This document shows, in pieces, positions 1 to 64,000 of a DNA stretch of 64,000 nt (position 1 is its first letter; every line of letters starts with the position of its first letter). Under the pieces are notes generated by a model. The model made no database searches, was not told the origin of the DNA, and saw only the letters and a program-made list of their open reading frames with translations. Made by a program: the position numbers and the translations under genes. Origin of the DNA: a virus (taxonomy: Duplodnaviria > Caudoviricetes); IMG/VR virus record IMGVR_UViG_3300042256_000025; one strand, written 5' to 3'.

Positions 1-2
1 CA

Positions 3-599
3 CCGGATAACTTCAGTAGCTTTAACCTAACGACTAACTTTCAGAATATTGACGGGGATCCCATTACAGCGATGTTTGCTGTATGGTTAGAGTATGCCGC
101 GCGAGTAAAGGATGGGACACTGAACCCTTATCCACAGATGATCTTAGAAAACGAGATCGACTACAATACCCGCATCTACCGCATCATTCTAGACCCCACG
201 CGCACCTTTGTCCGCAAGATCGCGGATTGTGGTGCGGCGTACCCTACAGTCAATCCAATCGGGGCGGCCTTTAACTACAACAGTGAAAGTTTCTTTACTG
301 AGGATACCAGTCAGCTCTCGATTGACTTTCAGTGTTTCGGCGTACGGTACAATGACCCCATTACTATCTATAACTTTAACCGTACGGTACAGACGTTTAA
401 CTCCTCGATGAAAGACAGTCGGCGAAAGGATGCGATGCAGAAGTTAACGCCTCAAGAGAAACGACTGTTCAACTATCGAGGCTACCCCCGCATTTCAGAG
501 AATTATGAATTAGAGTGGTACGTTCCCAAAGCGGAATACCAGCAGGTTATCTCAATGGCTGGCATTGACGTACCCACCAACATCGGACAGGTTTTATAA
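3..599 (+). CDS. Virion structural (baseplate/tail-region) protein, 5'-truncated by window edge
   Basis: Frame is open from position 3 through the listed ORF 72..599; lies in the phiKZ-like structural block, directly upstream of the 951-aa gene. Confidence 0.55.
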   Translation, partial: PDNFSSFNLTTNFQNIDGDPITAMFAVWLEYAARVKDGTLNPYPQMILENEIDYNTRIYRIILDPTRTFVRKIADCGAAYPTVNPIGAAFNYNSESFFTEDTSQLSIDFQCFGVRYNDPITIYNFNRTVQTFNSSMKDSRRKDAMQKLTPQEKRLFNYRGYPRISENYELEWYVPKAEYQQVISMAGIDVPTNIGQVL

Positions 600-608
600 G
601 GACACTCC

Positions 609-3464
609 ATGGATACCTTACGTGAAAAGCTTCTACAGGAGCTGGATCAATACTACGCCAATCCAGGGTCCATTCAACAGGTTGCGTTGGATATACTCGA
701 GGAGGCTGTGGATGGTAGCATCAACATCGTTGATCCATCTAGCCCATTTATGTTTTTACTAGAGGCCAGTGCAACCAATACCAGCACGGCTATTCTAAAG
801 GCACAGTCGGTCATGCGCAGGCTCTACCCGATGCTTGCAACCAACTATGCAGAACTTTACCACCACATGGCGGATGAGGACTACTTAGATCGATTTGCAA
901 CACCCAGTCGTACAACCCTCACACTGGTGGTACCCGTAGAGAGCGTCAAAACAGCCGCGGTTATGGATACACAAGCTGGGGTACGGCGTTTAACCATTCC
1001 AAAGGACACCGTTTTTCGTGTAGGGGGAATTGATTGGTTTGTTCACTATCCAATCGAAATTACGGTTACCCCAACCAACGTTATTCAGGTCAGCTACGAC
1101 CTTGCACCCTTTTCACCACTGTTACCCAAAGACGCTAACGCATTGGACTACCGTACCGTGCAGTCTGTCAATGGCGATGAGCTGGTTATCGATCTTCCGG
1201 TCGAACAGGTGTCTGTGGTTAGCCATACTACCCCCATGTCACCCTCGACAGGTTTCAGTGCCCTCTATCCGATTACGGATCAGTTTTACTATGTACGTGC
1301 CTATTGGCGTGAAGAGAGTGGTGCATGGAATGAAATGTCGACCACCCACACAGATCAGGTCTTTGATACAACTCGCCCTACAATGATCGTTAACGTAGAG
1401 GACCGTGCTGTTCGCTTAACCATCCCGGACATCTACACGACCCAAAATATGGTAGGGGACCATATTCGAGTTGACCTCTTTACGACTAAGGGTAAGGTTA
1501 ACATTGACCTGCAAGATTTTAGCTCGGCTGACTTCTCGGGTCGCTGGCAAGATCTGAATGGTACTAGTAGTACCTACGTTCAAGCCCTACAATCATTAAC
1601 TGACATTCAGCTATACGCGTTAGCCGATGTGGTGAGCGGTCGAGACGGCCTCTCCTTTGAGGCACTGCGGGATCGGGTAATTTATCGCAGTGCGGATAAG
1701 CGTGCCAGTATCACCTTTGAAGAACTGGCCTATGAGGTGCGTGATAAAGGATATACGCTGTCGAAGGCTAAAGACACCATTACCGAGCGACTATATACCT
1801 GTGCACGGCCTTTGCCTGCACCGGTTGATAACGCGGTGTCAACGCCCATTGGTGTTAAACATAGCCGTGTGGCCCTTTGGAGCGGCAACGGGCAATACAG
1901 TTATAGTTTAACCAGGAACGGTGACCGGGTAACGTTGACAAACCAGGCACTTTTACAGGAAGCCAATGGGACACTTTCCCTATTGAAGGATAGTGAACTG
2001 GATGCGTTAGCCGCACTGTCTCCCGATCAGTTAATTAGTCGATTGAATGAGGGTAACTTGTTCTACAACCCATTCTTCTACGTGGTTGAGTCGAATGTGG
2101 ATGTTTACCAAGCACGACCCTACTACCTGGATAACCCACGGAGCATAAACCGCAGCTTTATCGATAGTAACAAGTCGATCTGGTTTGCAGTCAATACCCG
2201 TCGGGTAGACTGTATGCGTGATGGCAACCAATATCACATTACGATGCGGGTGGATATTCCGAATGGGTTGACAGGTTTACATGGCCAGTTAACGGTTACG
2301 GACGTCAGTGGCCAGGAGTACCACGTACAGTCAGTAGAGACGACCTATGACAGTAAGGTCGCCTATGTACGATTTGTACTGGAGACATCCTTTGATGTGG
2401 ATGCCGATGATCGGATTGAAATCACGAATCTGAAAACCGAGAGCGGTGTAATATCAAATGTACTGGTTGACCTCGAAAGTGATGTAGAGGTATACTACTA
2501 TAAGGAGAGTAGCCTAACTGAAGTGACGGACTTCGATTACCGCATACATTCTACCTTAACCGGTAACTGGGTAGCGGCCACCCATGAGCGCCACCGCATA
2601 CGCTTAGGGGATAGTTTGGAGGGCCTTTCCTGTCGAGCAGAAGCCATTGTCTCTACGCCTATTTACCGTCGGTATGAAGAAGACGTTATTAAGCGCTATG
2701 CAGCGCCTGTCTATGAGCGTGACGATGAGGGCAATCTGGTATGGACGGTTGATGGAGTCACGGGTAAACCCGTGTTCAATATCCTTCACGAGGCGGGTGA
2801 CCCAGTGACAGATGATGAGGGTGCCCCTGTCCTACTCCACCGTGCCGGAGACGTCATGTTGGACAGCCTGGGTAAGCCAATCATCGATGAGCCAGCCGAC
2901 GTTATCTGGGAGTTGACAATGATGTCACTCGATGCCCGCTATCGCTATGCACAGAGTGCATCGGCGGAACGATACCGTAACTCGATAGGTCCACAGGTAC
3001 TCGCGTTCCTTACTCAGGACTTACGAGCGTTAGAACCTCGACTCATGGCCCGTACTGAGCTGGAATACCTGCCCAATGCATCGGTGGGCACCGCACTGGC
3101 CACCGTGGAGTCTAAGCAAGATGTGTTTTTGGATACGGCATTGGGCTTCACCATCAACTACATCATGTCGGAAGTCGGATACGCCGATAGTGCGTTACGC
3201 ACTCAGGTCGTTGAGGCTACACACGAGGCACTACGGGCCACGCTATATAAGCGCACCTTTTCTCTCTCTGAGTTAACCCGTGCACTTCAGGCGATAAGCG
3301 ATCACATCGTCAGTGTCTCCATCGAGAACCCCATCGATGGGTATAGCATGGCGAAGCTGGTGTCTGAGAACGCCTACTTCTCCTTGAGAGCAGAGTTGTA
3401 CCAGCGCACCAACGGCGTGTTGGATATCCGTGATGCGGTAGAAGTAAACTTCTTGTCCATATAA
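609..3464 (+). CDS. Large virion structural protein (baseplate wedge-like, phiKZ gp87-like)
   Basis: 951-aa ORF; N-terminal DPSSPFMFLLEAS and 'AxNYxELYHHM' resemble jumbo-phage baseplate proteins; synteny with head-protein genes and the polymerase gene. Confidence 0.6.
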   Translation: MDTLREKLLQELDQYYANPGSIQQVALDILEEAVDGSINIVDPSSPFMFLLEASATNTSTAILKAQSVMRRLYPMLATNYAELYHHMADEDYLDRFATPSRTTLTLVVPVESVKTAAVMDTQAGVRRLTIPKDTVFRVGGIDWFVHYPIEITVTPTNVIQVSYDLAPFSPLLPKDANALDYRTVQSVNGDELVIDLPVEQVSVVSHTTPMSPSTGFSALYPITDQFYYVRAYWREESGAWNEMSTTHTDQVFDTTRPTMIVNVEDRAVRLTIPDIYTTQNMVGDHIRVDLFTTKGKVNIDLQDFSSADFSGRWQDLNGTSSTYVQALQSLTDIQLYALADVVSGRDGLSFEALRDRVIYRSADKRASITFEELAYEVRDKGYTLSKAKDTITERLYTCARPLPAPVDNAVSTPIGVKHSRVALWSGNGQYSYSLTRNGDRVTLTNQALLQEANGTLSLLKDSELDALAALSPDQLISRLNEGNLFYNPFFYVVESNVDVYQARPYYLDNPRSINRSFIDSNKSIWFAVNTRRVDCMRDGNQYHITMRVDIPNGLTGLHGQLTVTDVSGQEYHVQSVETTYDSKVAYVRFVLETSFDVDADDRIEITNLKTESGVISNVLVDLESDVEVYYYKESSLTEVTDFDYRIHSTLTGNWVAATHERHRIRLGDSLEGLSCRAEAIVSTPIYRRYEEDVIKRYAAPVYERDDEGNLVWTVDGVTGKPVFNILHEAGDPVTDDEGAPVLLHRAGDVMLDSLGKPIIDEPADVIWELTMMSLDARYRYAQSASAERYRNSIGPQVLAFLTQDLRALEPRLMARTELEYLPNASVGTALATVESKQDVFLDTALGFTINYIMSEVGYADSALRTQVVEATHEALRATLYKRTFSLSELTRALQAISDHIVSVSIENPIDGYSMAKLVSENAYFSLRAELYQRTNGVLDIRDAVEVNFLSI

Positions 3465-3469
3465 GACAG

Positions 3470-3499
3470 CCCCCTACCCCCATAATGGGGGTAGGGGCG
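3470..3499. terminator. Intrinsic terminator hairpin between convergent genes
   Basis: cccctaccccc-ataat-gggggtagggg inverted repeat between the stops at 3464 (+) and 3505 (-). Confidence 0.75.
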
Positions 3500-3504
3500 T
3501 CTAT

Positions 3505-4725
3505 TTACTTTTTATTGCTCTCAGCTTCGTCTAAGACCATATTGAGGGCACGTACAATTGTACCGCGTCCCTCATTGACCCGACTCTGCAGTACCAGAGA
3601 CTGTTGCATAGCCTTGCCAAAGCGCATGAGGGTACTTAAACCTCCCCGCACTACATCGATGTAATCTGGAAGGGCACCTGAGTAGTTTACTTTAACTGCC
3701 GCATCGGTGGCCTTTTGGATGCCCTTTGAAACCTTCTCCATCTCGCGCTCTACTGTACTTACCGTTGCAGCGTAGGCACGCTGTGGTCGAGAGGTATCCT
3801 CAGCCTCGAACAGTCCTGCTTTGTACATTCGCTCGAGGCCACTGATAGTCGCACTTTCAGTACGGTCGTTATCCCTGAAGTAGTTGGTAAGGTCTATACG
3901 GGCCTGTAACACGTCCAGCAGTATAGGTGGTGTCGTGTAACCGATGTCACGCTGCGCATGGGTTTGAAGAGCAAGGTCGACAGTGGGGACCTGTGTAGGT
4001 GCGCCCTTATGGTACCTATCAATGGACTCGCACATTTCATTCAGGGGGCTGAGCCAGAGGGAATTATACGCATCGTCAGTATCGTCATAAAGGTTCTGAA
4101 CGTATAGGTCCATGCGGGGATTACCTGAACGTGTTAACTCATCCACCAGTGCATCGGTTTGAACACGCATGGCTTTAACGATTTCCAGAGAGATCTCGTT
4201 CATCTCATTAAGGACGCCGTATAGTTGGTCATTCGTATAGAGGTCATTCGAAGAATCCTCCACCCATTGGCACAGGAGCGACCCTGCTACGCGATTATAC
4301 GTGTTGTTAGTGCCTTCTGCCTGCATCTTCTTCCAGGCGGCAATCACCCGATCATACCACTCTTTAAGTTTAGCGGGCATGTCTGAGCGAAGAAACGCTT
4401 CTATAAGCTCACGCAACTTATCGCTAATCCAGCGTGTAATTTTTACCCACAGGTCGATGAGTTTCATGATGGCAATCGACGCAGATTTCAGCATACGTCC
4501 AACCAAACCCTCCATCGCAAACCCTAGGTTAGTCTCAGAGGGAAAGCGCGTATAGGAAGCTAATGGATAGTCAGCAGTAACCAGTTCAGGGCAATACTCT
4601 TCCAGCGCCACAACCGTATCACGGGCAATGCCCTGTGCCTCAATTTCACGAATCGCGATGGCTAGGGCATCCAATTTAAAGCATTCTCTCTGATAGGCCT
4701 GCTCTAAGGCTTCAAATTCGTTCAC
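3505..4725 (-). CDS. Internal head protein (phiKZ gp86-like)
   Basis: 406 aa; acidic N-terminal propeptide with A-x-E sites (ALE, AME) typical of prohead-protease-processed phiKZ head proteins. Confidence 0.6.
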   Translation of the reverse strand: MNEFEALEQAYQRECFKLDALAIAIREIEAQGIARDTVVALEEYCPELVTADYPLASYTRFPSETNLGFAMEGLVGRMLKSASIAIMKLIDLWVKITRWISDKLRELIEAFLRSDMPAKLKEWYDRVIAAWKKMQAEGTNNTYNRVAGSLLCQWVEDSSNDLYTNDQLYGVLNEMNEISLEIVKAMRVQTDALVDELTRSGNPRMDLYVQNLYDDTDDAYNSLWLSPLNEMCESIDRYHKGAPTQVPTVDLALQTHAQRDIGYTTPPILLDVLQARIDLTNYFRDNDRTESATISGLERMYKAGLFEAEDTSRPQRAYAATVSTVEREMEKVSKGIQKATDAAVKVNYSGALPDYIDVVRGGLSTLMRFGKAMQQSLVLQSRVNEGRGTIVRALNMVLDEAESNKK

Positions 4726-5480
4726 AGTTGATACCCCTGTACCAATTGCAGCGGCTTAATTTCCACCGCAGCATCCTCTTCGATCATTAAGCGGTCCTCG
4801 ACAATGTCAGTAACCGCATCCGCTAGGTTCCTGTTACGCCATGCATTCGTAAACAGCAGTTCGATCCACTCACTGTCAACTTCGCTGGTAATCCGCAACG
4901 TACGCACCACCTCATACTCCCTCGCCAGAATGGCTAGGATGCTACGAATGAGACAGCTATAGTCAGACCACGCATCTCGACCCATCTCTGGATGGAGAGG
5001 TGCAATGGCTTCAATGTGGGCAGGGATGGATTGTACAATTGTAATGGGGAGGCGTCCAGATTCAAACAAACTCACCATCTCATCCTGTTGAGGTAACAGA
5101 TTCACCTGAAGGATATCGAGCATAGCCTTTTCAAGGCGAACCTTGTCATCACAAAGATCCTCGAACGGCTCGAGGCTACAAACCATAGGGGATAGACAAA
5201 CCTCTGCACGGGCGGCCATAAGGCCACGGGCATATTCCAACACCATGGCCTTTTCAACGTACACATACTTCGAAAGCTCAGCGATGCGTTTACAAATTTC
5301 AGTCTTGTAGACGTTATCCCAGTGAAGTTTCATTTCATATGCGTTCTTCGCTATGGTCACCGGCACGTCTACACAGACCGCCCAAGCCGCCAATGCGGCG
5401 CGGGTTGATAAGTTAATGGCACCGATGGAGAGGGGCGCCTGTTTAGCAATGTCTATATAAATAGAAGCGATAGGGTTCAT
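4722..5480 (-). CDS. Putative virion/head protein
   Basis: 252-aa ORF overlapping the next gene by 4 nt within the head-protein operon. Confidence 0.5.
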   Translation of the reverse strand: MNPIASIYIDIAKQAPLSIGAINLSTRAALAAWAVCVDVPVTIAKNAYEMKLHWDNVYKTEICKRIAELSKYVYVEKAMVLEYARGLMAARAEVCLSPMVCSLEPFEDLCDDKVRLEKAMLDILQVNLLPQQDEMVSLFESGRLPITIVQSIPAHIEAIAPLHPEMGRDAWSDYSCLIRSILAILAREYEVVRTLRITSEVDSEWIELLFTNAWRNRNLADAVTDIVEDRLMIEEDAAVEIKPLQLVQGYQL

Positions 5481-5490
5481 ATCAGGGTCC

Positions 5491-6798
5491 TTACGCGAGT
5501 TGGTCTAAACGCTCAGCGTCTACATATAAATGGGTAGCCAGCAAGTCTTCGAGCTGCTGCTGGAGCTTAATGCTGGAACGCTGCTTATTGAATTTGGGGC
5601 GGAGTAACGTCGCAATGTTTTGGGCGAGAGTCAGCGTAGATTCATTGCGGGACTTGATGATCTTAGTGACCGTATCAATCTCTTCCACCAGCAATTTACG
5701 TTCATCACGGTCTAGGTCGGCTTCTTTCAATCGCTTAACCATTTCATTGCGAATAACCTCCAGCCGCCGTACAGGTTTGTCGTACCTGTCTTCTAATGGG
5801 TTAATAACCATATAGATGGCAACACTTATAACAGCCATCCCCAACGACGTTACGACCATCATCATAAGTGACGCGCCGGTTACCGCCACACCGCCTGTCA
5901 AAACTGCGACTATAGTCCGAATGGATTTAAGTGCCTTTACCAACATCATTAAAACACGACTGGTATTAGTGTACCCGTCAACTAGTATAGCTTGGAGCTT
6001 ATCCACCCCGGTAGCAAGATCACGCCCGTACCCCATTCGTCCAGCGAACTGATCGGCTAACGCTTCCCATCCGCGCACACTGTAGATATCTTCACCTAGC
6101 AAATTGCGCAGTTTCCTGAAATGGTTATTAAGTAAGAGAACGTACACCTCATCGGAGGAGGAACTATTCACAATGGCGTCGACGTCATCGATCTCAATGG
6201 CACCCCCGTCCTCAAGGGCACGCAGTATTTTGTGTTTATCCACATCACCCTGTACACCGGATAGTCGCGCAGCGGCATCTGAAAGAATGTAGTTGCCGAC
6301 AAAATTGGATCCCAAGAACTCAATGAAGGTAAAGGCATGGCCGAGTTCATGTAACATGAACGCCACATATTCCCGTACCGTTACACGAAATCCCATTATT
6401 GCCTTAGGGCGCTGTAGGTGAAGGGTAAACTCTAGTTTAGCGTAGTCACCGGTCACCTTAGCTTGAGCGCGGTTCACAGTACCTTCAACCAGTGATAGGT
6501 CATCGAAAGGAGCTTTAGACTTCGATCGAGTGGCGTGTCGACGCATCACCTCTGGTAAGAACGGGTGGTTACGGTCGAGGATGGGTGGGGCGATAGCGAA
6601 TTTAGGGTAGTTGTGCCACTTCACATCCGCTAACGTAATTCCACAGTGGCGTTTAACCGCCTCGATAATCTGCCGACCAGACTCTACATCCTTATACACA
6701 CCATCGTACATACCTTGAACAATGCGCTCAATTTCAATGGGCAGGGGATGATCTTTCTGGAAATCAATGGCTTCCAAACCTAACTTAAGGCGATTCAT
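5491..6798 (-). CDS. Virion head protein with HExxH metallopeptidase motif and hydrophobic segments (phiKZ gp84-like)
   Basis: LHELGH followed by EALADQFA; long hydrophobic stretch IVAVLTGGVAVTGASLMMMVVTSLGMAVISVAIYMVI; N-terminal GLE site. Confidence 0.6.
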   Translation of the reverse strand: MNRLKLGLEAIDFQKDHPLPIEIERIVQGMYDGVYKDVESGRQIIEAVKRHCGITLADVKWHNYPKFAIAPPILDRNHPFLPEVMRRHATRSKSKAPFDDLSLVEGTVNRAQAKVTGDYAKLEFTLHLQRPKAIMGFRVTVREYVAFMLHELGHAFTFIEFLGSNFVGNYILSDAAARLSGVQGDVDKHKILRALEDGGAIEIDDVDAIVNSSSSDEVYVLLLNNHFRKLRNLLGEDIYSVRGWEALADQFAGRMGYGRDLATGVDKLQAILVDGYTNTSRVLMMLVKALKSIRTIVAVLTGGVAVTGASLMMMVVTSLGMAVISVAIYMVINPLEDRYDKPVRRLEVIRNEMVKRLKEADLDRDERKLLVEEIDTVTKIIKSRNESTLTLAQNIATLLRPKFNKQRSSIKLQQQLEDLLATHLYVDAERLDQLA

Positions 6799-6862
6799 GT
6801 TCTGTACCTCGATAGATTAAAGTTTAGCGGATGCCCCGATCGTTTGAATGAAAGGAGGATCC

Positions 6863-8199
6863 ATGGATATTGTAAGTAGAGCCTGTTTCTTTGCCCACTA
6901 TAGTGAGGCATCCGATAAGTCGAAAAACGACATGATTTTGATCAAAGAGCGTTTGAAGGATGCCGATGGTAACGAGCATCCAAACCTTCGCACTCTTTAT
7001 AATTTTGAACGGCCGTTCTATGTTACCCGGAAGGGGGCACAGACCCATCAGACTAAAAAGGAATACGAGACACTTGAGAATTTAAACGTCTACAGCAGTA
7101 CACAGGCCCGACTGCCGTTTGCAGTCGCACGTGTACTGGATGTGCACCATCCTCGACCTAGACTACGGCAACTGTCTAACAGTCCGTACCTCTATGGCAC
7201 AGATATTAAACCTGAGTCAATTATTAAACATCAGTACCGCACTAAGTACCCGATGTATCAACCCAAGGCGACAGTGGCCGCACTGGACTTTGAGACTAAT
7301 GTCTGGTCTGAGGATGAAGAGATTATCTCAGGGGCCGTTACGTTCAAAGACAAGGTTATTTACGTTGCCTCTGAGACACTGATGGGAAACGTACCTGATG
7401 CGGTGGCCCGTATTGAGGCTAACTTTGATAAGTATCTGGGACACTATCGAAAAGAGCGTAACATAAAGTTACATGTACGCATTGTTAATAATGACCTGGA
7501 AGTCGTATTGTTGCTTTTTAAGGCCCTACATAAGTGGCAGCCTGATTTTGTCTCCATCTGGAACATGTCGTTCGATATTAATAAGATCCTCGATACCTTA
7601 AAGCGCCACAACGTAGATCCCAAATATGTCTTCTCAGATCCCTCTGTCCCTGAAGTCTATAAACGCTTCAAATGGCGTGAGGATAATCCTCAGAAAACCA
7701 CGGCCACAGGGAAGACCACCAGCAAGCATATTGCAGACTACTGGCACGTAGTCGAGGCCCCTGCAAGCTTCTATATCATTGACTCGATGTGCTATTTCAA
7801 GCGTAACCGTGTCATGGAGGGCGCTCGACACAGCTACTCCTTAGATGCCATCCTAACCGAGGAACTTGGGCTAACGAAATTCAAGTTACCGGAAGCCGAT
7901 CAGTATGAAGGGCTAGAGTGGCACCAAGTAATGCAGCGAGACTTTAAGATCGAGTACGCAACATACAACATCTTCGACTGCATTGCGTTGGAGCTATTGG
8001 ACGAAAAGACCAACGACATCAGTAAGGCTCTGCCGGCTGCAGCGGGCATCTCCCCGATTGAGGACATCGCTTCTGGTCCCCGTAACCTAGCGAATAACCT
8101 TCATTTTTTCCTAGAAGAGCAGGGTAAAATAATTTGCTCCACTGGGGAAACCATGCGGGAGGACTATGACGGGGATACTATTCCCATGACGGGGTGGAT
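6863..8199 (+). CDS. Split family-B DNA polymerase, exonuclease subunit (phiKZ gp82-like), exon 1
   Basis: AGGAGG RBS before ATG 6863; ExoI ALDFET, ExoII WNMSFD, ExoIII YNIFD; joins exon 2 in frame to read GWIVTLP. Confidence 0.85.
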
Positions 8200-8216
8200 C
8201 AACTAAAAAGTGTTAA

Positions 8217-8262
8217 ATAGTGACTCTTCATATTCTATATTGGCGAATATGAGGTCACTATA
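8217..8262 (+). promoter_or_regulatory. Hairpin sequestering the RBS of the intron-encoded HNH gene
   Basis: atagtgac..tcatattc-loop-gaatatga..gtcactat pairs over the GAGG RBS just before ATG 8263. Confidence 0.65.
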
Positions 8263-9279
8263 ATGTCTGTAATAAATGAGAAAGAGTTCAAACCTATACC
8301 TGGATACAGTCGATACCTATTGGCTAAGGATGGCCGCATCTACGATACTCTAAAAGAGCGTGAAAAGAGCTGGTACATTATCAACAGAGGTAATCCAAAA
8401 AAGAATATCAAGGGCGGTTATTACGGCACTAGGTTATATAACGATGCTGGTGTACTAGTTACGCTGCAGCGTCATAGGGCACTCTGCCTTACGTATAAAG
8501 AGCGACCGGATAAACGTGGTAACTACATTGTCAATCACATTGACGGTGTGCCTGGCAATGACAGCCTTGATAATTTAGAATGGGTAACCTACTCTGAAAA
8601 CACACAGCACGCTTACGATAATGGCCTGTATCCTAATAAGGTTAGACCCGTTATATGGAGAGACCTCGACGGCATAGATCGCCGGTACCCATCTGTTGCT
8701 AAGTTAGCCAGGGCAACGGGGTTCACGGAAGATAGGGTGCGCTCTAGATTGATGCGCACAAGTGGGAAGATCTACGAAGACGGTTTCTCGTTCAAATGGG
8801 ACGATGATAGTGAGTGGACGCTAGATGGTTCACCCTGTAAGGCTAGACTAGCAAAACGAGCTATAGTGGCGCGTGACATATTCACGGGTACCAAATATAT
8901 CTTTAGGTCAGCTAGGCAAGCCGCTCACCATATAGGGGTAACTGGCAAGGCCATACTTGAGCACCTTAAAAATGGGTCGGGAATTATACCGATTGCGGGC
9001 TATAACGTCCAATGTCTAGATAATTTAAACCCATGGCCAGCTCACTCTGATCGACATCTAGCCATTTATAGGGCACAGCCTTATAAGCCAGACCACGGTA
9101 TCGTAGCTAAAGACAGTTCAGGTAAAGAGCTCTTTTTCGAAACCAAGGCACTGGCCGCCAATTACTTCGGCATATCCGAAGAGAGTATTGCACGTAGATG
9201 TAAGAAGAGACTCACTATAGGCGACCACTCCTTCTATTATTATAGACTTGATGAACACTTAGGTCCCCCTATCCAGTAA
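8263..9279 (+). CDS. Intron-encoded HNH homing endonuclease (NUMOD4-HNH-NUMOD1 type)
   Basis: FKPIPGYSRY start; QRHRAL..VNHIDGVPGNDSLDNLEWVTYSENTQH HNH motif; C-terminal helix-turn-helix repeats. Confidence 0.9.
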   Translation: MSVINEKEFKPIPGYSRYLLAKDGRIYDTLKEREKSWYIINRGNPKKNIKGGYYGTRLYNDAGVLVTLQRHRALCLTYKERPDKRGNYIVNHIDGVPGNDSLDNLEWVTYSENTQHAYDNGLYPNKVRPVIWRDLDGIDRRYPSVAKLARATGFTEDRVRSRLMRTSGKIYEDGFSFKWDDDSEWTLDGSPCKARLAKRAIVARDIFTGTKYIFRSARQAAHHIGVTGKAILEHLKNGSGIIPIAGYNVQCLDNLNPWPAHSDRHLAIYRAQPYKPDHGIVAKDSSGKELFFETKALAANYFGISEESIARRCKKRLTIGDHSFYYYRLDEHLGPPIQ

Positions 9280-9611
9280 TGGATAGGTGATAATGCATCT
9301 AATTGCTGGGACGTCTTGTTAGGTCACTGCACCACGGGTACGGGGAAACCACGTATCTACGGTTTGAAAAGCAGTGGATAGAGATAATCAGCAGCGAAGT
9401 CCCTAAGGACTGTCGGGAGACAGGCTAGGGGAAACGTTCAACGACCAACCGCGACAGCGGTGTAGGGCCCAAGCGGGTGGGTTTATCCCTTAAATCGAAA
9501 TGGTGCACTTCCTACCTGATAGAGGAAGAAGATATGGTCTGGTCCCTGCGGAGACGTAGGGCGGGTGTCAGAGCACACCGGCTACAGAGTCGCGTCTGTA
9601 GTGGACAAACG

Positions 9612-9948
9612 CGTTACGCTCCCCTCTGAGTTAAACGTCGCTAAAGGGTATCCGTTTATCTCAGACATGGAAAATATCCCCTCCCGCATCTATACGCAAA
9701 TCTTTGATATTGACATCGCATCCGGGTATCCAACCTCAGGGGTAATTGCTAACATCTCAAAAGAAACCTGCCTGCGTGAAATTTGTGGGATTATGGGGCT
9801 GGACCGTAAAGAAGGACAAGACCTTCTACGCGTCACAGGCGTTAACATGACCGCCACCCGTACCAATGCCATTGAGCTCGCTCAGAGTCTCTATATGGCC
9901 CCTCCGATGGAGGACGTCTTGGCTAACTTTATGAGGGATTGCAGTTAA
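9612..9948 (+). CDS. Split family-B DNA polymerase subunit, exon 2
   Basis: Encodes VTLPSEL...DIDIASGYP (PolB motif A, DxxSxYP); the first 16 residues of listed ORF 9565 are intron sequence. Confidence 0.85.
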
Positions 9949-10005
9949 TACCTCATCATATGCAGATTACACACGCGCGTGTATAACTAATATGAGGATT
10001 ATTAA

Positions 10006-10650
10006 ATGGTTACCAAAACTACAACTAACCAACTGAACCAAACTACACCGGCTGAGAAAGAGCCAGTAGAACCAGTAGAAAAAGATACTACAGAGCCTAC
10101 TAAAAGTGAACCCGTGCAAAATCAGGTAGGTACTCAGAAGCCTATTTATCAGTCTAATGGTTCTGTAATTGATACTGATACTACACCAGTAGCTAAGGCT
10201 CCTAAGAAAACAGAAGGAGCCTCTGAGGCACTGGTAAAGGCACTTAACAATTACGTTAAGGCAATGAATCCGGTAAATCCGATTAGTATTCAGGATGGGG
10301 TACGTGAGCAGAAGCGTCTGCGCGGTGCGGTTATCAATGCGGTGGCAGAAGGCACAGATGAACAGGCCGTTAAGAATGTACAGTACATTCTGGACTTCAT
10401 CAATGCCGACACCACAGGTTGCTTCGACTTGACTGCAGTCTTCCGTTTCTACGACTCCACTGAATGGAAAGTACCGGCTGAGCGTAAAGAAATGGAAACC
10501 CTGATGACACTCTTTACTGCAACCGCCAAACAGGCTACGCGCGGTAAAGAAGCCCGTCGTCTGGACTGGGAAGCCATGGCTAAGCACATTATGCCGCTGC
10601 GGTCTAACGTGGTAATGGGCCGCCTGCGTCGCGTATACGGTATCGACTGA
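10006..10650 (+). CDS. Conserved jumbo-phage hypothetical protein with T/E/P-rich N-terminus
   Basis: 214 aa, GAGG RBS, followed by a terminator hairpin. Confidence 0.7.
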   Translation: MVTKTTTNQLNQTTPAEKEPVEPVEKDTTEPTKSEPVQNQVGTQKPIYQSNGSVIDTDTTPVAKAPKKTEGASEALVKALNNYVKAMNPVNPISIQDGVREQKRLRGAVINAVAEGTDEQAVKNVQYILDFINADTTGCFDLTAVFRFYDSTEWKVPAERKEMETLMTLFTATAKQATRGKEARRLDWEAMAKHIMPLRSNVVMGRLRRVYGID

Positions 10651-10660
10651 TAAACTATAG

Positions 10661-10688
10661 ATTCCCTAGCCCTTCTGGGCTAGGGAAT
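10661..10688. terminator. Terminator hairpin between convergent genes
   Basis: attccctagccc-ttct-gggctagggaat. Confidence 0.75.
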
Positions 10689-10693
10689 CTATA

Positions 10694-11170
10694 TTAGTGC
10701 CAGAACGGTGCTTTATAGTAGTACCGCATTATAGCGTATCGTCCACCCGTACCGAAGTAGATGGATACGATGGATACTAAAACCGCATAGAAGATCGCAC
10801 TGTAGTGCCAAGGGTGACCCTCTCGACAGAGTACCACGATCCCAGACACGAGGACCGCAAGTCCTATAGCGATACCGATGCGGAATATACGTGCACTGCG
10901 GCGTGGGTAAAAGAGCAATGCCGGGTACATTACAAAAAAGATAGCGTGTGCCATTAGGAAATAGATATGCGTGGCACCGGGTACGTAGTTGTAATACAGG
11001 TAACTAATACCTACGGTAAAGCAACCACTTTTCACTAAACGTAGACTATTGACATAGGGGAGTATCCTCCTTTCAGTGTAATGGTCATATAAAAATAACA
11101 GTAGCCAACCTAGGCTATCAAAGAGTAAAAACCATATTGTAGCCTCTTGAGGCGTTAATAGGTAATCCAT
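10694..11170 (-). CDS. Hypothetical multi-pass membrane protein
   Basis: 158 aa with about five hydrophobic segments; GGAG RBS. Confidence 0.6.
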   Translation of the reverse strand: MDYLLTPQEATIWFLLFDSLGWLLLFLYDHYTERRILPYVNSLRLVKSGCFTVGISYLYYNYVPGATHIYFLMAHAIFFVMYPALLFYPRRSARIFRIGIAIGLAVLVSGIVVLCREGHPWHYSAIFYAVLVSIVSIYFGTGGRYAIMRYYYKAPFWH

Positions 11171-11239
11171 TGTACTCTCCCCCGATTATAAATCCCCCAT
11201 AGACTGCTCGGGTACATACCATTTACACTGACATAGAGT

Positions 11240-11276
11240 GTCCCTCAGAGAGCCACAGAGGCTCTCTGAGAGGGAC
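11240..11276 (-). terminator. Hairpin downstream of the sspB-like gene
   Basis: gtccct-cagagagcc-acaga-ggctctctg-ag-agggac. Confidence 0.55.
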
Positions 11277-11278
11277 TA

Positions 11279-11866
11279 TTAATGGAGGTTAGGATCGTTT
11301 ATCTTAGCACCGGGAAAGGCTACAATCTTACCAGAGGAGGTTTTAGGGACATCAGTATCGACTGTACCGGTTACAATACCATTATCACGCTCTAACCAGG
11401 CTTGGTGAACGTCGCGACGATGTATACCCTCTTCATCTACAGCAATGAAGAGGCCTGGTCCATATCCCCCTGCGATAGTTATGGGGTGTGCAGGGTGCTC
11501 GGGTACGTAGAGTCCCGTAATGGAGAGTGGGGGAACCCAAATCGTTTCTGGCACACCGTTAAAGGCTATGTCAAACCATAGGCACATTGAGGTACCATCC
11601 CACCCGTAGTTCTTACAGGCACTAGGCGATATATTCAGGGTAATAAGTGCCATTTCACCTGCTATGCGCACAGGGCCTGGCACCTCTATTTGATTCGAGA
11701 ACAATGGCATGACAGATGCTCGGTCATCCTCTACTGACTCTACATATCCAACGCATAGTTCCATGTGGACATTACCATGCTCACACAGGAAGTTATACGC
11801 GGACTCAAATCGATCGACCGCATCATTCACAGCGTATTCGTACCATTCTACTTCCATCGTCGACAT
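11279..11866 (-). CDS. sspB: SspB-like ClpXP adaptor (stringent starvation protein B family)
   Basis: ITLNISPSACKN..FDIAFNGVPETIWVPPLSITGLYVPE matches the SspB core pattern (IVLNIA..F.ARFGG.P....VP...V.AIYA.E). Confidence 0.65.
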   Translation of the reverse strand: MSTMEVEWYEYAVNDAVDRFESAYNFLCEHGNVHMELCVGYVESVEDDRASVMPLFSNQIEVPGPVRIAGEMALITLNISPSACKNYGWDGTSMCLWFDIAFNGVPETIWVPPLSITGLYVPEHPAHPITIAGGYGPGLFIAVDEEGIHRRDVHQAWLERDNGIVTGTVDTDVPKTSSGKIVAFPGAKINDPNLH

Positions 11867-11970
11867 CGTGGTTCTCCTTTATTCAGTATAAAGGATAGGG
11901 TTAGGTGGTAATAAATGAAGAAAAAAAAAGATGTACCCTGCCCCCATGAAGGGGGCAAGGACAATGCGAC

Positions 11971-13224
11971 TTACGGATTATAGGCGACGTAGAACATATT
12001 GTTCTTATATCCAACCTCGCCTCCGTTTTGGATGAAGGTTGAGAGGTGTCTTCGATAGAGGGCACCTGATACCGATTTACCCTCTGCCCAACCCTCTACC
12101 CATTGGATACCTGAGCCAATCTCTTTGTATAGACCCATTTCACGTATAAGTCGGTAAAAATCCTGACGGTGCAAATGGATGCGGTTTCTTTTATTCTCAT
12201 CCACCAAACCTTCGTCTCCAAAACTGAAGTCTTCTACCTCCTTTTCAAGTATACGGTCGCGCTCAATGTCCCCATCATAGAGACGAGCGAGTCGTTCCAG
12301 GACACGGGTATATGCGACTGCACCAGCCTCCGAGGTGGACTCAGGTCCATACGGATATACGTAGGTGTTATACGCCGCTATCTCGCCTTGTCTATATCCA
12401 TGGCGAGAGATTTCGATAATGCCAGGATATCCTAGGGACGTATCCTTTCCTTCGGGTAAGGTCGTAGTAATCGAGGGATGGACCATGACAATCCGACTGG
12501 ATTCGGTGTTATTGTTTATCTGCAATGCCAGGGGACGATAATTATCAGGCACATAGTGCACCTGATAGGGATGTAGCAGACCCACCCCTTCCAGGCACAC
12601 GCTCCATCCATAGCGCCCCTGTTTAGATTTCCAAATTAGAAACTCTTCAGATGCATCTGTAGACAGCTGTACCAACTCGCCAGTATCAGCGACCACCAAG
12701 ACGATGCAGGGTACCTTCGACATGGAGGGCTCACATGCCTTCGGTAACGGTTCAACGGGCGGCATATTGGCCGGGGCAGTATACTGCTCTGCGGGTAGAC
12801 GTTGTCCCGTCCGAGGATCTAAATATTGCTCTTTATAGCGCGGATCGAGGTAACATTGCTCCAACGTATCTGCAGCTACTACCATGCCCGTATGCGCATG
12901 GACGTAGTACAAGTGTCCATCGGTACGTCTATAGGGCCCTTGGTATTCCCCCATTGAAGCAGTACCATTGTTCTCCGGGCTATACGCGGTACGGCCATAA
13001 TACTCACTGTCCTCTGTCGGCATGGTTTTATTCAGTGCCGCTTCCCCACCGCTATAGGTAATCTGGTTAAATGCGGCATCCGTTGCAATAGTCCAAGTAG
13101 TCGCAGCGTGGGTGGGGCCATCGGTACGGTTAAACCCATACAGCCGATTGAGAATCTCAAGCTCTGTCTTCCGTGACTCACTGTCTAATGAATCAAAATA
13201 TGCAATAATATCACGAATATACAT
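11971..13224 (-). CDS. Hypothetical protein
   Basis: 417-aa ORF with GGAGG RBS; contains the doubled motif YLDPR..YLDPRTGQ. Confidence 0.7.
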   Translation of the reverse strand: MYIRDIIAYFDSLDSESRKTELEILNRLYGFNRTDGPTHAATTWTIATDAAFNQITYSGGEAALNKTMPTEDSEYYGRTAYSPENNGTASMGEYQGPYRRTDGHLYYVHAHTGMVVAADTLEQCYLDPRYKEQYLDPRTGQRLPAEQYTAPANMPPVEPLPKACEPSMSKVPCIVLVVADTGELVQLSTDASEEFLIWKSKQGRYGWSVCLEGVGLLHPYQVHYVPDNYRPLALQINNNTESSRIVMVHPSITTTLPEGKDTSLGYPGIIEISRHGYRQGEIAAYNTYVYPYGPESTSEAGAVAYTRVLERLARLYDGDIERDRILEKEVEDFSFGDEGLVDENKRNRIHLHRQDFYRLIREMGLYKEIGSGIQWVEGWAEGKSVSGALYRRHLSTFIQNGGEVGYKNNMFYVAYNP

Positions 13225-13273
13225 AGTGTACCCTCCTTAGGGCATTGGTGTACTCTATATAGCGAATGCTCAT

Positions 13274-13552
13274 TTAAACCTTATCGTAATCCCGCTCCAG
13301 CGGGTCATCCGCTAAAGCACACAGCCGCAGCGTTTGCAACATGACGTGTCCATCTGCAATTTCCCTAATAAGTGCATCCAGCTGATCCAGACGCGCAGTC
13401 GTCGTAAATTCTACCACTACGTCCGGTAAACGAGAATCCGGCACTACCCGCATTTCAAAATCGCCGTAGTCACTGCGCTTAGATTCCAATGCACTGCGAA
13501 GCTTTTCTACATCAGCGCTACACTCTGCTCGACAGGAATACGTATATTTCAT
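13274..13552 (-). CDS. Hypothetical protein
   Basis: 92-aa ORF 5 nt downstream of the previous gene in the operon. Confidence 0.65.
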   Translation of the reverse strand: MKYTYSCRAECSADVEKLRSALESKRSDYGDFEMRVVPDSRLPDVVVEFTTTARLDQLDALIREIADGHVMLQTLRLCALADDPLERDYDKV

Positions 13553-13557
13553 AACCT

Positions 13558-14115
13558 TTACCCCTTAGATTGCACATGCTGTTGTTTACGCAGGCGAAGG
13601 TATTCCACTACACCCTTAACGTCGTCCCTAGACAGAATTAACGTAAGTGGAAACGTTACTGGCCCTTCCCGTGTACTCCAAACCCCGTCCTTTAAGCTAC
13701 AGTGTAATAGCTCGGGATTCATTTCACTGTCATTCTCAAACGTAGGCACCACTCCCACCTGAGTGAGCAATGCCAGTTCATCTGCCGTATTTACCGATAA
13801 CTCATAATCGCCCACTGCGGTTACCAGTGTCTCAGGGCATGCACTGAAAACACCCAGGTTTTCAAGGATACACTCCAGCACACCCTTATTAATCGATCTA
13901 TCTTCACAATAGTAATACCCCTTCCACTTCGCTGTACTTACAATGCAGTAGGTGGACTCTACTGTAGGGATATAAAGTCCCTTATTCCACATAACCGTCT
14001 TACCCGAGTGTGTTATAGTCGTCATCTCGGTGTAACTATCACACTCGACCACCTTACCTTCTTTGCGATAGGGTAGTGTAACCGCTGCAATGCTAAAATC
14101 GTCTACATTAGACAT
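13558..14115 (-). CDS. Hypothetical early protein
   Basis: 185 aa, AAGGAG RBS, preceded by an early promoter motif. Confidence 0.7.
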   Translation of the reverse strand: MSNVDDFSIAAVTLPYRKEGKVVECDSYTEMTTITHSGKTVMWNKGLYIPTVESTYCIVSTAKWKGYYYCEDRSINKGVLECILENLGVFSACPETLVTAVGDYELSVNTADELALLTQVGVVPTFENDSEMNPELLHCSLKDGVWSTREGPVTFPLTLILSRDDVKGVVEYLRLRKQQHVQSKG

Positions 14116-14149
14116 GGTGCTCTCCTTAGAGTTGGGTATAGTCCCTAAG

Positions 14150-14160
14150 GTAATATAGGT
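14150..14160 (-). promoter_or_regulatory. Early (virion RNAP) promoter motif ACCTATATTAC
   Basis: Exact 11-mer found six times, always upstream of minus-strand genes; contains the phiKZ early consensus TATATTAC. Confidence 0.75.
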
Positions 14161-14591
14161 CTACAGTCTTTATGAAAACGACATATATCCCCTACCCCTT
14201 CAATGGGGTAGAGTGTTAGTGCGGTAGTGGTCTCTAGTGTAATTACAGTATAATCTCCCTATATCCCTCTCATGGGGATATAAGGCTATACCAGTATACC
14301 TATTAGTATGGTAGTAGTAGAGGGTATGGGTAGTATACGGATAGACTCTATTACTAGTGTACTCTATAGTAGTAGTACTCTCTTAGTACATTAGTCTTAG
14401 TATAGGGTAGTAGTACACCCCTACTAGAAATAAGGAAACCCCTCCCTCCTCGCTCTATCTGTTCCGTTCATTCACTACGTTCATTCACTCCACAGCTAGG
14501 CTGCGGGGTAGGGGTACTTTTTAGTACATTATACCACAGTTGTGTGAAAATTTACTCATAATGAAAATACAACATAAAAGCCCTTACCCCA

Positions 14592-14945
14592 CTATAGGGG
14601 TAAGGGGATATCCATGTAGGCTTTATAGTGCTCTATATCCGATAGATGCAATGCCTGAACCTGTAGTCGTCCATACTCCTCTGTCATTAATCCCCATAAC
14701 TCCATAGGGGTATAGTGCTCTACTACCCCTATATAGGGCTCTGGTAAGGCCTCGACTGAAGGCACAGAGTTAAAGTGAGGGTAGTCTACAGTCAACATGC
14801 GAAGGTACTCAAACACCTTATCCCGATAAATGGCTACCCCAGTAGAGGACTCTGGCCAAGCGACGGCTTCAAAGACACTACGCTGCACGTACATCGTAGA
14901 CTTGAGCCTTAGCTGTATTGCATCAATCTCTTCATAGGGCAGCAT
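14592..14945 (-). CDS. Hypothetical protein
   Basis: 117-aa ORF overlapping the end of the HNH gene. Confidence 0.5.
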   Translation of the reverse strand: MLPYEEIDAIQLRLKSTMYVQRSVFEAVAWPESSTGVAIYRDKVFEYLRMLTVDYPHFNSVPSVEALPEPYIGVVEHYTPMELWGLMTEEYGRLQVQALHLSDIEHYKAYMDIPLPL

Positions 14946-16761
14946 TATTCTGTTTCTCCATATACTCAGTATAGGGGTATGGCTTATAGCCCGCTACACA
15001 CTCACCCCGCCTAAACCATCTAGACGCGTCTGTCTTATTCATCCCCACTACCTCACCGGCTGCTTTCTTCGTCGGATAGACGCTCACCTCACCCGATTCC
15101 ATATGCACTAAAACCGCACGCGTATCACTCTCACGCATGTACGCTAATGCCTCCTCTCGACTCGGCCACTCTACTCCACTATCCGTATATCGAAATACGT
15201 AGCCATTCATAACGTGGGTATTCTTTCGACGCAAATAGCTCTGAATACTCGCCCGACTCATCCCTAACTCCTTCGCAATCTCCGTATGTCCCTCTGCACT
15301 AATAACCTTGTCCTCCACTACATTCCACGCCTCTACCCTATGGCTTCTATTCTTAGCGAGCTCTTTAGGATTTACAATCAAATCCATACGAGGCCAAGGC
15401 TCATCCAGGTATATAAAGATGTGAGTCTTCTGCCAAGGATAAAGCTCTCGGCGCTCTAGCATACCCCAGAGTGTAGACTTATCAATCCCTAGTTGACGAC
15501 TGCACTCTAACGCACTCTCGTACACGGAGACACTGCCGTTGCGAATGTCCAGTGCCTTTACAGGACGTAAGTTACCATTACTTAGAGAATAGAAGTGCGC
15601 GTGCTCTATATTCTCGCCCTGCGTAACCCACTCTAGGTTGACGTACCGGTTATCGTCTCGGATAAGGTTAATGTGGTTAACATGAGTTTGACCCTCATGG
15701 TCAGGTTGTTTAAACGCACTGGCTACAATGCGGTGTACCCCTACCGTGCCCTTTGCGCCGGTTCTAGAGTTAAAGGTATGGACCGTCTTATAGCCATTTA
15801 TGACAGATTGTGCCTTTACCTTTCCGGTGTTTATGTCAACGACCGACTTGCCATCTGAAGAGACGACTACCCATGGATACATATCCGAAACGTAATGCCC
15901 AGGATAGTCTTTAGATTCTACCGGTTCCTTATACTGGTGAAACATTATCTCACGCGGCGTAGCCAGTCCCTCATTCTCACCGTCCCCTACCGCAGCCGCC
16001 ATTCGTTGAAATTGCATTAGCCGATCGGCTTCACTTGCCCTAGGGGACTTCGACCAATATAGATTCTCAGGTACGACGTTCAAGGGGTTACCATCAATGG
16101 GATGTACGTACACATGTGTTTCTGGTGCATCGTTAAACACATAGGCTTCAGCCACTAGTCTAAGTACGTCGATTGCCCTGCCCTGCTTTAACTCCGAATC
16201 ATAATACGTAACCCTTAACCGTTGTCCATTTTTAACTGGTGTCAACAGCTTGCCTGTCTTAAGGTTAACGATCTTACTGCCATCCCGACTAACCGCTAGA
16301 AAAGATGGGTTCTGCGCACACTGGTATCCCTCATAGCCTTCTGGCGAGGGACTAACCAAAATGCGGTGGCGGTTAACGTCATATCCTACATCCCGTCGCA
16401 CTAAAGTAACGTTCTGTTTATTGACATACTTGTTGTTAGCCCCCCACCGTAAATTAGTTAACCCGTAGTCCGCTGTATCGCCATTAATGTACGTTACCAT
16501 CGACCCCTCATGTGGCGCTTGAGGCAATAGTGTCGATGCGACTATTTTACCGACAGAACACATCCGCTTCTTCTTGTAGTCAGCGTCATAGGTGAATACA
16601 TAGTACCGACCATCCGTCACACTAATAGGTAGCTCAGTGTGATCATCTCTCCGTATAATAGACCCTGATTTAGAAACATACACCTCCGGATATACCTTTG
16701 ACTGATAGTACCCCTCTACCGGTGCCGGGGAGCCATTCCGTATAATCGACTTTTTACTCAT
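14932..16761 (-). CDS. Free-standing multi-domain HNH homing endonuclease
   Basis: VHRIVASAF..HVNHINLIRDDNRYVNLEWVTQGENIEH; two upstream degenerate HNH-like repeats; three C-terminal NUMOD1-like repeats. Confidence 0.8.
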   Translation of the reverse strand: MSKKSIIRNGSPAPVEGYYQSKVYPEVYVSKSGSIIRRDDHTELPISVTDGRYYVFTYDADYKKKRMCSVGKIVASTLLPQAPHEGSMVTYINGDTADYGLTNLRWGANNKYVNKQNVTLVRRDVGYDVNRHRILVSPSPEGYEGYQCAQNPSFLAVSRDGSKIVNLKTGKLLTPVKNGQRLRVTYYDSELKQGRAIDVLRLVAEAYVFNDAPETHVYVHPIDGNPLNVVPENLYWSKSPRASEADRLMQFQRMAAAVGDGENEGLATPREIMFHQYKEPVESKDYPGHYVSDMYPWVVVSSDGKSVVDINTGKVKAQSVINGYKTVHTFNSRTGAKGTVGVHRIVASAFKQPDHEGQTHVNHINLIRDDNRYVNLEWVTQGENIEHAHFYSLSNGNLRPVKALDIRNGSVSVYESALECSRQLGIDKSTLWGMLERRELYPWQKTHIFIYLDEPWPRMDLIVNPKELAKNRSHRVEAWNVVEDKVISAEGHTEIAKELGMSRASIQSYLRRKNTHVMNGYVFRYTDSGVEWPSREEALAYMRESDTRAVLVHMESGEVSVYPTKKAAGEVVGMNKTDASRWFRRGECVAGYKPYPYTEYMEKQNNAAL

Positions 16762-16878
16762 TTCACAATCCTCAATCCTAAGTTATAGTTCTACCATAGG
16801 ATACGATCCAAATGAAATTTTACTCGAGTAATTCGAAATGTGCTCTTACCCCCGGAGAAAAAAGACTTTAATCTGGAT

Positions 16879-18141
16879 TTAAGTCAATGAATTCAGATAG
16901 TCATACTTACGAGTCTCTAGTCTATTGCCGTGCATCATAGCTAGGAAGGATTGGAGTATAGCGCTACCTACGGCAGAGGCTTGTGGACCTAGTCCGATTT
17001 TGGAGTCGGTTACAAGCTTACCCATACAGACACCACAGAAGTTACCATGGTCAGTATGGCAGGTCATAGGGCTACGGATAGTAATGGTTTTACCCACCAG
17101 GTTGTCGAGTTCGCCCGCCTCTATCGGGATAAGATCTTTACCTTTAAATCGGTAACGTCCTACAAACTTATCTTTGTTGTATTCCGTAACCGGGAAGGTG
17201 ATGCCCACAGTAGACCCACAGTCGTCTTCAACCAATTTCGTGTTCTGGAAGATACGGGCTGAGAACTTAGCCGCTTCACCCCCCAGTGCGGTAGAGGCAC
17301 CACGGTTATAGGAACCCATACGTAGTGAGTTGACCATCATGGGGAGATGTTTCATATCCCACCCTTCACGCAGTGATGGAATGGCCAGCTCATACTTAGA
17401 GGGATCCTCCAGTGTAGGCTCACCCCCGAACATAATGTGGGTGCGCTTTAGGGATACCTCCATATCCTTAGGCTTAAGCATGAACTCATTAATGTCATCG
17501 CCTTCCAGATATGTGCGGTAGTAGTCTACGAGTTCGGCTTCTACCTTGGCAATGATAGCAGGGTCATGAAGTTGACCCTTATACTTCTCGAGTACCGCTT
17601 GTCGCCGTTCGGCCATATCGCTGGGTGGGATAATGGCCTTACGGGTAGCAGAGGGTACCACGGCATTCGCTAGGGCCGTCATCATCGAGATGGCTCGAGT
17701 AAAGGCACGATACTGTTCTACGGTAACGGTCTTCTCGGTTAGGGCCTTAGCGACCAGCTTATCGATATATTTACCGTTTAAGCGTTGGTTCTGATACGGA
17801 ATCGCATCGGTAAACGCGTATTCGAAAACGATAAGGTTTGTAAGCAGAGTAGAGTAGTAGGTCTCTACAGATTCCTTAACAATCGGGAAGATACCTGGAG
17901 GCACCGTAATAGGTTCCCTGTAGTTAAACAGGGGCGAGCCTTGGATATAGCCATCAATGATGGTGGCGTCCCCGTCCTCGTTTACTGTATAAGCTGCACC
18001 GTCTGCGATGTAGAAGTCGCCGATTTCTCGGTGTTTATTTAAAGGGGTTTCACCTACAATGGCAAAGGCCCTGAGGAGCCAATGGCGCTTGTAAATAAAG
18101 CGGTGGCGGTATGCCAGTACAAAATACTCAAACAGGGTCAT
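16879..18141 (-). CDS. rpoC: Virion RNA polymerase beta'-like subunit (phiKZ gp80-like)
   Basis: Bridge-helix-like RGASTALGG, EDDCGS, IRSPMTC..CGVCMG Zn site, trigger-loop-like LQSFLAMMH. Confidence 0.85.
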   Translation of the reverse strand: MTLFEYFVLAYRHRFIYKRHWLLRAFAIVGETPLNKHREIGDFYIADGAAYTVNEDGDATIIDGYIQGSPLFNYREPITVPPGIFPIVKESVETYYSTLLTNLIVFEYAFTDAIPYQNQRLNGKYIDKLVAKALTEKTVTVEQYRAFTRAISMMTALANAVVPSATRKAIIPPSDMAERRQAVLEKYKGQLHDPAIIAKVEAELVDYYRTYLEGDDINEFMLKPKDMEVSLKRTHIMFGGEPTLEDPSKYELAIPSLREGWDMKHLPMMVNSLRMGSYNRGASTALGGEAAKFSARIFQNTKLVEDDCGSTVGITFPVTEYNKDKFVGRYRFKGKDLIPIEAGELDNLVGKTITIRSPMTCHTDHGNFCGVCMGKLVTDSKIGLGPQASAVGSAILQSFLAMMHGNRLETRKYDYLNSLT

Positions 18142-18931
18142 GGCGAGTACCTAACTGAAGGGTAAGTTCACGGTAGAATACGGGGTGGAGTTCGGGTTCC
18201 ACATATTGCTCGATAGCCTGACTGAGGATGTCTTCTAAGGCCTCAGTGGGGTGTTCAGAGGCGAGGGCCAGTAAGTACCACTGCCGTATAGCCTCTTTAG
18301 GGGTAAGATCATTCAGAGTGACGTAGAGGGCACGGGCTGAGGCCTTAAAATGAATAGGTAGTCGGCCACGGGTGCGGATAAAGTCTAAGGCTGGTCCGGT
18401 TTCTTCGGATGTGATCGCGTGTTTTAACCGTGCCTCTGCTTCCTCCCCTTCATTGACGTACGGCTCAATACGCTCTATGCCCGTATAGGCATCTAACAGA
18501 CGACCATCTGTGAATCCGATTAAGGATCTGAGCTGATGGATACTAAGGTCATTTATATGTACCAGCGCCGAAATGAGTCGCTCATTTGCATCCACTGCTT
18601 CAGGGTCGAGTGCTAGGCTAACATCCACCAAGAGGGGGTCTGTAAGGACAGTGCAGGCTTCGGCTAATTGAATGAGGTGATCCAAGCGGTGAGACTCCTC
18701 TGCATTGAGCCATACCCCTAATCCACTGAGGTAACGCTCTAGGTGCTCGCTGTAGCGGTAATTAATGCTGGCGATAATGTCGTTACTTTCCTCTAACCCT
18801 ACATCGGCTTCTTCTAGGTCGAGTTCATGGTCGGTATAGCCTACCCCCTGCAGTAACTGCTCTGTCTGTATAAATACACTGAGATGCTCTAAGGGTATAA
18901 AACTGGAAATGCGATCAAATAACGTATCCAT
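18128..18931 (-). CDS. Conserved hypothetical protein (phiKZ gp79-like)
   Basis: 267 aa, AGGAG RBS, overlaps the RNAP gene. Confidence 0.65.
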   Translation of the reverse strand: MDTLFDRISSFIPLEHLSVFIQTEQLLQGVGYTDHELDLEEADVGLEESNDIIASINYRYSEHLERYLSGLGVWLNAEESHRLDHLIQLAEACTVLTDPLLVDVSLALDPEAVDANERLISALVHINDLSIHQLRSLIGFTDGRLLDAYTGIERIEPYVNEGEEAEARLKHAITSEETGPALDFIRTRGRLPIHFKASARALYVTLNDLTPKEAIRQWYLLALASEHPTEALEDILSQAIEQYVEPELHPVFYRELTLQLGTRHDPV

Positions 18932-19200
18932 TATACGTCTCTCCTATAGACTGGGAACATACCATTTCACCCCACAGTTAGAGGGGTGCAGTGTGTTGGT
19001 TATATATACTACTTTTTCCGTAATTCCGACCTTGCCAAAAACCCCCGTCCCATCGAGGTTTGCCCACAGGCACACCCCCGGAAACATTGACCCTCGATTT
19101 CAGAAATAAAATCATTTTAACCACCCTAAAGGAATTATACGTGAAAAATTATAACCCTAGTATATGCTCTAGCAAGAATAGCAGTTTACGGAGAAATACA

Positions 19201-19596
19201 ATGGAACAGCACACCCCCCAAGACGCAATGCCGCTGGCAGAGTGGAGCAGTATCTTAGAGCTAGCGAAATGCTGTGATGACATTGTTCGTCACATCGCTG
19301 CAGGTATGGTAGCCGTGGTGCAGCAGGATAAAACGCAGTATGATGATGAGCTAGCACAAGCACTCACTGAGGTCAGGGAGACGCTTACCGAGACACTGGC
19401 ACAGGTGCCCAAGGGCATGACCTATGTATCTGATGACGATCATCCGCTGTACCTGAAATCGTTTGTCGAGATTTCAGACGTCAAAGATCGTCTCTTTGAT
19501 GAAATTGTACCGATGGCGAATGCCTTTACCGCACGGGCTGTACCCGATGCAGGACTGAACATTGATGTACAAGGAATTATCAACGATGAGCACTGA
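19201..19596 (+). CDS. Hypothetical protein
   Basis: GGAG RBS before ATG 19201 (MEQHTPQ) inside listed ORF 19060. Confidence 0.6.
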   Translation: MEQHTPQDAMPLAEWSSILELAKCCDDIVRHIAAGMVAVVQQDKTQYDDELAQALTEVRETLTETLAQVPKGMTYVSDDDHPLYLKSFVEISDVKDRLFDEIVPMANAFTARAVPDAGLNIDVQGIINDEH

Positions 19597-21202
19597 AGAA
19601 CAGAATCCATTCAACGGCACCGAAGAGACTCCTACTCAAGACGCTGTGGTTGGTGAAGAGTCCAGTACAGCAACCCATAAACCTACCGTTATCCTGGAGG
19701 CTAACCCCTTCAAAGACCTTTCAGCAGAACCGGGTATTCGAGTACGCGATTGGGTGTTCCCAGTACCCATGGAAACAACAACCGTTGAGACCCTCGATCG
19801 TCTGATTCGTGACTATGCGCTGGAAGCCGAGGCGAACATGTCTGAATCCGCAGCACGCTCTGCGGTACAGGCTTATGCGGACCACCTTCGCCAGACCTAT
19901 CTTGGACATTGGCGGCATGGACAGTACGCCGACCTCTTCACCCGTGAAGGAGCTGAGTTTGTACAGGCGATTGATTCTGATAAAGGTCCTATCCGTATCG
20001 GTGGTCAGAACGTTGCACTAGGTAGCAGTCAGGCTATGTCCGGGCCCTCTGCCATTATGGCGATTCAGAATGCACTGGGTATTGGTAAGCCAACTAAGGT
20101 ACCCTGCTGGTCGTCAGGTCTGGTACTAACCCTAGGTAACTTTAAGACCTCAGAGATTCTCTCACTGAACCTAGCCTTGACAGAGACCCGCGCTGAGATC
20201 GGGTATGAAACCGGCGGCATGTTGTTTTCAGGTGGGGATGTGAACATCATCTCTGAGGTGGTGGACTTCATCCTCGATCACGTTATTGCCACCAACATAC
20301 GTGGCTGGATGGTCGGGGATAAGGCGGTTCTGAAGAAACTGCTGAAGGTCATGGATATTCCTGCACTGTTGGCGGGTGCTCTGGCATCTATTTACCCCTC
20401 AGGCTACCCAACAGTCCATAAGTGTAAGAACAGTGGCACTAGTAAGTGTGACTACAATCCTACCCTGGAAGTCGATATTGACGGTATTGAGTTTAAAGTC
20501 GACAGTCTGCTGGACTTTAAAAAGGTGGTCTGGACGGATCGCACCCGAGTTAGTCCGAAGGCGCGTCGGTTTATGTCAGCCGGTAACAATGTACATACTG
20601 TCGAGCAGATCGAAGAATATCAAGATGAATTTAACACCTTGGAGCCTTTGAGTGCACCTTTGTCTGACAGTGGGGCCATCGTAAAAATTGCCTTCCACCA
20701 GCCCAACCTGGAAACCTATGAGCGTGTAGGTCGACTGTGGATTAACGGGGTAATGGAAATGGTCAATGCCGCGATGGATCGCATTACGGATGCGGACCGT
20801 GAAACTCGTCGCACCAAGCGCATTAGCTTTATCCGCAACTACCAGCACGCACTGCGTCTGCAAAAGCATGCTGCGTGGATAAAGAACCTCCAGATGCATG
20901 TGCCGGGTGAAGATGAACCACGCATTGTTTCAGATACTGATACCTTGTTCAGCTCATTGGAGACGTTGGCTGAAGACAAGGCGTTAGCGAGGAACATCAT
21001 CGAAGCGGTTGACCGTCACCGGGTGGAAGCACAGGTGACCTTTACAGGTATACCGAACTATGTATGCCCATCCTGTAATGAACCGCAGTTGGATCCGGCT
21101 GAAGCAGAACATGGGCTGATTCCAATGGACATGGTGGCGTATTTTTTTACCATCATGGTGTGGAAATGGGAACACGAGGCCACTATCTCAACCAACCCAT
21201 AA
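19586..21202 (+). CDS. Conserved jumbo-phage protein (phiKZ gp77-like) with Cys motifs
   Basis: Long ORF with C-x6-C and C-terminal CPSC; position matches the phiKZ core block. Confidence 0.65.
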   Translation: MSTEEQNPFNGTEETPTQDAVVGEESSTATHKPTVILEANPFKDLSAEPGIRVRDWVFPVPMETTTVETLDRLIRDYALEAEANMSESAARSAVQAYADHLRQTYLGHWRHGQYADLFTREGAEFVQAIDSDKGPIRIGGQNVALGSSQAMSGPSAIMAIQNALGIGKPTKVPCWSSGLVLTLGNFKTSEILSLNLALTETRAEIGYETGGMLFSGGDVNIISEVVDFILDHVIATNIRGWMVGDKAVLKKLLKVMDIPALLAGALASIYPSGYPTVHKCKNSGTSKCDYNPTLEVDIDGIEFKVDSLLDFKKVVWTDRTRVSPKARRFMSAGNNVHTVEQIEEYQDEFNTLEPLSAPLSDSGAIVKIAFHQPNLETYERVGRLWINGVMEMVNAAMDRITDADRETRRTKRISFIRNYQHALRLQKHAAWIKNLQMHVPGEDEPRIVSDTDTLFSSLETLAEDKALARNIIEAVDRHRVEAQVTFTGIPNYVCPSCNEPQLDPAEAEHGLIPMDMVAYFFTIMVWKWEHEATISTNP

Positions 21203-21729
21203 TCAGCTGTCTGTGCGGGAAGAGCAATGGGGACAACATGAAAGGACGTGTCTGTCCCCATTGTCATACCGTGGTGAAAGAAACCACGAATACCGCACTG
21301 TTTAAGCGACCCACACCCCATTCAACTTTGTTTGCAGATTTTGGCTTATCCAAGAAACAAAGCACCGCACTGTCAGAGGCATTACTGGAGCTAAAGACGC
21401 CTAAGAGCAATATTGTACTCCAGCTATTAATGGCGGAACAATATGAAACAATTTTAGGTATCCACGACCACTCCACCGTCGTCTACGACGTCGCTACGCC
21501 TTTGGTGCGACATACCTCAGCCAGTCAAACCATTCCGTACTCGCTATATGCGAATGAAATACGGCGGTTGATTCGATTAAAGGTCCCACAGAAAACTGGC
21601 ATGGGTTTAGATGCCATACTCAGTTTACCAGTGGAGACCTATCGGCTGGTAACCAATGCATGCTCCGCCTCTAATCACCTTGAGGGTGAGTTAGCGGATG
21701 AGTTAATGACAGAAATAAATAACAGTTAA
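21160..21729 (+). CDS. Hypothetical protein with N-terminal Zn ribbon
   Basis: SCLCGK-x10-CPHCHT; overlaps the previous gene; start codon uncertain. Confidence 0.55.
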   Translation: MEMGTRGHYLNQPIISCLCGKSNGDNMKGRVCPHCHTVVKETTNTALFKRPTPHSTLFADFGLSKKQSTALSEALLELKTPKSNIVLQLLMAEQYETILGIHDHSTVVYDVATPLVRHTSASQTIPYSLYANEIRRLIRLKVPQKTGMGLDAILSLPVETYRLVTNACSASNHLEGELADELMTEINNS

Positions 21730-21730
21730 T

Positions 21731-21763
21731 ATACTCCCAGAGCCTTTAGGGCTCTGGGAGTAT
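21731..21763. terminator. Terminator hairpin between convergent genes
   Basis: atactcccagagcc-tttag-ggctctgggagtat. Confidence 0.75.
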
Positions 21764-21766
21764 AGT

Positions 21767-22381
21767 TTATGCAAGCTCAAGGTGGTCTAACAGCGCCCGT
21801 GTAAAGTAGGCGCGTTCCAGTGGATCTGGAAGGTGTACTTCGATAGCATGTACATTGAAATCGCTAAAGGGAACTGGATGGGTGCCCACGGTTTGCATCA
21901 GGTCATCCACGTTCTCAAACAACTCTACTAACGTACCGTTATTGTCAACGTAATGGGTACAGTCATCCGCCGTAATCGTTAGGGAGGAGGCCGGTTCCAA
22001 TGGCTTACGTTTACTGGCATCTACCCATATTTCAAAGTCATGAGCTTTATTAGCCTTAGAGGCGTTCAGCTCATCTATGTTTCGAAGACCACAGTAAATA
22101 TCGTGCTCTTCGAAAATCTCTCTGGAGACACGGTCTAGGTGCTCCCCATTGTACTCGACGATCAGGTCAAACCACTCCTTACGGTGGTTACCTCGATCCG
22201 CGTAGCATTCCTCTACAGTGGTATATCCATAGAGGGGGGCAAGTCTGTCAAAGATAAACCGCCGACATACAAATAAGGAGGAGGACTCGTATTGCAGTCC
22301 GTAGACTACGGTGAGGTACAGGGAGACGGTGTCCTTCCCATGCCGCGCATTACCGCACACCATCCATTTCAATGACATCAA
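21767..22381 (-). CDS. Deoxynucleoside monophosphate kinase-like P-loop protein
   Basis: GNARHGKDT Walker A; GLRNIDE; VDNNGTL, as in phage dNMP kinases. Confidence 0.75.
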   Translation of the reverse strand: MMSLKWMVCGNARHGKDTVSLYLTVVYGLQYESSSLFVCRRFIFDRLAPLYGYTTVEECYADRGNHRKEWFDLIVEYNGEHLDRVSREIFEEHDIYCGLRNIDELNASKANKAHDFEIWVDASKRKPLEPASSLTITADDCTHYVDNNGTLVELFENVDDLMQTVGTHPVPFSDFNVHAIEVHLPDPLERAYFTRALLDHLELA

Positions 22382-22887
22382 TAATCCTCAAGCTGATAAT
22401 TATGCTGCACCACCTCATCAATCAGTCCTAACGATAGTGCCTCTTCCGCAGTTAGGTAATGATCAGTCTCACAGTAGGCTGCAATTTCAGACTCACTGCG
22501 ATTGCATCGATCGGCGATGTGCTTGGATAAGGTATCCTTAATATAGTTCATGTACTCCAGGCGAGGCGCCATTATAGCGCTGGTACCTCTGGGCTGATGT
22601 ATCATGATCTCAGTATTCACGGTGGCGTATCGCTTACCCGGTTGACCTGAACACAGTAACAGTGCACCCGCTGAAGCGGCTAGACCGATTGAAAGAGTAT
22701 AGACTGGGGACTCGATCGCCTCCATTGTATCGACAATGGAACGTGCCACTGCAACATCGCCACCCGGACTATTAATCAACATCACAATAGGGGCGACTAC
22801 AGTGGACTCTAGTTCCCGCAAAGCTTCTAAAATCTTACGGCCCATTTTACGCTCTATTACGCCTTCGACTACAACGACTCTAGCCAT
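22378..22887 (-). CDS. clpP: ClpP-like serine protease with intact triad
   Basis: INSPGGDV, GLAASAG (Ser), IMIHQP (His), ETDHYLTAEEA (Asp), GLIDEV; GGAGG RBS before ATG 22887. Confidence 0.9.
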   Translation of the reverse strand: MARVVVVEGVIERKMGRKILEALRELESTVVAPIVMLINSPGGDVAVARSIVDTMEAIESPVYTLSIGLAASAGALLLCSGQPGKRYATVNTEIMIHQPRGTSAIMAPRLEYMNYIKDTLSKHIADRCNRSESEIAAYCETDHYLTAEEALSLGLIDEVVQHNYQLEDY

Positions 22888-23368
22888 GAACGTACCCTCC
22901 GAACATACCCAACTCAATCGCCTGCTGTGCGGTCATGTATTCATGGCGATCACAGCGTGCGCGAATGTCAGTTGCCTCTAGACGAGTCACAGCGGCTATG
23001 ATGGCGGTAATGCGCTCCTCTACACGAATAACCTGTTCGCCGGTGGCTGTAATGTCGGTGGCTGTGCCAGCCGCATATTGGGTCTGGCGTACAAAGTGTA
23101 CAATAGTGGAAGGCATGCAGCGACGCTTTTCGACGGGCAGTGCCGCCAATACCACTGCAAAGTGTACCGGCATATCGTAGAGTACCTCGACCTGCATATC
23201 CAGCTTACCTGCAAACAGATCGATGGTGTCATGAATACCTAGTAGCTCAGAGTCCCCTAGAAACACTGTATCAAATTGCAGTGTCAGAGGAATCTCTTTA
23301 TTCTTCTCTAGGTGGGCCAGTAACTCTAGGTATAGTTGGCCTACCGACTTAACCAGTATAACTTTCAC
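22880..23368 (-). CDS. ClpP paralog lacking the catalytic serine (ClpR-like)
   Basis: KRRCMPSTIV, GTATDI and DRHEYMTAQQAIELG align to ClpP, but the AASxG region reads DMPVHFAV. Confidence 0.7.
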   Translation of the reverse strand: MKVILVKSVGQLYLELLAHLEKNKEIPLTLQFDTVFLGDSELLGIHDTIDLFAGKLDMQVEVLYDMPVHFAVVLAALPVEKRRCMPSTIVHFVRQTQYAAGTATDITATGEQVIRVEERITAIIAAVTRLEATDIRARCDRHEYMTAQQAIELGMFGGYVHG

Positions 23369-23423
23369 AGGGTGCTCCTTATTTTAAAGGTCGTATCAAT
23401 AGGATTTGCCAACCCTACCAGAC

Positions 23424-23456
23424 AAAAAAAAAATAAGGAGGGGTGAACCTCCTTAT
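23424..23456 (-). terminator. Intrinsic terminator after the duplicated helicase 3' end
   Basis: ataaggagg-ggtgaa-cctccttat with a T10 tract on the minus strand. Confidence 0.75.
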
Positions 23457-23618
23457 CTAAACGACAACGTTTGTTGGCATGTCACCAATGGAGGCACACT
23501 TACCGGAAAACTGTTCTCGCTTACGCGCATCATACTCTCGGTGCTGCTGGATATCCAGACAAGTTAACCAATAGTAGACGGGCGCAATATGGGGATATTT
23601 CTTTATAGGTCTTAGACG
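23457..23618 (-). pseudogene. Orphan duplicate of the last 53 codons of the helicase gene
   Basis: 52/53 aa identical to 24456..24617; no start codon or RBS of its own. Confidence 0.85.
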
Positions 23619-23628
23619 GTAAGGAGGG

Positions 23629-24447
23629 CTATTTAGATCTGCACCTGTATAATGAGGTATCCCTCTTAACTTTTTCATCACTAGGGAGGGGCAGTCTAGG
23701 GTCAAATAACCATTTACCGTTAACAACGCCATTATATTCATTATCAATCGCCTTTCTGGCTAAATACTTGCTACAGCCACTATTTAACACCGCCGCTGCG
23801 ATTGTCTGATAAATAGTTTTGGTGCCAGTCGCAACATCCACTACGCCGATAGATCTATTTTTAGTTAACACGCCATATGTAACGTTTGGCCAGGGTTCTG
23901 ATGGGTTAGCGTCCCTAACAAGATATCTACCGTCCACACACTTTAAGGTGGTCCCAATAGCTGCCTTTATCCTGCCCCTCTTGATAGATAGTGTCCTTTC
24001 CGCATCGACGATTGTGTCAAACGCATGTACGGTACCATCTAGTAGGTCTTTAACTTCTACAGGTCTAAGTGTTCTATGTGTATACCCTAGGTCTGTGATT
24101 GAATGGCGTACATTCGCGCTGTGCGACACCCACTCTAGGTTGCAATATGAGTTGTTTTGTTTATCGCCATCCTTATGGTTGACTTCAGCTGACTCAAATT
24201 TACCATTAGGGTTAAACACGTCCATTATAATGTGATGTACTAGTACCGTACGGTCTTTCTTTCTAACCGCATCGTAGGTTTTAAACCCTAAATACCCCGT
24301 GTTAAACGGTGTACCTCGAGTGATTTTACCTAATTGATATTTAGCTAGTTTTACAAGCCTACCGTCAAGAGAACCCGCTACCTCGGGAAACCTCTCAGAT
24401 AGAAAAAAGCCAGGATATGGACTCTCTCTAGGTACGTAGTTGACCAT
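23629..24447 (-). CDS. Free-standing HNH homing endonuclease
   Basis: VHHIIMDVF..EVNHKDGDKQNNSYCNLEWVSHSANVRH; GGAGG RBS overlaps the helicase stop. Confidence 0.9.
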   Translation of the reverse strand: MVNYVPRESPYPGFFLSERFPEVAGSLDGRLVKLAKYQLGKITRGTPFNTGYLGFKTYDAVRKKDRTVLVHHIIMDVFNPNGKFESAEVNHKDGDKQNNSYCNLEWVSHSANVRHSITDLGYTHRTLRPVEVKDLLDGTVHAFDTIVDAERTLSIKRGRIKAAIGTTLKCVDGRYLVRDANPSEPWPNVTYGVLTKNRSIGVVDVATGTKTIYQTIAAAVLNSGCSKYLARKAIDNEYNGVVNGKWLFDPRLPLPSDEKVKRDTSLYRCRSK

Positions 24448-24455
24448 AGAACCTC

Positions 24456-26408
24456 CTATACAACTACATTTGTCGGCATGTCCCCAATAGAGGCACATTT
24501 ACCGGAAAACTGTTCTCGCTTACGTACATCATACTCTCGGTGCTGTTGGATGTCCAGACAGGTTAACCAGTAGTAGACGGGCGCAATATGTGGGTATTTC
24601 TTTATGGGGCGTAGACGCCCTAATAATTGAAGGTTACGCTGCACCGAGCCAATGGCCACGGTACTGATACAGGCCCTTAGGTTAGGAATATCCTTACCGG
24701 TACCGGCTGAGGTTGGTGTACTGACTATAATGTCGTTTGTGTACAATACTTCTGGAGCATAGGTCGCCGTATAGGCTGAGGTTTTAAACTGTGGATAGAG
24801 TTTACTCAGTCTATTAGCCAGTCGCTCACACATCTCAGTGGTTGCACAGAAAATCAGTAACTTCTGCTCATCCTGGTAGTCTGAGACGAATGCCTGCTCT
24901 GCTAGACTTTCTATGAACTCATAGTAGCGCGTCTCCGCTGTACGATTCGCCATTAGCCACTGCTCATAGGTAACATGACTGTATCCCTTAGTGCCAGTAC
25001 ATTTCACCTTATCCGGATGTTCGAGTCGATAGGTTACAGATATGCACTTTGCGTGCTCATTCTGACTTACGTCTTTAAAGCGGTCCTCCATAGGAAATAT
25101 TTTAAGGTATTGGTTGTTGATCTTCTCATCCTCCGACACCAGTGTCGCAGATAGGTAGATGGCCCTACGTACATGCGTGAAGGTGGTGGCGGTTACGAGT
25201 GCATGGATATTCTCATGTGACTCATCCACGATCCGCATACCCACCCCTAACGTAGGGAATAACTCATAGGGTGTCACACCCTCTATTGTGTACCCCTCTG
25301 TAAGGTAGTCCTTGAGAAAGGCCCGGATAGTAGCAATGGAGATAAAAATGAGCTTATACTCATTCTGTCCGGCTAATGATAACTTAACCAGATTCACCAA
25401 ATGCTCACGCCCCTGTATCACACAGATATCCTTAGCGTGATCAATATCCAGTACCCACTTCGTGGAGTCTATCCACGTTTTAAAATGACCCGAGGCCATA
25501 ACAAATGCCGTGCGTACTTTATAGTGCGCCGTTGTCATTAGTCCACAGGCGGTGTTGTGTGTCACGATGAAGTCATCCGTGACGTAGAGGTGGGATGGGT
25601 GTGATACCTCTATACACTGGACCTCATCCGCCCCTACATACTGAACGTCGATAACCCTAGACATTTCCAAATAGTCACTATCTGGAACATGTATGGGCAA
25701 ATACTGCTCACGACCGTTCTCCACCCGATCCTTGATGATTGCTGTTGTTAGCACCTCACCCGTTAACCCTTTCTCCATGGTATACCAGAGATGTTCAGCG
25801 TCAGCGGTTGACTGTCGTCCATCCTCTAGGGTGATGCAGTATACTGGTCGTACGCCCTGTGGATAGACACCCACAACCACACCTTCACCACCATCGGGTC
25901 CGCTAATGGGGTCCCCTACACTAAGGTCTCCCATTTTGACCCAGCCATGGGGTGTTAACACCTGTGAGGAAAGCGGCTGTGCCTTCCCAAAGCCAGTAGG
26001 AAGGTTTAGTACACGGTTAATGGCCTTACCTTCCTTCATGAAGGCCATGGCCAGTTCCTGTTCCTCATTGCGAGGCCCTACTCCCTTCTGCAACGCTATC
26101 TCGATGGGTGCTCCTTCAATGGGCTCGTGGTACGTGTATTGAAAGTCACTACTAGTGTACCCTAGTACCCTTAGATACTCCTCAACCTTTGTAAACTCCG
26201 CTTTCAGAAATCCAAACTCTTTACGGTCGTGCGTAGCCGTTGCAAAAACGGCCTTGGTTTTCTTAACCCGACGCTTAAGCTTTGGAATCCAGACGGTTTC
26301 AAAGATCGCCAGTCGCTCACAGTACTTAAGGATGGCTTCTCGTTCATTCGGGTAATGCACCTGAATACGTACGCCATGACTGTAGACGTCTACTTTAAAC
26401 TTAACCAT
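24456..26408 (-). CDS. SF2 helicase (phiKZ gp75-like) containing an intein
   Basis: LPTGFGK|T Walker A split by the intein; IVDESH, SAT, GTGKDIP, QLLGRLR motif VI. Confidence 0.9.
   Translation of the reverse strand: MVKFKVDVYSHGVRIQVHYPNEREAILKYCERLAIFETVWIPKLKRRVKKTKAVFATATHDRKEFGFLKAEFTKVEEYLRVLGYTSSDFQYTYHEPIEGAPIEIALQKGVGPRNEEQELAMAFMKEGKAINRVLNLPTGFGKAQPLSSQVLTPHGWVKMGDLSVGDPISGPDGGEGVVVGVYPQGVRPVYCITLEDGRQSTADAEHLWYTMEKGLTGEVLTTAIIKDRVENGREQYLPIHVPDSDYLEMSRVIDVQYVGADEVQCIEVSHPSHLYVTDDFIVTHNTACGLMTTAHYKVRTAFVMASGHFKTWIDSTKWVLDIDHAKDICVIQGREHLVNLVKLSLAGQNEYKLIFISIATIRAFLKDYLTEGYTIEGVTPYELFPTLGVGMRIVDESHENIHALVTATTFTHVRRAIYLSATLVSEDEKINNQYLKIFPMEDRFKDVSQNEHAKCISVTYRLEHPDKVKCTGTKGYSHVTYEQWLMANRTAETRYYEFIESLAEQAFVSDYQDEQKLLIFCATTEMCERLANRLSKLYPQFKTSAYTATYAPEVLYTNDIIVSTPTSAGTGKDIPNLRACISTVAIGSVQRNLQLLGRLRPIKKYPHIAPVYYWLTCLDIQQHREYDVRKREQFSGKCASIGDMPTNVVV
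25554..25982 (-). mobile_element. Class 3 mini-intein (143 aa) in the helicase Walker A motif
   Basis: Starts at Ala (AQPLSSQVLTPHGW); HLW in block B, VQCIEV in block F, VTHN|T at the end (W-C-T triplet); no endonuclease domain. Confidence 0.85.
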
Positions 26409-26516
26409 TCTACCTCCCATGACAGCCATAATCCCCTATTATAGGATGCCTAGCCCTAGTGGCAATAAAAAATAATGACCATGCACTGGGCTCGCCCAGT
26501 GCATGTCTATAACTAT

Positions 26517-26750
26517 TTATGCCTTCTGATTAACCGTCGCAGTAAACCAGGTCTGAAAAAGGGTATCCGACATTGGGACCTCCAGTGCTTCAGAGACCGC
26601 ACTGCGACATCCTGCCCACAGGTGAGTGTCCTGTCCCTCTGGACGCAGGGTATTGAGCAGGTTATCCAACTCCCCACGCGTCTTGGGGAGGCTGATCTGG
26701 TACTGACGTTCCAGTTTTTCACGGGCAGCGTTCATCAGCTTTACTTGCAT
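26517..26750 (-). CDS. Hypothetical protein
   Basis: 77 aa with AAGGA RBS, in operon order. Confidence 0.5.
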   Translation of the reverse strand: MQVKLMNAAREKLERQYQISLPKTRGELDNLLNTLRPEGQDTHLWAGCRSAVSEALEVPMSDTLFQTWFTATVNQKA

Positions 26751-26770
26751 TAGTCTAGTCCTTTAAGTGG

Positions 26771-26980
26771 TTAGTGTGATACGTATTCAAAGGTGAAGTG
26801 TTCGACCGAAAATTGCCCCAGTGTGCCATCGACTTCCACCAATGGCTCTGGACCAGCATCTGTGTGCACCGCCGTCACACGATAGGTCTTACCGATTTCT
26901 AACACAGCGGGATTAGACTCCCCTTTGCGCCTTTTCTTATCCGTGCAGATTACACGGGCACCGGTATCCAGTACAAACAT
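26771..26980 (-). CDS. Small hypothetical protein (SH3/KOW-like beta barrel)
   Basis: 69 aa, AAGGA RBS, GARVIC..LEIGKTYRV pattern. Confidence 0.55.
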   Translation of the reverse strand: MFVLDTGARVICTDKKRRKGESNPAVLEIGKTYRVTAVHTDAGPEPLVEVDGTLGQFSVEHFTFEYVSH

Positions 26981-26992
26981 AGGGTACGTCCT

Positions 26993-28948
26993 TTAGCGGT
27001 TATCTACATACGGGGCATCGGCCCCAATAATGGGATCCAGCGGATGCACTGGACGCTCATGGGTCAAGTAACTCTTATGGTTAAGAATGACCCGCTTCTG
27101 TCCCTCGAAGGCCAAAGCCGCCGACACGGACCGGTTCGATATAATCCGACGGGCGGACATAAAGACAAATGGATCACCACCACGGGGTAGGCGATAGTCA
27201 TTAGCATAGGCGTTCACCGTCATACAGGCGCGTACAAAGATTTCCGCATGGGCTAGGTTGACCTTTATCTTTTCATCGAAGAGGCGTTTCATCGCCGCCA
27301 CTGCCTGACCGGGGTGCTTATGGGAGACAATGGCCTCATCCTTTTCCTCAGACCCAAAGACAAAGTGTTTAATGCGACGCTGGAACGTCAACATACTCTC
27401 ACTGCGTCGGGGGGTAATAAAGACCGGCCGACCTTTAAATCCGTCCAAGCGTACCTCCACAACGCCGTTAACGGTTTTCCACCCATTACGGGCGATACAT
27501 TCCAGGACATCCGAGGAGAGTGCAGACCCCTCATCCCCTATCCGTAGATTAAATACACACCAGTCCCCTTTCCGTTGTCCATGTCCATCGGCGTTTGCAA
27601 TTTTCAACTCCGTAATACAGGACACTCGCTGTGGTAGCAATCCTGTGGGATCACCACTTTGAAGGACACTATTGAGTCCAGGGGCTTCTTCTTCAGCAAA
27701 GCGAATCAGGAAGGTATTCGCTACATTCTGTCGCTTCAGTGTAACCGCTGACCGGTTATCGGGGTCATAGCGGAACCATTTACCGGCCTCACCCTCCAGT
27801 GAGAAGTACAATGCGCCTTGAGAGGTCTCAACGTGCTTAGTAGAAAGGATTAGCTGAGAGAGCGAGGACAGTGGGTCGGTTGTCAGAAAGTGTCCTACGT
27901 TGGTTCTAGGGGGGACGATACGGGAGATCTGTCCCAGACATGTCTTACAGACCGTACCGGTATCGTCATTCTGACACATGGTGATGGAGCGGACGTTAAT
28001 GACCTGCCCAATCAATGACGTGTCCTTAGGGTCAAACAGTACCGGTCGGCCATCGACCATATGGTACTTACCCTTAAGGCCGTGCATATCCTGTTCAGAC
28101 ACCAACCATGGAATGGTGTGTGGTGTACCACAATCATCCCCCACGACACTACGCACGACGGCTGCAAGAAGCTGCATACGTCGGTTCAGGTACTCAGAGT
28201 CCTTCAACGGATCGTCGTTCATCAACAGTGCACGAGACGCGCTGCGGGATTCCGTAATGCTATCGTACAACGTATCGAACCCGTCTGCATAGGACTTCTT
28301 GATGGGGTACATAAAGATAGAGCCATCCGTAGCAAAGGTATTGCCACGCGCACCAATGAACTGCACCAACTGCTTCTCAGAGAGCAGGTTAGCACGGGTC
28401 ATCTTCGCAACCCCATTATTGCGCAGTGTAGGCTTGTCCTTCTTAAGCTCCTGCATAATCCGCTCGTATCCCTCCTTGAACTCCATCTCATCCGCTTCAA
28501 TCTTATCTTTCACTTCCCGTATTACCGGGTCATCCATGAGCTCAATTACATCTTCCAGGTCAACCGTCGTGACGTATCCCGCTAGACGGGAGACCGTGAC
28601 GTTGTGGATGGTGTTAAATATCTCATAACTGACCTTTGACATCTCCCAGACGAGGTTTTCCCGCTTATCCGGGTACCCTTCATAGACATCCCAGAAAATC
28701 TTAGCCCCCAGCTTCTGATCAAACCCCTTGGTAAGGGACTTATTACCAACATGATGGGATGGCAATATAGGGCATCCGGGAAACTCACGGTGCATGCGCC
28801 AAAAGTACCAGCTCAGTACCGTGCGGCGCTTGCCGGTTTCCAGGGTGGATCCGTCGGCAAACTCTACCACCATAGGGCCCTCAGGTAGGGCCCATACCTC
28901 CTTCTCTGTCAGCATACACAGGGTGCCTGCTGCATAGATGTTCGCCAT
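26993..28948 (-). CDS. rpoC: Non-virion RNA polymerase beta' subunit (phiKZ gp74-like)
   Basis: YLNRRMQL, DDCGT, VRSITMC..CKTCLG, QLILSTKH, ALAFEGQ. Confidence 0.9.
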   Translation of the reverse strand: MANIYAAGTLCMLTEKEVWALPEGPMVVEFADGSTLETGKRRTVLSWYFWRMHREFPGCPILPSHHVGNKSLTKGFDQKLGAKIFWDVYEGYPDKRENLVWEMSKVSYEIFNTIHNVTVSRLAGYVTTVDLEDVIELMDDPVIREVKDKIEADEMEFKEGYERIMQELKKDKPTLRNNGVAKMTRANLLSEKQLVQFIGARGNTFATDGSIFMYPIKKSYADGFDTLYDSITESRSASRALLMNDDPLKDSEYLNRRMQLLAAVVRSVVGDDCGTPHTIPWLVSEQDMHGLKGKYHMVDGRPVLFDPKDTSLIGQVINVRSITMCQNDDTGTVCKTCLGQISRIVPPRTNVGHFLTTDPLSSLSQLILSTKHVETSQGALYFSLEGEAGKWFRYDPDNRSAVTLKRQNVANTFLIRFAEEEAPGLNSVLQSGDPTGLLPQRVSCITELKIANADGHGQRKGDWCVFNLRIGDEGSALSSDVLECIARNGWKTVNGVVEVRLDGFKGRPVFITPRRSESMLTFQRRIKHFVFGSEEKDEAIVSHKHPGQAVAAMKRLFDEKIKVNLAHAEIFVRACMTVNAYANDYRLPRGGDPFVFMSARRIISNRSVSAALAFEGQKRVILNHKSYLTHERPVHPLDPIIGADAPYVDNR

Positions 28949-28960
28949 TAGGGTTACTCC

Positions 28961-31036
28961 TTATTGTTTATGTCGGGGGACACGAATGATTTCCCATCCG
29001 GCACACGCGGCGATGTGTCGGACAAACTTAATCGGACGTCCGCCAATGGGCACTGCATTTCGATCAACCAGACATTCAATGTCTGAAGGTCGGTCCGATA
29101 GCAGTATTGAATTGACTGCCATGCGGTGACTTTCTGGATTCGTAGCCAGGTCCATGGTTTCCGCCGCAGCATCACCACCGATAACCGATACCAGGCTACG
29201 CAGCTCCGTTTCCCCGATGACACGAGGTGGCTGCTCTTTAGATGGGGTTGAGTGTTTAGTGGTTTTATTCTGTACAGCCGGTAGACCATGATGCTGCCTT
29301 AGGATTCCAGAAACCGCCATGGGCTTGTGATCCAACTTATCCAGTACAATCATAAACTTCGTACCGATCAGGATCGGATCCTTAGTTCGAACGGTTTCAC
29401 CCGTACGACTTACATAGGTAACCGGTGATTTATTCGGTGGCCTGAAGGCTTTAAGTTTACGGTACAGGTCAGGACAGAGTTTCTCATCATCTGCACGGAT
29501 AACCAAATAAATACCCTGATTGTAAATGCTGTCCAATACCTCCATTTTTTCTGCGTCTGATAGATCACGGATGTTCTCTTCCATTACGGTAGAGGTGCAG
29601 GCAACCAGCGTCTGAAAATGGACCCAGGCCTGATCGTTCTGACCGGCATCCATCATTTGACGTATATCGCCTGCAACGTCCCGTGCCACAGCATTAATAT
29701 AATGCTCATAGAACTGACCTGGGTTCAGTCGTGCGACTGCACCCTTACCGTACACAATGACGTCGGCACGGTTACCGAAGTCATCCACCGCCATTTCATG
29801 GCTTTCCCGTACACCGCAAACCACGCCTTTGCCGCCCCCCATGTCTGATATCTTAGCACCCAAGTCGGCAGTGAAACGGTGCGCGTACATGACCTCTACC
29901 CGCCACTCATCCATGGGGGTAGCACGGTATGTTTTCTGGATAGAGTTCTTACGGCCCTTCACCGACTCTAGACGTTTAACAGCTTCATTAGGGCGTACAC
30001 CCATAGCCCGCTCTATCAGTGTCAGGAGCTCTGGGGTCAGATTCGGTTTGTAGTTGGTCTCCTGTTTAATCTGATGATAGATTTGTACGATTCGGTCATA
30101 ATACTGCGCATGCCGGTCCGCATACTTCTTAGCGACATCCTCCATACCCGATGGCGTATGGTACGTTCTGCGACCCTCATTGGTCGTGGTGTGTACCGTA
30201 ATGTCGATGATTTTAGCACCCGGCACACCATAGGTTAACTTATCATGCGTCAGATCCGGAGTCTGAAGCTCCTTACGGGACATTTCAACCCCATCTAACA
30301 TAGGGTCGTACTTGCGCAGTGCAAAGACTAGCCCATCTTCACGTATAGTGTCTCCAATCTCAGGGAACGGCTTATAGATCCGGTCATCCCCATAGAGGTT
30401 AATTGGATAGTAGTGACGGCCCCATTCTACTACACGGGTACCCGTAGCAATAGGCGTGGCGCGTTCAAGGAAGTCACGGGATACCTCGAATCCATCCTCA
30501 ATTGTAGCCGGTACGGACATGTACGCAACATTACAATTGAGACCATTGGAGTAGTACCCGTTCTCTATCGTAGGGCTGTAGGAGAGTACATCCCCTCGAT
30601 CCAGTGTCATGCCCCGTGCAAGCTGATGCATGAGAGGGGTGAACTTATACTTAAACCCGAAGGTTTCATGTACACGTTCCAGTTGGTTCTGATAAGTCTC
30701 CACGTGGAATACACCAAAATGCCCTGTTTCAAGACTACGGTAGATAACGGTAACCAGAGGGTTATATGCAATGGCATTCGCCCCCACCCCACCTGTATAC
30801 TTATGGAGCACAGCATAGACCTGCAGGTCCTCAGGTGCTTTCACTCCAAAGGTATGGGTGGCTAGCTGATCCTCCAGGCCAGTTAGTATGCGAGGCGTAT
30901 CCGGTTTATTCGGTATCACCGCCTGAGAAATCTGGGAGCAGACCATCTGCATGCGGCTGCCCGAGTTAAACTTGAGCATGGGCGATATAGCCGCCATAGT
31001 GCCCAAGTGCCGGAGGTTATTACGCGTCTTTTCCAT
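28961..31036 (-). CDS. rpoB: Non-virion RNA polymerase beta subunit, C-terminal part (phiKZ gp71-73-like), intronless
   Basis: NSGSRMQMVCSQISQA, TIEDGF, GAKISDMGGGKGVV, ARLNPGQFYE, GETE. Confidence 0.92.
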   Translation of the reverse strand: MEKTRNNLRHLGTMAAISPMLKFNSGSRMQMVCSQISQAVIPNKPDTPRILTGLEDQLATHTFGVKAPEDLQVYAVLHKYTGGVGANAIAYNPLVTVIYRSLETGHFGVFHVETYQNQLERVHETFGFKYKFTPLMHQLARGMTLDRGDVLSYSPTIENGYYSNGLNCNVAYMSVPATIEDGFEVSRDFLERATPIATGTRVVEWGRHYYPINLYGDDRIYKPFPEIGDTIREDGLVFALRKYDPMLDGVEMSRKELQTPDLTHDKLTYGVPGAKIIDITVHTTTNEGRRTYHTPSGMEDVAKKYADRHAQYYDRIVQIYHQIKQETNYKPNLTPELLTLIERAMGVRPNEAVKRLESVKGRKNSIQKTYRATPMDEWRVEVMYAHRFTADLGAKISDMGGGKGVVCGVRESHEMAVDDFGNRADVIVYGKGAVARLNPGQFYEHYINAVARDVAGDIRQMMDAGQNDQAWVHFQTLVACTSTVMEENIRDLSDAEKMEVLDSIYNQGIYLVIRADDEKLCPDLYRKLKAFRPPNKSPVTYVSRTGETVRTKDPILIGTKFMIVLDKLDHKPMAVSGILRQHHGLPAVQNKTTKHSTPSKEQPPRVIGETELRSLVSVIGGDAAAETMDLATNPESHRMAVNSILLSDRPSDIECLVDRNAVPIGGRPIKFVRHIAACAGWEIIRVPRHKQ

Positions 31037-31070
31037 CTGTACACTCCTGTGACATTTACTGCTCAGTACG

Positions 31071-31081
31071 GTAATATAGGT
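31071..31081 (-). promoter_or_regulatory. Early promoter motif upstream of the nvRNAP beta gene
   Basis: ACCTATATTAC on the minus strand, 35 nt upstream of ATG 31036. Confidence 0.75.
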
Positions 31082-31125
31082 TTTCAGCTTAATCGATATC
31101 GGGTGGATGTTATAGAGTACCTGAA

Positions 31126-31479
31126 ATGAGGTTGAGGGACATTATGAACGTTGATAAGCTCGCCGTACCTCGCGGCAAGGCTAACTATTATGAAGCTGGA
31201 TATCGTGTGGCAATTGAAACCCACCTGCCCGTCATCCGGCGCAATATTCAAGAACACGTCTCCATCACTGAGCGCCAAAAACGCATGTACGCAGGTGACT
31301 TTTACGGACTATTATCTGAGCTAGGGGTAGCGGTGCCTCACCAATGGCCCACGTTAAGGGCGAACGGCTATCATAGTCCAGCTGACTTTCATGGGGAGGT
31401 GGATACAGTCTATACCTACACACCGTCTATATTTAAAGAAATATTAGACCAATACCTCACCACTCAAGCACGACTGTAA
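31126..31479 (+). CDS. Conserved small jumbo-phage protein
   Basis: 117-aa ORF on the opposite strand (YAGDFYGLL..TLRANG), bounded by a hairpin. Confidence 0.6.
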   Translation: MRLRDIMNVDKLAVPRGKANYYEAGYRVAIETHLPVIRRNIQEHVSITERQKRMYAGDFYGLLSELGVAVPHQWPTLRANGYHSPADFHGEVDTVYTYTPSIFKEILDQYLTTQARL

Positions 31480-31493
31480 CAAAAAAGAAATAG

Positions 31494-31525
31494 ACACCCA
31501 TGCGCCCTTTCGGGCGTATGGGTGT
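31494..31525 (-). terminator. Terminator hairpin
   Basis: acacccatgcgccc-tttc-gggcgtatgggtgt beside an A-tract. Confidence 0.7.
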
Positions 31526-31533
31526 AAGTGCCG

Positions 31534-32889
31534 TTAGTAACCAGACATCGGACGGTATTGTCCTGTGCGAGGGTCTAGATACATTTGTGGCTGTTGGGGC
31601 TGGCCGTAATATCCACCTGGTCCAGGCTGCCCATATTGGGGCTGGGGCGGATACGGCTGATTATACTGGGGTTGGGGTACGGGTTGTCCGTATTGGGGTT
31701 GAGGGGGGTAAGGTTGGTTGTACTGAGGTGCCGGAGGCGGTGGTGCGTATTGAGGTTGGGGTTGGTATTGGGGTTGTGGTTGGTATTGGGGTTGGCCGTA
31801 CATCGGCGGTTGGGCCGCTGGTGCAGCAATTTGTCCATAGTTAGGTGGCGTCATTGTTGGTGGTTTAAAGGTCGGAATGCCATCATCCTCTACCTTCGGT
31901 GCAGGGGCTACTGGCTGTGGCTGTGGTGGTGTTGGTGCTGGGGGCGCGGACGCCGCTGCACGTGGTGCCTGTGCAGGCGTTACTGTTTCGGATTTCTCTT
32001 CCTCCACAGTTGCACCCAAGCCAATGTTACCCTCCCATTGAATGTACAGGTCATTATGGTACCAGTCATCCAGATTGGAAAGATCCTTCACCCAGTGACC
32101 TGAGAAGTAAAAGTCCTGGGTAAGGTAGCTGGTAATAAGGCTCGCCACCTCCTGCAACCGTGACATCACTTCATAGAAGGTTTTGCACAGAGTCGTGAAG
32201 TAGGGGGCCGTACGACTATTGTACGACTCCACTATAGGCACGTCCCCTAATGCCAACTTAAAGGCAGTACGGATAACGTTGTGTGCGACCTTAGACGGTA
32301 GGCGCGCATTATAGAGCGTCTGTGACTCCAGGAAGGGTACCGAGAAAGTACAGCGACGACGCTCTATCTTACCATCTCCTTCTACCCGCTCCAGCTGATA
32401 CCGGATCATGGGATATTTTCCCACAAACCCCGTCAAAACTTTAGCCGGAATCCGACGCCAAGCATCCAGTGTGTTCGTACTGGTGGTCGGCATCTTGGAG
32501 AGAATCTTCTCCATCGCGGCCTGTGGTACCTTAGCGTGTTTATCGGTATGGGCGGCCAGTGCAATGATGCTGTCCACCACATTCAGTGTCGCCATGTAAG
32601 TACGACTGGATACCAGGTGAAGGAACTTGTTCAGTACCTCCGACTGACCACGAAAGACTGACTCTGCAGCCGGGTGGAAGAACACCCGCTTGCCGTCTTC
32701 CTCCGCATTCACCCACTCATCGGTAGGTATGTACAGAGGCAGAGACACGGTACCGCGTCCCCGACGAACTTTTACCTTAAGGGGAGCGAGCTCCCCCTTG
32801 TCGTTCGGATACTGGACCGCACCATCCTTTTCGATGGTGCAGCCGACGTCCTCCAGCAATGACTGGTAGAATTTTACAATCGGTTTCAT
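31534..32889 (-). CDS. Nucleus-associated core protein (phiKZ gp70-like) with P/Q/Y-rich tail
   Basis: Position between picA and the nvRNAP beta gene; C-terminal low-complexity repeats. Confidence 0.65.
   Translation of the reverse strand: MKPIVKFYQSLLEDVGCTIEKDGAVQYPNDKGELAPLKVKVRRGRGTVSLPLYIPTDEWVNAEEDGKRVFFHPAAESVFRGQSEVLNKFLHLVSSRTYMATLNVVDSIIALAAHTDKHAKVPQAAMEKILSKMPTTSTNTLDAWRRIPAKVLTGFVGKYPMIRYQLERVEGDGKIERRRCTFSVPFLESQTLYNARLPSKVAHNVIRTAFKLALGDVPIVESYNSRTAPYFTTLCKTFYEVMSRLQEVASLITSYLTQDFYFSGHWVKDLSNLDDWYHNDLYIQWEGNIGLGATVEEEKSETVTPAQAPRAAASAPPAPTPPQPQPVAPAPKVEDDGIPTFKPPTMTPPNYGQIAAPAAQPPMYGQPQYQPQPQYQPQPQYAPPPPAPQYNQPYPPQPQYGQPVPQPQYNQPYPPQPQYGQPGPGGYYGQPQQPQMYLDPRTGQYRPMSGY
31580..31810 (-). 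repeat. Coding tandem repeats (QPQYQP, QYNQPYPPQPQYGQP twice)
   Basis: Repeated ttggggttggta/tattgggg units visible in the DNA. Confidence 0.8.
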
Positions 32890-32899
32890 GCGCTACTCC

Positions 32900-34300
32900 T
32901 TAACGATAAAGCGTATTAAGCATGTTGCCCAGGTCACCTGCAATGGCGGATAGGCTTTGTGTGGAGTCACCCACCACAGGACTGTAGAGGGCATCACAGT
33001 AACAGGGTGCCGCATAATCAACCGGCATACCGCCGTTGACACTCACTGAGACAGTGGTATTACCTACCATATTGTAGTACATGGTAATGTTGTACTCCCC
33101 TACCCCCATAGCCTGGACGGATGCCGCAATTGTACTGCGCAGAATCGCCTCGATGTTCTGGATACGCCGTACGTCATCCGAAACACCTACCATGAACTGA
33201 GCACCCAACGTTTTGACTGTCACCGAACCATCCGGTGCGGTTTGGTTTTCCATGTTAAAGCTGTAGCGTGCTACCAGATAAAGAGCCAGGTGTGCAGGCA
33301 CCGCTTGAATTAACATGTGTGCTATACGGGTTTCAACCTTAGGTGCACCCCAGTGATCAGTGTGGTCGGTCATGGAGGTGGGGGTACCGGTATCCAGATG
33401 GGCAATCTGAAGTACATGGTCAAACTCTTGGAATGCCGCGCGAACCTCCTGTACGGTTACGTAGAAGGTTTCCGTATACGCCGTCTGGTCACGCAGGCGT
33501 GCAAACACCATAGACGACATGCATACGTCGGCTTCTGCAATCTTAGAGCTGTCTGCCGCTGCACCCATGACGTAGTCAGGTGAGTCCACCATGTCATAAT
33601 TATTGACAATGCCTTCACGGTAGCCCTCGCATACCTTATGTAGGTAGCGACCGCCAATTACGTTGTCACGTGCACTGGCATTGATGCCGTACATGTTGGC
33701 CACCCTGGTATCCAGTACACCCGGCTGATTAAAGCCATGGTATTCACGTTGCTGGTACGTGATGGTGTCCACGGGACGCAACAGTGCCTCTGACTGATGT
33801 AGTTGATTATCCATGCCCAGGTAGGTCACCGGTGAAAGGATCTGCCGCGCGCCGACAGACGCATACTTCTGGAACCGATGGCCATGCTGCACTACATGGT
33901 CGACACGGGCCTCCGTATGGGAGTTAGTGAAGATAGGGATGTCCGGTGCCAAATGTCCACCGTAGGACATATCGGCATACCCCGTATAACCCGTAATGAC
34001 TTCACGGGTGGTGCCCATAGGGGTGGTTACTTCGAACTCCATCAGTACGGAGTAGCGCTGAGTATCCCAGCCATTGGCAATGGCTACGATGCCCTTAGAT
34101 TGTGAAGCCGGTGAGAGAATGCGACCCGAGATTGCCGAGAAGCGCTCGACGTTGGTATACTGGCCACCTTGGGTGACCTGATCCAACATATTTAGCGTCT
34201 CATTGTTGATATGTGACTCGTAGGGACGGAAGTGCATCTGATGTACTGTTGGTACGGCGATGAATACGGCTCGGACCAGACGGACACTGTTAGAAAGCAT
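32900..34300 (-). CDS. picA: Phage-nucleus protein import factor PicA/Imp1 (phiKZ gp69-like)
   Basis: Synteny (directly downstream of the sigma-like subunit), size, and IANGWDTQRYS...TGYT pattern. Confidence 0.65.
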   Translation of the reverse strand: MLSNSVRLVRAVFIAVPTVHQMHFRPYESHINNETLNMLDQVTQGGQYTNVERFSAISGRILSPASQSKGIVAIANGWDTQRYSVLMEFEVTTPMGTTREVITGYTGYADMSYGGHLAPDIPIFTNSHTEARVDHVVQHGHRFQKYASVGARQILSPVTYLGMDNQLHQSEALLRPVDTITYQQREYHGFNQPGVLDTRVANMYGINASARDNVIGGRYLHKVCEGYREGIVNNYDMVDSPDYVMGAAADSSKIAEADVCMSSMVFARLRDQTAYTETFYVTVQEVRAAFQEFDHVLQIAHLDTGTPTSMTDHTDHWGAPKVETRIAHMLIQAVPAHLALYLVARYSFNMENQTAPDGSVTVKTLGAQFMVGVSDDVRRIQNIEAILRSTIAASVQAMGVGEYNITMYYNMVGNTTVSVSVNGGMPVDYAAPCYCDALYSPVVGDSTQSLSAIAGDLGNMLNTLYR

Positions 34301-34332
34301 AGTGTTTTCCTCTTGGTTAAAGGTCAATATTG

Positions 34333-35793
34333 TTATGGGGTTGGCAACGCATACCCTTCGATCTGACAGATCAGTCGAGCGATGTCGTTGCGCAGTGTGG
34401 TCGGTACGGTGTCCTTATCAGGCCACTCGTACAAATTGATTTCAGAGACAATGTTGTCGATCAACATAATGCCAGGGTTTCCTTGACTGCGGCCCTGTAC
34501 ATCAATGCGTTGATGAGGGTAGATCTCCTCTAGTGGTCCAATGAACCCTTTGGACAGCGGCAGGAGCGCTACCCCGCCCACTGAATAGAGGTCAACGGTT
34601 GAAGGGTCCTTTTCGATGCGGCAGCTTAACATCATGTTTGCCAAGCCCTGATATCCATGGTCACTTAACCATGCAGCAGTTACACCGATCATGCGCAGAT
34701 ACGTATCTCGGCTTTTAACTAATTGACAGGTGCGCGGATAGATCACCCGCTTACACACGAGTCCTATTAAAGGTAGATGGTAAGCGCCTATAGAGAACTC
34801 CATGTTCTGCTGAATAGCATTGATGTACCCTAACGCCTTATCTACGTTCCCCTGTGGGTTAAGCCCCGTCACAAAGGCAGGCACGTTATCCACATACGCG
34901 GTCATGGCTACCACGGCGTAATCAGGAACCGATTGACTAATGCGGTAGCGCTCCACAACGGATTCAGTTTCATCTGACTCTGATTTCGTTATACGCTTAT
35001 CGCGTACGCCATTGGAAAGGTTCTTGGCTTTAGACTCCAGAAACTTGTACGCGATCTTAATCAGCGTCTTGTCTGGATCACGGAACTCACCAATGGAGAT
35101 TCGCCGTACGATCACCATAGCCAGATAGAACCTCGGTATCTCAGACGTCCCCATATGGGTACAGATAGCCGGAGTCAACGCCTTTGAGTCTTTCTCCGCT
35201 AACGCTTCACAGTAATCCTTCAGTCGATCCATGGCTGGAAGTCTGTGAACACACGACTCTTTGAGGAGATCGTACGTCACAAGCTCCTTAAAAGCCGGAT
35301 CCAGTGGCGGGGCTACGTACATGAACTTACCCCAGATAGGGGTAACCATTTTAAAGTACATGCTCAGTACAACCAGCTCATCATACTCATCCTTGAGATA
35401 GGTCTGGCGTCTAGGGTACTCCCCCGTATAATGCTCGTGGATATCGCTATTATAAGCGATTCGGCCATACTCCAATACCCACGACCGAAGGTGCTCGTGG
35501 TTTACCAGATTCAGTAATCGCGTTACCAATGAGCGCAGCTCTATCTGCAGCAGCTCGAATGAGGTCTCCATTTCAATAAGTTCAAAGGCCTCGGCGTAGA
35601 CCCGCTGATACTCATCTTGAAGGTCCATCGGCAACGTATGCCAATATTCGTTCAGTGGACCATACACGGACTCGGTATCAGTGCCTCCGCCACTGAGTTT
35701 CATCCACAACATCGTGGTGGGCCAGATCAACTCCTGCCCACGATGGGTAGTTCTAAGAACCGTCGTACCGGTGTTCGTTATCTCTATCTCCAT
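34333..35793 (-). CDS. Non-virion RNAP promoter-specificity (sigma-like) subunit (phiKZ gp68-like)
   Basis: 486 aa; QTYLKDEYDELVVLS..KMVTPIWG and SVVERYRI patterns; synteny; early promoter upstream. Confidence 0.7.
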   Translation of the reverse strand: MEIEITNTGTTVLRTTHRGQELIWPTTMLWMKLSGGGTDTESVYGPLNEYWHTLPMDLQDEYQRVYAEAFELIEMETSFELLQIELRSLVTRLLNLVNHEHLRSWVLEYGRIAYNSDIHEHYTGEYPRRQTYLKDEYDELVVLSMYFKMVTPIWGKFMYVAPPLDPAFKELVTYDLLKESCVHRLPAMDRLKDYCEALAEKDSKALTPAICTHMGTSEIPRFYLAMVIVRRISIGEFRDPDKTLIKIAYKFLESKAKNLSNGVRDKRITKSESDETESVVERYRISQSVPDYAVVAMTAYVDNVPAFVTGLNPQGNVDKALGYINAIQQNMEFSIGAYHLPLIGLVCKRVIYPRTCQLVKSRDTYLRMIGVTAAWLSDHGYQGLANMMLSCRIEKDPSTVDLYSVGGVALLPLSKGFIGPLEEIYPHQRIDVQGRSQGNPGIMLIDNIVSEINLYEWPDKDTVPTTLRNDIARLICQIEGYALPTP

Positions 35794-35832
35794 ACTGCAC
35801 TCCTTGACCTACAAAAGGATACTGTCTTACCG

Positions 35833-35843
35833 GTAATATAGGT
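35833..35843 (-). promoter_or_regulatory. Early promoter motif
   Basis: ACCTATATTAC 40 nt upstream of ATG 35793. Confidence 0.75.
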
Positions 35844-35947
35844 TTTCATTCTCTCCGATAACGCCCTATTACATTGGTGGTGTCGCTGTATATAAAAAAA
35901 TAACATAGATACATACACAGTGCGCACTGCGCACTGTGTATAGGTAT

Positions 35948-36697
35948 TTATACGTCAGCAAATACGTCCGTAGAACGACCGTTACCTTCGTAACCGGTTT
36001 TCTTATAACCGCCACCACCGTTACCGGAGGACTTGTTGTAGCCGCCGCCGTTGCCGCCACGGTTACCACCACCGTAATTGCCGCGACCGCCACCCTGGCC
36101 CCCTTCACGCTTCTTAGCGTCTTGGGCTTCTTTCTTCTCATGGGTGTCAATGAGTACCGGACCCAGCACCTCACGCATGGCATCTACATAGCCTTCAACC
36201 ACACGCCTCGAGGTAACCGCCGGATCCAGCGGATTGCCGTTTTTATCTACCAGGGCATAGAAGAAATTAGGCATCATACGGAACACACAACGCGGTGCGT
36301 TCTTACACTCCACCATGATAGAGACTACGCCTTCTGCATCCCGACCAACGTAGACCTCTGACATGACCTCAAGTTTTTCAGATTTAACGCCACCAGACCA
36401 ATCATAGTTCTTGTTTTTGATCCCTTCAACAGTGAAGTCTGGGTTGGATGCTGCCTCCAGCAACATGCGCATGAAGATGTTGCCGATAACGGGATCCATG
36501 TTCGCATTTACCGGTGGGGTGTTATCCCCATCATCCGGGTGGTTAGGGTATACCGTAATACGGATGTTCCCGTTCACCACACGCAGTTTCATGTTGGGGC
36601 GCTTGCCTTTGATGTTTGGATCCCAAAGATCACCGACCAGGGAGAGCTTAGGGTTATCGGTGAAATTCTTGGGTGGGATAAATTTATTATCAGCCAT
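35948..36697 (-). CDS. chmC: ChmC-like nucleus-associated nucleic-acid-binding protein with Gly/Asn/RGG tail
   Basis: Synteny (upstream of the sigma-like subunit) and disordered GGQGGGRGNYGGGNRGGNGGGY tail. Confidence 0.6.
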   Translation of the reverse strand: MADNKFIPPKNFTDNPKLSLVGDLWDPNIKGKRPNMKLRVVNGNIRITVYPNHPDDGDNTPPVNANMDPVIGNIFMRMLLEAASNPDFTVEGIKNKNYDWSGGVKSEKLEVMSEVYVGRDAEGVVSIMVECKNAPRCVFRMMPNFFYALVDKNGNPLDPAVTSRRVVEGYVDAMREVLGPVLIDTHEKKEAQDAKKREGGQGGGRGNYGGGNRGGNGGGYNKSSGNGGGGYKKTGYEGNGRSTDVFADV

Positions 36698-36708
36698 GGG
36701 GTATACTC

Positions 36709-37509
36709 CTAGGGTAGTCGGACAGCTAACATTTTTGTAAACTGCTCTTGGATATCGGAATCGGTTATGGTACGTACATCACTGCGTACCTTCTCGCGGG
36801 TCGTGGTAGGTTTCCACTTACCGGCAGCAGCACAGGCTACCAATGCCTTTTTATGGGCGTGACTACCTGCGTAAAACAGGGTTCCACGGTCACCCAGCAC
36901 TTGCATGGTTAGAAGGTTAAATGGCAAATGATAGTAGCTTTCGTTGGTGGTTAATTTACGGATCCATTCTACGGGGGGACGAATGTGTCCCGTATGACTT
37001 TCTAGCAACTGCATGTCACTAAACTGATAGCGGGACAATAAATCAATAGCATGGTGAGTGAGTACCCATCCACGCCCACGCATCTCAGGTAACGTATGTT
37101 GCAGTTGTAGCACCGGAATGCCCTGCTGGCGTTTAAGGTTATCAATCGCCAATCGTTCCAGGTTTTTATACACTAGCTGGCGCTGGGTATGGGGGGTCTT
37201 TACTTTAGCCAGTGGTAGTCGATGTTTTAGGGCATCTACCGCGGTAATGTAAAAGTGGGTAGGTACCTCTGCATTGACGAACCCATGCAGGGTCGCTAGC
37301 TCCTCTGCAAAGCCTTGTATAAACTCCCCTCGGTCCACGAGCAAGGGATCTTCAAAACTCCCATGGTAGTTTCGAAAGAGGGTATAGATATTCATCCATA
37401 CATGGTCCACTTTCTTACCCAGGTCAGCTAAGTTCTCCTCCAGCGGTATAGCCGTAGGGACACTAAAAGCGAGCGTTTCTCCCATTGCTCGGTCTTGTAC
37501 GTTAGCCAT
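36709..37509 (-). CDS. Conserved protein (phiKZ gp66-like), possible nuclease fold
   Basis: WMNIYTLFRN, LTHHAIDLL, LLESHTG, LPFN..QVLGD motifs; synteny. Confidence 0.6.
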   Translation of the reverse strand: MANVQDRAMGETLAFSVPTAIPLEENLADLGKKVDHVWMNIYTLFRNYHGSFEDPLLVDRGEFIQGFAEELATLHGFVNAEVPTHFYITAVDALKHRLPLAKVKTPHTQRQLVYKNLERLAIDNLKRQQGIPVLQLQHTLPEMRGRGWVLTHHAIDLLSRYQFSDMQLLESHTGHIRPPVEWIRKLTTNESYYHLPFNLLTMQVLGDRGTLFYAGSHAHKKALVACAAAGKWKPTTTREKVRSDVRTITDSDIQEQFTKMLAVRLP

Positions 37510-37518
37510 ACAGCCTCC

Positions 37519-38655
37519 TTATAGATGGGTACGCAGTAGCGCTAAGGCGTCCTGAGACAGATGGGCCTCGACCCCTTTCTGTGCAAGACGATTAGCCATA
37601 AGTGCCTCTGCATCATTTCTACCCAACGGTGTAGGGGTGAATGTTTGACCCAGTACCGGTTTAAACTGTGCGGTCTCCTCTGACTTAAGGTACTTGAAGG
37701 TACAGTGTATAAGGGGCGCATTGTGTTTAAAGGCCTGTAGTAACGGCAACCACGCATCGTTTCGAGGTACGGTAAAGCGTACGTGAGATCCCGGTGGTAG
37801 ACTACCGGCTTCTTTCAACGTAGCCTCTATCTTGTCCTTACCCAGTGCATCCCCTTCGTATGTTACGAATCGAGTGGCATGTGGATTCTCGACAAAAACG
37901 ATTTCATCCCCAGCATGATCTTTACACCCATAATCCGTAACCCGTACGTGTCCCTTGGCACCCTCTTCACCATGTGCCAGTCGATCCAAGGACCCCTGTG
38001 CAAAAATACGCCCTTGAAACCGAGCAGCGTGGTGGTGTCCAATGGAAATGTATCGCTTAACGATTGACTGGTATCGTTCAGAGTCGTGACAGGGTAGCAA
38101 TACGTTAGTGGGTAGCTGAAATTCAAACATCCCATGCATGATGGCATAGTCTACTGAATCCAGACCGTGTTGTGTCAGTACCTCCCGTACATCCTGCCAA
38201 GTATCCTCAGGATCCATGCGCCATTCATCGGGCACATAGAGGACATCCAGACCCAGTGCCTCTATACGCTCTATAGAAAGCGTACTTACGTACTTACAGT
38301 CCGCCCCTATGCCTGTAATGGTGTTAATCGTCTCAAAGAGTACGGACTGTCCCCGGTCATGCGAGGGTGTCCCTTCGAGTACCCTAAGAATGATGTTCCA
38401 CCGTTTACAAACAGAGAGTAGATCAGCCATCCATAGTTCAATTGCCTGAACATCTGCATCTGAAAGATGTGCAACCTGATCAAACAAATCGCCCCCTATA
38501 AAGATGGCGTCCAGTGCACCCGTTTCACGGTTATCAGGAAACGCGGCTTTAAGGGATTTAAGGATGTTTTTTGATGATACCCGGCTATGGCACAGGTGTA
38601 TATCCGAGACAAAGGCAAGGTGCAGGGGTTTGTTACCCTTACCAGTCATCAGCAT
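37519..38655 (-). CDS. sbcD: SbcD/Mre11-like metallophosphoesterase nuclease
   Basis: SDIH, GGDLFD, EGTPSHD, MHG, GHHH, QGSLDRLAHGE. Confidence 0.85.
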   Translation of the reverse strand: MLMTGKGNKPLHLAFVSDIHLCHSRVSSKNILKSLKAAFPDNRETGALDAIFIGGDLFDQVAHLSDADVQAIELWMADLLSVCKRWNIILRVLEGTPSHDRGQSVLFETINTITGIGADCKYVSTLSIERIEALGLDVLYVPDEWRMDPEDTWQDVREVLTQHGLDSVDYAIMHGMFEFQLPTNVLLPCHDSERYQSIVKRYISIGHHHAARFQGRIFAQGSLDRLAHGEEGAKGHVRVTDYGCKDHAGDEIVFVENPHATRFVTYEGDALGKDKIEATLKEAGSLPPGSHVRFTVPRNDAWLPLLQAFKHNAPLIHCTFKYLKSEETAQFKPVLGQTFTPTPLGRNDAEALMANRLAQKGVEAHLSQDALALLRTHL

Positions 38656-39127
38656 CCTCCAAGGTTACTGCGGTTTCACTTACCACACCAGCGCCACCGA
38701 TATTGTAACGCGCCATGATCTCACGCCATGCACTGACGTCTTCTTCTGGCACAGTACCCAATACCAGGTCATCCGTAATGTGCTTTTCTGCAAAACGGGC
38801 ACCGTGCATGGGGCTGGCCTCTGTTCGAAGGGCCCATTCCTTTAAGAGCCCTGCAATGTTACGCCCAGTCAGCACCTGCGTCGTGTAGGTGATAGGCGGT
38901 ACACGGAATAGTCGATCCTTACCGTCTTCGGACATCACCCAGACAGACAAGCGAGGATCAATCGAGAGCTTCAGCCACTCTTCGCGTAGGCGAGTCTGTT
39001 CCTCAGCGGGGAGAGTCGTGGGTTCAAAGAACAGCGGTATAAACTGTCGAAAGAGGGACTCGGGTAGTTTAGGAAACCCGTTTTCTATTTCATCCAGTAA
39101 TTTTCCATAAGGGTTCGTGTTATCCAT
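38639..39127 (-). CDS. Conserved hypothetical protein
   Basis: Likely start MDNTNP with GGAG RBS; LPESLF and LFRVPP patterns. Confidence 0.6.
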   Translation of the reverse strand: MDNTNPYGKLLDEIENGFPKLPESLFRQFIPLFFEPTTLPAEEQTRLREEWLKLSIDPRLSVWVMSEDGKDRLFRVPPITYTTQVLTGRNIAGLLKEWALRTEASPMHGARFAEKHITDDLVLGTVPEEDVSAWREIMARYNIGGAGVVSETAVTLEDADDW

Positions 39128-39539
39128 GTAATTCTCCGTTCGCATCAAAGGCCTGTATAAACTGCAAGGTGCCGGTTGAGTTGTCCGCCTGTAAGAGGCG
39201 CTGCAGGTCATAGCGCTGCCCTTCCCAACTACCGCTGATGTGTAGGTCAAAGGTCATCTTACCCCCCACACTGGCACCGTCATTCAATGTAAAGCTCACA
39301 TCTACATTGGAGAAGTAACGACTATAGTAAAGCTTAACCGCTTTCTCAACTTCCGAGGTCAGTTCAGTTGGATTCTGACCGTGCTGGGACAGTACGTACT
39401 GCAAACTCGTGACGCTGCCGCGATACACGTTGGATTGTGAGTAGTCTGTTAAAAACATATGGGAAAAAAGTCGGGTCATAATGAGGGTTGGATCCTGTAA
39501 CCAGCCTTCACCCGACAACATAGGCAGTGTTGTGGTCAT
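39120..39539 (-). CDS. Conserved hypothetical protein
   Basis: Likely start MTTTLP with AGGAG RBS; TDYSQSNVYRGSVTSL. Confidence 0.6.
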   Translation of the reverse strand: MTTTLPMLSGEGWLQDPTLIMTRLFSHMFLTDYSQSNVYRGSVTSLQYVLSQHGQNPTELTSEVEKAVKLYYSRYFSNVDVSFTLNDGASVGGKMTFDLHISGSWEGQRYDLQRLLQADNSTGTLQFIQAFDANGELHG

Positions 39540-39614
39540 TGCAGTCAATCTCCTATTTATATAGCATCCATGCACCGCCTCATTATTTACTACAAAAAAT
39601 AGCCCCCGAAAGGG

Positions 39615-39917
39615 CTATCGTCGCTCCGTGTTTAAATGACCGAGCAACATAAAGAACGCATTTACCCGATAGTCCTCAACCGCTTCTTCAATGCCACGGT
39701 GAATACGCTCCGCATTCGCAACATAGAGACCCTTATAGTACGGATGGAATTCCGGTACGGGGTTCCCCCCGTAGTGGTTAGAGTAGGTCTCTAACCCTGT
39801 CCAAAGCTCACTGACAATCCCCTCTGTAATGCGCGATTCGATCGCCTGAAGAGGCGTGCCCTTAGGCACAACCTCTTCCCAGCTCACGGTTTTACATTCC
39901 ACTATTTCGTTTGACAT
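39615..39917 (-). CDS. Hypothetical protein
   Basis: ORF starting 2 nt after the stop of the upstream gene. Confidence 0.5.
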   Translation of the reverse strand: MSNEIVECKTVSWEEVVPKGTPLQAIESRITEGIVSELWTGLETYSNHYGGNPVPEFHPYYKGLYVANAERIHRGIEEAVEDYRVNAFFMLLGHLNTERR

Positions 39918-39919
39918 AC

Positions 39920-40576
39920 TTACCCCACAGTGGCATTCCACTCAGACGTTGGATCGGACAGCCCTTCATCCAATGCATCCTCCGCAACCGCCCATGCCAT
40001 CTGGATAGCTGCCTTTTCGAGGTGCTGTAGGCGAGAGTCCATGCCGATCAGAGGCTCGTAGTAGTTTACGTAGCATTCCGGCACCTGCACAGGTGGGTTT
40101 TCCATCTCCTCTAATTGTCGCAGGGTATACTTAGGCATAATAATACCTTCAGTAGCCTGTCTATAATCGTAGAAGTCTCTCCCATTGGCATCCGGTGCAG
40201 GATCTACATACCGATTCCAGTACCCTTCAATGCGGTCATCCTGGTAATACTCCCGTACGGTTGGGTTGGCCATTACCCAACGCACCATACTGTTCGGGGC
40301 CTGCTGTAGAGACCCTACGTCCCAGATAGGACGAATGGAATCGTCCTGCCAGAAGTTACGGATTTTGTACCGGATTGCCTGTACGTGTCGACCGATCTCA
40401 GACTCTCTGAACTTTTCAAACCCCGTCATTACCCGGTCACGGATAAAGGACGGTGCATTCGGTATCGCAGCCATATAAGACTGGATTCCCGATTGAATGT
40501 AGTTCATGGCGTCATTGCTCGAGGGCGCAAATAGCGCCGAAGCCATGGTGTCAGGATCGGAGTATATTACTGCCAT
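39920..40576 (-). CDS. Conserved early core protein (phiKZ gp59-like, tentative)
   Basis: LQQAPNSMVRWVMANP, C-terminal DPTS; AAGGAG RBS and early promoter. Confidence 0.6.
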   Translation of the reverse strand: MAVIYSDPDTMASALFAPSSNDAMNYIQSGIQSYMAAIPNAPSFIRDRVMTGFEKFRESEIGRHVQAIRYKIRNFWQDDSIRPIWDVGSLQQAPNSMVRWVMANPTVREYYQDDRIEGYWNRYVDPAPDANGRDFYDYRQATEGIIMPKYTLRQLEEMENPPVQVPECYVNYYEPLIGMDSRLQHLEKAAIQMAWAVAEDALDEGLSDPTSEWNATVG

Positions 40577-40607
40577 TGTGTTACTCCTTTGTTAAAGGTT
40601 CACTATA

Positions 40608-40618
40608 GTAATATAGGT
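40608..40618 (-). promoter_or_regulatory. Early promoter motif
   Basis: ACCTATATTAC 32 nt upstream of ATG 40576. Confidence 0.75.
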
Positions 40619-41200
40619 TTACTCAGGGACTGGGTTTACCTTAATCGGATACCAAGCTAGCCCTTGCTCACCTACCATCCGTCGGTAGTGTACGAGTTTA
40701 ATTTCATCAGTATATAGGTCTACCGTACGCAAAATGCAGTCTTCTCCCGGTCTAGAGAGAGCCGCATCCAGTGTAATGCTCTGAATACCCTTTACGGTCG
40801 GTAGCTGAAATCGACCCTGCGCCCCTGCATCTGCATGGATACCCAGCGTTTGGCCCTGCAATTCCGTTACCTCAAAACACCGTACGTAATTACGAATAGC
40901 GCCATCATTTAACAGTGCCGTAAAGCAGCAGGTACCAATAGTGCCATCCTCACTGGCCGATAAGGAAATGTGTTCCCGCATAATGCGGTTACGATCAAAT
41001 CCCAATCCGTAGGGGTACAGTGTAACCGTACCCATGTCCGACGTGCGCCCCATAGCGATGCAGACCCCACCCTCTTCGATAGGGTGTATTACAATACCTG
41101 CCCCTGGGTGAAGCATAGACGACCCCCCATTGGCCGGACGAGGTACCCCACATACGCTGAGGTAGTTAAGATATTCCTCGGTATCATCAAAGAGCTTCAT
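40619..41200 (-). CDS. Hypothetical protein
   Basis: 193 aa, AAGGAGG RBS, ATGA overlap with the HTH gene. Confidence 0.65.
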   Translation of the reverse strand: MKLFDDTEEYLNYLSVCGVPRPANGGSSMLHPGAGIVIHPIEEGGVCIAMGRTSDMGTVTLYPYGLGFDRNRIMREHISLSASEDGTIGTCCFTALLNDGAIRNYVRCFEVTELQGQTLGIHADAGAQGRFQLPTVKGIQSITLDAALSRPGEDCILRTVDLYTDEIKLVHYRRMVGEQGLAWYPIKVNPVPE

Positions 41201-41526
41201 ACGACACCTCCTTTAGATACGTTGCGATCACTGCGCCTGGTCTTCGGGTCCTCCAGTCGCGCCAGCAGGTCTGTAACGGCCTTTTCACTCACCCGTACAG
41301 TAAACCCACCGTCCTTTAATTCCTTGCTGAAAGTGACCCCCATGTCCGCCAGTGACTCCTCCATGAGTTCAACTGTAGACAGCCTCATCTCCATCTCCAG
41401 TGTCTCATTGCGTGCAATCGTAGATTTAGCCAGCCCTAATAAATCTGCAAACTCTTGCTGGCCCATGGCGACAGCACTTCGCCCTACCCGCATCATTAAT
41501 GCGGCTCGTGCAGCAGAATGATTCAT
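41197..41526 (-). CDS. XRE-family helix-turn-helix DNA-binding protein
   Basis: RSAVAMGQQEFADLLGLAKSTIARNE; strong GGAGGAGG RBS. Confidence 0.8.
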   Translation of the reverse strand: MNHSAARAALMMRVGRSAVAMGQQEFADLLGLAKSTIARNETLEMEMRLSTVELMEESLADMGVTFSKELKDGGFTVRVSEKAVTDLLARLEDPKTRRSDRNVSKGGVV

Positions 41527-41562
41527 ATTAGTCCTCCTCCTACCTCTAGTAAAACGCAGCCC

Positions 41563-41769
41563 TTAAGAGGCTGCGTCCTTTATTGCATAGTCTTCTTCTT
41601 CCAGCCAGTTAGCCAGTACACCAACATCCACCTCAGGCAGACTCGATGCACCGTTAAACTCTCCAGGATCCGTATACGAATGAATACCGTAATGTGGACG
41701 GTAATACTCAAACGCATCGTGCTGCTGCTTCGAGAGCGCTATCATGCCACTGAGCTGATCCCCGTCGAA
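41563..41769 (-). CDS. rpoC: nvRNAP beta' N-terminal subunit, exon 2 (phiKZ gp56.1-like)
   Basis: Begins FDGDQLSG directly after the intron terminal G at 41770. Confidence 0.9.
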   Translation of the reverse strand, partial: FDGDQLSGMIALSKQQHDAFEYYRPHYGIHSYTDPGEFNGASSLPEVDVGVLANWLEEEDYAIKDAAS

Positions 41770-43231
41770 CCTTCTGTCCACTACAGACGCGACTCTGTAG
41801 CCGGTGTGCTTCGACACCCACCCCTGCTTTCACAGGGGAGCAGACCATATCACCTTCCTTCCACAGCGTGGTTAGGAAGCCTCCCGTATGGCAGGCGCTT
41901 GCCCGCTACTCCGCGCTACCGGATGGCCGTTGAACTCACTCCGTGTTACCCATAGGTAAGGTAGGAGCTTCGCTGCGTCGGTTGCCCAATCTCTAAGGGT
42001 TTTTACCATGCCTCTCACTTCCATTACTGGGAGAGGGATTACCCTACCTTTCGGTGGGTAAGGGGTACCTTAGAGCTATCAGGGGTTTCCCGCAGTTAGA
42101 GAGGATCCCTTAAACATCTCTGCCTAAGGGGACTTAGGATGTTTCCCTAGATAAGTGATGTGGTAGTGTTTCCATCTACCGTGGTTTTTCCATACGCTTC
42201 TTGCAACTGCCGCCTTGGTGGCGCCGACAGACGTAGCGAACTCTAAGATAGATTTGTATACCTCAGAAGTATCGGTCTTCAAGTTTATTACCCTTACAGG
42301 CAAAGGCTTCCGAACAGGGGCCGTAGGCTTTGGATTTTCCTTAGCCTCGACTTCCACAAACCCAGTAGTGTCAATACCGGCTGTGTGTAGATAAGTAAAC
42401 CAATAGCCATTTAAAATGTATTTTCTCCCCCGCTTTATGGCCTTATTGATCACCGCCCCACTGCGATTGAACGCCTCCGCACATGCGGTTAGTGTTGGGT
42501 AAATATACTTTACGTCGCCCTCATCTACCGGTATAGCCAGAACGGCTTTCGGTCGCCCACGTCTAGGGGTACCTATGTCTTCACGTGCTAAGCATGGCCA
42601 GGGCTCACCCTCAACGCGCAGACTAAAGAACTCCATAAAGGGCTCTTTTCTACCGCCCTTTAAATACCTATGGATGGCTTCGCCGTTCCGCTTAAAGTGT
42701 CGTGCTGCAGCCTGAAGGCTGTTAAAAGTAGTGACCGTACTATCACGTAGATCCATTACCTCAACCACCAAGTTATCAGTCCGCAACCCACTTTCGTAGG
42801 CGTGTCGAAGGTTACCGCTATAGCAAGTCCATTCTAAATTGCCAACAGATGAATCTGACTTGTCACCGTTGATGTGGTTTATAACAACCTCTTCCGGTTT
42901 TTTGGGCGAGGGTAGAAAGGTCTCACCCACTAGCCGGTGTATAAGGCGGGTACCATCTACTTTGTTATAGACTGCCGGATAACCAGACACAGTGGTCTGT
43001 GTCGCAGGTAAGTCAGTTAGAAGGTCATAAACCTCTCCAGCGGAATTAACAGCAAAGGTTTCACACCCAGCTGCCAAAACAAATCCATCCAAAGATTTAA
43101 TGCGCGTATGGTTGTCGGTAGGGTCAATCATCTTTATACCTCACATGTTATAGGTCCAAATGATTGTACCCATACTTTATTTTTTACCAGTAGTTACAAT
43201 CAACTTACTAGGGTTAACACTCCTAACGATT
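41770..43231 (-). mobile_element. Group I intron with HNH ORF inside the RNAP catalytic motif NAD|FDGD
   Basis: Exon ends GAU; P1 cugaU-aauc-Guuag; P AACTGCGGGAA, Q GACGCAGCG, R GTTCAACGGCCA, S GATATGGTC; terminal G. Confidence 0.92.
42124..43131 (-). CDS. Intron-encoded HNH homing endonuclease
   Basis: LIHRLVGETF..INHINGDKSDSSVGNLEWTCYSGNLRH plus NUMOD1-like repeats. Confidence 0.9.
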   Translation of the reverse strand: MIDPTDNHTRIKSLDGFVLAAGCETFAVNSAGEVYDLLTDLPATQTTVSGYPAVYNKVDGTRLIHRLVGETFLPSPKKPEEVVINHINGDKSDSSVGNLEWTCYSGNLRHAYESGLRTDNLVVEVMDLRDSTVTTFNSLQAAARHFKRNGEAIHRYLKGGRKEPFMEFFSLRVEGEPWPCLAREDIGTPRRGRPKAVLAIPVDEGDVKYIYPTLTACAEAFNRSGAVINKAIKRGRKYILNGYWFTYLHTAGIDTTGFVEVEAKENPKPTAPVRKPLPVRVINLKTDTSEVYKSILEFATSVGATKAAVARSVWKNHGRWKHYHITYLGKHPKSP

Positions 43232-44467
43232 ATCAGCGTTAGGAGCCTTCGTGCATAAAACTGACAACGTCGACACTCCTGAGGTCAGAGCATGTATATG
43301 CATGCACTGAATACTTCCCCTCGCAAGGGTCGGATAGCGGACCCACAGACAGCGTACGCCTTTACCCCCTGGGGCCTCTTGGAAGATCTCATAGAGTAGC
43401 TCCTCTAGCAGTGCATTGCGTGTGATGGTGTGACGATCGATGTATTCCCAGGCTTCTCGATGACTATAGCCCTTCTTGTAGAGTTTATTCAACAAGTGAA
43501 CTTTAAACATCGTAACCGCTTGAGAGTACGGGATCTTTATTTGCTCATAGTCATGTACCCCTGATTCCGAGACAATCACAGACCGGAATGCAAACGGTGT
43601 GCGTCCACCAAAGACGGTGTTACGCAGGAGACCTTCCTTTTTGGAGAAGGGGTCACCGAACATGTCGCTGTAGTAGCTAGCCAGCGAGTTAATGATGGAG
43701 GTAATCTTGCCTTCTAAGCGGCGTACGTTTGCATAGGTCTCCTCGTCGATAGACGTAATAGTGCGGGCCGCGTCTAGCGCTTCACGAATAGCGGTATCGG
43801 CATAGGTACCCGTAGCCGTGTTCTCCATGACGAATGCGATCTTATTCGGCATGGGGAGGTGTTGTGGAAAGAAGCGGTCCCGGTAGACGGTGAAAAACGT
43901 CTGCATGGACTCGCGTTCGTGTCTGGGCAATAGGGTTAAAATGGCCTCAGCGATATCATCAAAGTGGGCAATGAAATTATTCAGGCCTCTTGGGATGCCT
44001 GTTTTCATTAACCTATGTTTAATCATCGAGGCTTTCTTATTTGACTCAGGGGGATCTTCCATGAGTGGTGCACAGAACCACTGTAGTACATTAAAGCGTG
44101 ATCCAGTCATTATTGGAGATAGAATCATCCACAGCATTGGATTTACAAGGCTATAGATGCCTTGAGGGGCACGGAACCATACATTAGAGACGATCTCTTG
44201 GTCACCGGCTGCCTCTACACGGGTATTGCACTTAGGACAGAGTTGCCCTAGGTTATAGCCATAGGAGAGGTGACCACAGCTGCAGGAGGGAATCGATTCC
44301 AGTGTATCGGTGTGGTCATAAGTTGTCATGATCATAGCGTTCAATGCATCCCGCTCTTCCTTCGTTCGGGCCGGAACATCATTCAGGATGATCGGTGTGA
44401 AAGGGAGGGAGTGGAAGGCCCGATCGTGGTCATGGATAGAGAAAGCAATCATTTCATTCTCGTGCAT
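43232..44467 (-). CDS. rpoC: nvRNAP beta' N-terminal subunit, exon 1 (phiKZ gp55-like)
   Basis: Zn ribbon SCSCG..CPKC, KEGLLRNTVFGGR, RYPTL, ends KAPNAD; spliced product 480 aa. Confidence 0.92.
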
Positions 44468-44631
44468 GGTTTTATCCCTCTATATGTAATGGAATTATGA
44501 AAAAAATAATAACTATAGATAAAGGACTACTTTACAGTAAACCCTTATCTACTACAATGTAAGGTTAGAATTTAACTTAGACGCCTACCACACAAAACAT
44601 TATGTCTATGTGGTAACTTCTCCCTACATTG

Positions 44632-44653
44632 GCATTCTACAGCATTAGAATGC
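44632..44653. other. Perfect 8-bp inverted repeat just downstream of the last lectin-like gene
   Basis: gcattcta-cagcat-tagaatgc, 11 nt after the stop at 44665. Confidence 0.5.
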
Positions 44654-44664
44654 AACAATAGACT

Positions 44665-45186
44665 TTAAACTGTAATTCTCTTAAAAGGAATTACCCAGTA
44701 ACTGCTGGTCTTGTTGGCGTAGTACCAATTCCCACCGCTGAAGTTAAGCACCCAGGCGTTGTAGGAACTGAACTCGGAAGAGGACCAGACGATCGCCGTG
44801 GGTAGACTGCCACTACTATCTAACGCATCTATCTGAGTCCTATTATTATAAATAAGCTGTAAATCGGATGCATTGGGCAGGTCATACCCTAGACTACGAC
44901 AATATTCTGCTGCAGGGCATCCAATGTTACCATACGAATCAGAGATAGAATTGTAAGTAGGACTAACCAATACACTAGTATTGTACACGGAAGAGTTTGG
45001 ATCAGTAGGGGTAGTGGGTGAGCCATTAGTACCACTTGCATTAGGCAGATTAGTATCAGTACCGTATAAACCCCAATCTTTAGTAGTACGTAGGCTAGCT
45101 GGAGCTACTACTAACCAGTCTCCATTATCCTGTCCAAAGATAATCCCTCCATACGGAAGGGTTGTACCAATCTTTATATCACTCAT
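44665..45186 (-). CDS. DUF1566/C-type-lectin-fold protein, putative DGR target (copy 3)
   Basis: AAEYC..YDLPNASDL..VWSSSE..AW...F..G..WVIPFKR; variable region 44692..44799. Confidence 0.8.
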   Translation of the reverse strand: MSDIKIGTTLPYGGIIFGQDNGDWLVVAPASLRTTKDWGLYGTDTNLPNASGTNGSPTTPTDPNSSVYNTSVLVSPTYNSISDSYGNIGCPAAEYCRSLGYDLPNASDLQLIYNNRTQIDALDSSGSLPTAIVWSSSEFSSYNAWVLNFSGGNWYYANKTSSYWVIPFKRITV

Positions 45187-45215
45187 AGCTATACCTTCTT
45201 TTTTGCTAATGTACA

Positions 45216-45782
45216 TTAGTTTTGTATATGAATTCTCTTAAATGGCACTACCCAGCAGATGCTGTGTTTGTAGCTGTAGTACCAATTCCCATTGCTGAAA
45301 TAAAGCATCCAGGCACTATAGGAATTGTACTCGGAAGAGGTCCAGACGCGCGTCGTGCCATACTCTGGCATATTCCCAAACTCAATAACCGATAGTGTGG
45401 GCCCTTCGGTGGTATCTGTAGCATCAATAGCTACCCTATTATCGTAGATTAGCTGCAAATCAGATGCATTGGGTAGGTCGTACCCTAGAGTACGACAGTA
45501 TTCTGCAGCGGGGCAGCCTACGTTGCCAAATGCATCGATAGTAGCACTATACTCATTACTAGTCAATGTACTAGTATTGTACTTACTACTATTCATATCG
45601 TTTGGTTTAGTAGGTGAGCCAACACTGCCACTCGTATTTGGAAGACTAGTATCTGTAGCGTATAATCCCCATGGCTTAATGATACGCTTACTAGCTGGAG
45701 CTACCACCAGCCAATCCCCACCATCTTCTCCGAATACAACCCCTCCGTCCTCTAATACACTACCTACCTTTAAGCCGCTCAT
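45216..45782 (-). CDS. DUF1566/C-type-lectin-fold protein, putative DGR target (copy 2, more diverged)
   Basis: Same architecture; variable region 45249..45356. Confidence 0.8.
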   Translation of the reverse strand: MSGLKVGSVLEDGGVVFGEDGGDWLVVAPASKRIIKPWGLYATDTSLPNTSGSVGSPTKPNDMNSSKYNTSTLTSNEYSATIDAFGNVGCPAAEYCRTLGYDLPNASDLQLIYDNRVAIDATDTTEGPTLSVIEFGNMPEYGTTRVWTSSEYNSYSAWMLYFSNGNWYYSYKHSICWVVPFKRIHIQN

Positions 45783-45809
45783 GGCTTTAGTACCCTTTGA
45801 CATTGTACA

Positions 45810-46376
45810 TTAGTTTTGTATATGAATTCTCTTAAAAGGAATTACCCAGCGACTGCCGAGCTTGTTGGTGCAGTTCCAATACCCATAGCTGAAGAGAAGA
45901 CTCCAGGCGTTGTAGGAACTGTACTCGGAAGAGGACCAGACGCTCGACGTGGTGGAGCCAGGGGCAGTACCAGAGGAAATAGCCGATAACGTAGCTCCAC
46001 CGCTAGTGTCCAATGCATCAATCTGAGTCCTATTATTATAAATAAGCTGTAAATCAGATGCATTGGGTAGGTCGTACCCTAGACTACGACAATACTCTGC
46101 TGCAGTAGCCCCTACATTACCCTGTCCATCATTGATGGAATTGTAAGTAGGGCTAGTAAGTACATCCGTATTGTATTCTGATGAGTTAGGGTCAGTAGGG
46201 GTAGTAGTAGTCCCACTGCCACTCGTCCAGTTTGGAAGACTAGTATCAGTACCGTATAAACCCCAATCTTTAGTAGTACGTAGGCTAGCTGGAGCTACTA
46301 CAAGCCAATCTCCATTATCTTCTCCAAATACAACTCCACCATCAGGAAGAATTGTACCAATCTTTAAATCAGTCAT
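45810..46376 (-). CDS. DUF1566/C-type-lectin-fold protein, putative DGR target (copy 1)
   Basis: Same architecture; GGAGG RBS; variable region 45843..45950. Confidence 0.8.
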   Translation of the reverse strand: MTDLKIGTILPDGGVVFGEDNGDWLVVAPASLRTTKDWGLYGTDTSLPNWTSGSGTTTTPTDPNSSEYNTDVLTSPTYNSINDGQGNVGATAAEYCRSLGYDLPNASDLQLIYNNRTQIDALDTSGGATLSAISSGTAPGSTTSSVWSSSEYSSYNAWSLLFSYGYWNCTNKLGSRWVIPFKRIHIQN

Positions 46377-46440
46377 TTGTACCCTCCATATGTAATAACA
46401 GTAGTTTATTACAGTAAATTATAATTAAAGTGGCATAGTA

Positions 46441-46469
46441 ATAAGGAGACCCCGAAGGGTCTCCTTATT
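46441..46469 (-). terminator. Terminator hairpin after chmA
   Basis: ataaggagacc-ccgaag-ggtctccttat. Confidence 0.7.
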
Positions 46470-46475
46470 ATGGTT

Positions 46476-48431
46476 TCATCGGTTAAAGGGCTTGTTGAAT
46501 ACGGGGTTGATGTAGCTACCACGCATCTGCTCACCCATCGGGCCGGTCTGACCGTACGGAGACTGGTAGAAACCAGCTGCGTTGTAGGTACCACCGAAGT
46601 TCGGGTCGATACCCTGACGCTGCATGCCCTGATCGTAAGCGACCATGTCATCGGAGATGATACGGACGTCATTGTTGATCAGTGCCTGTACCAGACAGGG
46701 AATGAAGTTCGGTGAGAAGTACACCCGAGTGGCCATGCCGTTGATGTTACAGTCACCGGCAACGGACATCAGGCAGCGACGACGATCGGACAGGTTAATG
46801 TTGTTAGCGATACCCGGAGTCATTGCTGCGGTAGCCTGGGCTACGAACTGCAAGTCTTTCGGAGATGCTGCCAGCATGGTCAGATAATCGATAGTGCGCA
46901 GGTCACGAGCGCGACCGTCCTTATCGGTGTAGGTACCGAGGTGGACAGTAACAGTATCGTGGTGCATCACCGCAGCCTTAGCGTTACCGCTGTTAGCCTG
47001 TGCCCACACCTGGGAGAAGGCTCCGCCAGTCAGTGCATCGCATTCAGCGATGATGTCATCATTGGCGCCAGAGCGCGGGTTCTGCGCTGCAGCAATGAAT
47101 ACAGACTGTACCCACTCCAGACGACCGCCCTGCTCCACGTCCAGTGCAACAGCAACATTCTGCGTGCACCACTTATTGGCCATGCTGAACGGGGTTTCCT
47201 TACCTTCCTCCGGTACCTTGTTCAGGGAGACGGATTCAACCGGCACCTTACCCAACGCTTCCGGACCACGACCATAGGGATCGTATTCCAGACCCAGCAG
47301 ACCGATGGACTGCTTCTGTGTCTTCTGACCCGGGTAGGTTTCGAAGACACGAACCCAACCATGGTTAGCGGTCATGGCCAGCGTTGCAACCAGACCCATC
47401 AGCTGGGTGCGCAGGTCTTCAATTGAACGTCCGGAGTTAGCCAGACCGGCCACCTCGGTCAATATCACGACCGGCATGTAACCCGGCTTCGGTACCTGCG
47501 GCTGCTGCAGCTGGGCGTACGGGGACGACTGCTGCTGGGTTATGATATTGAAGTCTATGTAACCGGACACTTCGGCCAAGTTATGCTCCTGAGTACCAGT
47601 GTGTACCTGGTACATGTCACCCTGCTTCTGATTCACACGGGTCAGTTTGATGGATGTATTAAAGTCAGCTGCAATCGGCTGGCCAATACGGTTCAAACGA
47701 CACTCACCCGGAGTGATTGTAGTGCGCTGACGCACTGCAACCTGTGGGTTACGCAGGTGCTTGGCGGTTACACGACCCACGCCCTGACCACCAGCAGCAT
47801 CGATGATCGCCAGATGTGCAGAGTCAAAGTACACTCGAGTCACCTCAGCAGAGGACAGGTCCGCTGCTTTCGGTACCACACAGTGGCCGATATGAACCAC
47901 ATCAGCCGGATTCACCTTGTACTGGCTAGCCACGAAGGTGGAGACCACTTCACGCAGCTTGCTATCGAAGCAGCGGGTGGTTGGTCGATCAGTGATGATG
48001 TCCTTCTGACCCGAATAATCTCGGATTGTCTCCACGATCGGTTCCAGCTTAGAGGACATCATGCCCTCAATCAACAGGTTGTACACTACGACCTGCTTGG
48101 TGGCGCTGGAAACCGCACACAGTGCCAACACCGGCAGATACAATTGCTGACTTGAAACGGAGACCACCTCCAGTTTCAGCATGTTGCTGATCTCTGGCAG
48201 TCCTGCCAGTCGCTTCATCTCTTCACTGAAGGCTGCGAAGCCTTCAGTATCCATACCACCGGACAGGGTGGTGACACCCAGGCCATCGAAAGGATCTGTA
48301 CCGTCATACTCGTTATAACGAGTATTGTTACTATACCCCTGTTGTGGCTGGGGCTGATGTGTCTGCTGTGCAGCCTGCGGCTGTGCAGTCTGGTCCGCAG
48401 TTTTGTTCTGAGAGTTGTCATTCACACGCAT
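46476..48431 (-). CDS. chmA: Chimallin, major phage-nucleus shell protein (phiKZ gp54/PhuN-like)
   Basis: 651 aa; disordered Q-rich N-terminus; VSGYIDF, VHLGTYTDKDGRARDLRTIDYL, ATRVYFSPNFI patterns; lies upstream of the RNAP beta' gene; early promoter; codon bias of a highly expressed gene. Confidence 0.85.
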   Translation of the reverse strand: MRVNDNSQNKTADQTAQPQAAQQTHQPQPQQGYSNNTRYNEYDGTDPFDGLGVTTLSGGMDTEGFAAFSEEMKRLAGLPEISNMLKLEVVSVSSQQLYLPVLALCAVSSATKQVVVYNLLIEGMMSSKLEPIVETIRDYSGQKDIITDRPTTRCFDSKLREVVSTFVASQYKVNPADVVHIGHCVVPKAADLSSAEVTRVYFDSAHLAIIDAAGGQGVGRVTAKHLRNPQVAVRQRTTITPGECRLNRIGQPIAADFNTSIKLTRVNQKQGDMYQVHTGTQEHNLAEVSGYIDFNIITQQQSSPYAQLQQPQVPKPGYMPVVILTEVAGLANSGRSIEDLRTQLMGLVATLAMTANHGWVRVFETYPGQKTQKQSIGLLGLEYDPYGRGPEALGKVPVESVSLNKVPEEGKETPFSMANKWCTQNVAVALDVEQGGRLEWVQSVFIAAAQNPRSGANDDIIAECDALTGGAFSQVWAQANSGNAKAAVMHHDTVTVHLGTYTDKDGRARDLRTIDYLTMLAASPKDLQFVAQATAAMTPGIANNINLSDRRRCLMSVAGDCNINGMATRVYFSPNFIPCLVQALINNDVRIISDDMVAYDQGMQRQGIDPNFGGTYNAAGFYQSPYGQTGPMGEQMRGSYINPVFNKPFNR

Positions 48432-48508
48432 GATTTCTTCCTTTTCATGAAAGTGTAGGGATCGCGGTTAAACTATTCGAATAGCCTAACAGATGCTAGA
48501 CCACTATT

Positions 48509-48519
48509 GTAATATAGGT
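48509..48519 (-). promoter_or_regulatory. Early promoter motif for chmA
   Basis: ACCTATATTAC 78 nt upstream of ATG 48431. Confidence 0.75.
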
Positions 48520-48782
48520 CTTGAATCCGCTTGAATTGCCAGTTTTACACCGATTAGGTGAACTAGACGTCAGTCTGCACCCATCCAATCGGGTTAGAGG
48601 GTGAAAATTAATACATCTAGAACTCGCGCACCGCGTATTTCTGGTCGTACACCAATGCCTTGCGGCACTGGCGAGTTCTTTGTATATAATAGTGTCACTG
48701 TGATTATTTTTTACAATTCACACATTCTAATAATGATTATCGACTGGAATCCTATAGACACCCCCGTACTCATGGAGCTAAT

Positions 48783-49856
48783 ATGCACGCTATACTTAAA
48801 CCCTCGCATACTAACCGGGGGCAAATCAGTCAGTCTAAATTAAACCGCGTCTCTGGTTTAATGCGCACACAGATTACCAGGGTGCAGGACCACTACCGCA
48901 CTCGGCTAGAGGCCGCAGACGGTAACCACCCCCTCGTTCGACTCGTGTACTCCTTCTTAACCTCACCTCATCAAGAACCTATGGCAGTATATGAGTGGGC
49001 GGTTGAGAATGAGGTTGAACTGGCACAGGCGGTGGGATTCAGTAACAGTATAGAACACCGTAAGCCATTAGAGTCAGTATGTTATCCAGACTGTGATGAG
49101 TATTGGGTGACCCATCGACCTAGTCACATCCGTATGACCTTTAATGGTGCAGATGAGATCCTACTCAACACGACACCCGTTACAGTGCTATATCAGCCCT
49201 ACATTCTACCCGTTCACTATATCCCTAAGGGGGGAAAGGGCAGGAATCATTGGGCGGTTATCGGAGTCGATATCCCTGCACTGGCACTGATGTATCAAGC
49301 CTGGATGCAGTATAATGAAACCCTACCGGCTGGACAGAAGCAATCCATTGAGCAGTTCGTAGGTAGTTACGTGCTACCGGGTATGTTGGTCAGTCAGGCA
49401 AACAGTGTACGGTTGAATATGTTAACCCACTATATGGACGACACTGTACCTAAATTGGACACTCGATCCAATATCGGTATGACGGATCACACGGATGAAC
49501 TGCAATCGATACTACACGACATCATTGTCGACAGCGACAGCCGTAATTATCCGTTAGGGTATCTCTATTACCTTATTGGCGCTATCCAAGAAGGACAATC
49601 GTTACTGGATAACTTCCCCCATATAGCCGCCCCTGAGGTATTCCCACTCTATACCTGCCGGTACCTTGCCGCCATTGCATGGGTACACACTGCGGCAATG
49701 TTGGAGCTATCTCCCTCTGATGGGCGGGAATACGGACAACGCGTACGCGCCATGTCGCGTCAAGTACGGGCCCGTTTCACGCATCAGCAGTTAGGTAAGG
49801 GGTACGTGGATAAGGTAGAGAGCTGGCACAGTGACATTGTGAACCTACTGACATAA
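48783..49856 (+). CDS. Conserved core protein (phiKZ gp52-like)
   Basis: 357 aa; AVIGVDIPALALMY..FVGSYVLP; lies between the polymerase gene and chmA. Confidence 0.65.
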   Translation: MHAILKPSHTNRGQISQSKLNRVSGLMRTQITRVQDHYRTRLEAADGNHPLVRLVYSFLTSPHQEPMAVYEWAVENEVELAQAVGFSNSIEHRKPLESVCYPDCDEYWVTHRPSHIRMTFNGADEILLNTTPVTVLYQPYILPVHYIPKGGKGRNHWAVIGVDIPALALMYQAWMQYNETLPAGQKQSIEQFVGSYVLPGMLVSQANSVRLNMLTHYMDDTVPKLDTRSNIGMTDHTDELQSILHDIIVDSDSRNYPLGYLYYLIGAIQEGQSLLDNFPHIAAPEVFPLYTCRYLAAIAWVHTAAMLELSPSDGREYGQRVRAMSRQVRARFTHQQLGKGYVDKVESWHSDIVNLLT

Positions 49857-49861
49857 GAAAG

Positions 49862-49887
49862 ACAGGACTGGCCTTAGCCAGTCCTGT
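49862..49887. terminator. Terminator hairpin between convergent genes
   Basis: acaggactggc-ctta-gccagtcctgt. Confidence 0.75.
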
Positions 49888-49890
49888 ACT

Positions 49891-52092
49891 TTATGCTGTG
49901 TTATAGATATTAACGTCAACCTCTTTCGAAAGTAGACGCGTTTTCTTTTTGTTTCTAAGGTAGATACCCATGGTTTCAAGTATAATCAAGAACCCGGCCA
50001 TCATCTCAGACTCAATGTGCTCGACGTTAATTACCTTCAGTATCTCCTCAGGTACCTTACCCCTTTGTAACCGCGAGCGAGGGATCAAAAAGTTACTGAA
50101 GCTGTTACGGCCCGTTGCCTTCGTGCCGCAGGTCGGACAGACGACATCCTTCTCTGACGTCTCCTCACACTGACAGCTATACGAAGCCGCTAGCCATTCG
50201 CGTAACCCCTCCTGCATCTCAGGCTCCAACGTCTCCATCCACTCTTTAAGCTTAACGGGTGAACCTAAGTCCACCGGGACCTTCACTGCCGCGTAAGGAG
50301 GGGGGTCAGCCACACCATAACGACAGGCAAAGACCTTATTCCAAAGATCATAGTGAACGTGGTTCGATTTCGATGCATTCTTATACGCCTTGGCGGCCTT
50401 TATCTGCATAGAGGCTAGATACGTGGACTCACCGGCCAGGATCGAGCGGTTAACCTCATGGGCGAGTGTAACGGGCACCCGAAGGGCCTCATACATCGTA
50501 GGGCGATTATTCGCCATAATGGAGTCCATGATCCATTTGATATAGTTACCCAGTGTATCGGTAATGATACTCGGAAGACGAGAGTTCTTAAGGTTCACGC
50601 CCTTCGAGTCAAACTCAGGTTCTGGGTAGACGTTACCCTCACAGGCACGAATGTATGAAAAGTAATGCTTCGCCATATTCGTAACGCCCAGTACCGGCTG
50701 ATAGAACTCAGACTTCATCGCCAGTCTAAAGAGCTTATCGTCTTTGACCCCTAAGTGTCTGGACAAGTGTGCCAGTACATGTTTAAGTACCTGAGAGTCA
50801 ATGTACGCCATTGCCCCCGCTACCGACATTCCTCGACGGGTAAAGTCATTTTGCCCGATGTACCAGACCACCCAGTCTTCGGTGGTAAAGATTGTGGAGT
50901 CGGTATCCGAGACCACTGCACAGTCCCTTAGGATCGTGGGTATGCTGTGTACACCATGCGGCATGTGGTCTGACTTAAGAAACGCATCGATGTAGAGCTG
51001 ATAATTAGTTAATGCCTCCTGTGTTTGTTTAATGGCCGCGCCATAGAGTTTATAACCCTCAGGGTTGTCCTTGGCCATATCGCCCACGGTTTTACCACTA
51101 AGCTCTTCGGACATCACCAAACCAATCATGGCGACCAAATCAGGATGTGCACCCTGTACATACGTATCAGGGTCCTCTACCCCCTCTAGAGGCTTCTCTA
51201 CCAACTGGCCGATGAAGGCGCGCATAAATCCTTCATTCACATCCCGCATGGCCCTAAGGTCATAGGTAAAGGCGACCACCGCCCGGTGCCAATCCTCCAT
51301 TTTATCAATAAAGACACTGACCTGTTCTATACCCTTAGGGGAGCGCCAGTAGCGACGACAGCTTTTAAAGATATGTGCCTTAAGATAGTCAGGGGTGGGG
51401 GCACTGAGTTTGTACGTGGCAAGTGCTTCCTTAACCAGTGTCTCATCAGCCAAACGAATCGAAGCGGCCATCTCAGATAAGGTAACCTCACTGCTATAAT
51501 AGTGGCGGTTCCCCATGAGCAGGCGTTCAGCTACCGCATTGGAGTAACTGGTTGCGCAGCGACAAATGGAGGTTAGGGTAGTATGTGCCGAGGCATTGTA
51601 AATCGGGTTATGTGGACTGGCGTGGGCACCCGAGATAGAGTTGTTCAGAATCTTGATGGTAGACTGCTGGTTGTTACAGAAGGTGGCCAGCTCCATGTTA
51701 CCCTCCATCTTGGCCTTTTGCCCTTCTTTCTTCACCTTAGAGCGCCGCTGAAGACCTTGATCGATAAAGTCAGGTAAGAACCCTAGTTTCTTATCAGGGT
51801 TTGAATACATGATGAGGTTAGGGCCCAGGATCCGGCCGGTGTGTTCGATCTCATTCAAGTAATTGGTTAACGGCTGCTTCTCTTTACGTCGATCTGGCGA
51901 ACCGTCTCTGCGGGCTAGGGTCTTGAGTACCGGCTCTTGAAACTGACTATTAGACTTTAACCACTCTAAAGCAACGTCCTTAGGCTTGCCCGACATGATG
52001 CTTAAATATTGCGCCATGTTTTCATGGTAGTTATTCAGTATATTAATGTCGCGCGTGTATTCTGACGGTGCGCGTACAAACGGATCTTTCAT
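49891..52092 (-). CDS. Split family-B DNA polymerase, polymerase subunit (phiKZ gp50-like)
   Basis: Motif B QQSTIKILNNSISG, motif C SDTDSTIF, KHY and KGV. Confidence 0.88.
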   Translation of the reverse strand: MKDPFVRAPSEYTRDINILNNYHENMAQYLSIMSGKPKDVALEWLKSNSQFQEPVLKTLARRDGSPDRRKEKQPLTNYLNEIEHTGRILGPNLIMYSNPDKKLGFLPDFIDQGLQRRSKVKKEGQKAKMEGNMELATFCNNQQSTIKILNNSISGAHASPHNPIYNASAHTTLTSICRCATSYSNAVAERLLMGNRHYYSSEVTLSEMAASIRLADETLVKEALATYKLSAPTPDYLKAHIFKSCRRYWRSPKGIEQVSVFIDKMEDWHRAVVAFTYDLRAMRDVNEGFMRAFIGQLVEKPLEGVEDPDTYVQGAHPDLVAMIGLVMSEELSGKTVGDMAKDNPEGYKLYGAAIKQTQEALTNYQLYIDAFLKSDHMPHGVHSIPTILRDCAVVSDTDSTIFTTEDWVVWYIGQNDFTRRGMSVAGAMAYIDSQVLKHVLAHLSRHLGVKDDKLFRLAMKSEFYQPVLGVTNMAKHYFSYIRACEGNVYPEPEFDSKGVNLKNSRLPSIITDTLGNYIKWIMDSIMANNRPTMYEALRVPVTLAHEVNRSILAGESTYLASMQIKAAKAYKNASKSNHVHYDLWNKVFACRYGVADPPPYAAVKVPVDLGSPVKLKEWMETLEPEMQEGLREWLAASYSCQCEETSEKDVVCPTCGTKATGRNSFSNFLIPRSRLQRGKVPEEILKVINVEHIESEMMAGFLIILETMGIYLRNKKKTRLLSKEVDVNIYNTA

Positions 52093-52290
52093 TAGACTTA
52101 CTCCAGACGTAAGGGTCGAGCAATCAATTCTACTACCCTATAGGGGCTACCAATCTAAATAGAAAAAAAAATAACCCCACTCCCGAAGGAGTGAGGGCGC
52201 CTAATATTAACGGCTAACCCACCGAGGTGGGACCTTTAACCAAGGGGTAAAGCATGTACATCTTCCACATGAGATAGGGATGGTGAGTAT

Positions 52291-52716
52291 TTATTCACTG
52301 ACTTCAATTCTATCGATCTTGTATCCGTTTGACAGTAGAAGGGCACGAATAGCTGTCGTATCAGGATCTCGAAAATCAGTCAGGGTAATGGTAGCTTTGG
52401 ACACTGTATTGACATACAGGGCGGATTCAATGATCCAAGCCTCTCCGACATACAGAATAGCGCCGTCGTTTGCCTTAATCATAAGGTAATTATAGGCGGT
52501 CCAGTCATCCGGATAAATAGCTTTAACGTTATCCGGCAAATGTCGATAGATATTGGCGTGATGAGTAGCTGCATCGGCGGATGGGGGGACTCCGTCACTG
52601 TTTAGACGGGCCAGTATCTTGCCTTCAATCTCAACACGACCCGACATAGTGCTGTACAGTGACATATGTACGTTGTCGTTAAGGGTGAGTTGGTGTATTG
52701 TGACGGCGTTTAACAT
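52291..52716 (-). CDS. Conserved hypothetical protein
   Basis: GGAG RBS before MLNAVT; HANIYRHLP..VGEAWI. Confidence 0.6.
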   Translation of the reverse strand: MLNAVTIHQLTLNDNVHMSLYSTMSGRVEIEGKILARLNSDGVPPSADAATHHANIYRHLPDNVKAIYPDDWTAYNYLMIKANDGAILYVGEAWIIESALYVNTVSKATITLTDFRDPDTTAIRALLLSNGYKIDRIEVSE

Positions 52717-53023
52717 GTTGTAATCTCCGTGTTCGCGCGGCGTAGGTACCGAGCGCATCGATGAACTTTAAAGTAGATAGATCAAGTTCAGCTTGATTCC
52801 ACTGATCAATGATCTCAATTAGGGGCTCTTGAAGGGAAAGTGGAAGAGCCTCTAGGGGCTCTAAATCACCATCATCCAAAGCTAGGACAATGTCCGTCAG
52901 TCGCTCTAACCCCTGTGCGATGATAAGGGGTGTGATGGGGATGTCAGGTGAGTCCTCTATTATCCACATCATAATGAGGGGCAGTATCTCGACCCGACGG
53001 TCTATTATAATTGTAGCCATCAT
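52679..53023 (-). CDS. Hypothetical protein
   Basis: Overlapping ORF in the small-gene operon between phuZ and the polymerase gene. Confidence 0.5.
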   Translation of the reverse strand: MMATIIIDRRVEILPLIMMWIIEDSPDIPITPLIIAQGLERLTDIVLALDDGDLEPLEALPLSLQEPLIEIIDQWNQAELDLSTLKFIDALGTYAARTRRLQHVKRRHNTPTHP

Positions 53024-53435
53024 CCGTCCTTATTAACAGACTATTGCCACCCAAGAGCTCTACCTGTAAAATAGGGGTCAGGTATATGGGGTGGTGTGGC
53101 GGTATCAGCTTGAGCTGCTCATATAACTCCGAGCAGAGTGTATGCAGGCAGTAGTATATCATCTCCTCCAAGTCACTGCGCCAGCCTTTATCGAGAAATG
53201 ACATTATATCATCGACATACGTATCCGATAAAATGGTGTCTACGACATCACCCACAATATCCTCATCCCACCCATGACTAATCGCCGCGGCTAAGTGCTC
53301 AACTGCACCGGGGAGGGGTTTAAATAAGTAATGGTACCAGCGATGGATGGTCGCGGGGTTAATACTTACCTCAGCTTGTAGTGGATATAGAAGATGATAG
53401 AGATGGGGTATGGATATAATTACAATTGTGCCCAT
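52944..53435 (-). CDS. Hypothetical protein
   Basis: 163 aa, GGAGG RBS. Confidence 0.55.
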   Translation of the reverse strand: MGTIVIISIPHLYHLLYPLQAEVSINPATIHRWYHYLFKPLPGAVEHLAAAISHGWDEDIVGDVVDTILSDTYVDDIMSFLDKGWRSDLEEMIYYCLHTLCSELYEQLKLIPPHHPIYLTPILQVELLGGNSLLIRTDDGYNYNRPSGRDTAPHYDVDNRGLT

Positions 53436-53449
53436 GGTAGCGCCCTCCG

Positions 53450-53830
53450 CTAAATGAATGACACGATGACAGTATTAGGCCCGATAATGGTTGCACGGGT
53501 AACGGGTTTACCTAAATACGGCATAATTAACGCCTCTTGCGGGTACTCAAACCCGGCAATTAGCTCCATTAACCATTCCTGTATAACGTCATAGTCTAAC
53601 ATAAAAAGGGCCTCACGAATAACCCTGCCCTGGTCTGACTCTAAAAGATGGGTGGCGAGTATATCAGTTGACTGCAGTCCGTTTGGACGCCATCGACCGA
53701 TAACGTCTACTGATAAAAGGTGGTTATAAAGGATAGGTAATATACCCCCCACTACCGGATGGTAGTGGGGGTCTATGGTGTTTTCCTCTATACCGTAATG
53801 CGTGAGTATCAGGCTATGGTAGCCTCTCAT
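53450..53830 (-). CDS. Hypothetical protein
   Basis: GGAGG RBS before MRGYH. Confidence 0.55.
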   Translation of the reverse strand: MRGYHSLILTHYGIEENTIDPHYHPVVGGILPILYNHLLSVDVIGRWRPNGLQSTDILATHLLESDQGRVIREALFMLDYDVIQEWLMELIAGFEYPQEALIMPYLGKPVTRATIIGPNTVIVSFI

Positions 53831-54245
53831 TGGACCCTCCTGCCCAATACGGGTTATCAACTGTAAGGTTTGGCACAATGTTAATAGCTACTGTAGATGG
53901 CGGCACTAACGAGACACTTTGTTCCTCATGTATATAAATCGACATAGGGACTGGTACGATGCTGTTTTTAACCGCCTCCAGTATCTCGTAGGCCACCGAC
54001 TCCCATTGGTAGGCACGGGTACAAACGTCACAGTCATGACACCCGCACTCTAGCGTCGGCATGTGACCCATCCAATCGCTGTCCAGTACGTACGTAACCA
54101 CATCGTCCATCCGTGCATCCGGATCCTGCTCAGCCAAATAAAAGAGCGCATACAGGTCTTCGGCCAATGCCATGAAGTCGGTACCCGCCTGCAAGACTTG
54201 TGGCGGTATGGGCTGGCGATGTATTATTAGTCGTGCCATATTCAT
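53814..54245 (-). CDS. Hypothetical protein with Cys cluster
   Basis: CGCHDCDVC; ATGA overlap with the upstream gene. Confidence 0.55.
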   Translation of the reverse strand: MNMARLIIHRQPIPPQVLQAGTDFMALAEDLYALFYLAEQDPDARMDDVVTYVLDSDWMGHMPTLECGCHDCDVCTRAYQWESVAYEILEAVKNSIVPVPMSIYIHEEQSVSLVPPSTVAINIVPNLTVDNPYWAGGSNERLP

Positions 54246-54649
54246 GCGTGCCCCCAACCGGTATTATGGGTAGGTACAATAGGCTGTCGAATAGGGGGGT
54301 CTGGCCACCATTTAATGACACCTGTCCCCTGCGATAGCCACTCGACCACATAAGTATGGTTCCACTGAGGAGCACCTACGGTGGACTGCAACAATGCATC
54401 TACCGCATCATAGAGTCGCTTCTCTATATAGCTTCGGTAATCTGTTGGTACGGACAGTGTGATCATTACATCCGTAAGGGGATCATTACAATGGGTACGG
54501 AACATAGAACCGTAAAGCTGACAATCCACCTCATGACGTACGATGTCACAGGTATCGACCACCGAAGCAGCTGTATCGAACTGAATAAGCCAATCTGACA
54601 AAGCCTTAGCTGTAGGCACTACACCTATTATTCCGCACCCTTCACTCAT
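54242..54649 (-). CDS. Hypothetical protein
   Basis: 135 aa; TAATG stop-start overlap. Confidence 0.55.
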   Translation of the reverse strand: MSEGCGIIGVVPTAKALSDWLIQFDTAASVVDTCDIVRHEVDCQLYGSMFRTHCNDPLTDVMITLSVPTDYRSYIEKRLYDAVDALLQSTVGAPQWNHTYVVEWLSQGTGVIKWWPDPPIRQPIVPTHNTGWGHA

Positions 54650-55305
54650 TACTCACCTCGCATTCGATGCCAGTCCTGTATGCGATAGTCCCCATCGTAA
54701 ATTAATACGTGGAGCTTGCCCGCTAGATGCAGGCTCCACACGTCGTATGGATTCTCACTACGCACACGGTGTAAGGCACCGTTCAAATGGTAGATTGGCT
54801 CAATGTCGTCAAAGAAACACAGGATTTCTTCTATCTGACGGACAATGTCCTCTTCTGATTCGGAAGGTTTGTTAAAGTTAATATCCTCACCCGACAACTG
54901 TCGAACCAGTTCTGCCATTTGAACAGGGCTGACCTTCGCTTTCGAGAGCACCTGTTGTAAACCAAAGCTGGGACCATTTTGAATATAGTCCTCTATGGCC
55001 GCCAGGAGAATGGCGTCCTCCATTACATTGCGGTAGGTGCCGGTCTCCACATAGCTCTTCGCCAATGCCCCCCGTACCTTAGCCACCACATGGTCACGGG
55101 TGTATTCTGGTACGGTCCACCCCATCACTCGGGCGAGCGGTGCCTCGATGACATCACGTACATGGGCAACGACGAGGTTATAGCAGAAGACTTTATCGTA
55201 GTTAAGGTTCGGGATGAGACCCGCTTTAGCGCCCCCCACAAAATAGCTGTGTAACAGGGCGCCATAGCGGTTAAGGTCTAAAATAACACGTTTGTTCTCA
55301 GACAT
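54649..55305 (-). CDS. Conserved hypothetical protein
   Basis: 218 aa; C-terminal GDYRIQDW pattern typical of this phiKZ-like block. Confidence 0.6.
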   Translation of the reverse strand: MSENKRVILDLNRYGALLHSYFVGGAKAGLIPNLNYDKVFCYNLVVAHVRDVIEAPLARVMGWTVPEYTRDHVVAKVRGALAKSYVETGTYRNVMEDAILLAAIEDYIQNGPSFGLQQVLSKAKVSPVQMAELVRQLSGEDINFNKPSESEEDIVRQIEEILCFFDDIEPIYHLNGALHRVRSENPYDVWSLHLAGKLHVLIYDGDYRIQDWHRMRGE

Positions 55306-55327
55306 ACGTCTATCCTTGATACGTCAC

Positions 55328-55741
55328 TCATCGTCGAATGATTGCAGTGGGTGAATGGGCTAGGATCAATGCAACGTCGCCTGGTCCTAGGATCTCAACA
55401 TCAAATCCTAGACTAGCCGCGGCCTCGCCGAACTCAGGAGTAGGCGAGAGTGCACGATAGAGGTCGCTGGAGTATTCCTCCAAAGCACGGTTAATGGATA
55501 CTTCCATCTCCAGACAAGGTGGGCGATAGCGGGTCGGTAAGTAGGTAAGCAAGAACATGTCTTCTAATCTACGCCCCAGCCAGTACCGGTAGAGGTCCAT
55601 AACACTATTACCTCGATCATCCTGAGGCTCTACCATCGTAAAGTCTCTAACCTGCAAACAGGCATGGATGATTTCCCGTATGTCCCGATCTACACTGCGA
55701 TCAAAATGATGAATAATCGTAGTAAAGGGAAGCTTACTCAC
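55328..55741 (-). CDS. Hypothetical protein
   Basis: 137 aa; AAGGAG RBS before GTG. Confidence 0.55.
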   Translation of the reverse strand: MSKLPFTTIIHHFDRSVDRDIREIIHACLQVRDFTMVEPQDDRGNSVMDLYRYWLGRRLEDMFLLTYLPTRYRPPCLEMEVSINRALEEYSSDLYRALSPTPEFGEAAASLGFDVEILGPGDVALILAHSPTAIIRR

Positions 55742-55789
55742 ACCAAGCTCCTTCGTTAAAGAGGGGGAGAGACTCCCCCTGCACCCTAT

Positions 55790-56851
55790 TTAGAACACCA
55801 TACCACTGTCGTCCGTAGTACGGTCACCCTTATCCATTACCTGATGAACCCCAACGGGTGTAGCACTGGCCAGTGACGCCCGCACACTGTCGTAGCCACG
55901 GATTGCCATTTCGACGCCCCCCATAATTTGACCAATGCGACTGGCAGAGGTTGCGAAATGGAAGTTAGGCATATCCTTAGTGCCCCAGACTTTACCGTCG
56001 TAGTATCCGACACAACTATACGGCTGACCCAATGACGGAATCTCATCCCCATCACTGTTGAGCAATGACGCTGTCGAAATAACGGCACCGTCCAAGGCCG
56101 TAATATCGATACCCTGCCATTCGGGTTTACCACCAAATGTCTGTTTAAAGGGCAAAACCTCAATCAACTGAGATGGGATGTCCGCATGGTTGCGGCTATG
56201 GTCCAACCAGTTTACCAGGTCAGTGTGGTCCAGCTCATGGTGACTGCCACAGAACAAGAGACCCAGCTGACGTACGATCTCCTCGACACGATTATCGATA
56301 TCAGGACGAGAGCCCAGGTACCCATCATTGCCGCGATTATCACTGGCCGCGTTTTCCTGATAGATCATCATAATCGGCCGATTGTTGGTAGCCTTACCCA
56401 TGGCCATAGACTGCAAGGTTTCCAGGGTACGCAGGGTATTCTTGGCCTCAATACCTGAATAGGTACTGCCCACCACCAGCGTAATGACGTTAGCGCCACG
56501 ACGCAGTAGTTCAGCTGTCACCAAAGGACCTACCACAGAACCGCTGCCACCTGATGCAGAGAACATAACCAGGTTGTAATCAGACGGTTTGTGCTCCACC
56601 AACATGTTGTTGACGTGATCGTTCACGCCCTCGAAAGCTTGCTGGCGCTTCTTACCCGCGCCACGCAGACCCGGTACCAAGAAGGTTTTAATATCATCAC
56701 CCAGATCACGGATGTTTGAATCCGAGGTATCCAGCGCATATTTTCGCACAGTGGGATAGTAAGACACCTCAGTATCCTGAGGCAGACGAACAAAATCTTT
56801 GAGTAAGTTAATACCTGCACCGCCGCAGGCATAGATTGACATTGTGGACAT
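55790..56851 (-). CDS. phuZ: PhuZ phage tubulin
   Basis: YACGGAGINL, ALDTS, GAGK, SASGGSGS tubulin signature, ELDHTD, acidic C-terminus DDSGMVF. Confidence 0.93.
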   Translation of the reverse strand: MSTMSIYACGGAGINLLKDFVRLPQDTEVSYYPTVRKYALDTSDSNIRDLGDDIKTFLVPGLRGAGKKRQQAFEGVNDHVNNMLVEHKPSDYNLVMFSASGGSGSVVGPLVTAELLRRGANVITLVVGSTYSGIEAKNTLRTLETLQSMAMGKATNNRPIMMIYQENAASDNRGNDGYLGSRPDIDNRVEEIVRQLGLLFCGSHHELDHTDLVNWLDHSRNHADIPSQLIEVLPFKQTFGGKPEWQGIDITALDGAVISTASLLNSDGDEIPSLGQPYSCVGYYDGKVWGTKDMPNFHFATSASRIGQIMGGVEMAIRGYDSVRASLASATPVGVHQVMDKGDRTTDDSGMVF

Positions 56852-56910
56852 GTGTTTTCCTCTTGGTTAATGGTTACAGGGCTCCGCCCTTATACGATAA
56901 GGGTAGGCCC

Positions 56911-57201
56911 TTATTTTTTAGACGTTTTCGTTACCCAGCCCAAAGGCATACGAGATGCCTCGATATCCGCCAATCGTGTACGGTAGGCGGCCAGCAAATT
57001 GCCTACTGGATACAGGTACCGATTGGCCTGTAGGCTCTTAATCTGACGGTTACTGTCCGTATACAGATTGAGGTAATTGTTGCGCTCCAGAATGCGCTCT
57101 ACTACCAGTGCCATACGACTGTCGTCTTTAAACTTCTGAAGATGTGCCAGACACTCCTCATAGGTTTCCAGTCGTTTGTCGCCTGCAATATTCAAGTACA
57201 T
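56911..57201 (-). CDS. Hypothetical early protein upstream of phuZ
   Basis: 96-aa ORF downstream of an early promoter motif. Confidence 0.55.
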   Translation of the reverse strand: MYLNIAGDKRLETYEECLAHLQKFKDDSRMALVVERILERNNYLNLYTDSNRQIKSLQANRYLYPVGNLLAAYRTRLADIEASRMPLGWVTKTSKK

Positions 57202-57266
57202 AGTCTCTTCCTTCTGTCTACATTGAATAGGTGGTTATTGCGTAGATTAATTCTACTGGCTTAAGG

Positions 57267-57277
57267 GTAATATAGGT
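57267..57277 (-). promoter_or_regulatory. Early promoter motif for the phuZ operon
   Basis: ACCTATATTAC 66 nt upstream of ATG 57201. Confidence 0.75.
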
Positions 57278-57339
57278 TTTCCTTAGAAACCATTGACCTG
57301 AGTCGATCCTATGACACGTGACAATATTAAGGGACCCTT

Positions 57340-58077
57340 ATGGCAAACATGGTAACATATGCGGTAAGCCGCATCATGCGAGAGATTCCGCACGAGGTGC
57401 TCTATCAGGCCTTTGGCTCGAATGAGTGGTATAACTACCTTAACCAACTCAGTATTGAAGAGCGTATTCGACGAGAAGTGATTAACGGCATCGTACTGCC
57501 TGATTGCAATATTGTAGGCGGTGAGTCCTACGTTGTGAACTTGGGTGGACTGGTATGGCAATGGTTAGAGAACGGTGCACGTATTGAAATTCCAATGTCA
57601 ATGACATTGAATCGCCCTATTTCGTCCGTATTGTCAATTGAGACGACCTATCGTAACTCTGAGCCCTATGGCAGCATGCCTGGACAACCCGGGCCAACCG
57701 GTCTGAACGAAGTGTACCTCGTGGGCCCTAACGTTATCTTTACACCGATTAACCCCGGTAACCTCAATTGCTTCTTGCGCTGTATACTCGAAAACGACGA
57801 ACAATTGACAAACATTAGCCAGAAGGCAATGTATGTATTTGGGGACCTCGCTGTATTGGCTGCAAAGATGTATGTTTATAATAAGTTATCGGTTAGTACC
57901 ACAATCACGGCGATGACCGGCGGTCAAGTGGATGGTCGGCTGCGGGGTATTATCGATGGGTATAGTGATGCGGCGCAGATGTACGGTGAGCTGCTACAGC
58001 GACGTATTAAAAAGATCTCGATGATGCAGGATCGAAAATGGCACCATCGCTTTATTGGCATGGGGCTAAACGATTAA
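57340..58077 (+). CDS. Conserved virion structural protein
   Basis: 245 aa; IPHEVL..AF, VLPDCNIVGG, IIDGYSDAAQMY patterns of a phiKZ-like structural family. Confidence 0.6.
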   Translation: MANMVTYAVSRIMREIPHEVLYQAFGSNEWYNYLNQLSIEERIRREVINGIVLPDCNIVGGESYVVNLGGLVWQWLENGARIEIPMSMTLNRPISSVLSIETTYRNSEPYGSMPGQPGPTGLNEVYLVGPNVIFTPINPGNLNCFLRCILENDEQLTNISQKAMYVFGDLAVLAAKMYVYNKLSVSTTITAMTGGQVDGRLRGIIDGYSDAAQMYGELLQRRIKKISMMQDRKWHHRFIGMGLND

Positions 58078-58080
58078 GGA

Positions 58081-59175
58081 TTGACTATGTACAGTTCAGA
58101 TGTTGAATTTAACCGTTGTGTAGATGAGTTGACGTGGTTAACGGATACTTTACCAGGTCTTGTGGAGTTAGGCATAAAGGGTGATGCTGACTCTCCGGTG
58201 GTACGTGCCGTGGAGACCAGCTTAGGGATAGAGGGACTTAAAGATTGGCTGGAGGATGCCGCAGATGCAATCATTGCCCTACTGCGTCGATTAAAGGAGT
58301 GGTTTCTAAAGCTGGTAGATCATGCATTGGGTAGAGCCTCCCGTAACAGACGTAAACAAAAGACACAGGAAGCGGACCTCAATAAACGGGACGAGACGAT
58401 CACTGCAAGGGCCACGACGGACAGTGGAGAAACGCAGGATATCGATGACGTCCGTAAGACCATTGAGGCGATGGAAGCTGAGATTGATCTACTTAAAGAG
58501 GCCCAGGCACTTCAGTCGGACATTATTGTGGAGATGACTAAAGACCTTAAACTGGCTATGGAGGACATTAAGCGCACAGGCCATCCGGTTGTACGGGATA
58601 AAGCTAAGGCACTTACGTCTGAGCGAGTTGAGCGTATGATGGACCGTGACCTCTTGAGGGGTAAGAAGCCTTATCGTGTACAAAAACATGCCAATGGGCT
58701 AGTAACCGAGTTTATTATACTTTACGGCATGGGTAAGAAGTTTAAGGTTGCATTGATCACACGTGATGGCCCTTATCTTGTGAAGTATGAAGAGAAATGG
58801 GTGAGTCGGGACATGGATCCCAAGTTACCAGAGCCGGTAGGCTATGCAACAAACACTGTAATGGCGCTTAAACGCTGTAACAGGGCCATAGAGCGCTATC
58901 TAAAGGCAGCTGAGCGTGCTGGTGTAAATGAGGACACACGTCGTCAAATGGAAGCACATACCAAAGTAGTGGAGGAGCTGACCGAGCGCTTTAAACAGTT
59001 AGCGAAAGACTATGAACTGGATGGTGAGGTGCGGACACAATTTAACGCTAAACTAAATGAAGTCAGCACTAGAATTACCGAACTTGCACAGCGCGCAGCC
59101 ACCCACGTCGATGGCGATCAGAAAGCTATTGCTGAAGTACTGCGTACAATAGACGAGTTAGCGGAAGTATATTAA
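58081..59175 (+). CDS. Putative internal head protein, coiled-coil
   Basis: Acidic propeptide ending near GIE|GL, then an amphipathic helix like that of 3505..4725. Confidence 0.55.
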   Translation: MTMYSSDVEFNRCVDELTWLTDTLPGLVELGIKGDADSPVVRAVETSLGIEGLKDWLEDAADAIIALLRRLKEWFLKLVDHALGRASRNRRKQKTQEADLNKRDETITARATTDSGETQDIDDVRKTIEAMEAEIDLLKEAQALQSDIIVEMTKDLKLAMEDIKRTGHPVVRDKAKALTSERVERMMDRDLLRGKKPYRVQKHANGLVTEFIILYGMGKKFKVALITRDGPYLVKYEEKWVSRDMDPKLPEPVGYATNTVMALKRCNRAIERYLKAAERAGVNEDTRRQMEAHTKVVEELTERFKQLAKDYELDGEVRTQFNAKLNEVSTRITELAQRAATHVDGDQKAIAEVLRTIDELAEVY

Positions 59176-59179
59176 AGCC

Positions 59180-59207
59180 CACACTCCCTCCGATCGGAGG
59201 GAGTGTG
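59180..59207. terminator. Terminator hairpin between convergent genes
   Basis: cacactccctcc-gatc-ggagggagtgtg. Confidence 0.75.
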
Positions 59208-59210
59208 TCT

Positions 59211-59609
59211 TTATGCGGTGAACATAGTGATGGGGCGTAATGCGTAGTCTAGCCCTGCCCTGCTAACGAGTCCAGGATAGTAGACAGGGTGAAGCCAGTT
59301 AACCGAGGTCGTGTCAGTGGGCCACTCGACGACGTAGTGGCTAGTGACCCCACTGGGGTAGATATATTTCGTTATGCGCTTAGGGGCAAGGCGATTACCC
59401 GGTGGTTCACCCCTTCGCGTTGCCTTCTCCATCATGATTAGCCTACGGTTCACCCAGACGTGTTTACGGATAGCCTGTCTCCGGTACCGCCTAACATAGT
59501 AGGTGACTATAACCGCATCCAGTGTAAACCGATGCCGTAATAAGAACGCACCGTCCGCTAAGAGGTACCGAAGGGCGAGAATGAGGCGATTAAAAATCAA
59601 ACCCATCAT
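59211..59609 (-). CDS. Hypothetical basic protein
   Basis: 132-aa ORF overlapping the end of nrdB. Confidence 0.45.
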   Translation of the reverse strand: MMGLIFNRLILALRYLLADGAFLLRHRFTLDAVIVTYYVRRYRRQAIRKHVWVNRRLIMMEKATRRGEPPGNRLAPKRITKYIYPSGVTSHYVVEWPTDTTSVNWLHPVYYPGLVSRAGLDYALRPITMFTA

Positions 59610-60831
59610 CGAAGTTACCCAAACTACCCACGTCTACACTGCTGTCGATTTGACCAACCAGATAAGACGACAACTCTGTTTCCTGTGGAGCGGGTTGTAC
59701 CGCATCAGAGGTTACCCAGCTACGCATCCAGGGTAGGGGGTTTGACTTCAGATGCCCTACGATGGGCCCCCAGCCCAGGTTATCGGATGCCTCATCGGCA
59801 ACCCATTCTAGGTACTCATTCAGGATACGGGCATTAAGGCCGATCATGCTTCCGTCTTTAAAGAGATATTCAATCCATTCAGACTCCTGATCCTTACAGT
59901 CCACCAGAATCTGTTTAAACTCAGCTTGATGGGTTTTAAAGATCTCCTGCATCACAGGATCATTTTCACGCGACCCAATCAGTAGATTCAAAATCTGTTT
60001 GGTGCCTGTCTTATGCAAGAGCTCGTCCCTGCATATGAAACGTACAATCTTAGCGTTACCTTCCATTACACCGCGTTCGGCAAAGGCAAAGGAGCAAGCA
60101 AAGGACACGTAGAAGCGAATAGCCTCCAGTGCATAAACCGATACCATTGCCCGCGCCAGGTGGTACTTCATATTGCGTTCACTGCAGTCGTAGGTAATAC
60201 CAGCGACAGTGTGCTGTCCAAAGGACCCTACCACTGAGTAGATATTAACTAGCTCAATAAAGCGGTCATACTCTTCTGTAACGGCGGTTGCTCGCTTGAT
60301 GATCTCAGGCGTCACCATGATTTCATCCAGTACCGCACTGGGGTCATTAAAGACATTTCGCACGATATGGGTATATGAACGAGAATGCACAGTCTCCGAA
60401 TACGACCAGTTCTCAAGCCAGTTTTCCAATTCGGGTAGAGAACATACTGGTAAGAAAGCAATCGTTGGTGAGCGACCTTGTACAGAGTCCAGCAGAATCT
60501 GGTATTTTAGGTTCGAGATAAAAATGTGCTGCTCATGCGGATCCAGGTTTGCGAAGTCTTTACGATCTCCGGTAACATCAACCTCTTCTGGACGCCAGAA
60601 GTACGAGAGCTGCTTCTCGGATAGCTTTTCAAAGATCTCGTACTTACGTCGATCAAACCGTGCAACATTAATACACTCGCCAAAGAACATCGGCTGTGTA
60701 GTCGCATCCACCGCTTTCTTATTAAAGGTTGAAAACGGCTTATGGGTAACCGGCGCAGCTTTTACACTATCGTCCAGAAAAGCAACGTGGTCTTCTACAT
60801 AGGTAGGCATTGGGGTAGATTTACTATTCAT
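59590..60831 (-). CDS. nrdB: Class Ia ribonucleotide reductase beta subunit
   Basis: FWRPEEVD, LLDSVQGR, ETVHSRSY (radical Tyr), EAIRFYVSF, RDELLH, APQETE. Confidence 0.97.
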   Translation of the reverse strand: MNSKSTPMPTYVEDHVAFLDDSVKAAPVTHKPFSTFNKKAVDATTQPMFFGECINVARFDRRKYEIFEKLSEKQLSYFWRPEEVDVTGDRKDFANLDPHEQHIFISNLKYQILLDSVQGRSPTIAFLPVCSLPELENWLENWSYSETVHSRSYTHIVRNVFNDPSAVLDEIMVTPEIIKRATAVTEEYDRFIELVNIYSVVGSFGQHTVAGITYDCSERNMKYHLARAMVSVYALEAIRFYVSFACSFAFAERGVMEGNAKIVRFICRDELLHKTGTKQILNLLIGSRENDPVMQEIFKTHQAEFKQILVDCKDQESEWIEYLFKDGSMIGLNARILNEYLEWVADEASDNLGWGPIVGHLKSNPLPWMRSWVTSDAVQPAPQETELSSYLVGQIDSSVDVGSLGNFDDGFDF

Positions 60832-60876
60832 TTTACATCCTTTAAACGTAGGGGAGGCTACCCTCCCCGGTTTACA

Positions 60877-63141
60877 TTAAAGCTTACAGGCACCGCCTTC
60901 ACAACCATCATCCATCTTCGCAATGGCATCAGCGTCGTTACCATCACGGGTATTATGGTAATAAAGGGTCTTGATACCAATGTGGTGGGCATACACCATT
61001 TCCTTCAGTACCGTTTGAATGGGCACCTTGCCATTAGGGTAACGAGCCGGGTCATGGTTGGTGTTAGCAGAGATTGCCTGATCGACAAACTTCTGCATGA
61101 TGGCCACTAGGTTCAGATAGCCTCGGTTAGATTTAATGTCCCATACGCACTCGTAAATGTCTTTCAGGTTTTCATAGTCGGCTACTACCTGTGCCATAAT
61201 CGCGTCTTTATTGGTCTTGTACATGACCAGACCACGCGGTGGCTCAATGCCATTGATGGAGTTGGTAACCGCTGATGACGTCTCACACGGCATGATCGCG
61301 GTGACTGTAGAGTTACGTAGACCATGTGCAAGAATGTCCTTACGCAATCCCTCCCAGTCGCACAGGTAATCGAAGACACCTAGTTTGTCAACATTCTTAC
61401 AGTAACGGTCGATCGGAAGTACACCTTGACTGTACGTAGTTTCATTAAACTTAGGACAGGGGCCAAATTCCTGTGCTAGTTTATTCGAGGCTTTGAGCAG
61501 CCAATACTGCATAGCCTCAAACAGATTGTGCGTCACCTCTAAACCACTGTCATCGCTATACCGCTTACCATGCTTAGCCAAGTATGTGGCAAAGCCAGTT
61601 ACACCAACGCCTAGGGCACGTCGATCCAGCCCACCACGCTGTCCAGCTGGCACTGGGTAATTCTGGTAATCGAGCAGTGCATCGAGTAAACGAATGATGA
61701 GTTCGGAAAGTTCCTCCAACTCACTCAGGTCCTCTAGTGCACCGACGTTGAATGCGGCCAAGGTACAAAGTGCAATTTCACCTTGATCGCCGTTGACGTC
61801 ATTCATTGGTTTTGTGGGCAAGCACACCTCCAGGCAGAGGTTAACGAGGTAGATTGCAGCGACTTTAGGATCGAAGGGACCATTGTTTACGTGATCGACG
61901 TTCATCACATAAATGCGGCCCGTAGCCGCACGTTCCATCCCCACTAAGCCGAATAGATCAACCGCCTTTACGGTTTTCTTACGTACAGAAGGATCCGCTT
62001 CGTACTTTTCATATAGCTCTGCAAAGCGTACTTGGTCTTGGAAGAAGGCATCATAGAGGCCGGGTACATCAGAGGGACTGAAGAGCGTAATGTTCCCACC
62101 GGTCTTTAGCCGGGTATAGAGGAAGTCATTAATCTGTACCCCATAGTCTAAACCACGACAGCGACTTTCTTCAGTACCTTTATTGTTCTTCAGTACCACG
62201 AGGTCTTCCACCTCATAGTGCCAGAGTGGGAAGAAGAGTGTGGCAGAGCCATCACGTACAGCCCCCTGCGAGCACGACTTAACAGCGCTGTGGAAATGTT
62301 TAATAAAGGGAATGAGTCCTGTGTGCTCTGCTTCCCCATTACGGATGGACGATCCCTTCGCACGAATACGACCTGCGTTTATACCGATGCCGGAGCGTTG
62401 GGAAATGTATTTTACGATAGCTGAAGCTGTAGCGTTAATAGAGTCGAGGGAATCTCCACTGTCTACCTTAACACAGGAGCTAAATTGACGGGTTGGGGTA
62501 CGGGCACCCGCCATAATTGGAGTGGGCAGAGAAATCTTACCGTTAGACAATGCTGTATAAAAGCGTTTAATCAAATCCATACGCTGTTCTTTAGGGTAAC
62601 CCGAGTACAGGGCCATGGGGATAAGCATGAACGCTTGCTGTGGACTTTCGAATAGCTGACCCGTTACACGGTTCTGTAGAAGATACTTCTTCTGCAGCTG
62701 ACGGGCTGCAATATACGCAAGGTCCAGATCCTTAGTGTGGTCCAGTACGGAGTTCAGTTCTTGATACTCCTCCCAGCTATAGGTGTTCAGTAGATCTGGG
62801 TCATAGCGACCGGCTTCAACCTGGGTCTTCACATGGTCATACAGATGTGGTGGCTCAAACTGCCCAAAGGCCCGCTTACGCATCTGAAAGATCAGGAGGC
62901 GACCAGCGGCATACTGCGTATCAGGGTATTCTTCTGAGATTAAACCAGCGGCTGCGTTAATGAGTTCTTCGTGCAGTGCATCGGAGGTAATGCCATCGTA
63001 GATGCTTCGGCTGGCGGACATAAGAATCTGTGACGGGTAGGCAGTCTTCAGTCCTTCACAGGCCCACTGGACGGGCTTATTGACTTTATCCGCTTGGTAA
63101 CTTTCCAATCGGCCATCACGCTTGAGTATTTTAATATCCAT
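60877..63141 (-). CDS. nrdA: Class Ia ribonucleotide reductase alpha subunit
   Basis: N-terminal ATP cone, PTPIMAG..QFSSC, NLCLE, KTLYY, C-terminal CEGGACKL. Confidence 0.97.
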   Translation of the reverse strand: MDIKILKRDGRLESYQADKVNKPVQWACEGLKTAYPSQILMSASRSIYDGITSDALHEELINAAAGLISEEYPDTQYAAGRLLIFQMRKRAFGQFEPPHLYDHVKTQVEAGRYDPDLLNTYSWEEYQELNSVLDHTKDLDLAYIAARQLQKKYLLQNRVTGQLFESPQQAFMLIPMALYSGYPKEQRMDLIKRFYTALSNGKISLPTPIMAGARTPTRQFSSCVKVDSGDSLDSINATASAIVKYISQRSGIGINAGRIRAKGSSIRNGEAEHTGLIPFIKHFHSAVKSCSQGAVRDGSATLFFPLWHYEVEDLVVLKNNKGTEESRCRGLDYGVQINDFLYTRLKTGGNITLFSPSDVPGLYDAFFQDQVRFAELYEKYEADPSVRKKTVKAVDLFGLVGMERAATGRIYVMNVDHVNNGPFDPKVAAIYLVNLCLEVCLPTKPMNDVNGDQGEIALCTLAAFNVGALEDLSELEELSELIIRLLDALLDYQNYPVPAGQRGGLDRRALGVGVTGFATYLAKHGKRYSDDSGLEVTHNLFEAMQYWLLKASNKLAQEFGPCPKFNETTYSQGVLPIDRYCKNVDKLGVFDYLCDWEGLRKDILAHGLRNSTVTAIMPCETSSAVTNSINGIEPPRGLVMYKTNKDAIMAQVVADYENLKDIYECVWDIKSNRGYLNLVAIMQKFVDQAISANTNHDPARYPNGKVPIQTVLKEMVYAHHIGIKTLYYHNTRDGNDADAIAKMDDGCEGGACKL

Positions 63142-63349
63142 CTATACAACCTTAATGGTGGTCAGGTGAGAGCAATAAGGGCCTCTATAGCCAATCGCTA
63201 TAGAGACTCCTAGTAAAGGGGTGTGGGAATCGTTTTGGTCTTCCCTGTGACACATGATTCGGTCTGGAATCTCCTCGTACAGGATCAGGGGAGAGGATAA
63301 AAGAAAAAATAAAGAGAGGTGCCCCAGCCCGAAGGCTGGGGGCTGTAGG

Positions 63350-64000
63350 TTAAGCGGCGAGTGTGCTAAGGATTACCTTAGCACTGGCCTCGTTCTGTAC
63401 ATACCGTATTTCGTCCCCAATGATGGGAGTGTACTCCTCCCATCCATATTTGACATCATTAAGGATAATTTCACCATCCTCAACTTTAATTCCCACTGCC
63501 TTGCCGTGACGCTTAGCGCCTACCACAAGACCCTTTTCGATAAGGGCCTTGGCCACATTGGTGGGTAGTGTAACCGAGGCAACCTCCCCCCGGCACACGC
63601 GTATGCTCTCTGCAGCAACATCCAAGAATGCGCTGCCGTCTTTGGAGAAGGCATCTTTTGCCATCTTTTCGAACTCAGTGCCGATGGCACCGTTCATAAG
63701 TTCAATGGCGTTGGCGATCACGCCTGCATCGGCTGTGATATCGCCCTGGAGGCATGCCGCCCGGCGGACTTCCGGCGCCTCATTAGAGACGATTACGTTA
63801 CCTCCAGCGTAGCGCTGGAAGATTACAACGTTAGCCGGCGACTTCGCCAGCAGAAGGGGAAGAATTACCCCCTTCCGGCCAGCATTGTCTTCGAACTTAA
63901 CCGGTTCAGAGACCGGCTCCCAAACGGCATTATCCATGTAACCGGTGCTGTTTGCCCATTCGCTATTGAACTCTACCTGATTATCGATGTTTTCGAATAC
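63350..64000 (-). CDS. Hypothetical phage protein, 5'-truncated by window edge
   Basis: Frame of listed ORF 63350..63937 stays open to 64000 (..NSEWANSTGYMDNAV); hairpin 63322-63342 with T-rich tract downstream. Confidence 0.6.
   Translation of the reverse strand, partial: VFENIDNQVEFNSEWANSTGYMDNAVWEPVSEPVKFEDNAGRKGVILPLLLAKSPANVVIFQRYAGGNVIVSNEAPEVRRAACLQGDITADAGVIANAIELMNGAIGTEFEKMAKDAFSKDGSAFLDVAAESIRVCRGEVASVTLPTNVAKALIEKGLVVGAKRHGKAVGIKVEDGEIILNDVKYGWEEYTPIIGDEIRYVQNEASAKVILSTLAA

Follow-up and report, generated by a model that had tools for sequence, protein, structure and literature searches.

Three tandem genes of a phage of the Caudoviricetes (Duplodnaviria), designated g1, g2 and g3, encode small proteins with a C-type-lectin fold and are probably remote secondary targets of the phage's own diversity-generating retroelement (DGR), written from a variant template and since left behind. 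The window that was analysed is a stretch of 64,000 nt from IMG/VR record IMGVR_UViG_3300042256_000025, and all coordinates refer to this window.

Three lectin-fold genes downstream of a chimallin gene

The trio g1-g2-g3 is located directly downstream of a chimallin gene and upstream of a gene with a weak match to an RNA-polymerase domain. The features of this region, together with a reductase gene located further to the right, are as follows:

46476..48431, minus strand: chimallin (phage-nucleus shell) gene, 651 aa (PF25677, E=3e-18, 65.7 bits, cut-off 27)
46441..46469, minus strand: GC-rich hairpin after the chimallin stop, terminator-like, between chimallin and the trio (direct reading of the sequence)
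46382..46395, minus strand: motif TTACATATGGAGGG just 5' of the g1 start, ribosome-binding site included; candidate start of the g1-g2-g3 unit
45810..46376, minus strand: g1, 188 aa, stand-alone C-type-lectin/Lcl_C protein, probable remote DGR-type target (ORF; PF07603, E=5.5e-4)
45216..45803, minus strand: g2, 195-aa paralog (ORF; PF07603, E=5.4e-5)
44665..45216, minus strand: g3, 183-aa paralog (ORF; PF07603, E=1.9e-5)
43223-44467: RNA-polymerase-like gene, 414 aa (weak RNA-polymerase Rpb1 domain match)
60877..63141, minus strand: ribonucleotide reductase large subunit, from which the DGR cassette was traced

The genes of the trio are closely packed, with a gap of 6 nt between g1 and g2 and an overlap of 1 nt between the start of g3 and the stop of g2. 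The motif TTACATATRGAGGG is present in two copies in the window, one before g1 and the other at 44476-44489, before the RNA-polymerase-like gene. The chimallin product is 22-27% identical to the shell proteins of isolated jumbo phages, and a weak tubulin match extends over a 353-aa gene at 55790-56851, a PhuZ-type tubulin being a marker of nucleus-forming phages. From these matches we infer a phage of the nucleus-forming (chimallin-encoding) jumbo type. Megablast searches with the trio and the chimallin gene against GenBank phages gave no match.

The sequence-only reading had described the three products as DUF1566-like proteins with a C-type-lectin fold. The scores of the trio with Lcl_C (PF07603, the former DUF1566) range from 20.6 to 25.3 bits and remain under the Pfam gathering threshold of 34.9 bits, but the fold itself is supported by an AF2 model of g1 that consists of a single C-type-lectin-like domain (pLDDT 89, pTM 0.88). 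In VIA-align the best structural matches of this model were BACOVA_04982 (4eps, Z 13.1), the Lcl C-terminal domain (8q4e, Z 11.8; rmsd 2.2 Å over 112 residues) and Bd2740 (Z 9.3), followed by about 45 animal C-type lectin domains at Z 6-7; Foldseek against the PDB returned weak E-values only. Given the sub-threshold scores and the clear similarity of the model to 8q4e, g1-g3 would be distant members or relatives of Lcl_C. The model places the variable regions (VRs) described below at the C-terminus of the fold. A Thr/Ser/Pro-rich loop at residues 51-56 is of low confidence and the rest of the protein is the lectin domain alone; no obvious signal peptide or anchor domain was found when the N-terminus was read by eye.

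Variable codons on a homogeneous scaffold

The three genes carry 108-nt segments that can be aligned without gaps, as had been noticed from the sequence and as ORFs and alignment agree:

45843..45950, minus strand: VR1, 108-nt variable-region core of g1
45249..45356, minus strand: VR2 of g2
44692..44799, minus strand: VR3 of g3

Between the VRs of g1 and g3 there are 19 nt differences, which affect 13 codons; every change is non-synonymous, and the differences are distributed over codon positions 1, 2 and 3 as 10, 8 and 1. These counts, with 18 of the 19 at the first two positions, are exactly those given by the sequence-only reading. The VR of g2 fits less well, with 24 and 23 differences to the other two, including 6 and 5 third-position differences, respectively. 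It had also been claimed that just upstream of the VRs g1 and g3 differ only synonymously. This is correct for a block of 32 identical residues (46008-46103 in g1, 44818-44913 in g3), which contains 8 synonymous codon differences, and fails over the whole gene body, where 26 non-synonymous codon differences accompany 31 synonymous ones.

The contrast with the gene bodies is most evident at codons for residues that are identical in g1 and g3: synonymous differences are found at 0/23 such codons in the VR versus 31/103 upstream (Fisher p=7e-4). Similarly, third positions differ at 1/36 in the VR versus 44/129 upstream. Judged by these counts, the VR scaffold of g1 and g3 is far younger than the gene bodies, yet the variable codons are strongly different. 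Protein-level selection alone cannot yield both a homogenised scaffold and divergent variable codons. This bears on the simplest alternative, in which there is no retroelement and the paralogs diverged in the ordinary way, with the residues that bind the ligand under strong positive selection: lectin folds do change rapidly at their binding sites, but selection on the protein does not explain the lack of synonymous change in the VR.

The DGR cassette is located beyond the right end of the window

Within the 64-kb window neither a TR-like copy (blastn-short) nor an RT (YxDD scan) was found, and to this extent the earlier statement that there is no RT or template repeat (TR) nearby is right. A degenerate pattern made from the invariant VR bases was then scanned over public metagenome contigs. 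It matched, in locus L012, a VR-like copy with all variable codons AAC or AAT, located between an Avd-like ORF and a 377-aa reverse transcriptase (RT). L012 also encodes a ribonucleotide reductase with 97-98% identity to the gene at 60877-63141, the exact reductase protein of the window is present on 20 contigs, and the RT is located 3.3-4.5 kb upstream of the reductase wherever the contig reaches. The contig L014 is identical to window positions 50877-64000 at 13,124/13,124 nt and extends 4,433 nt beyond the right end of the window. It carries the following features, for which the window-equivalent coordinate is 68434 minus the L014 position:

~66467-67600, minus strand: RT, 377 aa
~67606-67734, minus strand: TR, ~126 nt
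~67893-68297, minus strand: Avd-like gene, 134 aa

The cassette is on the strand of the trio, ~21.7 kb from VR1, and begins ~2.5 kb past the right end of the window, which is where the statement on the missing RT ceases to hold. The remote RT with an AAY-rich template that had been predicted is present in the same phage on L014, in the expected form of a non-coding, A-rich copy next to a DGR-clade RT and an Avd gene. The template sequence proposed from the trio was right at 92/99 positions and wrong at 7/99 in a manual comparison with the real TR.

A 95-kb contig that is 99.97% identical to part of the window (L013) gives the order of the cassette as 431-aa primary target, Avd, TR and RT. The RT is intact, with the motifs LPIGNLLSQ (IGxxxSQ) and YVDD and a PF00078 match (E=1.7e-18). 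Among solved structures it is most similar to 8ub7, a reverse transcriptase of 328 residues (E=7.5e-31), and its identity to the BPP-1 brt is 28.6% (E=2e-29, 93% of the RT length aligned). The Avd-like protein has weak matches to NF033474 (E=5.6e-7, below the cut-off) and PF22296 (E=5e-4) and is in the right position for Avd. The longest contig with g1, g2 and g3 is 199,512 nt long. In a homology search with the RT, whose table holds cluster representatives only, no match was seen on the 199,512-nt contig, and two IMG/VR contigs with members of the lectin family, both of them fragments, have no RT. Relatives of the phage also have the same lectin family and the same cassette.

The primary target of the cassette

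The 431-aa protein that adjoins the cassette combines an Ig-like domain with an Lcl_C domain at its C-terminus. In L013 its VR differs from the TR at 14 adenine sites and at none of the 68 non-adenine positions of the 108 nt (0/68). Three variants of the protein are found in the databases, one of which (P0136) is recorded on a contig that is also 199,512 nt long. Residues 1-394 are identical in the three and the differences are restricted to 8 VR residues, all of which are encoded by adenine-containing codons of the TR. The homology between primary VR and TR ends at the same base, and a 10-bp hairpin (z=-3.5) follows directly in the target. An IMH/IMH* difference was not found, primary VR and TR being identical up to the end of homology. 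To judge from the RT and Avd matches and this pattern of variation, the cassette is a canonical DGR, active on the 431-aa primary target.

Comparison of the trio with the template

The TR core comprises 40 adenine and 68 non-adenine positions. The sequence-only reading had attributed the trio to adenine-specific mutagenesis, and with one exception the variable sites do not stand on non-adenine bases of the template: TR adenines hold 18/19 of the differences between g1 and g3 (p=1.2e-8). Mismatches to the TR are found at 20/40 adenine sites and 4/68 non-adenine sites in VR1 (Fisher p=1.9e-7) and at 18/40 and 4/68, respectively, in VR3 (p=2e-6). VR2 is the most decayed of the three, with 16/40 and 11/68 (p=6e-3). 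Adenine sites account for 83% of the core mismatches in g1 (20/24), 82% in g3 (18/22) and 59% in g2 (16/27). Secondary targets were defined by Roux et al. 2021 (PMC8144416) as having >=75% adenine mismatches; g1 and g3 are above this value and g2 alone would fail. Nor can protein selection explain why 18 of the 19 differences coincide with adenines in a template that is non-coding and located in the same genome, and the reading without a retroelement is effectively refuted by the TR match, even if the three differences between g3 and its relative P0003 (see below) resemble ordinary point changes.

Complete identity to the TR at non-adenine positions is not found in the trio. The scaffold matches the phage's own TR at 64/68 positions in g1 and g3, and the number of non-adenine mismatches is 4 in each of these and 11 in g2, as against 0/68 in the primary target and 1/68 in P0005, another small member of the family. 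The mismatches at positions 54, 60 and 61 (CTT/TTC/AGC versus CTG/TTT/GGC in the TR) are common to g1, g2, g3 and the related copies P0002 and P0003; position 51 also differs. As homing from today's TR would erase such shared non-adenine mismatches, the trio would have been written from a variant template, either earlier or second. These mismatches thus argue for a different or earlier template and not against a DGR origin.

The 3' ends are also diverged. The last 18 nt of the trio VRs show 7-8 differences to the TR, 5-6 of them at non-adenine positions, and no hairpin follows the VR in g1 or g2, while in g3 the only structure is an AT-rich stem located further downstream. P0005, which is located on a 199,512-nt contig like the trio, has a 3' tail that resembles that of the trio and was written despite it: its core carries 22 adenine-site mismatches and a single non-adenine mismatch. 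The match of this core to today's TR indicates that remote stand-alone genes are written by this DGR and that a diverged tail need not be a barrier.

Between g1 and g3 the scaffold differs at 1/68 non-adenine positions. This near-identity fits near-simultaneous writing from an earlier template, or the existence of a second, still-active template.

Evidence for and against present rewriting of the trio

The VRs were then compared between related sequences. g1 is found on 4 contigs and so is g2, in both cases without any difference between the copies, and no variant at >=90% identity was found in the protein collection, at the level of consensus contigs, which cannot show low-frequency variants. 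VR3 and the VR of P0003 (L006) differ at 3/108 nt. The 5' halves of g3 and P0003 are very different and the 3' halves near-identical; over the 3' half and the downstream DNA there are 12 differences in ~480 nt, including the 3 in the VR, indicating that variability does not rise in the VR relative to the flanks. Scans of IMG/VR with exact and degenerate VR patterns gave 0, 0 and 1 further VR (L025). The Logan contigs with chimallin all break ~100 nt into g1, and for this reason gave no strain comparison of VRs. Combined, these comparisons provide no evidence of present rewriting of the trio. The earlier claim that the phage diversifies the three genes is upheld as regards their DGR origin; as regards present activity, it is at variance with the shared non-adenine mismatches and with the lack of variants restricted to the VR.

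A reading in which the trio is still diversified, by a second template TR' that is located elsewhere in the 199.5-kb genome and served by the same RT-Avd, or from the known TR at low frequency, is possible but rather unlikely. It would account for g1 and g3 having a nearly perfect common scaffold with very different contents at the adenine sites, for the CTT/TTC/AGC haplotype common to five VRs, and it is compatible with the homing into P0005, which also stands alone and has a 3' tail like that of the trio. Moreover, the short metagenome contig L001 stops inside VR3 and assemblies often break at heterogeneous sites; repeats among the paralogs explain this break equally well. However, TR' was not found in the 64-kb window, the fetched loci, IMG/VR (0 matches with a dedicated pattern) or JGI/ENA metagenome contigs, against a phage contig of 199.5 kb. 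The scaffold decay of g2 would be prevented by active rewriting, and neither the lack of g1 and g2 VR variants in the protein collection nor the stability of the g3 VR relative to P0003 is in favour of it.

It might also be proposed that the trio are fossil targets that were diversified in a different genome with a DGR, reached this phage by horizontal capture and have not been written since. Mosaicism of the gene family among related phages, seen in the two halves of g3 and P0003, and differences between the gene neighbourhoods of related copies would fit this. This origin is nevertheless very improbable, since the phage's own TR is matched at 64/68 scaffold positions, the trio is more homogeneous in the scaffold than in the gene bodies, which diverged within the tandem array, and the same family and the same cassette are found together in the relatives of the phage. 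The trio were also considered as duplicated "snapshots" of the primary VR; this was rejected because their scaffold is far more uniform than the gene bodies.

The explanation that we favour is that the trio were written by the phage's own DGR and then left behind. Reverse transcription of the TR RNA would misincorporate bases at random at adenines, and the resulting cDNA would replace the 3' end of a lectin-fold gene. This would have happened to g1, g2 and g3 in separate events, once their gene bodies were already divergent, which would confine the differences to TR adenines on a scaffold without synonymous change. In the writing template, positions 54, 60 and 61, and probably also 51, would have been other than in today's TR. 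The TR most likely drifted later and the trio was left behind, g2 for the longest time (11 scaffold mismatches), and the primary target and at least P0005 would have continued to be rewritten.

The lectin family beyond the trio

At least 8 members of the family are tied to the phage: the trio, the 431-aa target, P0005, and P0012 with the two copies next to it on L005. Most of the at least 7 non-primary members are bare lectin domains of 150-215 aa. Counted against the one TR observed, non-adenine mismatches sort the targets into scaffold "generations" of 0-1, 3-4 and 10-11. Among longer relatives, P0010 and P0011 have N-terminal extensions.

Comparison with known systems

Most known DGRs come from temperate phages and cells, usually with a single tail-fibre or surface target. 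The cassette resembles that of BPP-1 (mtd-avd-TR-brt) in the order target, Avd, TR and RT, in the adenine-only mismatches of the primary VR, in the VR at the C-terminus of a C-type-lectin fold, in the hairpin directly after the primary VR and in an RT homologous to brt. Three properties set it apart. Firstly, BPP-1 is a 42-kb temperate phage, whereas the DGR described here belongs to a jumbo phage (199.5-kb contig) with chimallin. Secondly, BPP-1 has one tail-fibre target, and here one anchored target is accompanied by at least 7 further family members. Thirdly, no IMH/IMH* difference is seen here.

The multi-target DGRs of Legionella, Treponema denticola and cyanobacteria are cellular elements. 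Unlike these, the present element is carried by a virulent-type jumbo phage and its targets fall into graded scaffold generations. It shares with multi-target DGRs with remote VRs (the secondary targets of Roux et al. 2021, PMC8144416) that one RT/TR serves several VRs, some of them distant, and that the targets are lectin folds of Lcl_C/DUF1566 or FGE type. The proteins that match the g1 model best, the C-terminal domain of Legionella pneumophila Lcl (PF07603; 8q4e) and Bacteroides ovatus BACOVA_04982 (4eps), go together with the weak Pfam match; unlike them, the phage proteins consist of the domain alone with the low-confidence Thr/Ser/Pro-rich loop, and their sequence scores are sub-threshold.

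A survey of jumbo phages (n=224) reported no DGR-type lectin domain (PMC7824862). The phage records with an RT homolog range from 5 to 137 kb, none being larger than 137 kb among the matches listed, and our literature search found no paper joining a DGR with chimallin or the phage nucleus. The mechanism is a known one and its setting, a DGR in a nucleus-forming jumbo phage, is apparently unreported; such cases may be present, without remark, in the large metagenomic DGR catalogue (PMC8144416), and priority is uncertain.

Implications for a nucleus-forming phage

A wider interpretation, which we put forward tentatively and regard as doubtful, is that an active DGR in a chimallin phage writes a fibre-like protein and 8 to 12 free-standing, anchor-less lectin genes including the trio, with RT-Avd working inside the nucleus. 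The small proteins might then bind ligands as a library of soluble binders, either as exchangeable receptor-binding tips or as intracellular binders of host factors.

In nucleus-forming phages the DNA is sealed off from the cytoplasm, the site of protein synthesis. Behind a chimallin shell, RT-Avd (or cDNA) would have to reach the DNA inside the phage nucleus, and an active DGR would therefore imply import of RT and Avd through the shell. What makes the system interesting is mainly where the DGR occurs, in a jumbo phage of the nucleus-forming type whose many targets lack an anchor. The graded decay of the scaffold among these targets is a rare internal record of the drift between template and targets, and the import of RT and Avd through the shell is a testable question on selective import.

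Lectin-family genes, a stem after the template repeat and a repeated motif

In L004, from a relative of 198,546 nt, the g1-like copy P0002 is followed by a short ORF that is similar to the N-terminal part of g3 only and appears to be a truncated lectin-family member devoid of a variable region (VR).

L004 978-1382: ORF of 134 aa after P0002

Further sets of closely spaced lectin-family genes were seen within this phage group, and some VRs in these clusters are internal rather than C-terminal, with further coding sequence after the VR (…RRMQKDIGAVDP…).

L005 1-2557: clustered lectin-family members
L011 3774-4244: clustered lectin-family members

Directly after the template repeat, on the contig that extends the window, a short GC stem is capped by a TTCG loop, and this hairpin may belong to the RNA element priming cDNA synthesis; folding of this region was not significant relative to shuffles.

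L014 828-880 (window-equivalent ~67554-67606): stem GTCC-TTCG-GGAC

The motif TTACATATRGAGGG, TATG/TATA followed by a ribosome-binding site, is present in exactly two copies in 64 kb and may be a common promoter or leader element of g1 and an RNA-polymerase-like gene. The latter gene is adjoined by a free-standing homing-endonuclease gene.

46382-46395, minus: motif copy before g1
44476-44489, minus: motif copy before the RNA-polymerase-like gene
42124-43131, minus: HNH_3/NUMOD1 homing-endonuclease gene

Insertions in the reductase and tubulin-like genes

In the ENA relative L012, the large subunit of ribonucleotide reductase carries an intein (Intein_splicing match) that is absent from the window copy.

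60877-63141, minus: large subunit without intein, 754 aa
L012 4807-8223: large subunit with intein, 1138 aa

The window has an intact copy of the tubulin-like (PhuZ-type) gene; in two related contigs an inserted gene for a 412-aa HNH/NUMOD endonuclease divides it into pieces of 99-102 aa and 248-256 aa.

55790-56851, minus: tubulin-like gene, 353 aa, uninterrupted
L013 16300-19004: split gene with inserted endonuclease gene
L015 10875-13588: split gene with inserted endonuclease gene

The strains with the split gene are 99.97% identical to the window on the reductase side, and identity falls to ~90% past the insertion; this suggests a mobile intron or homing-endonuclease polymorphism.
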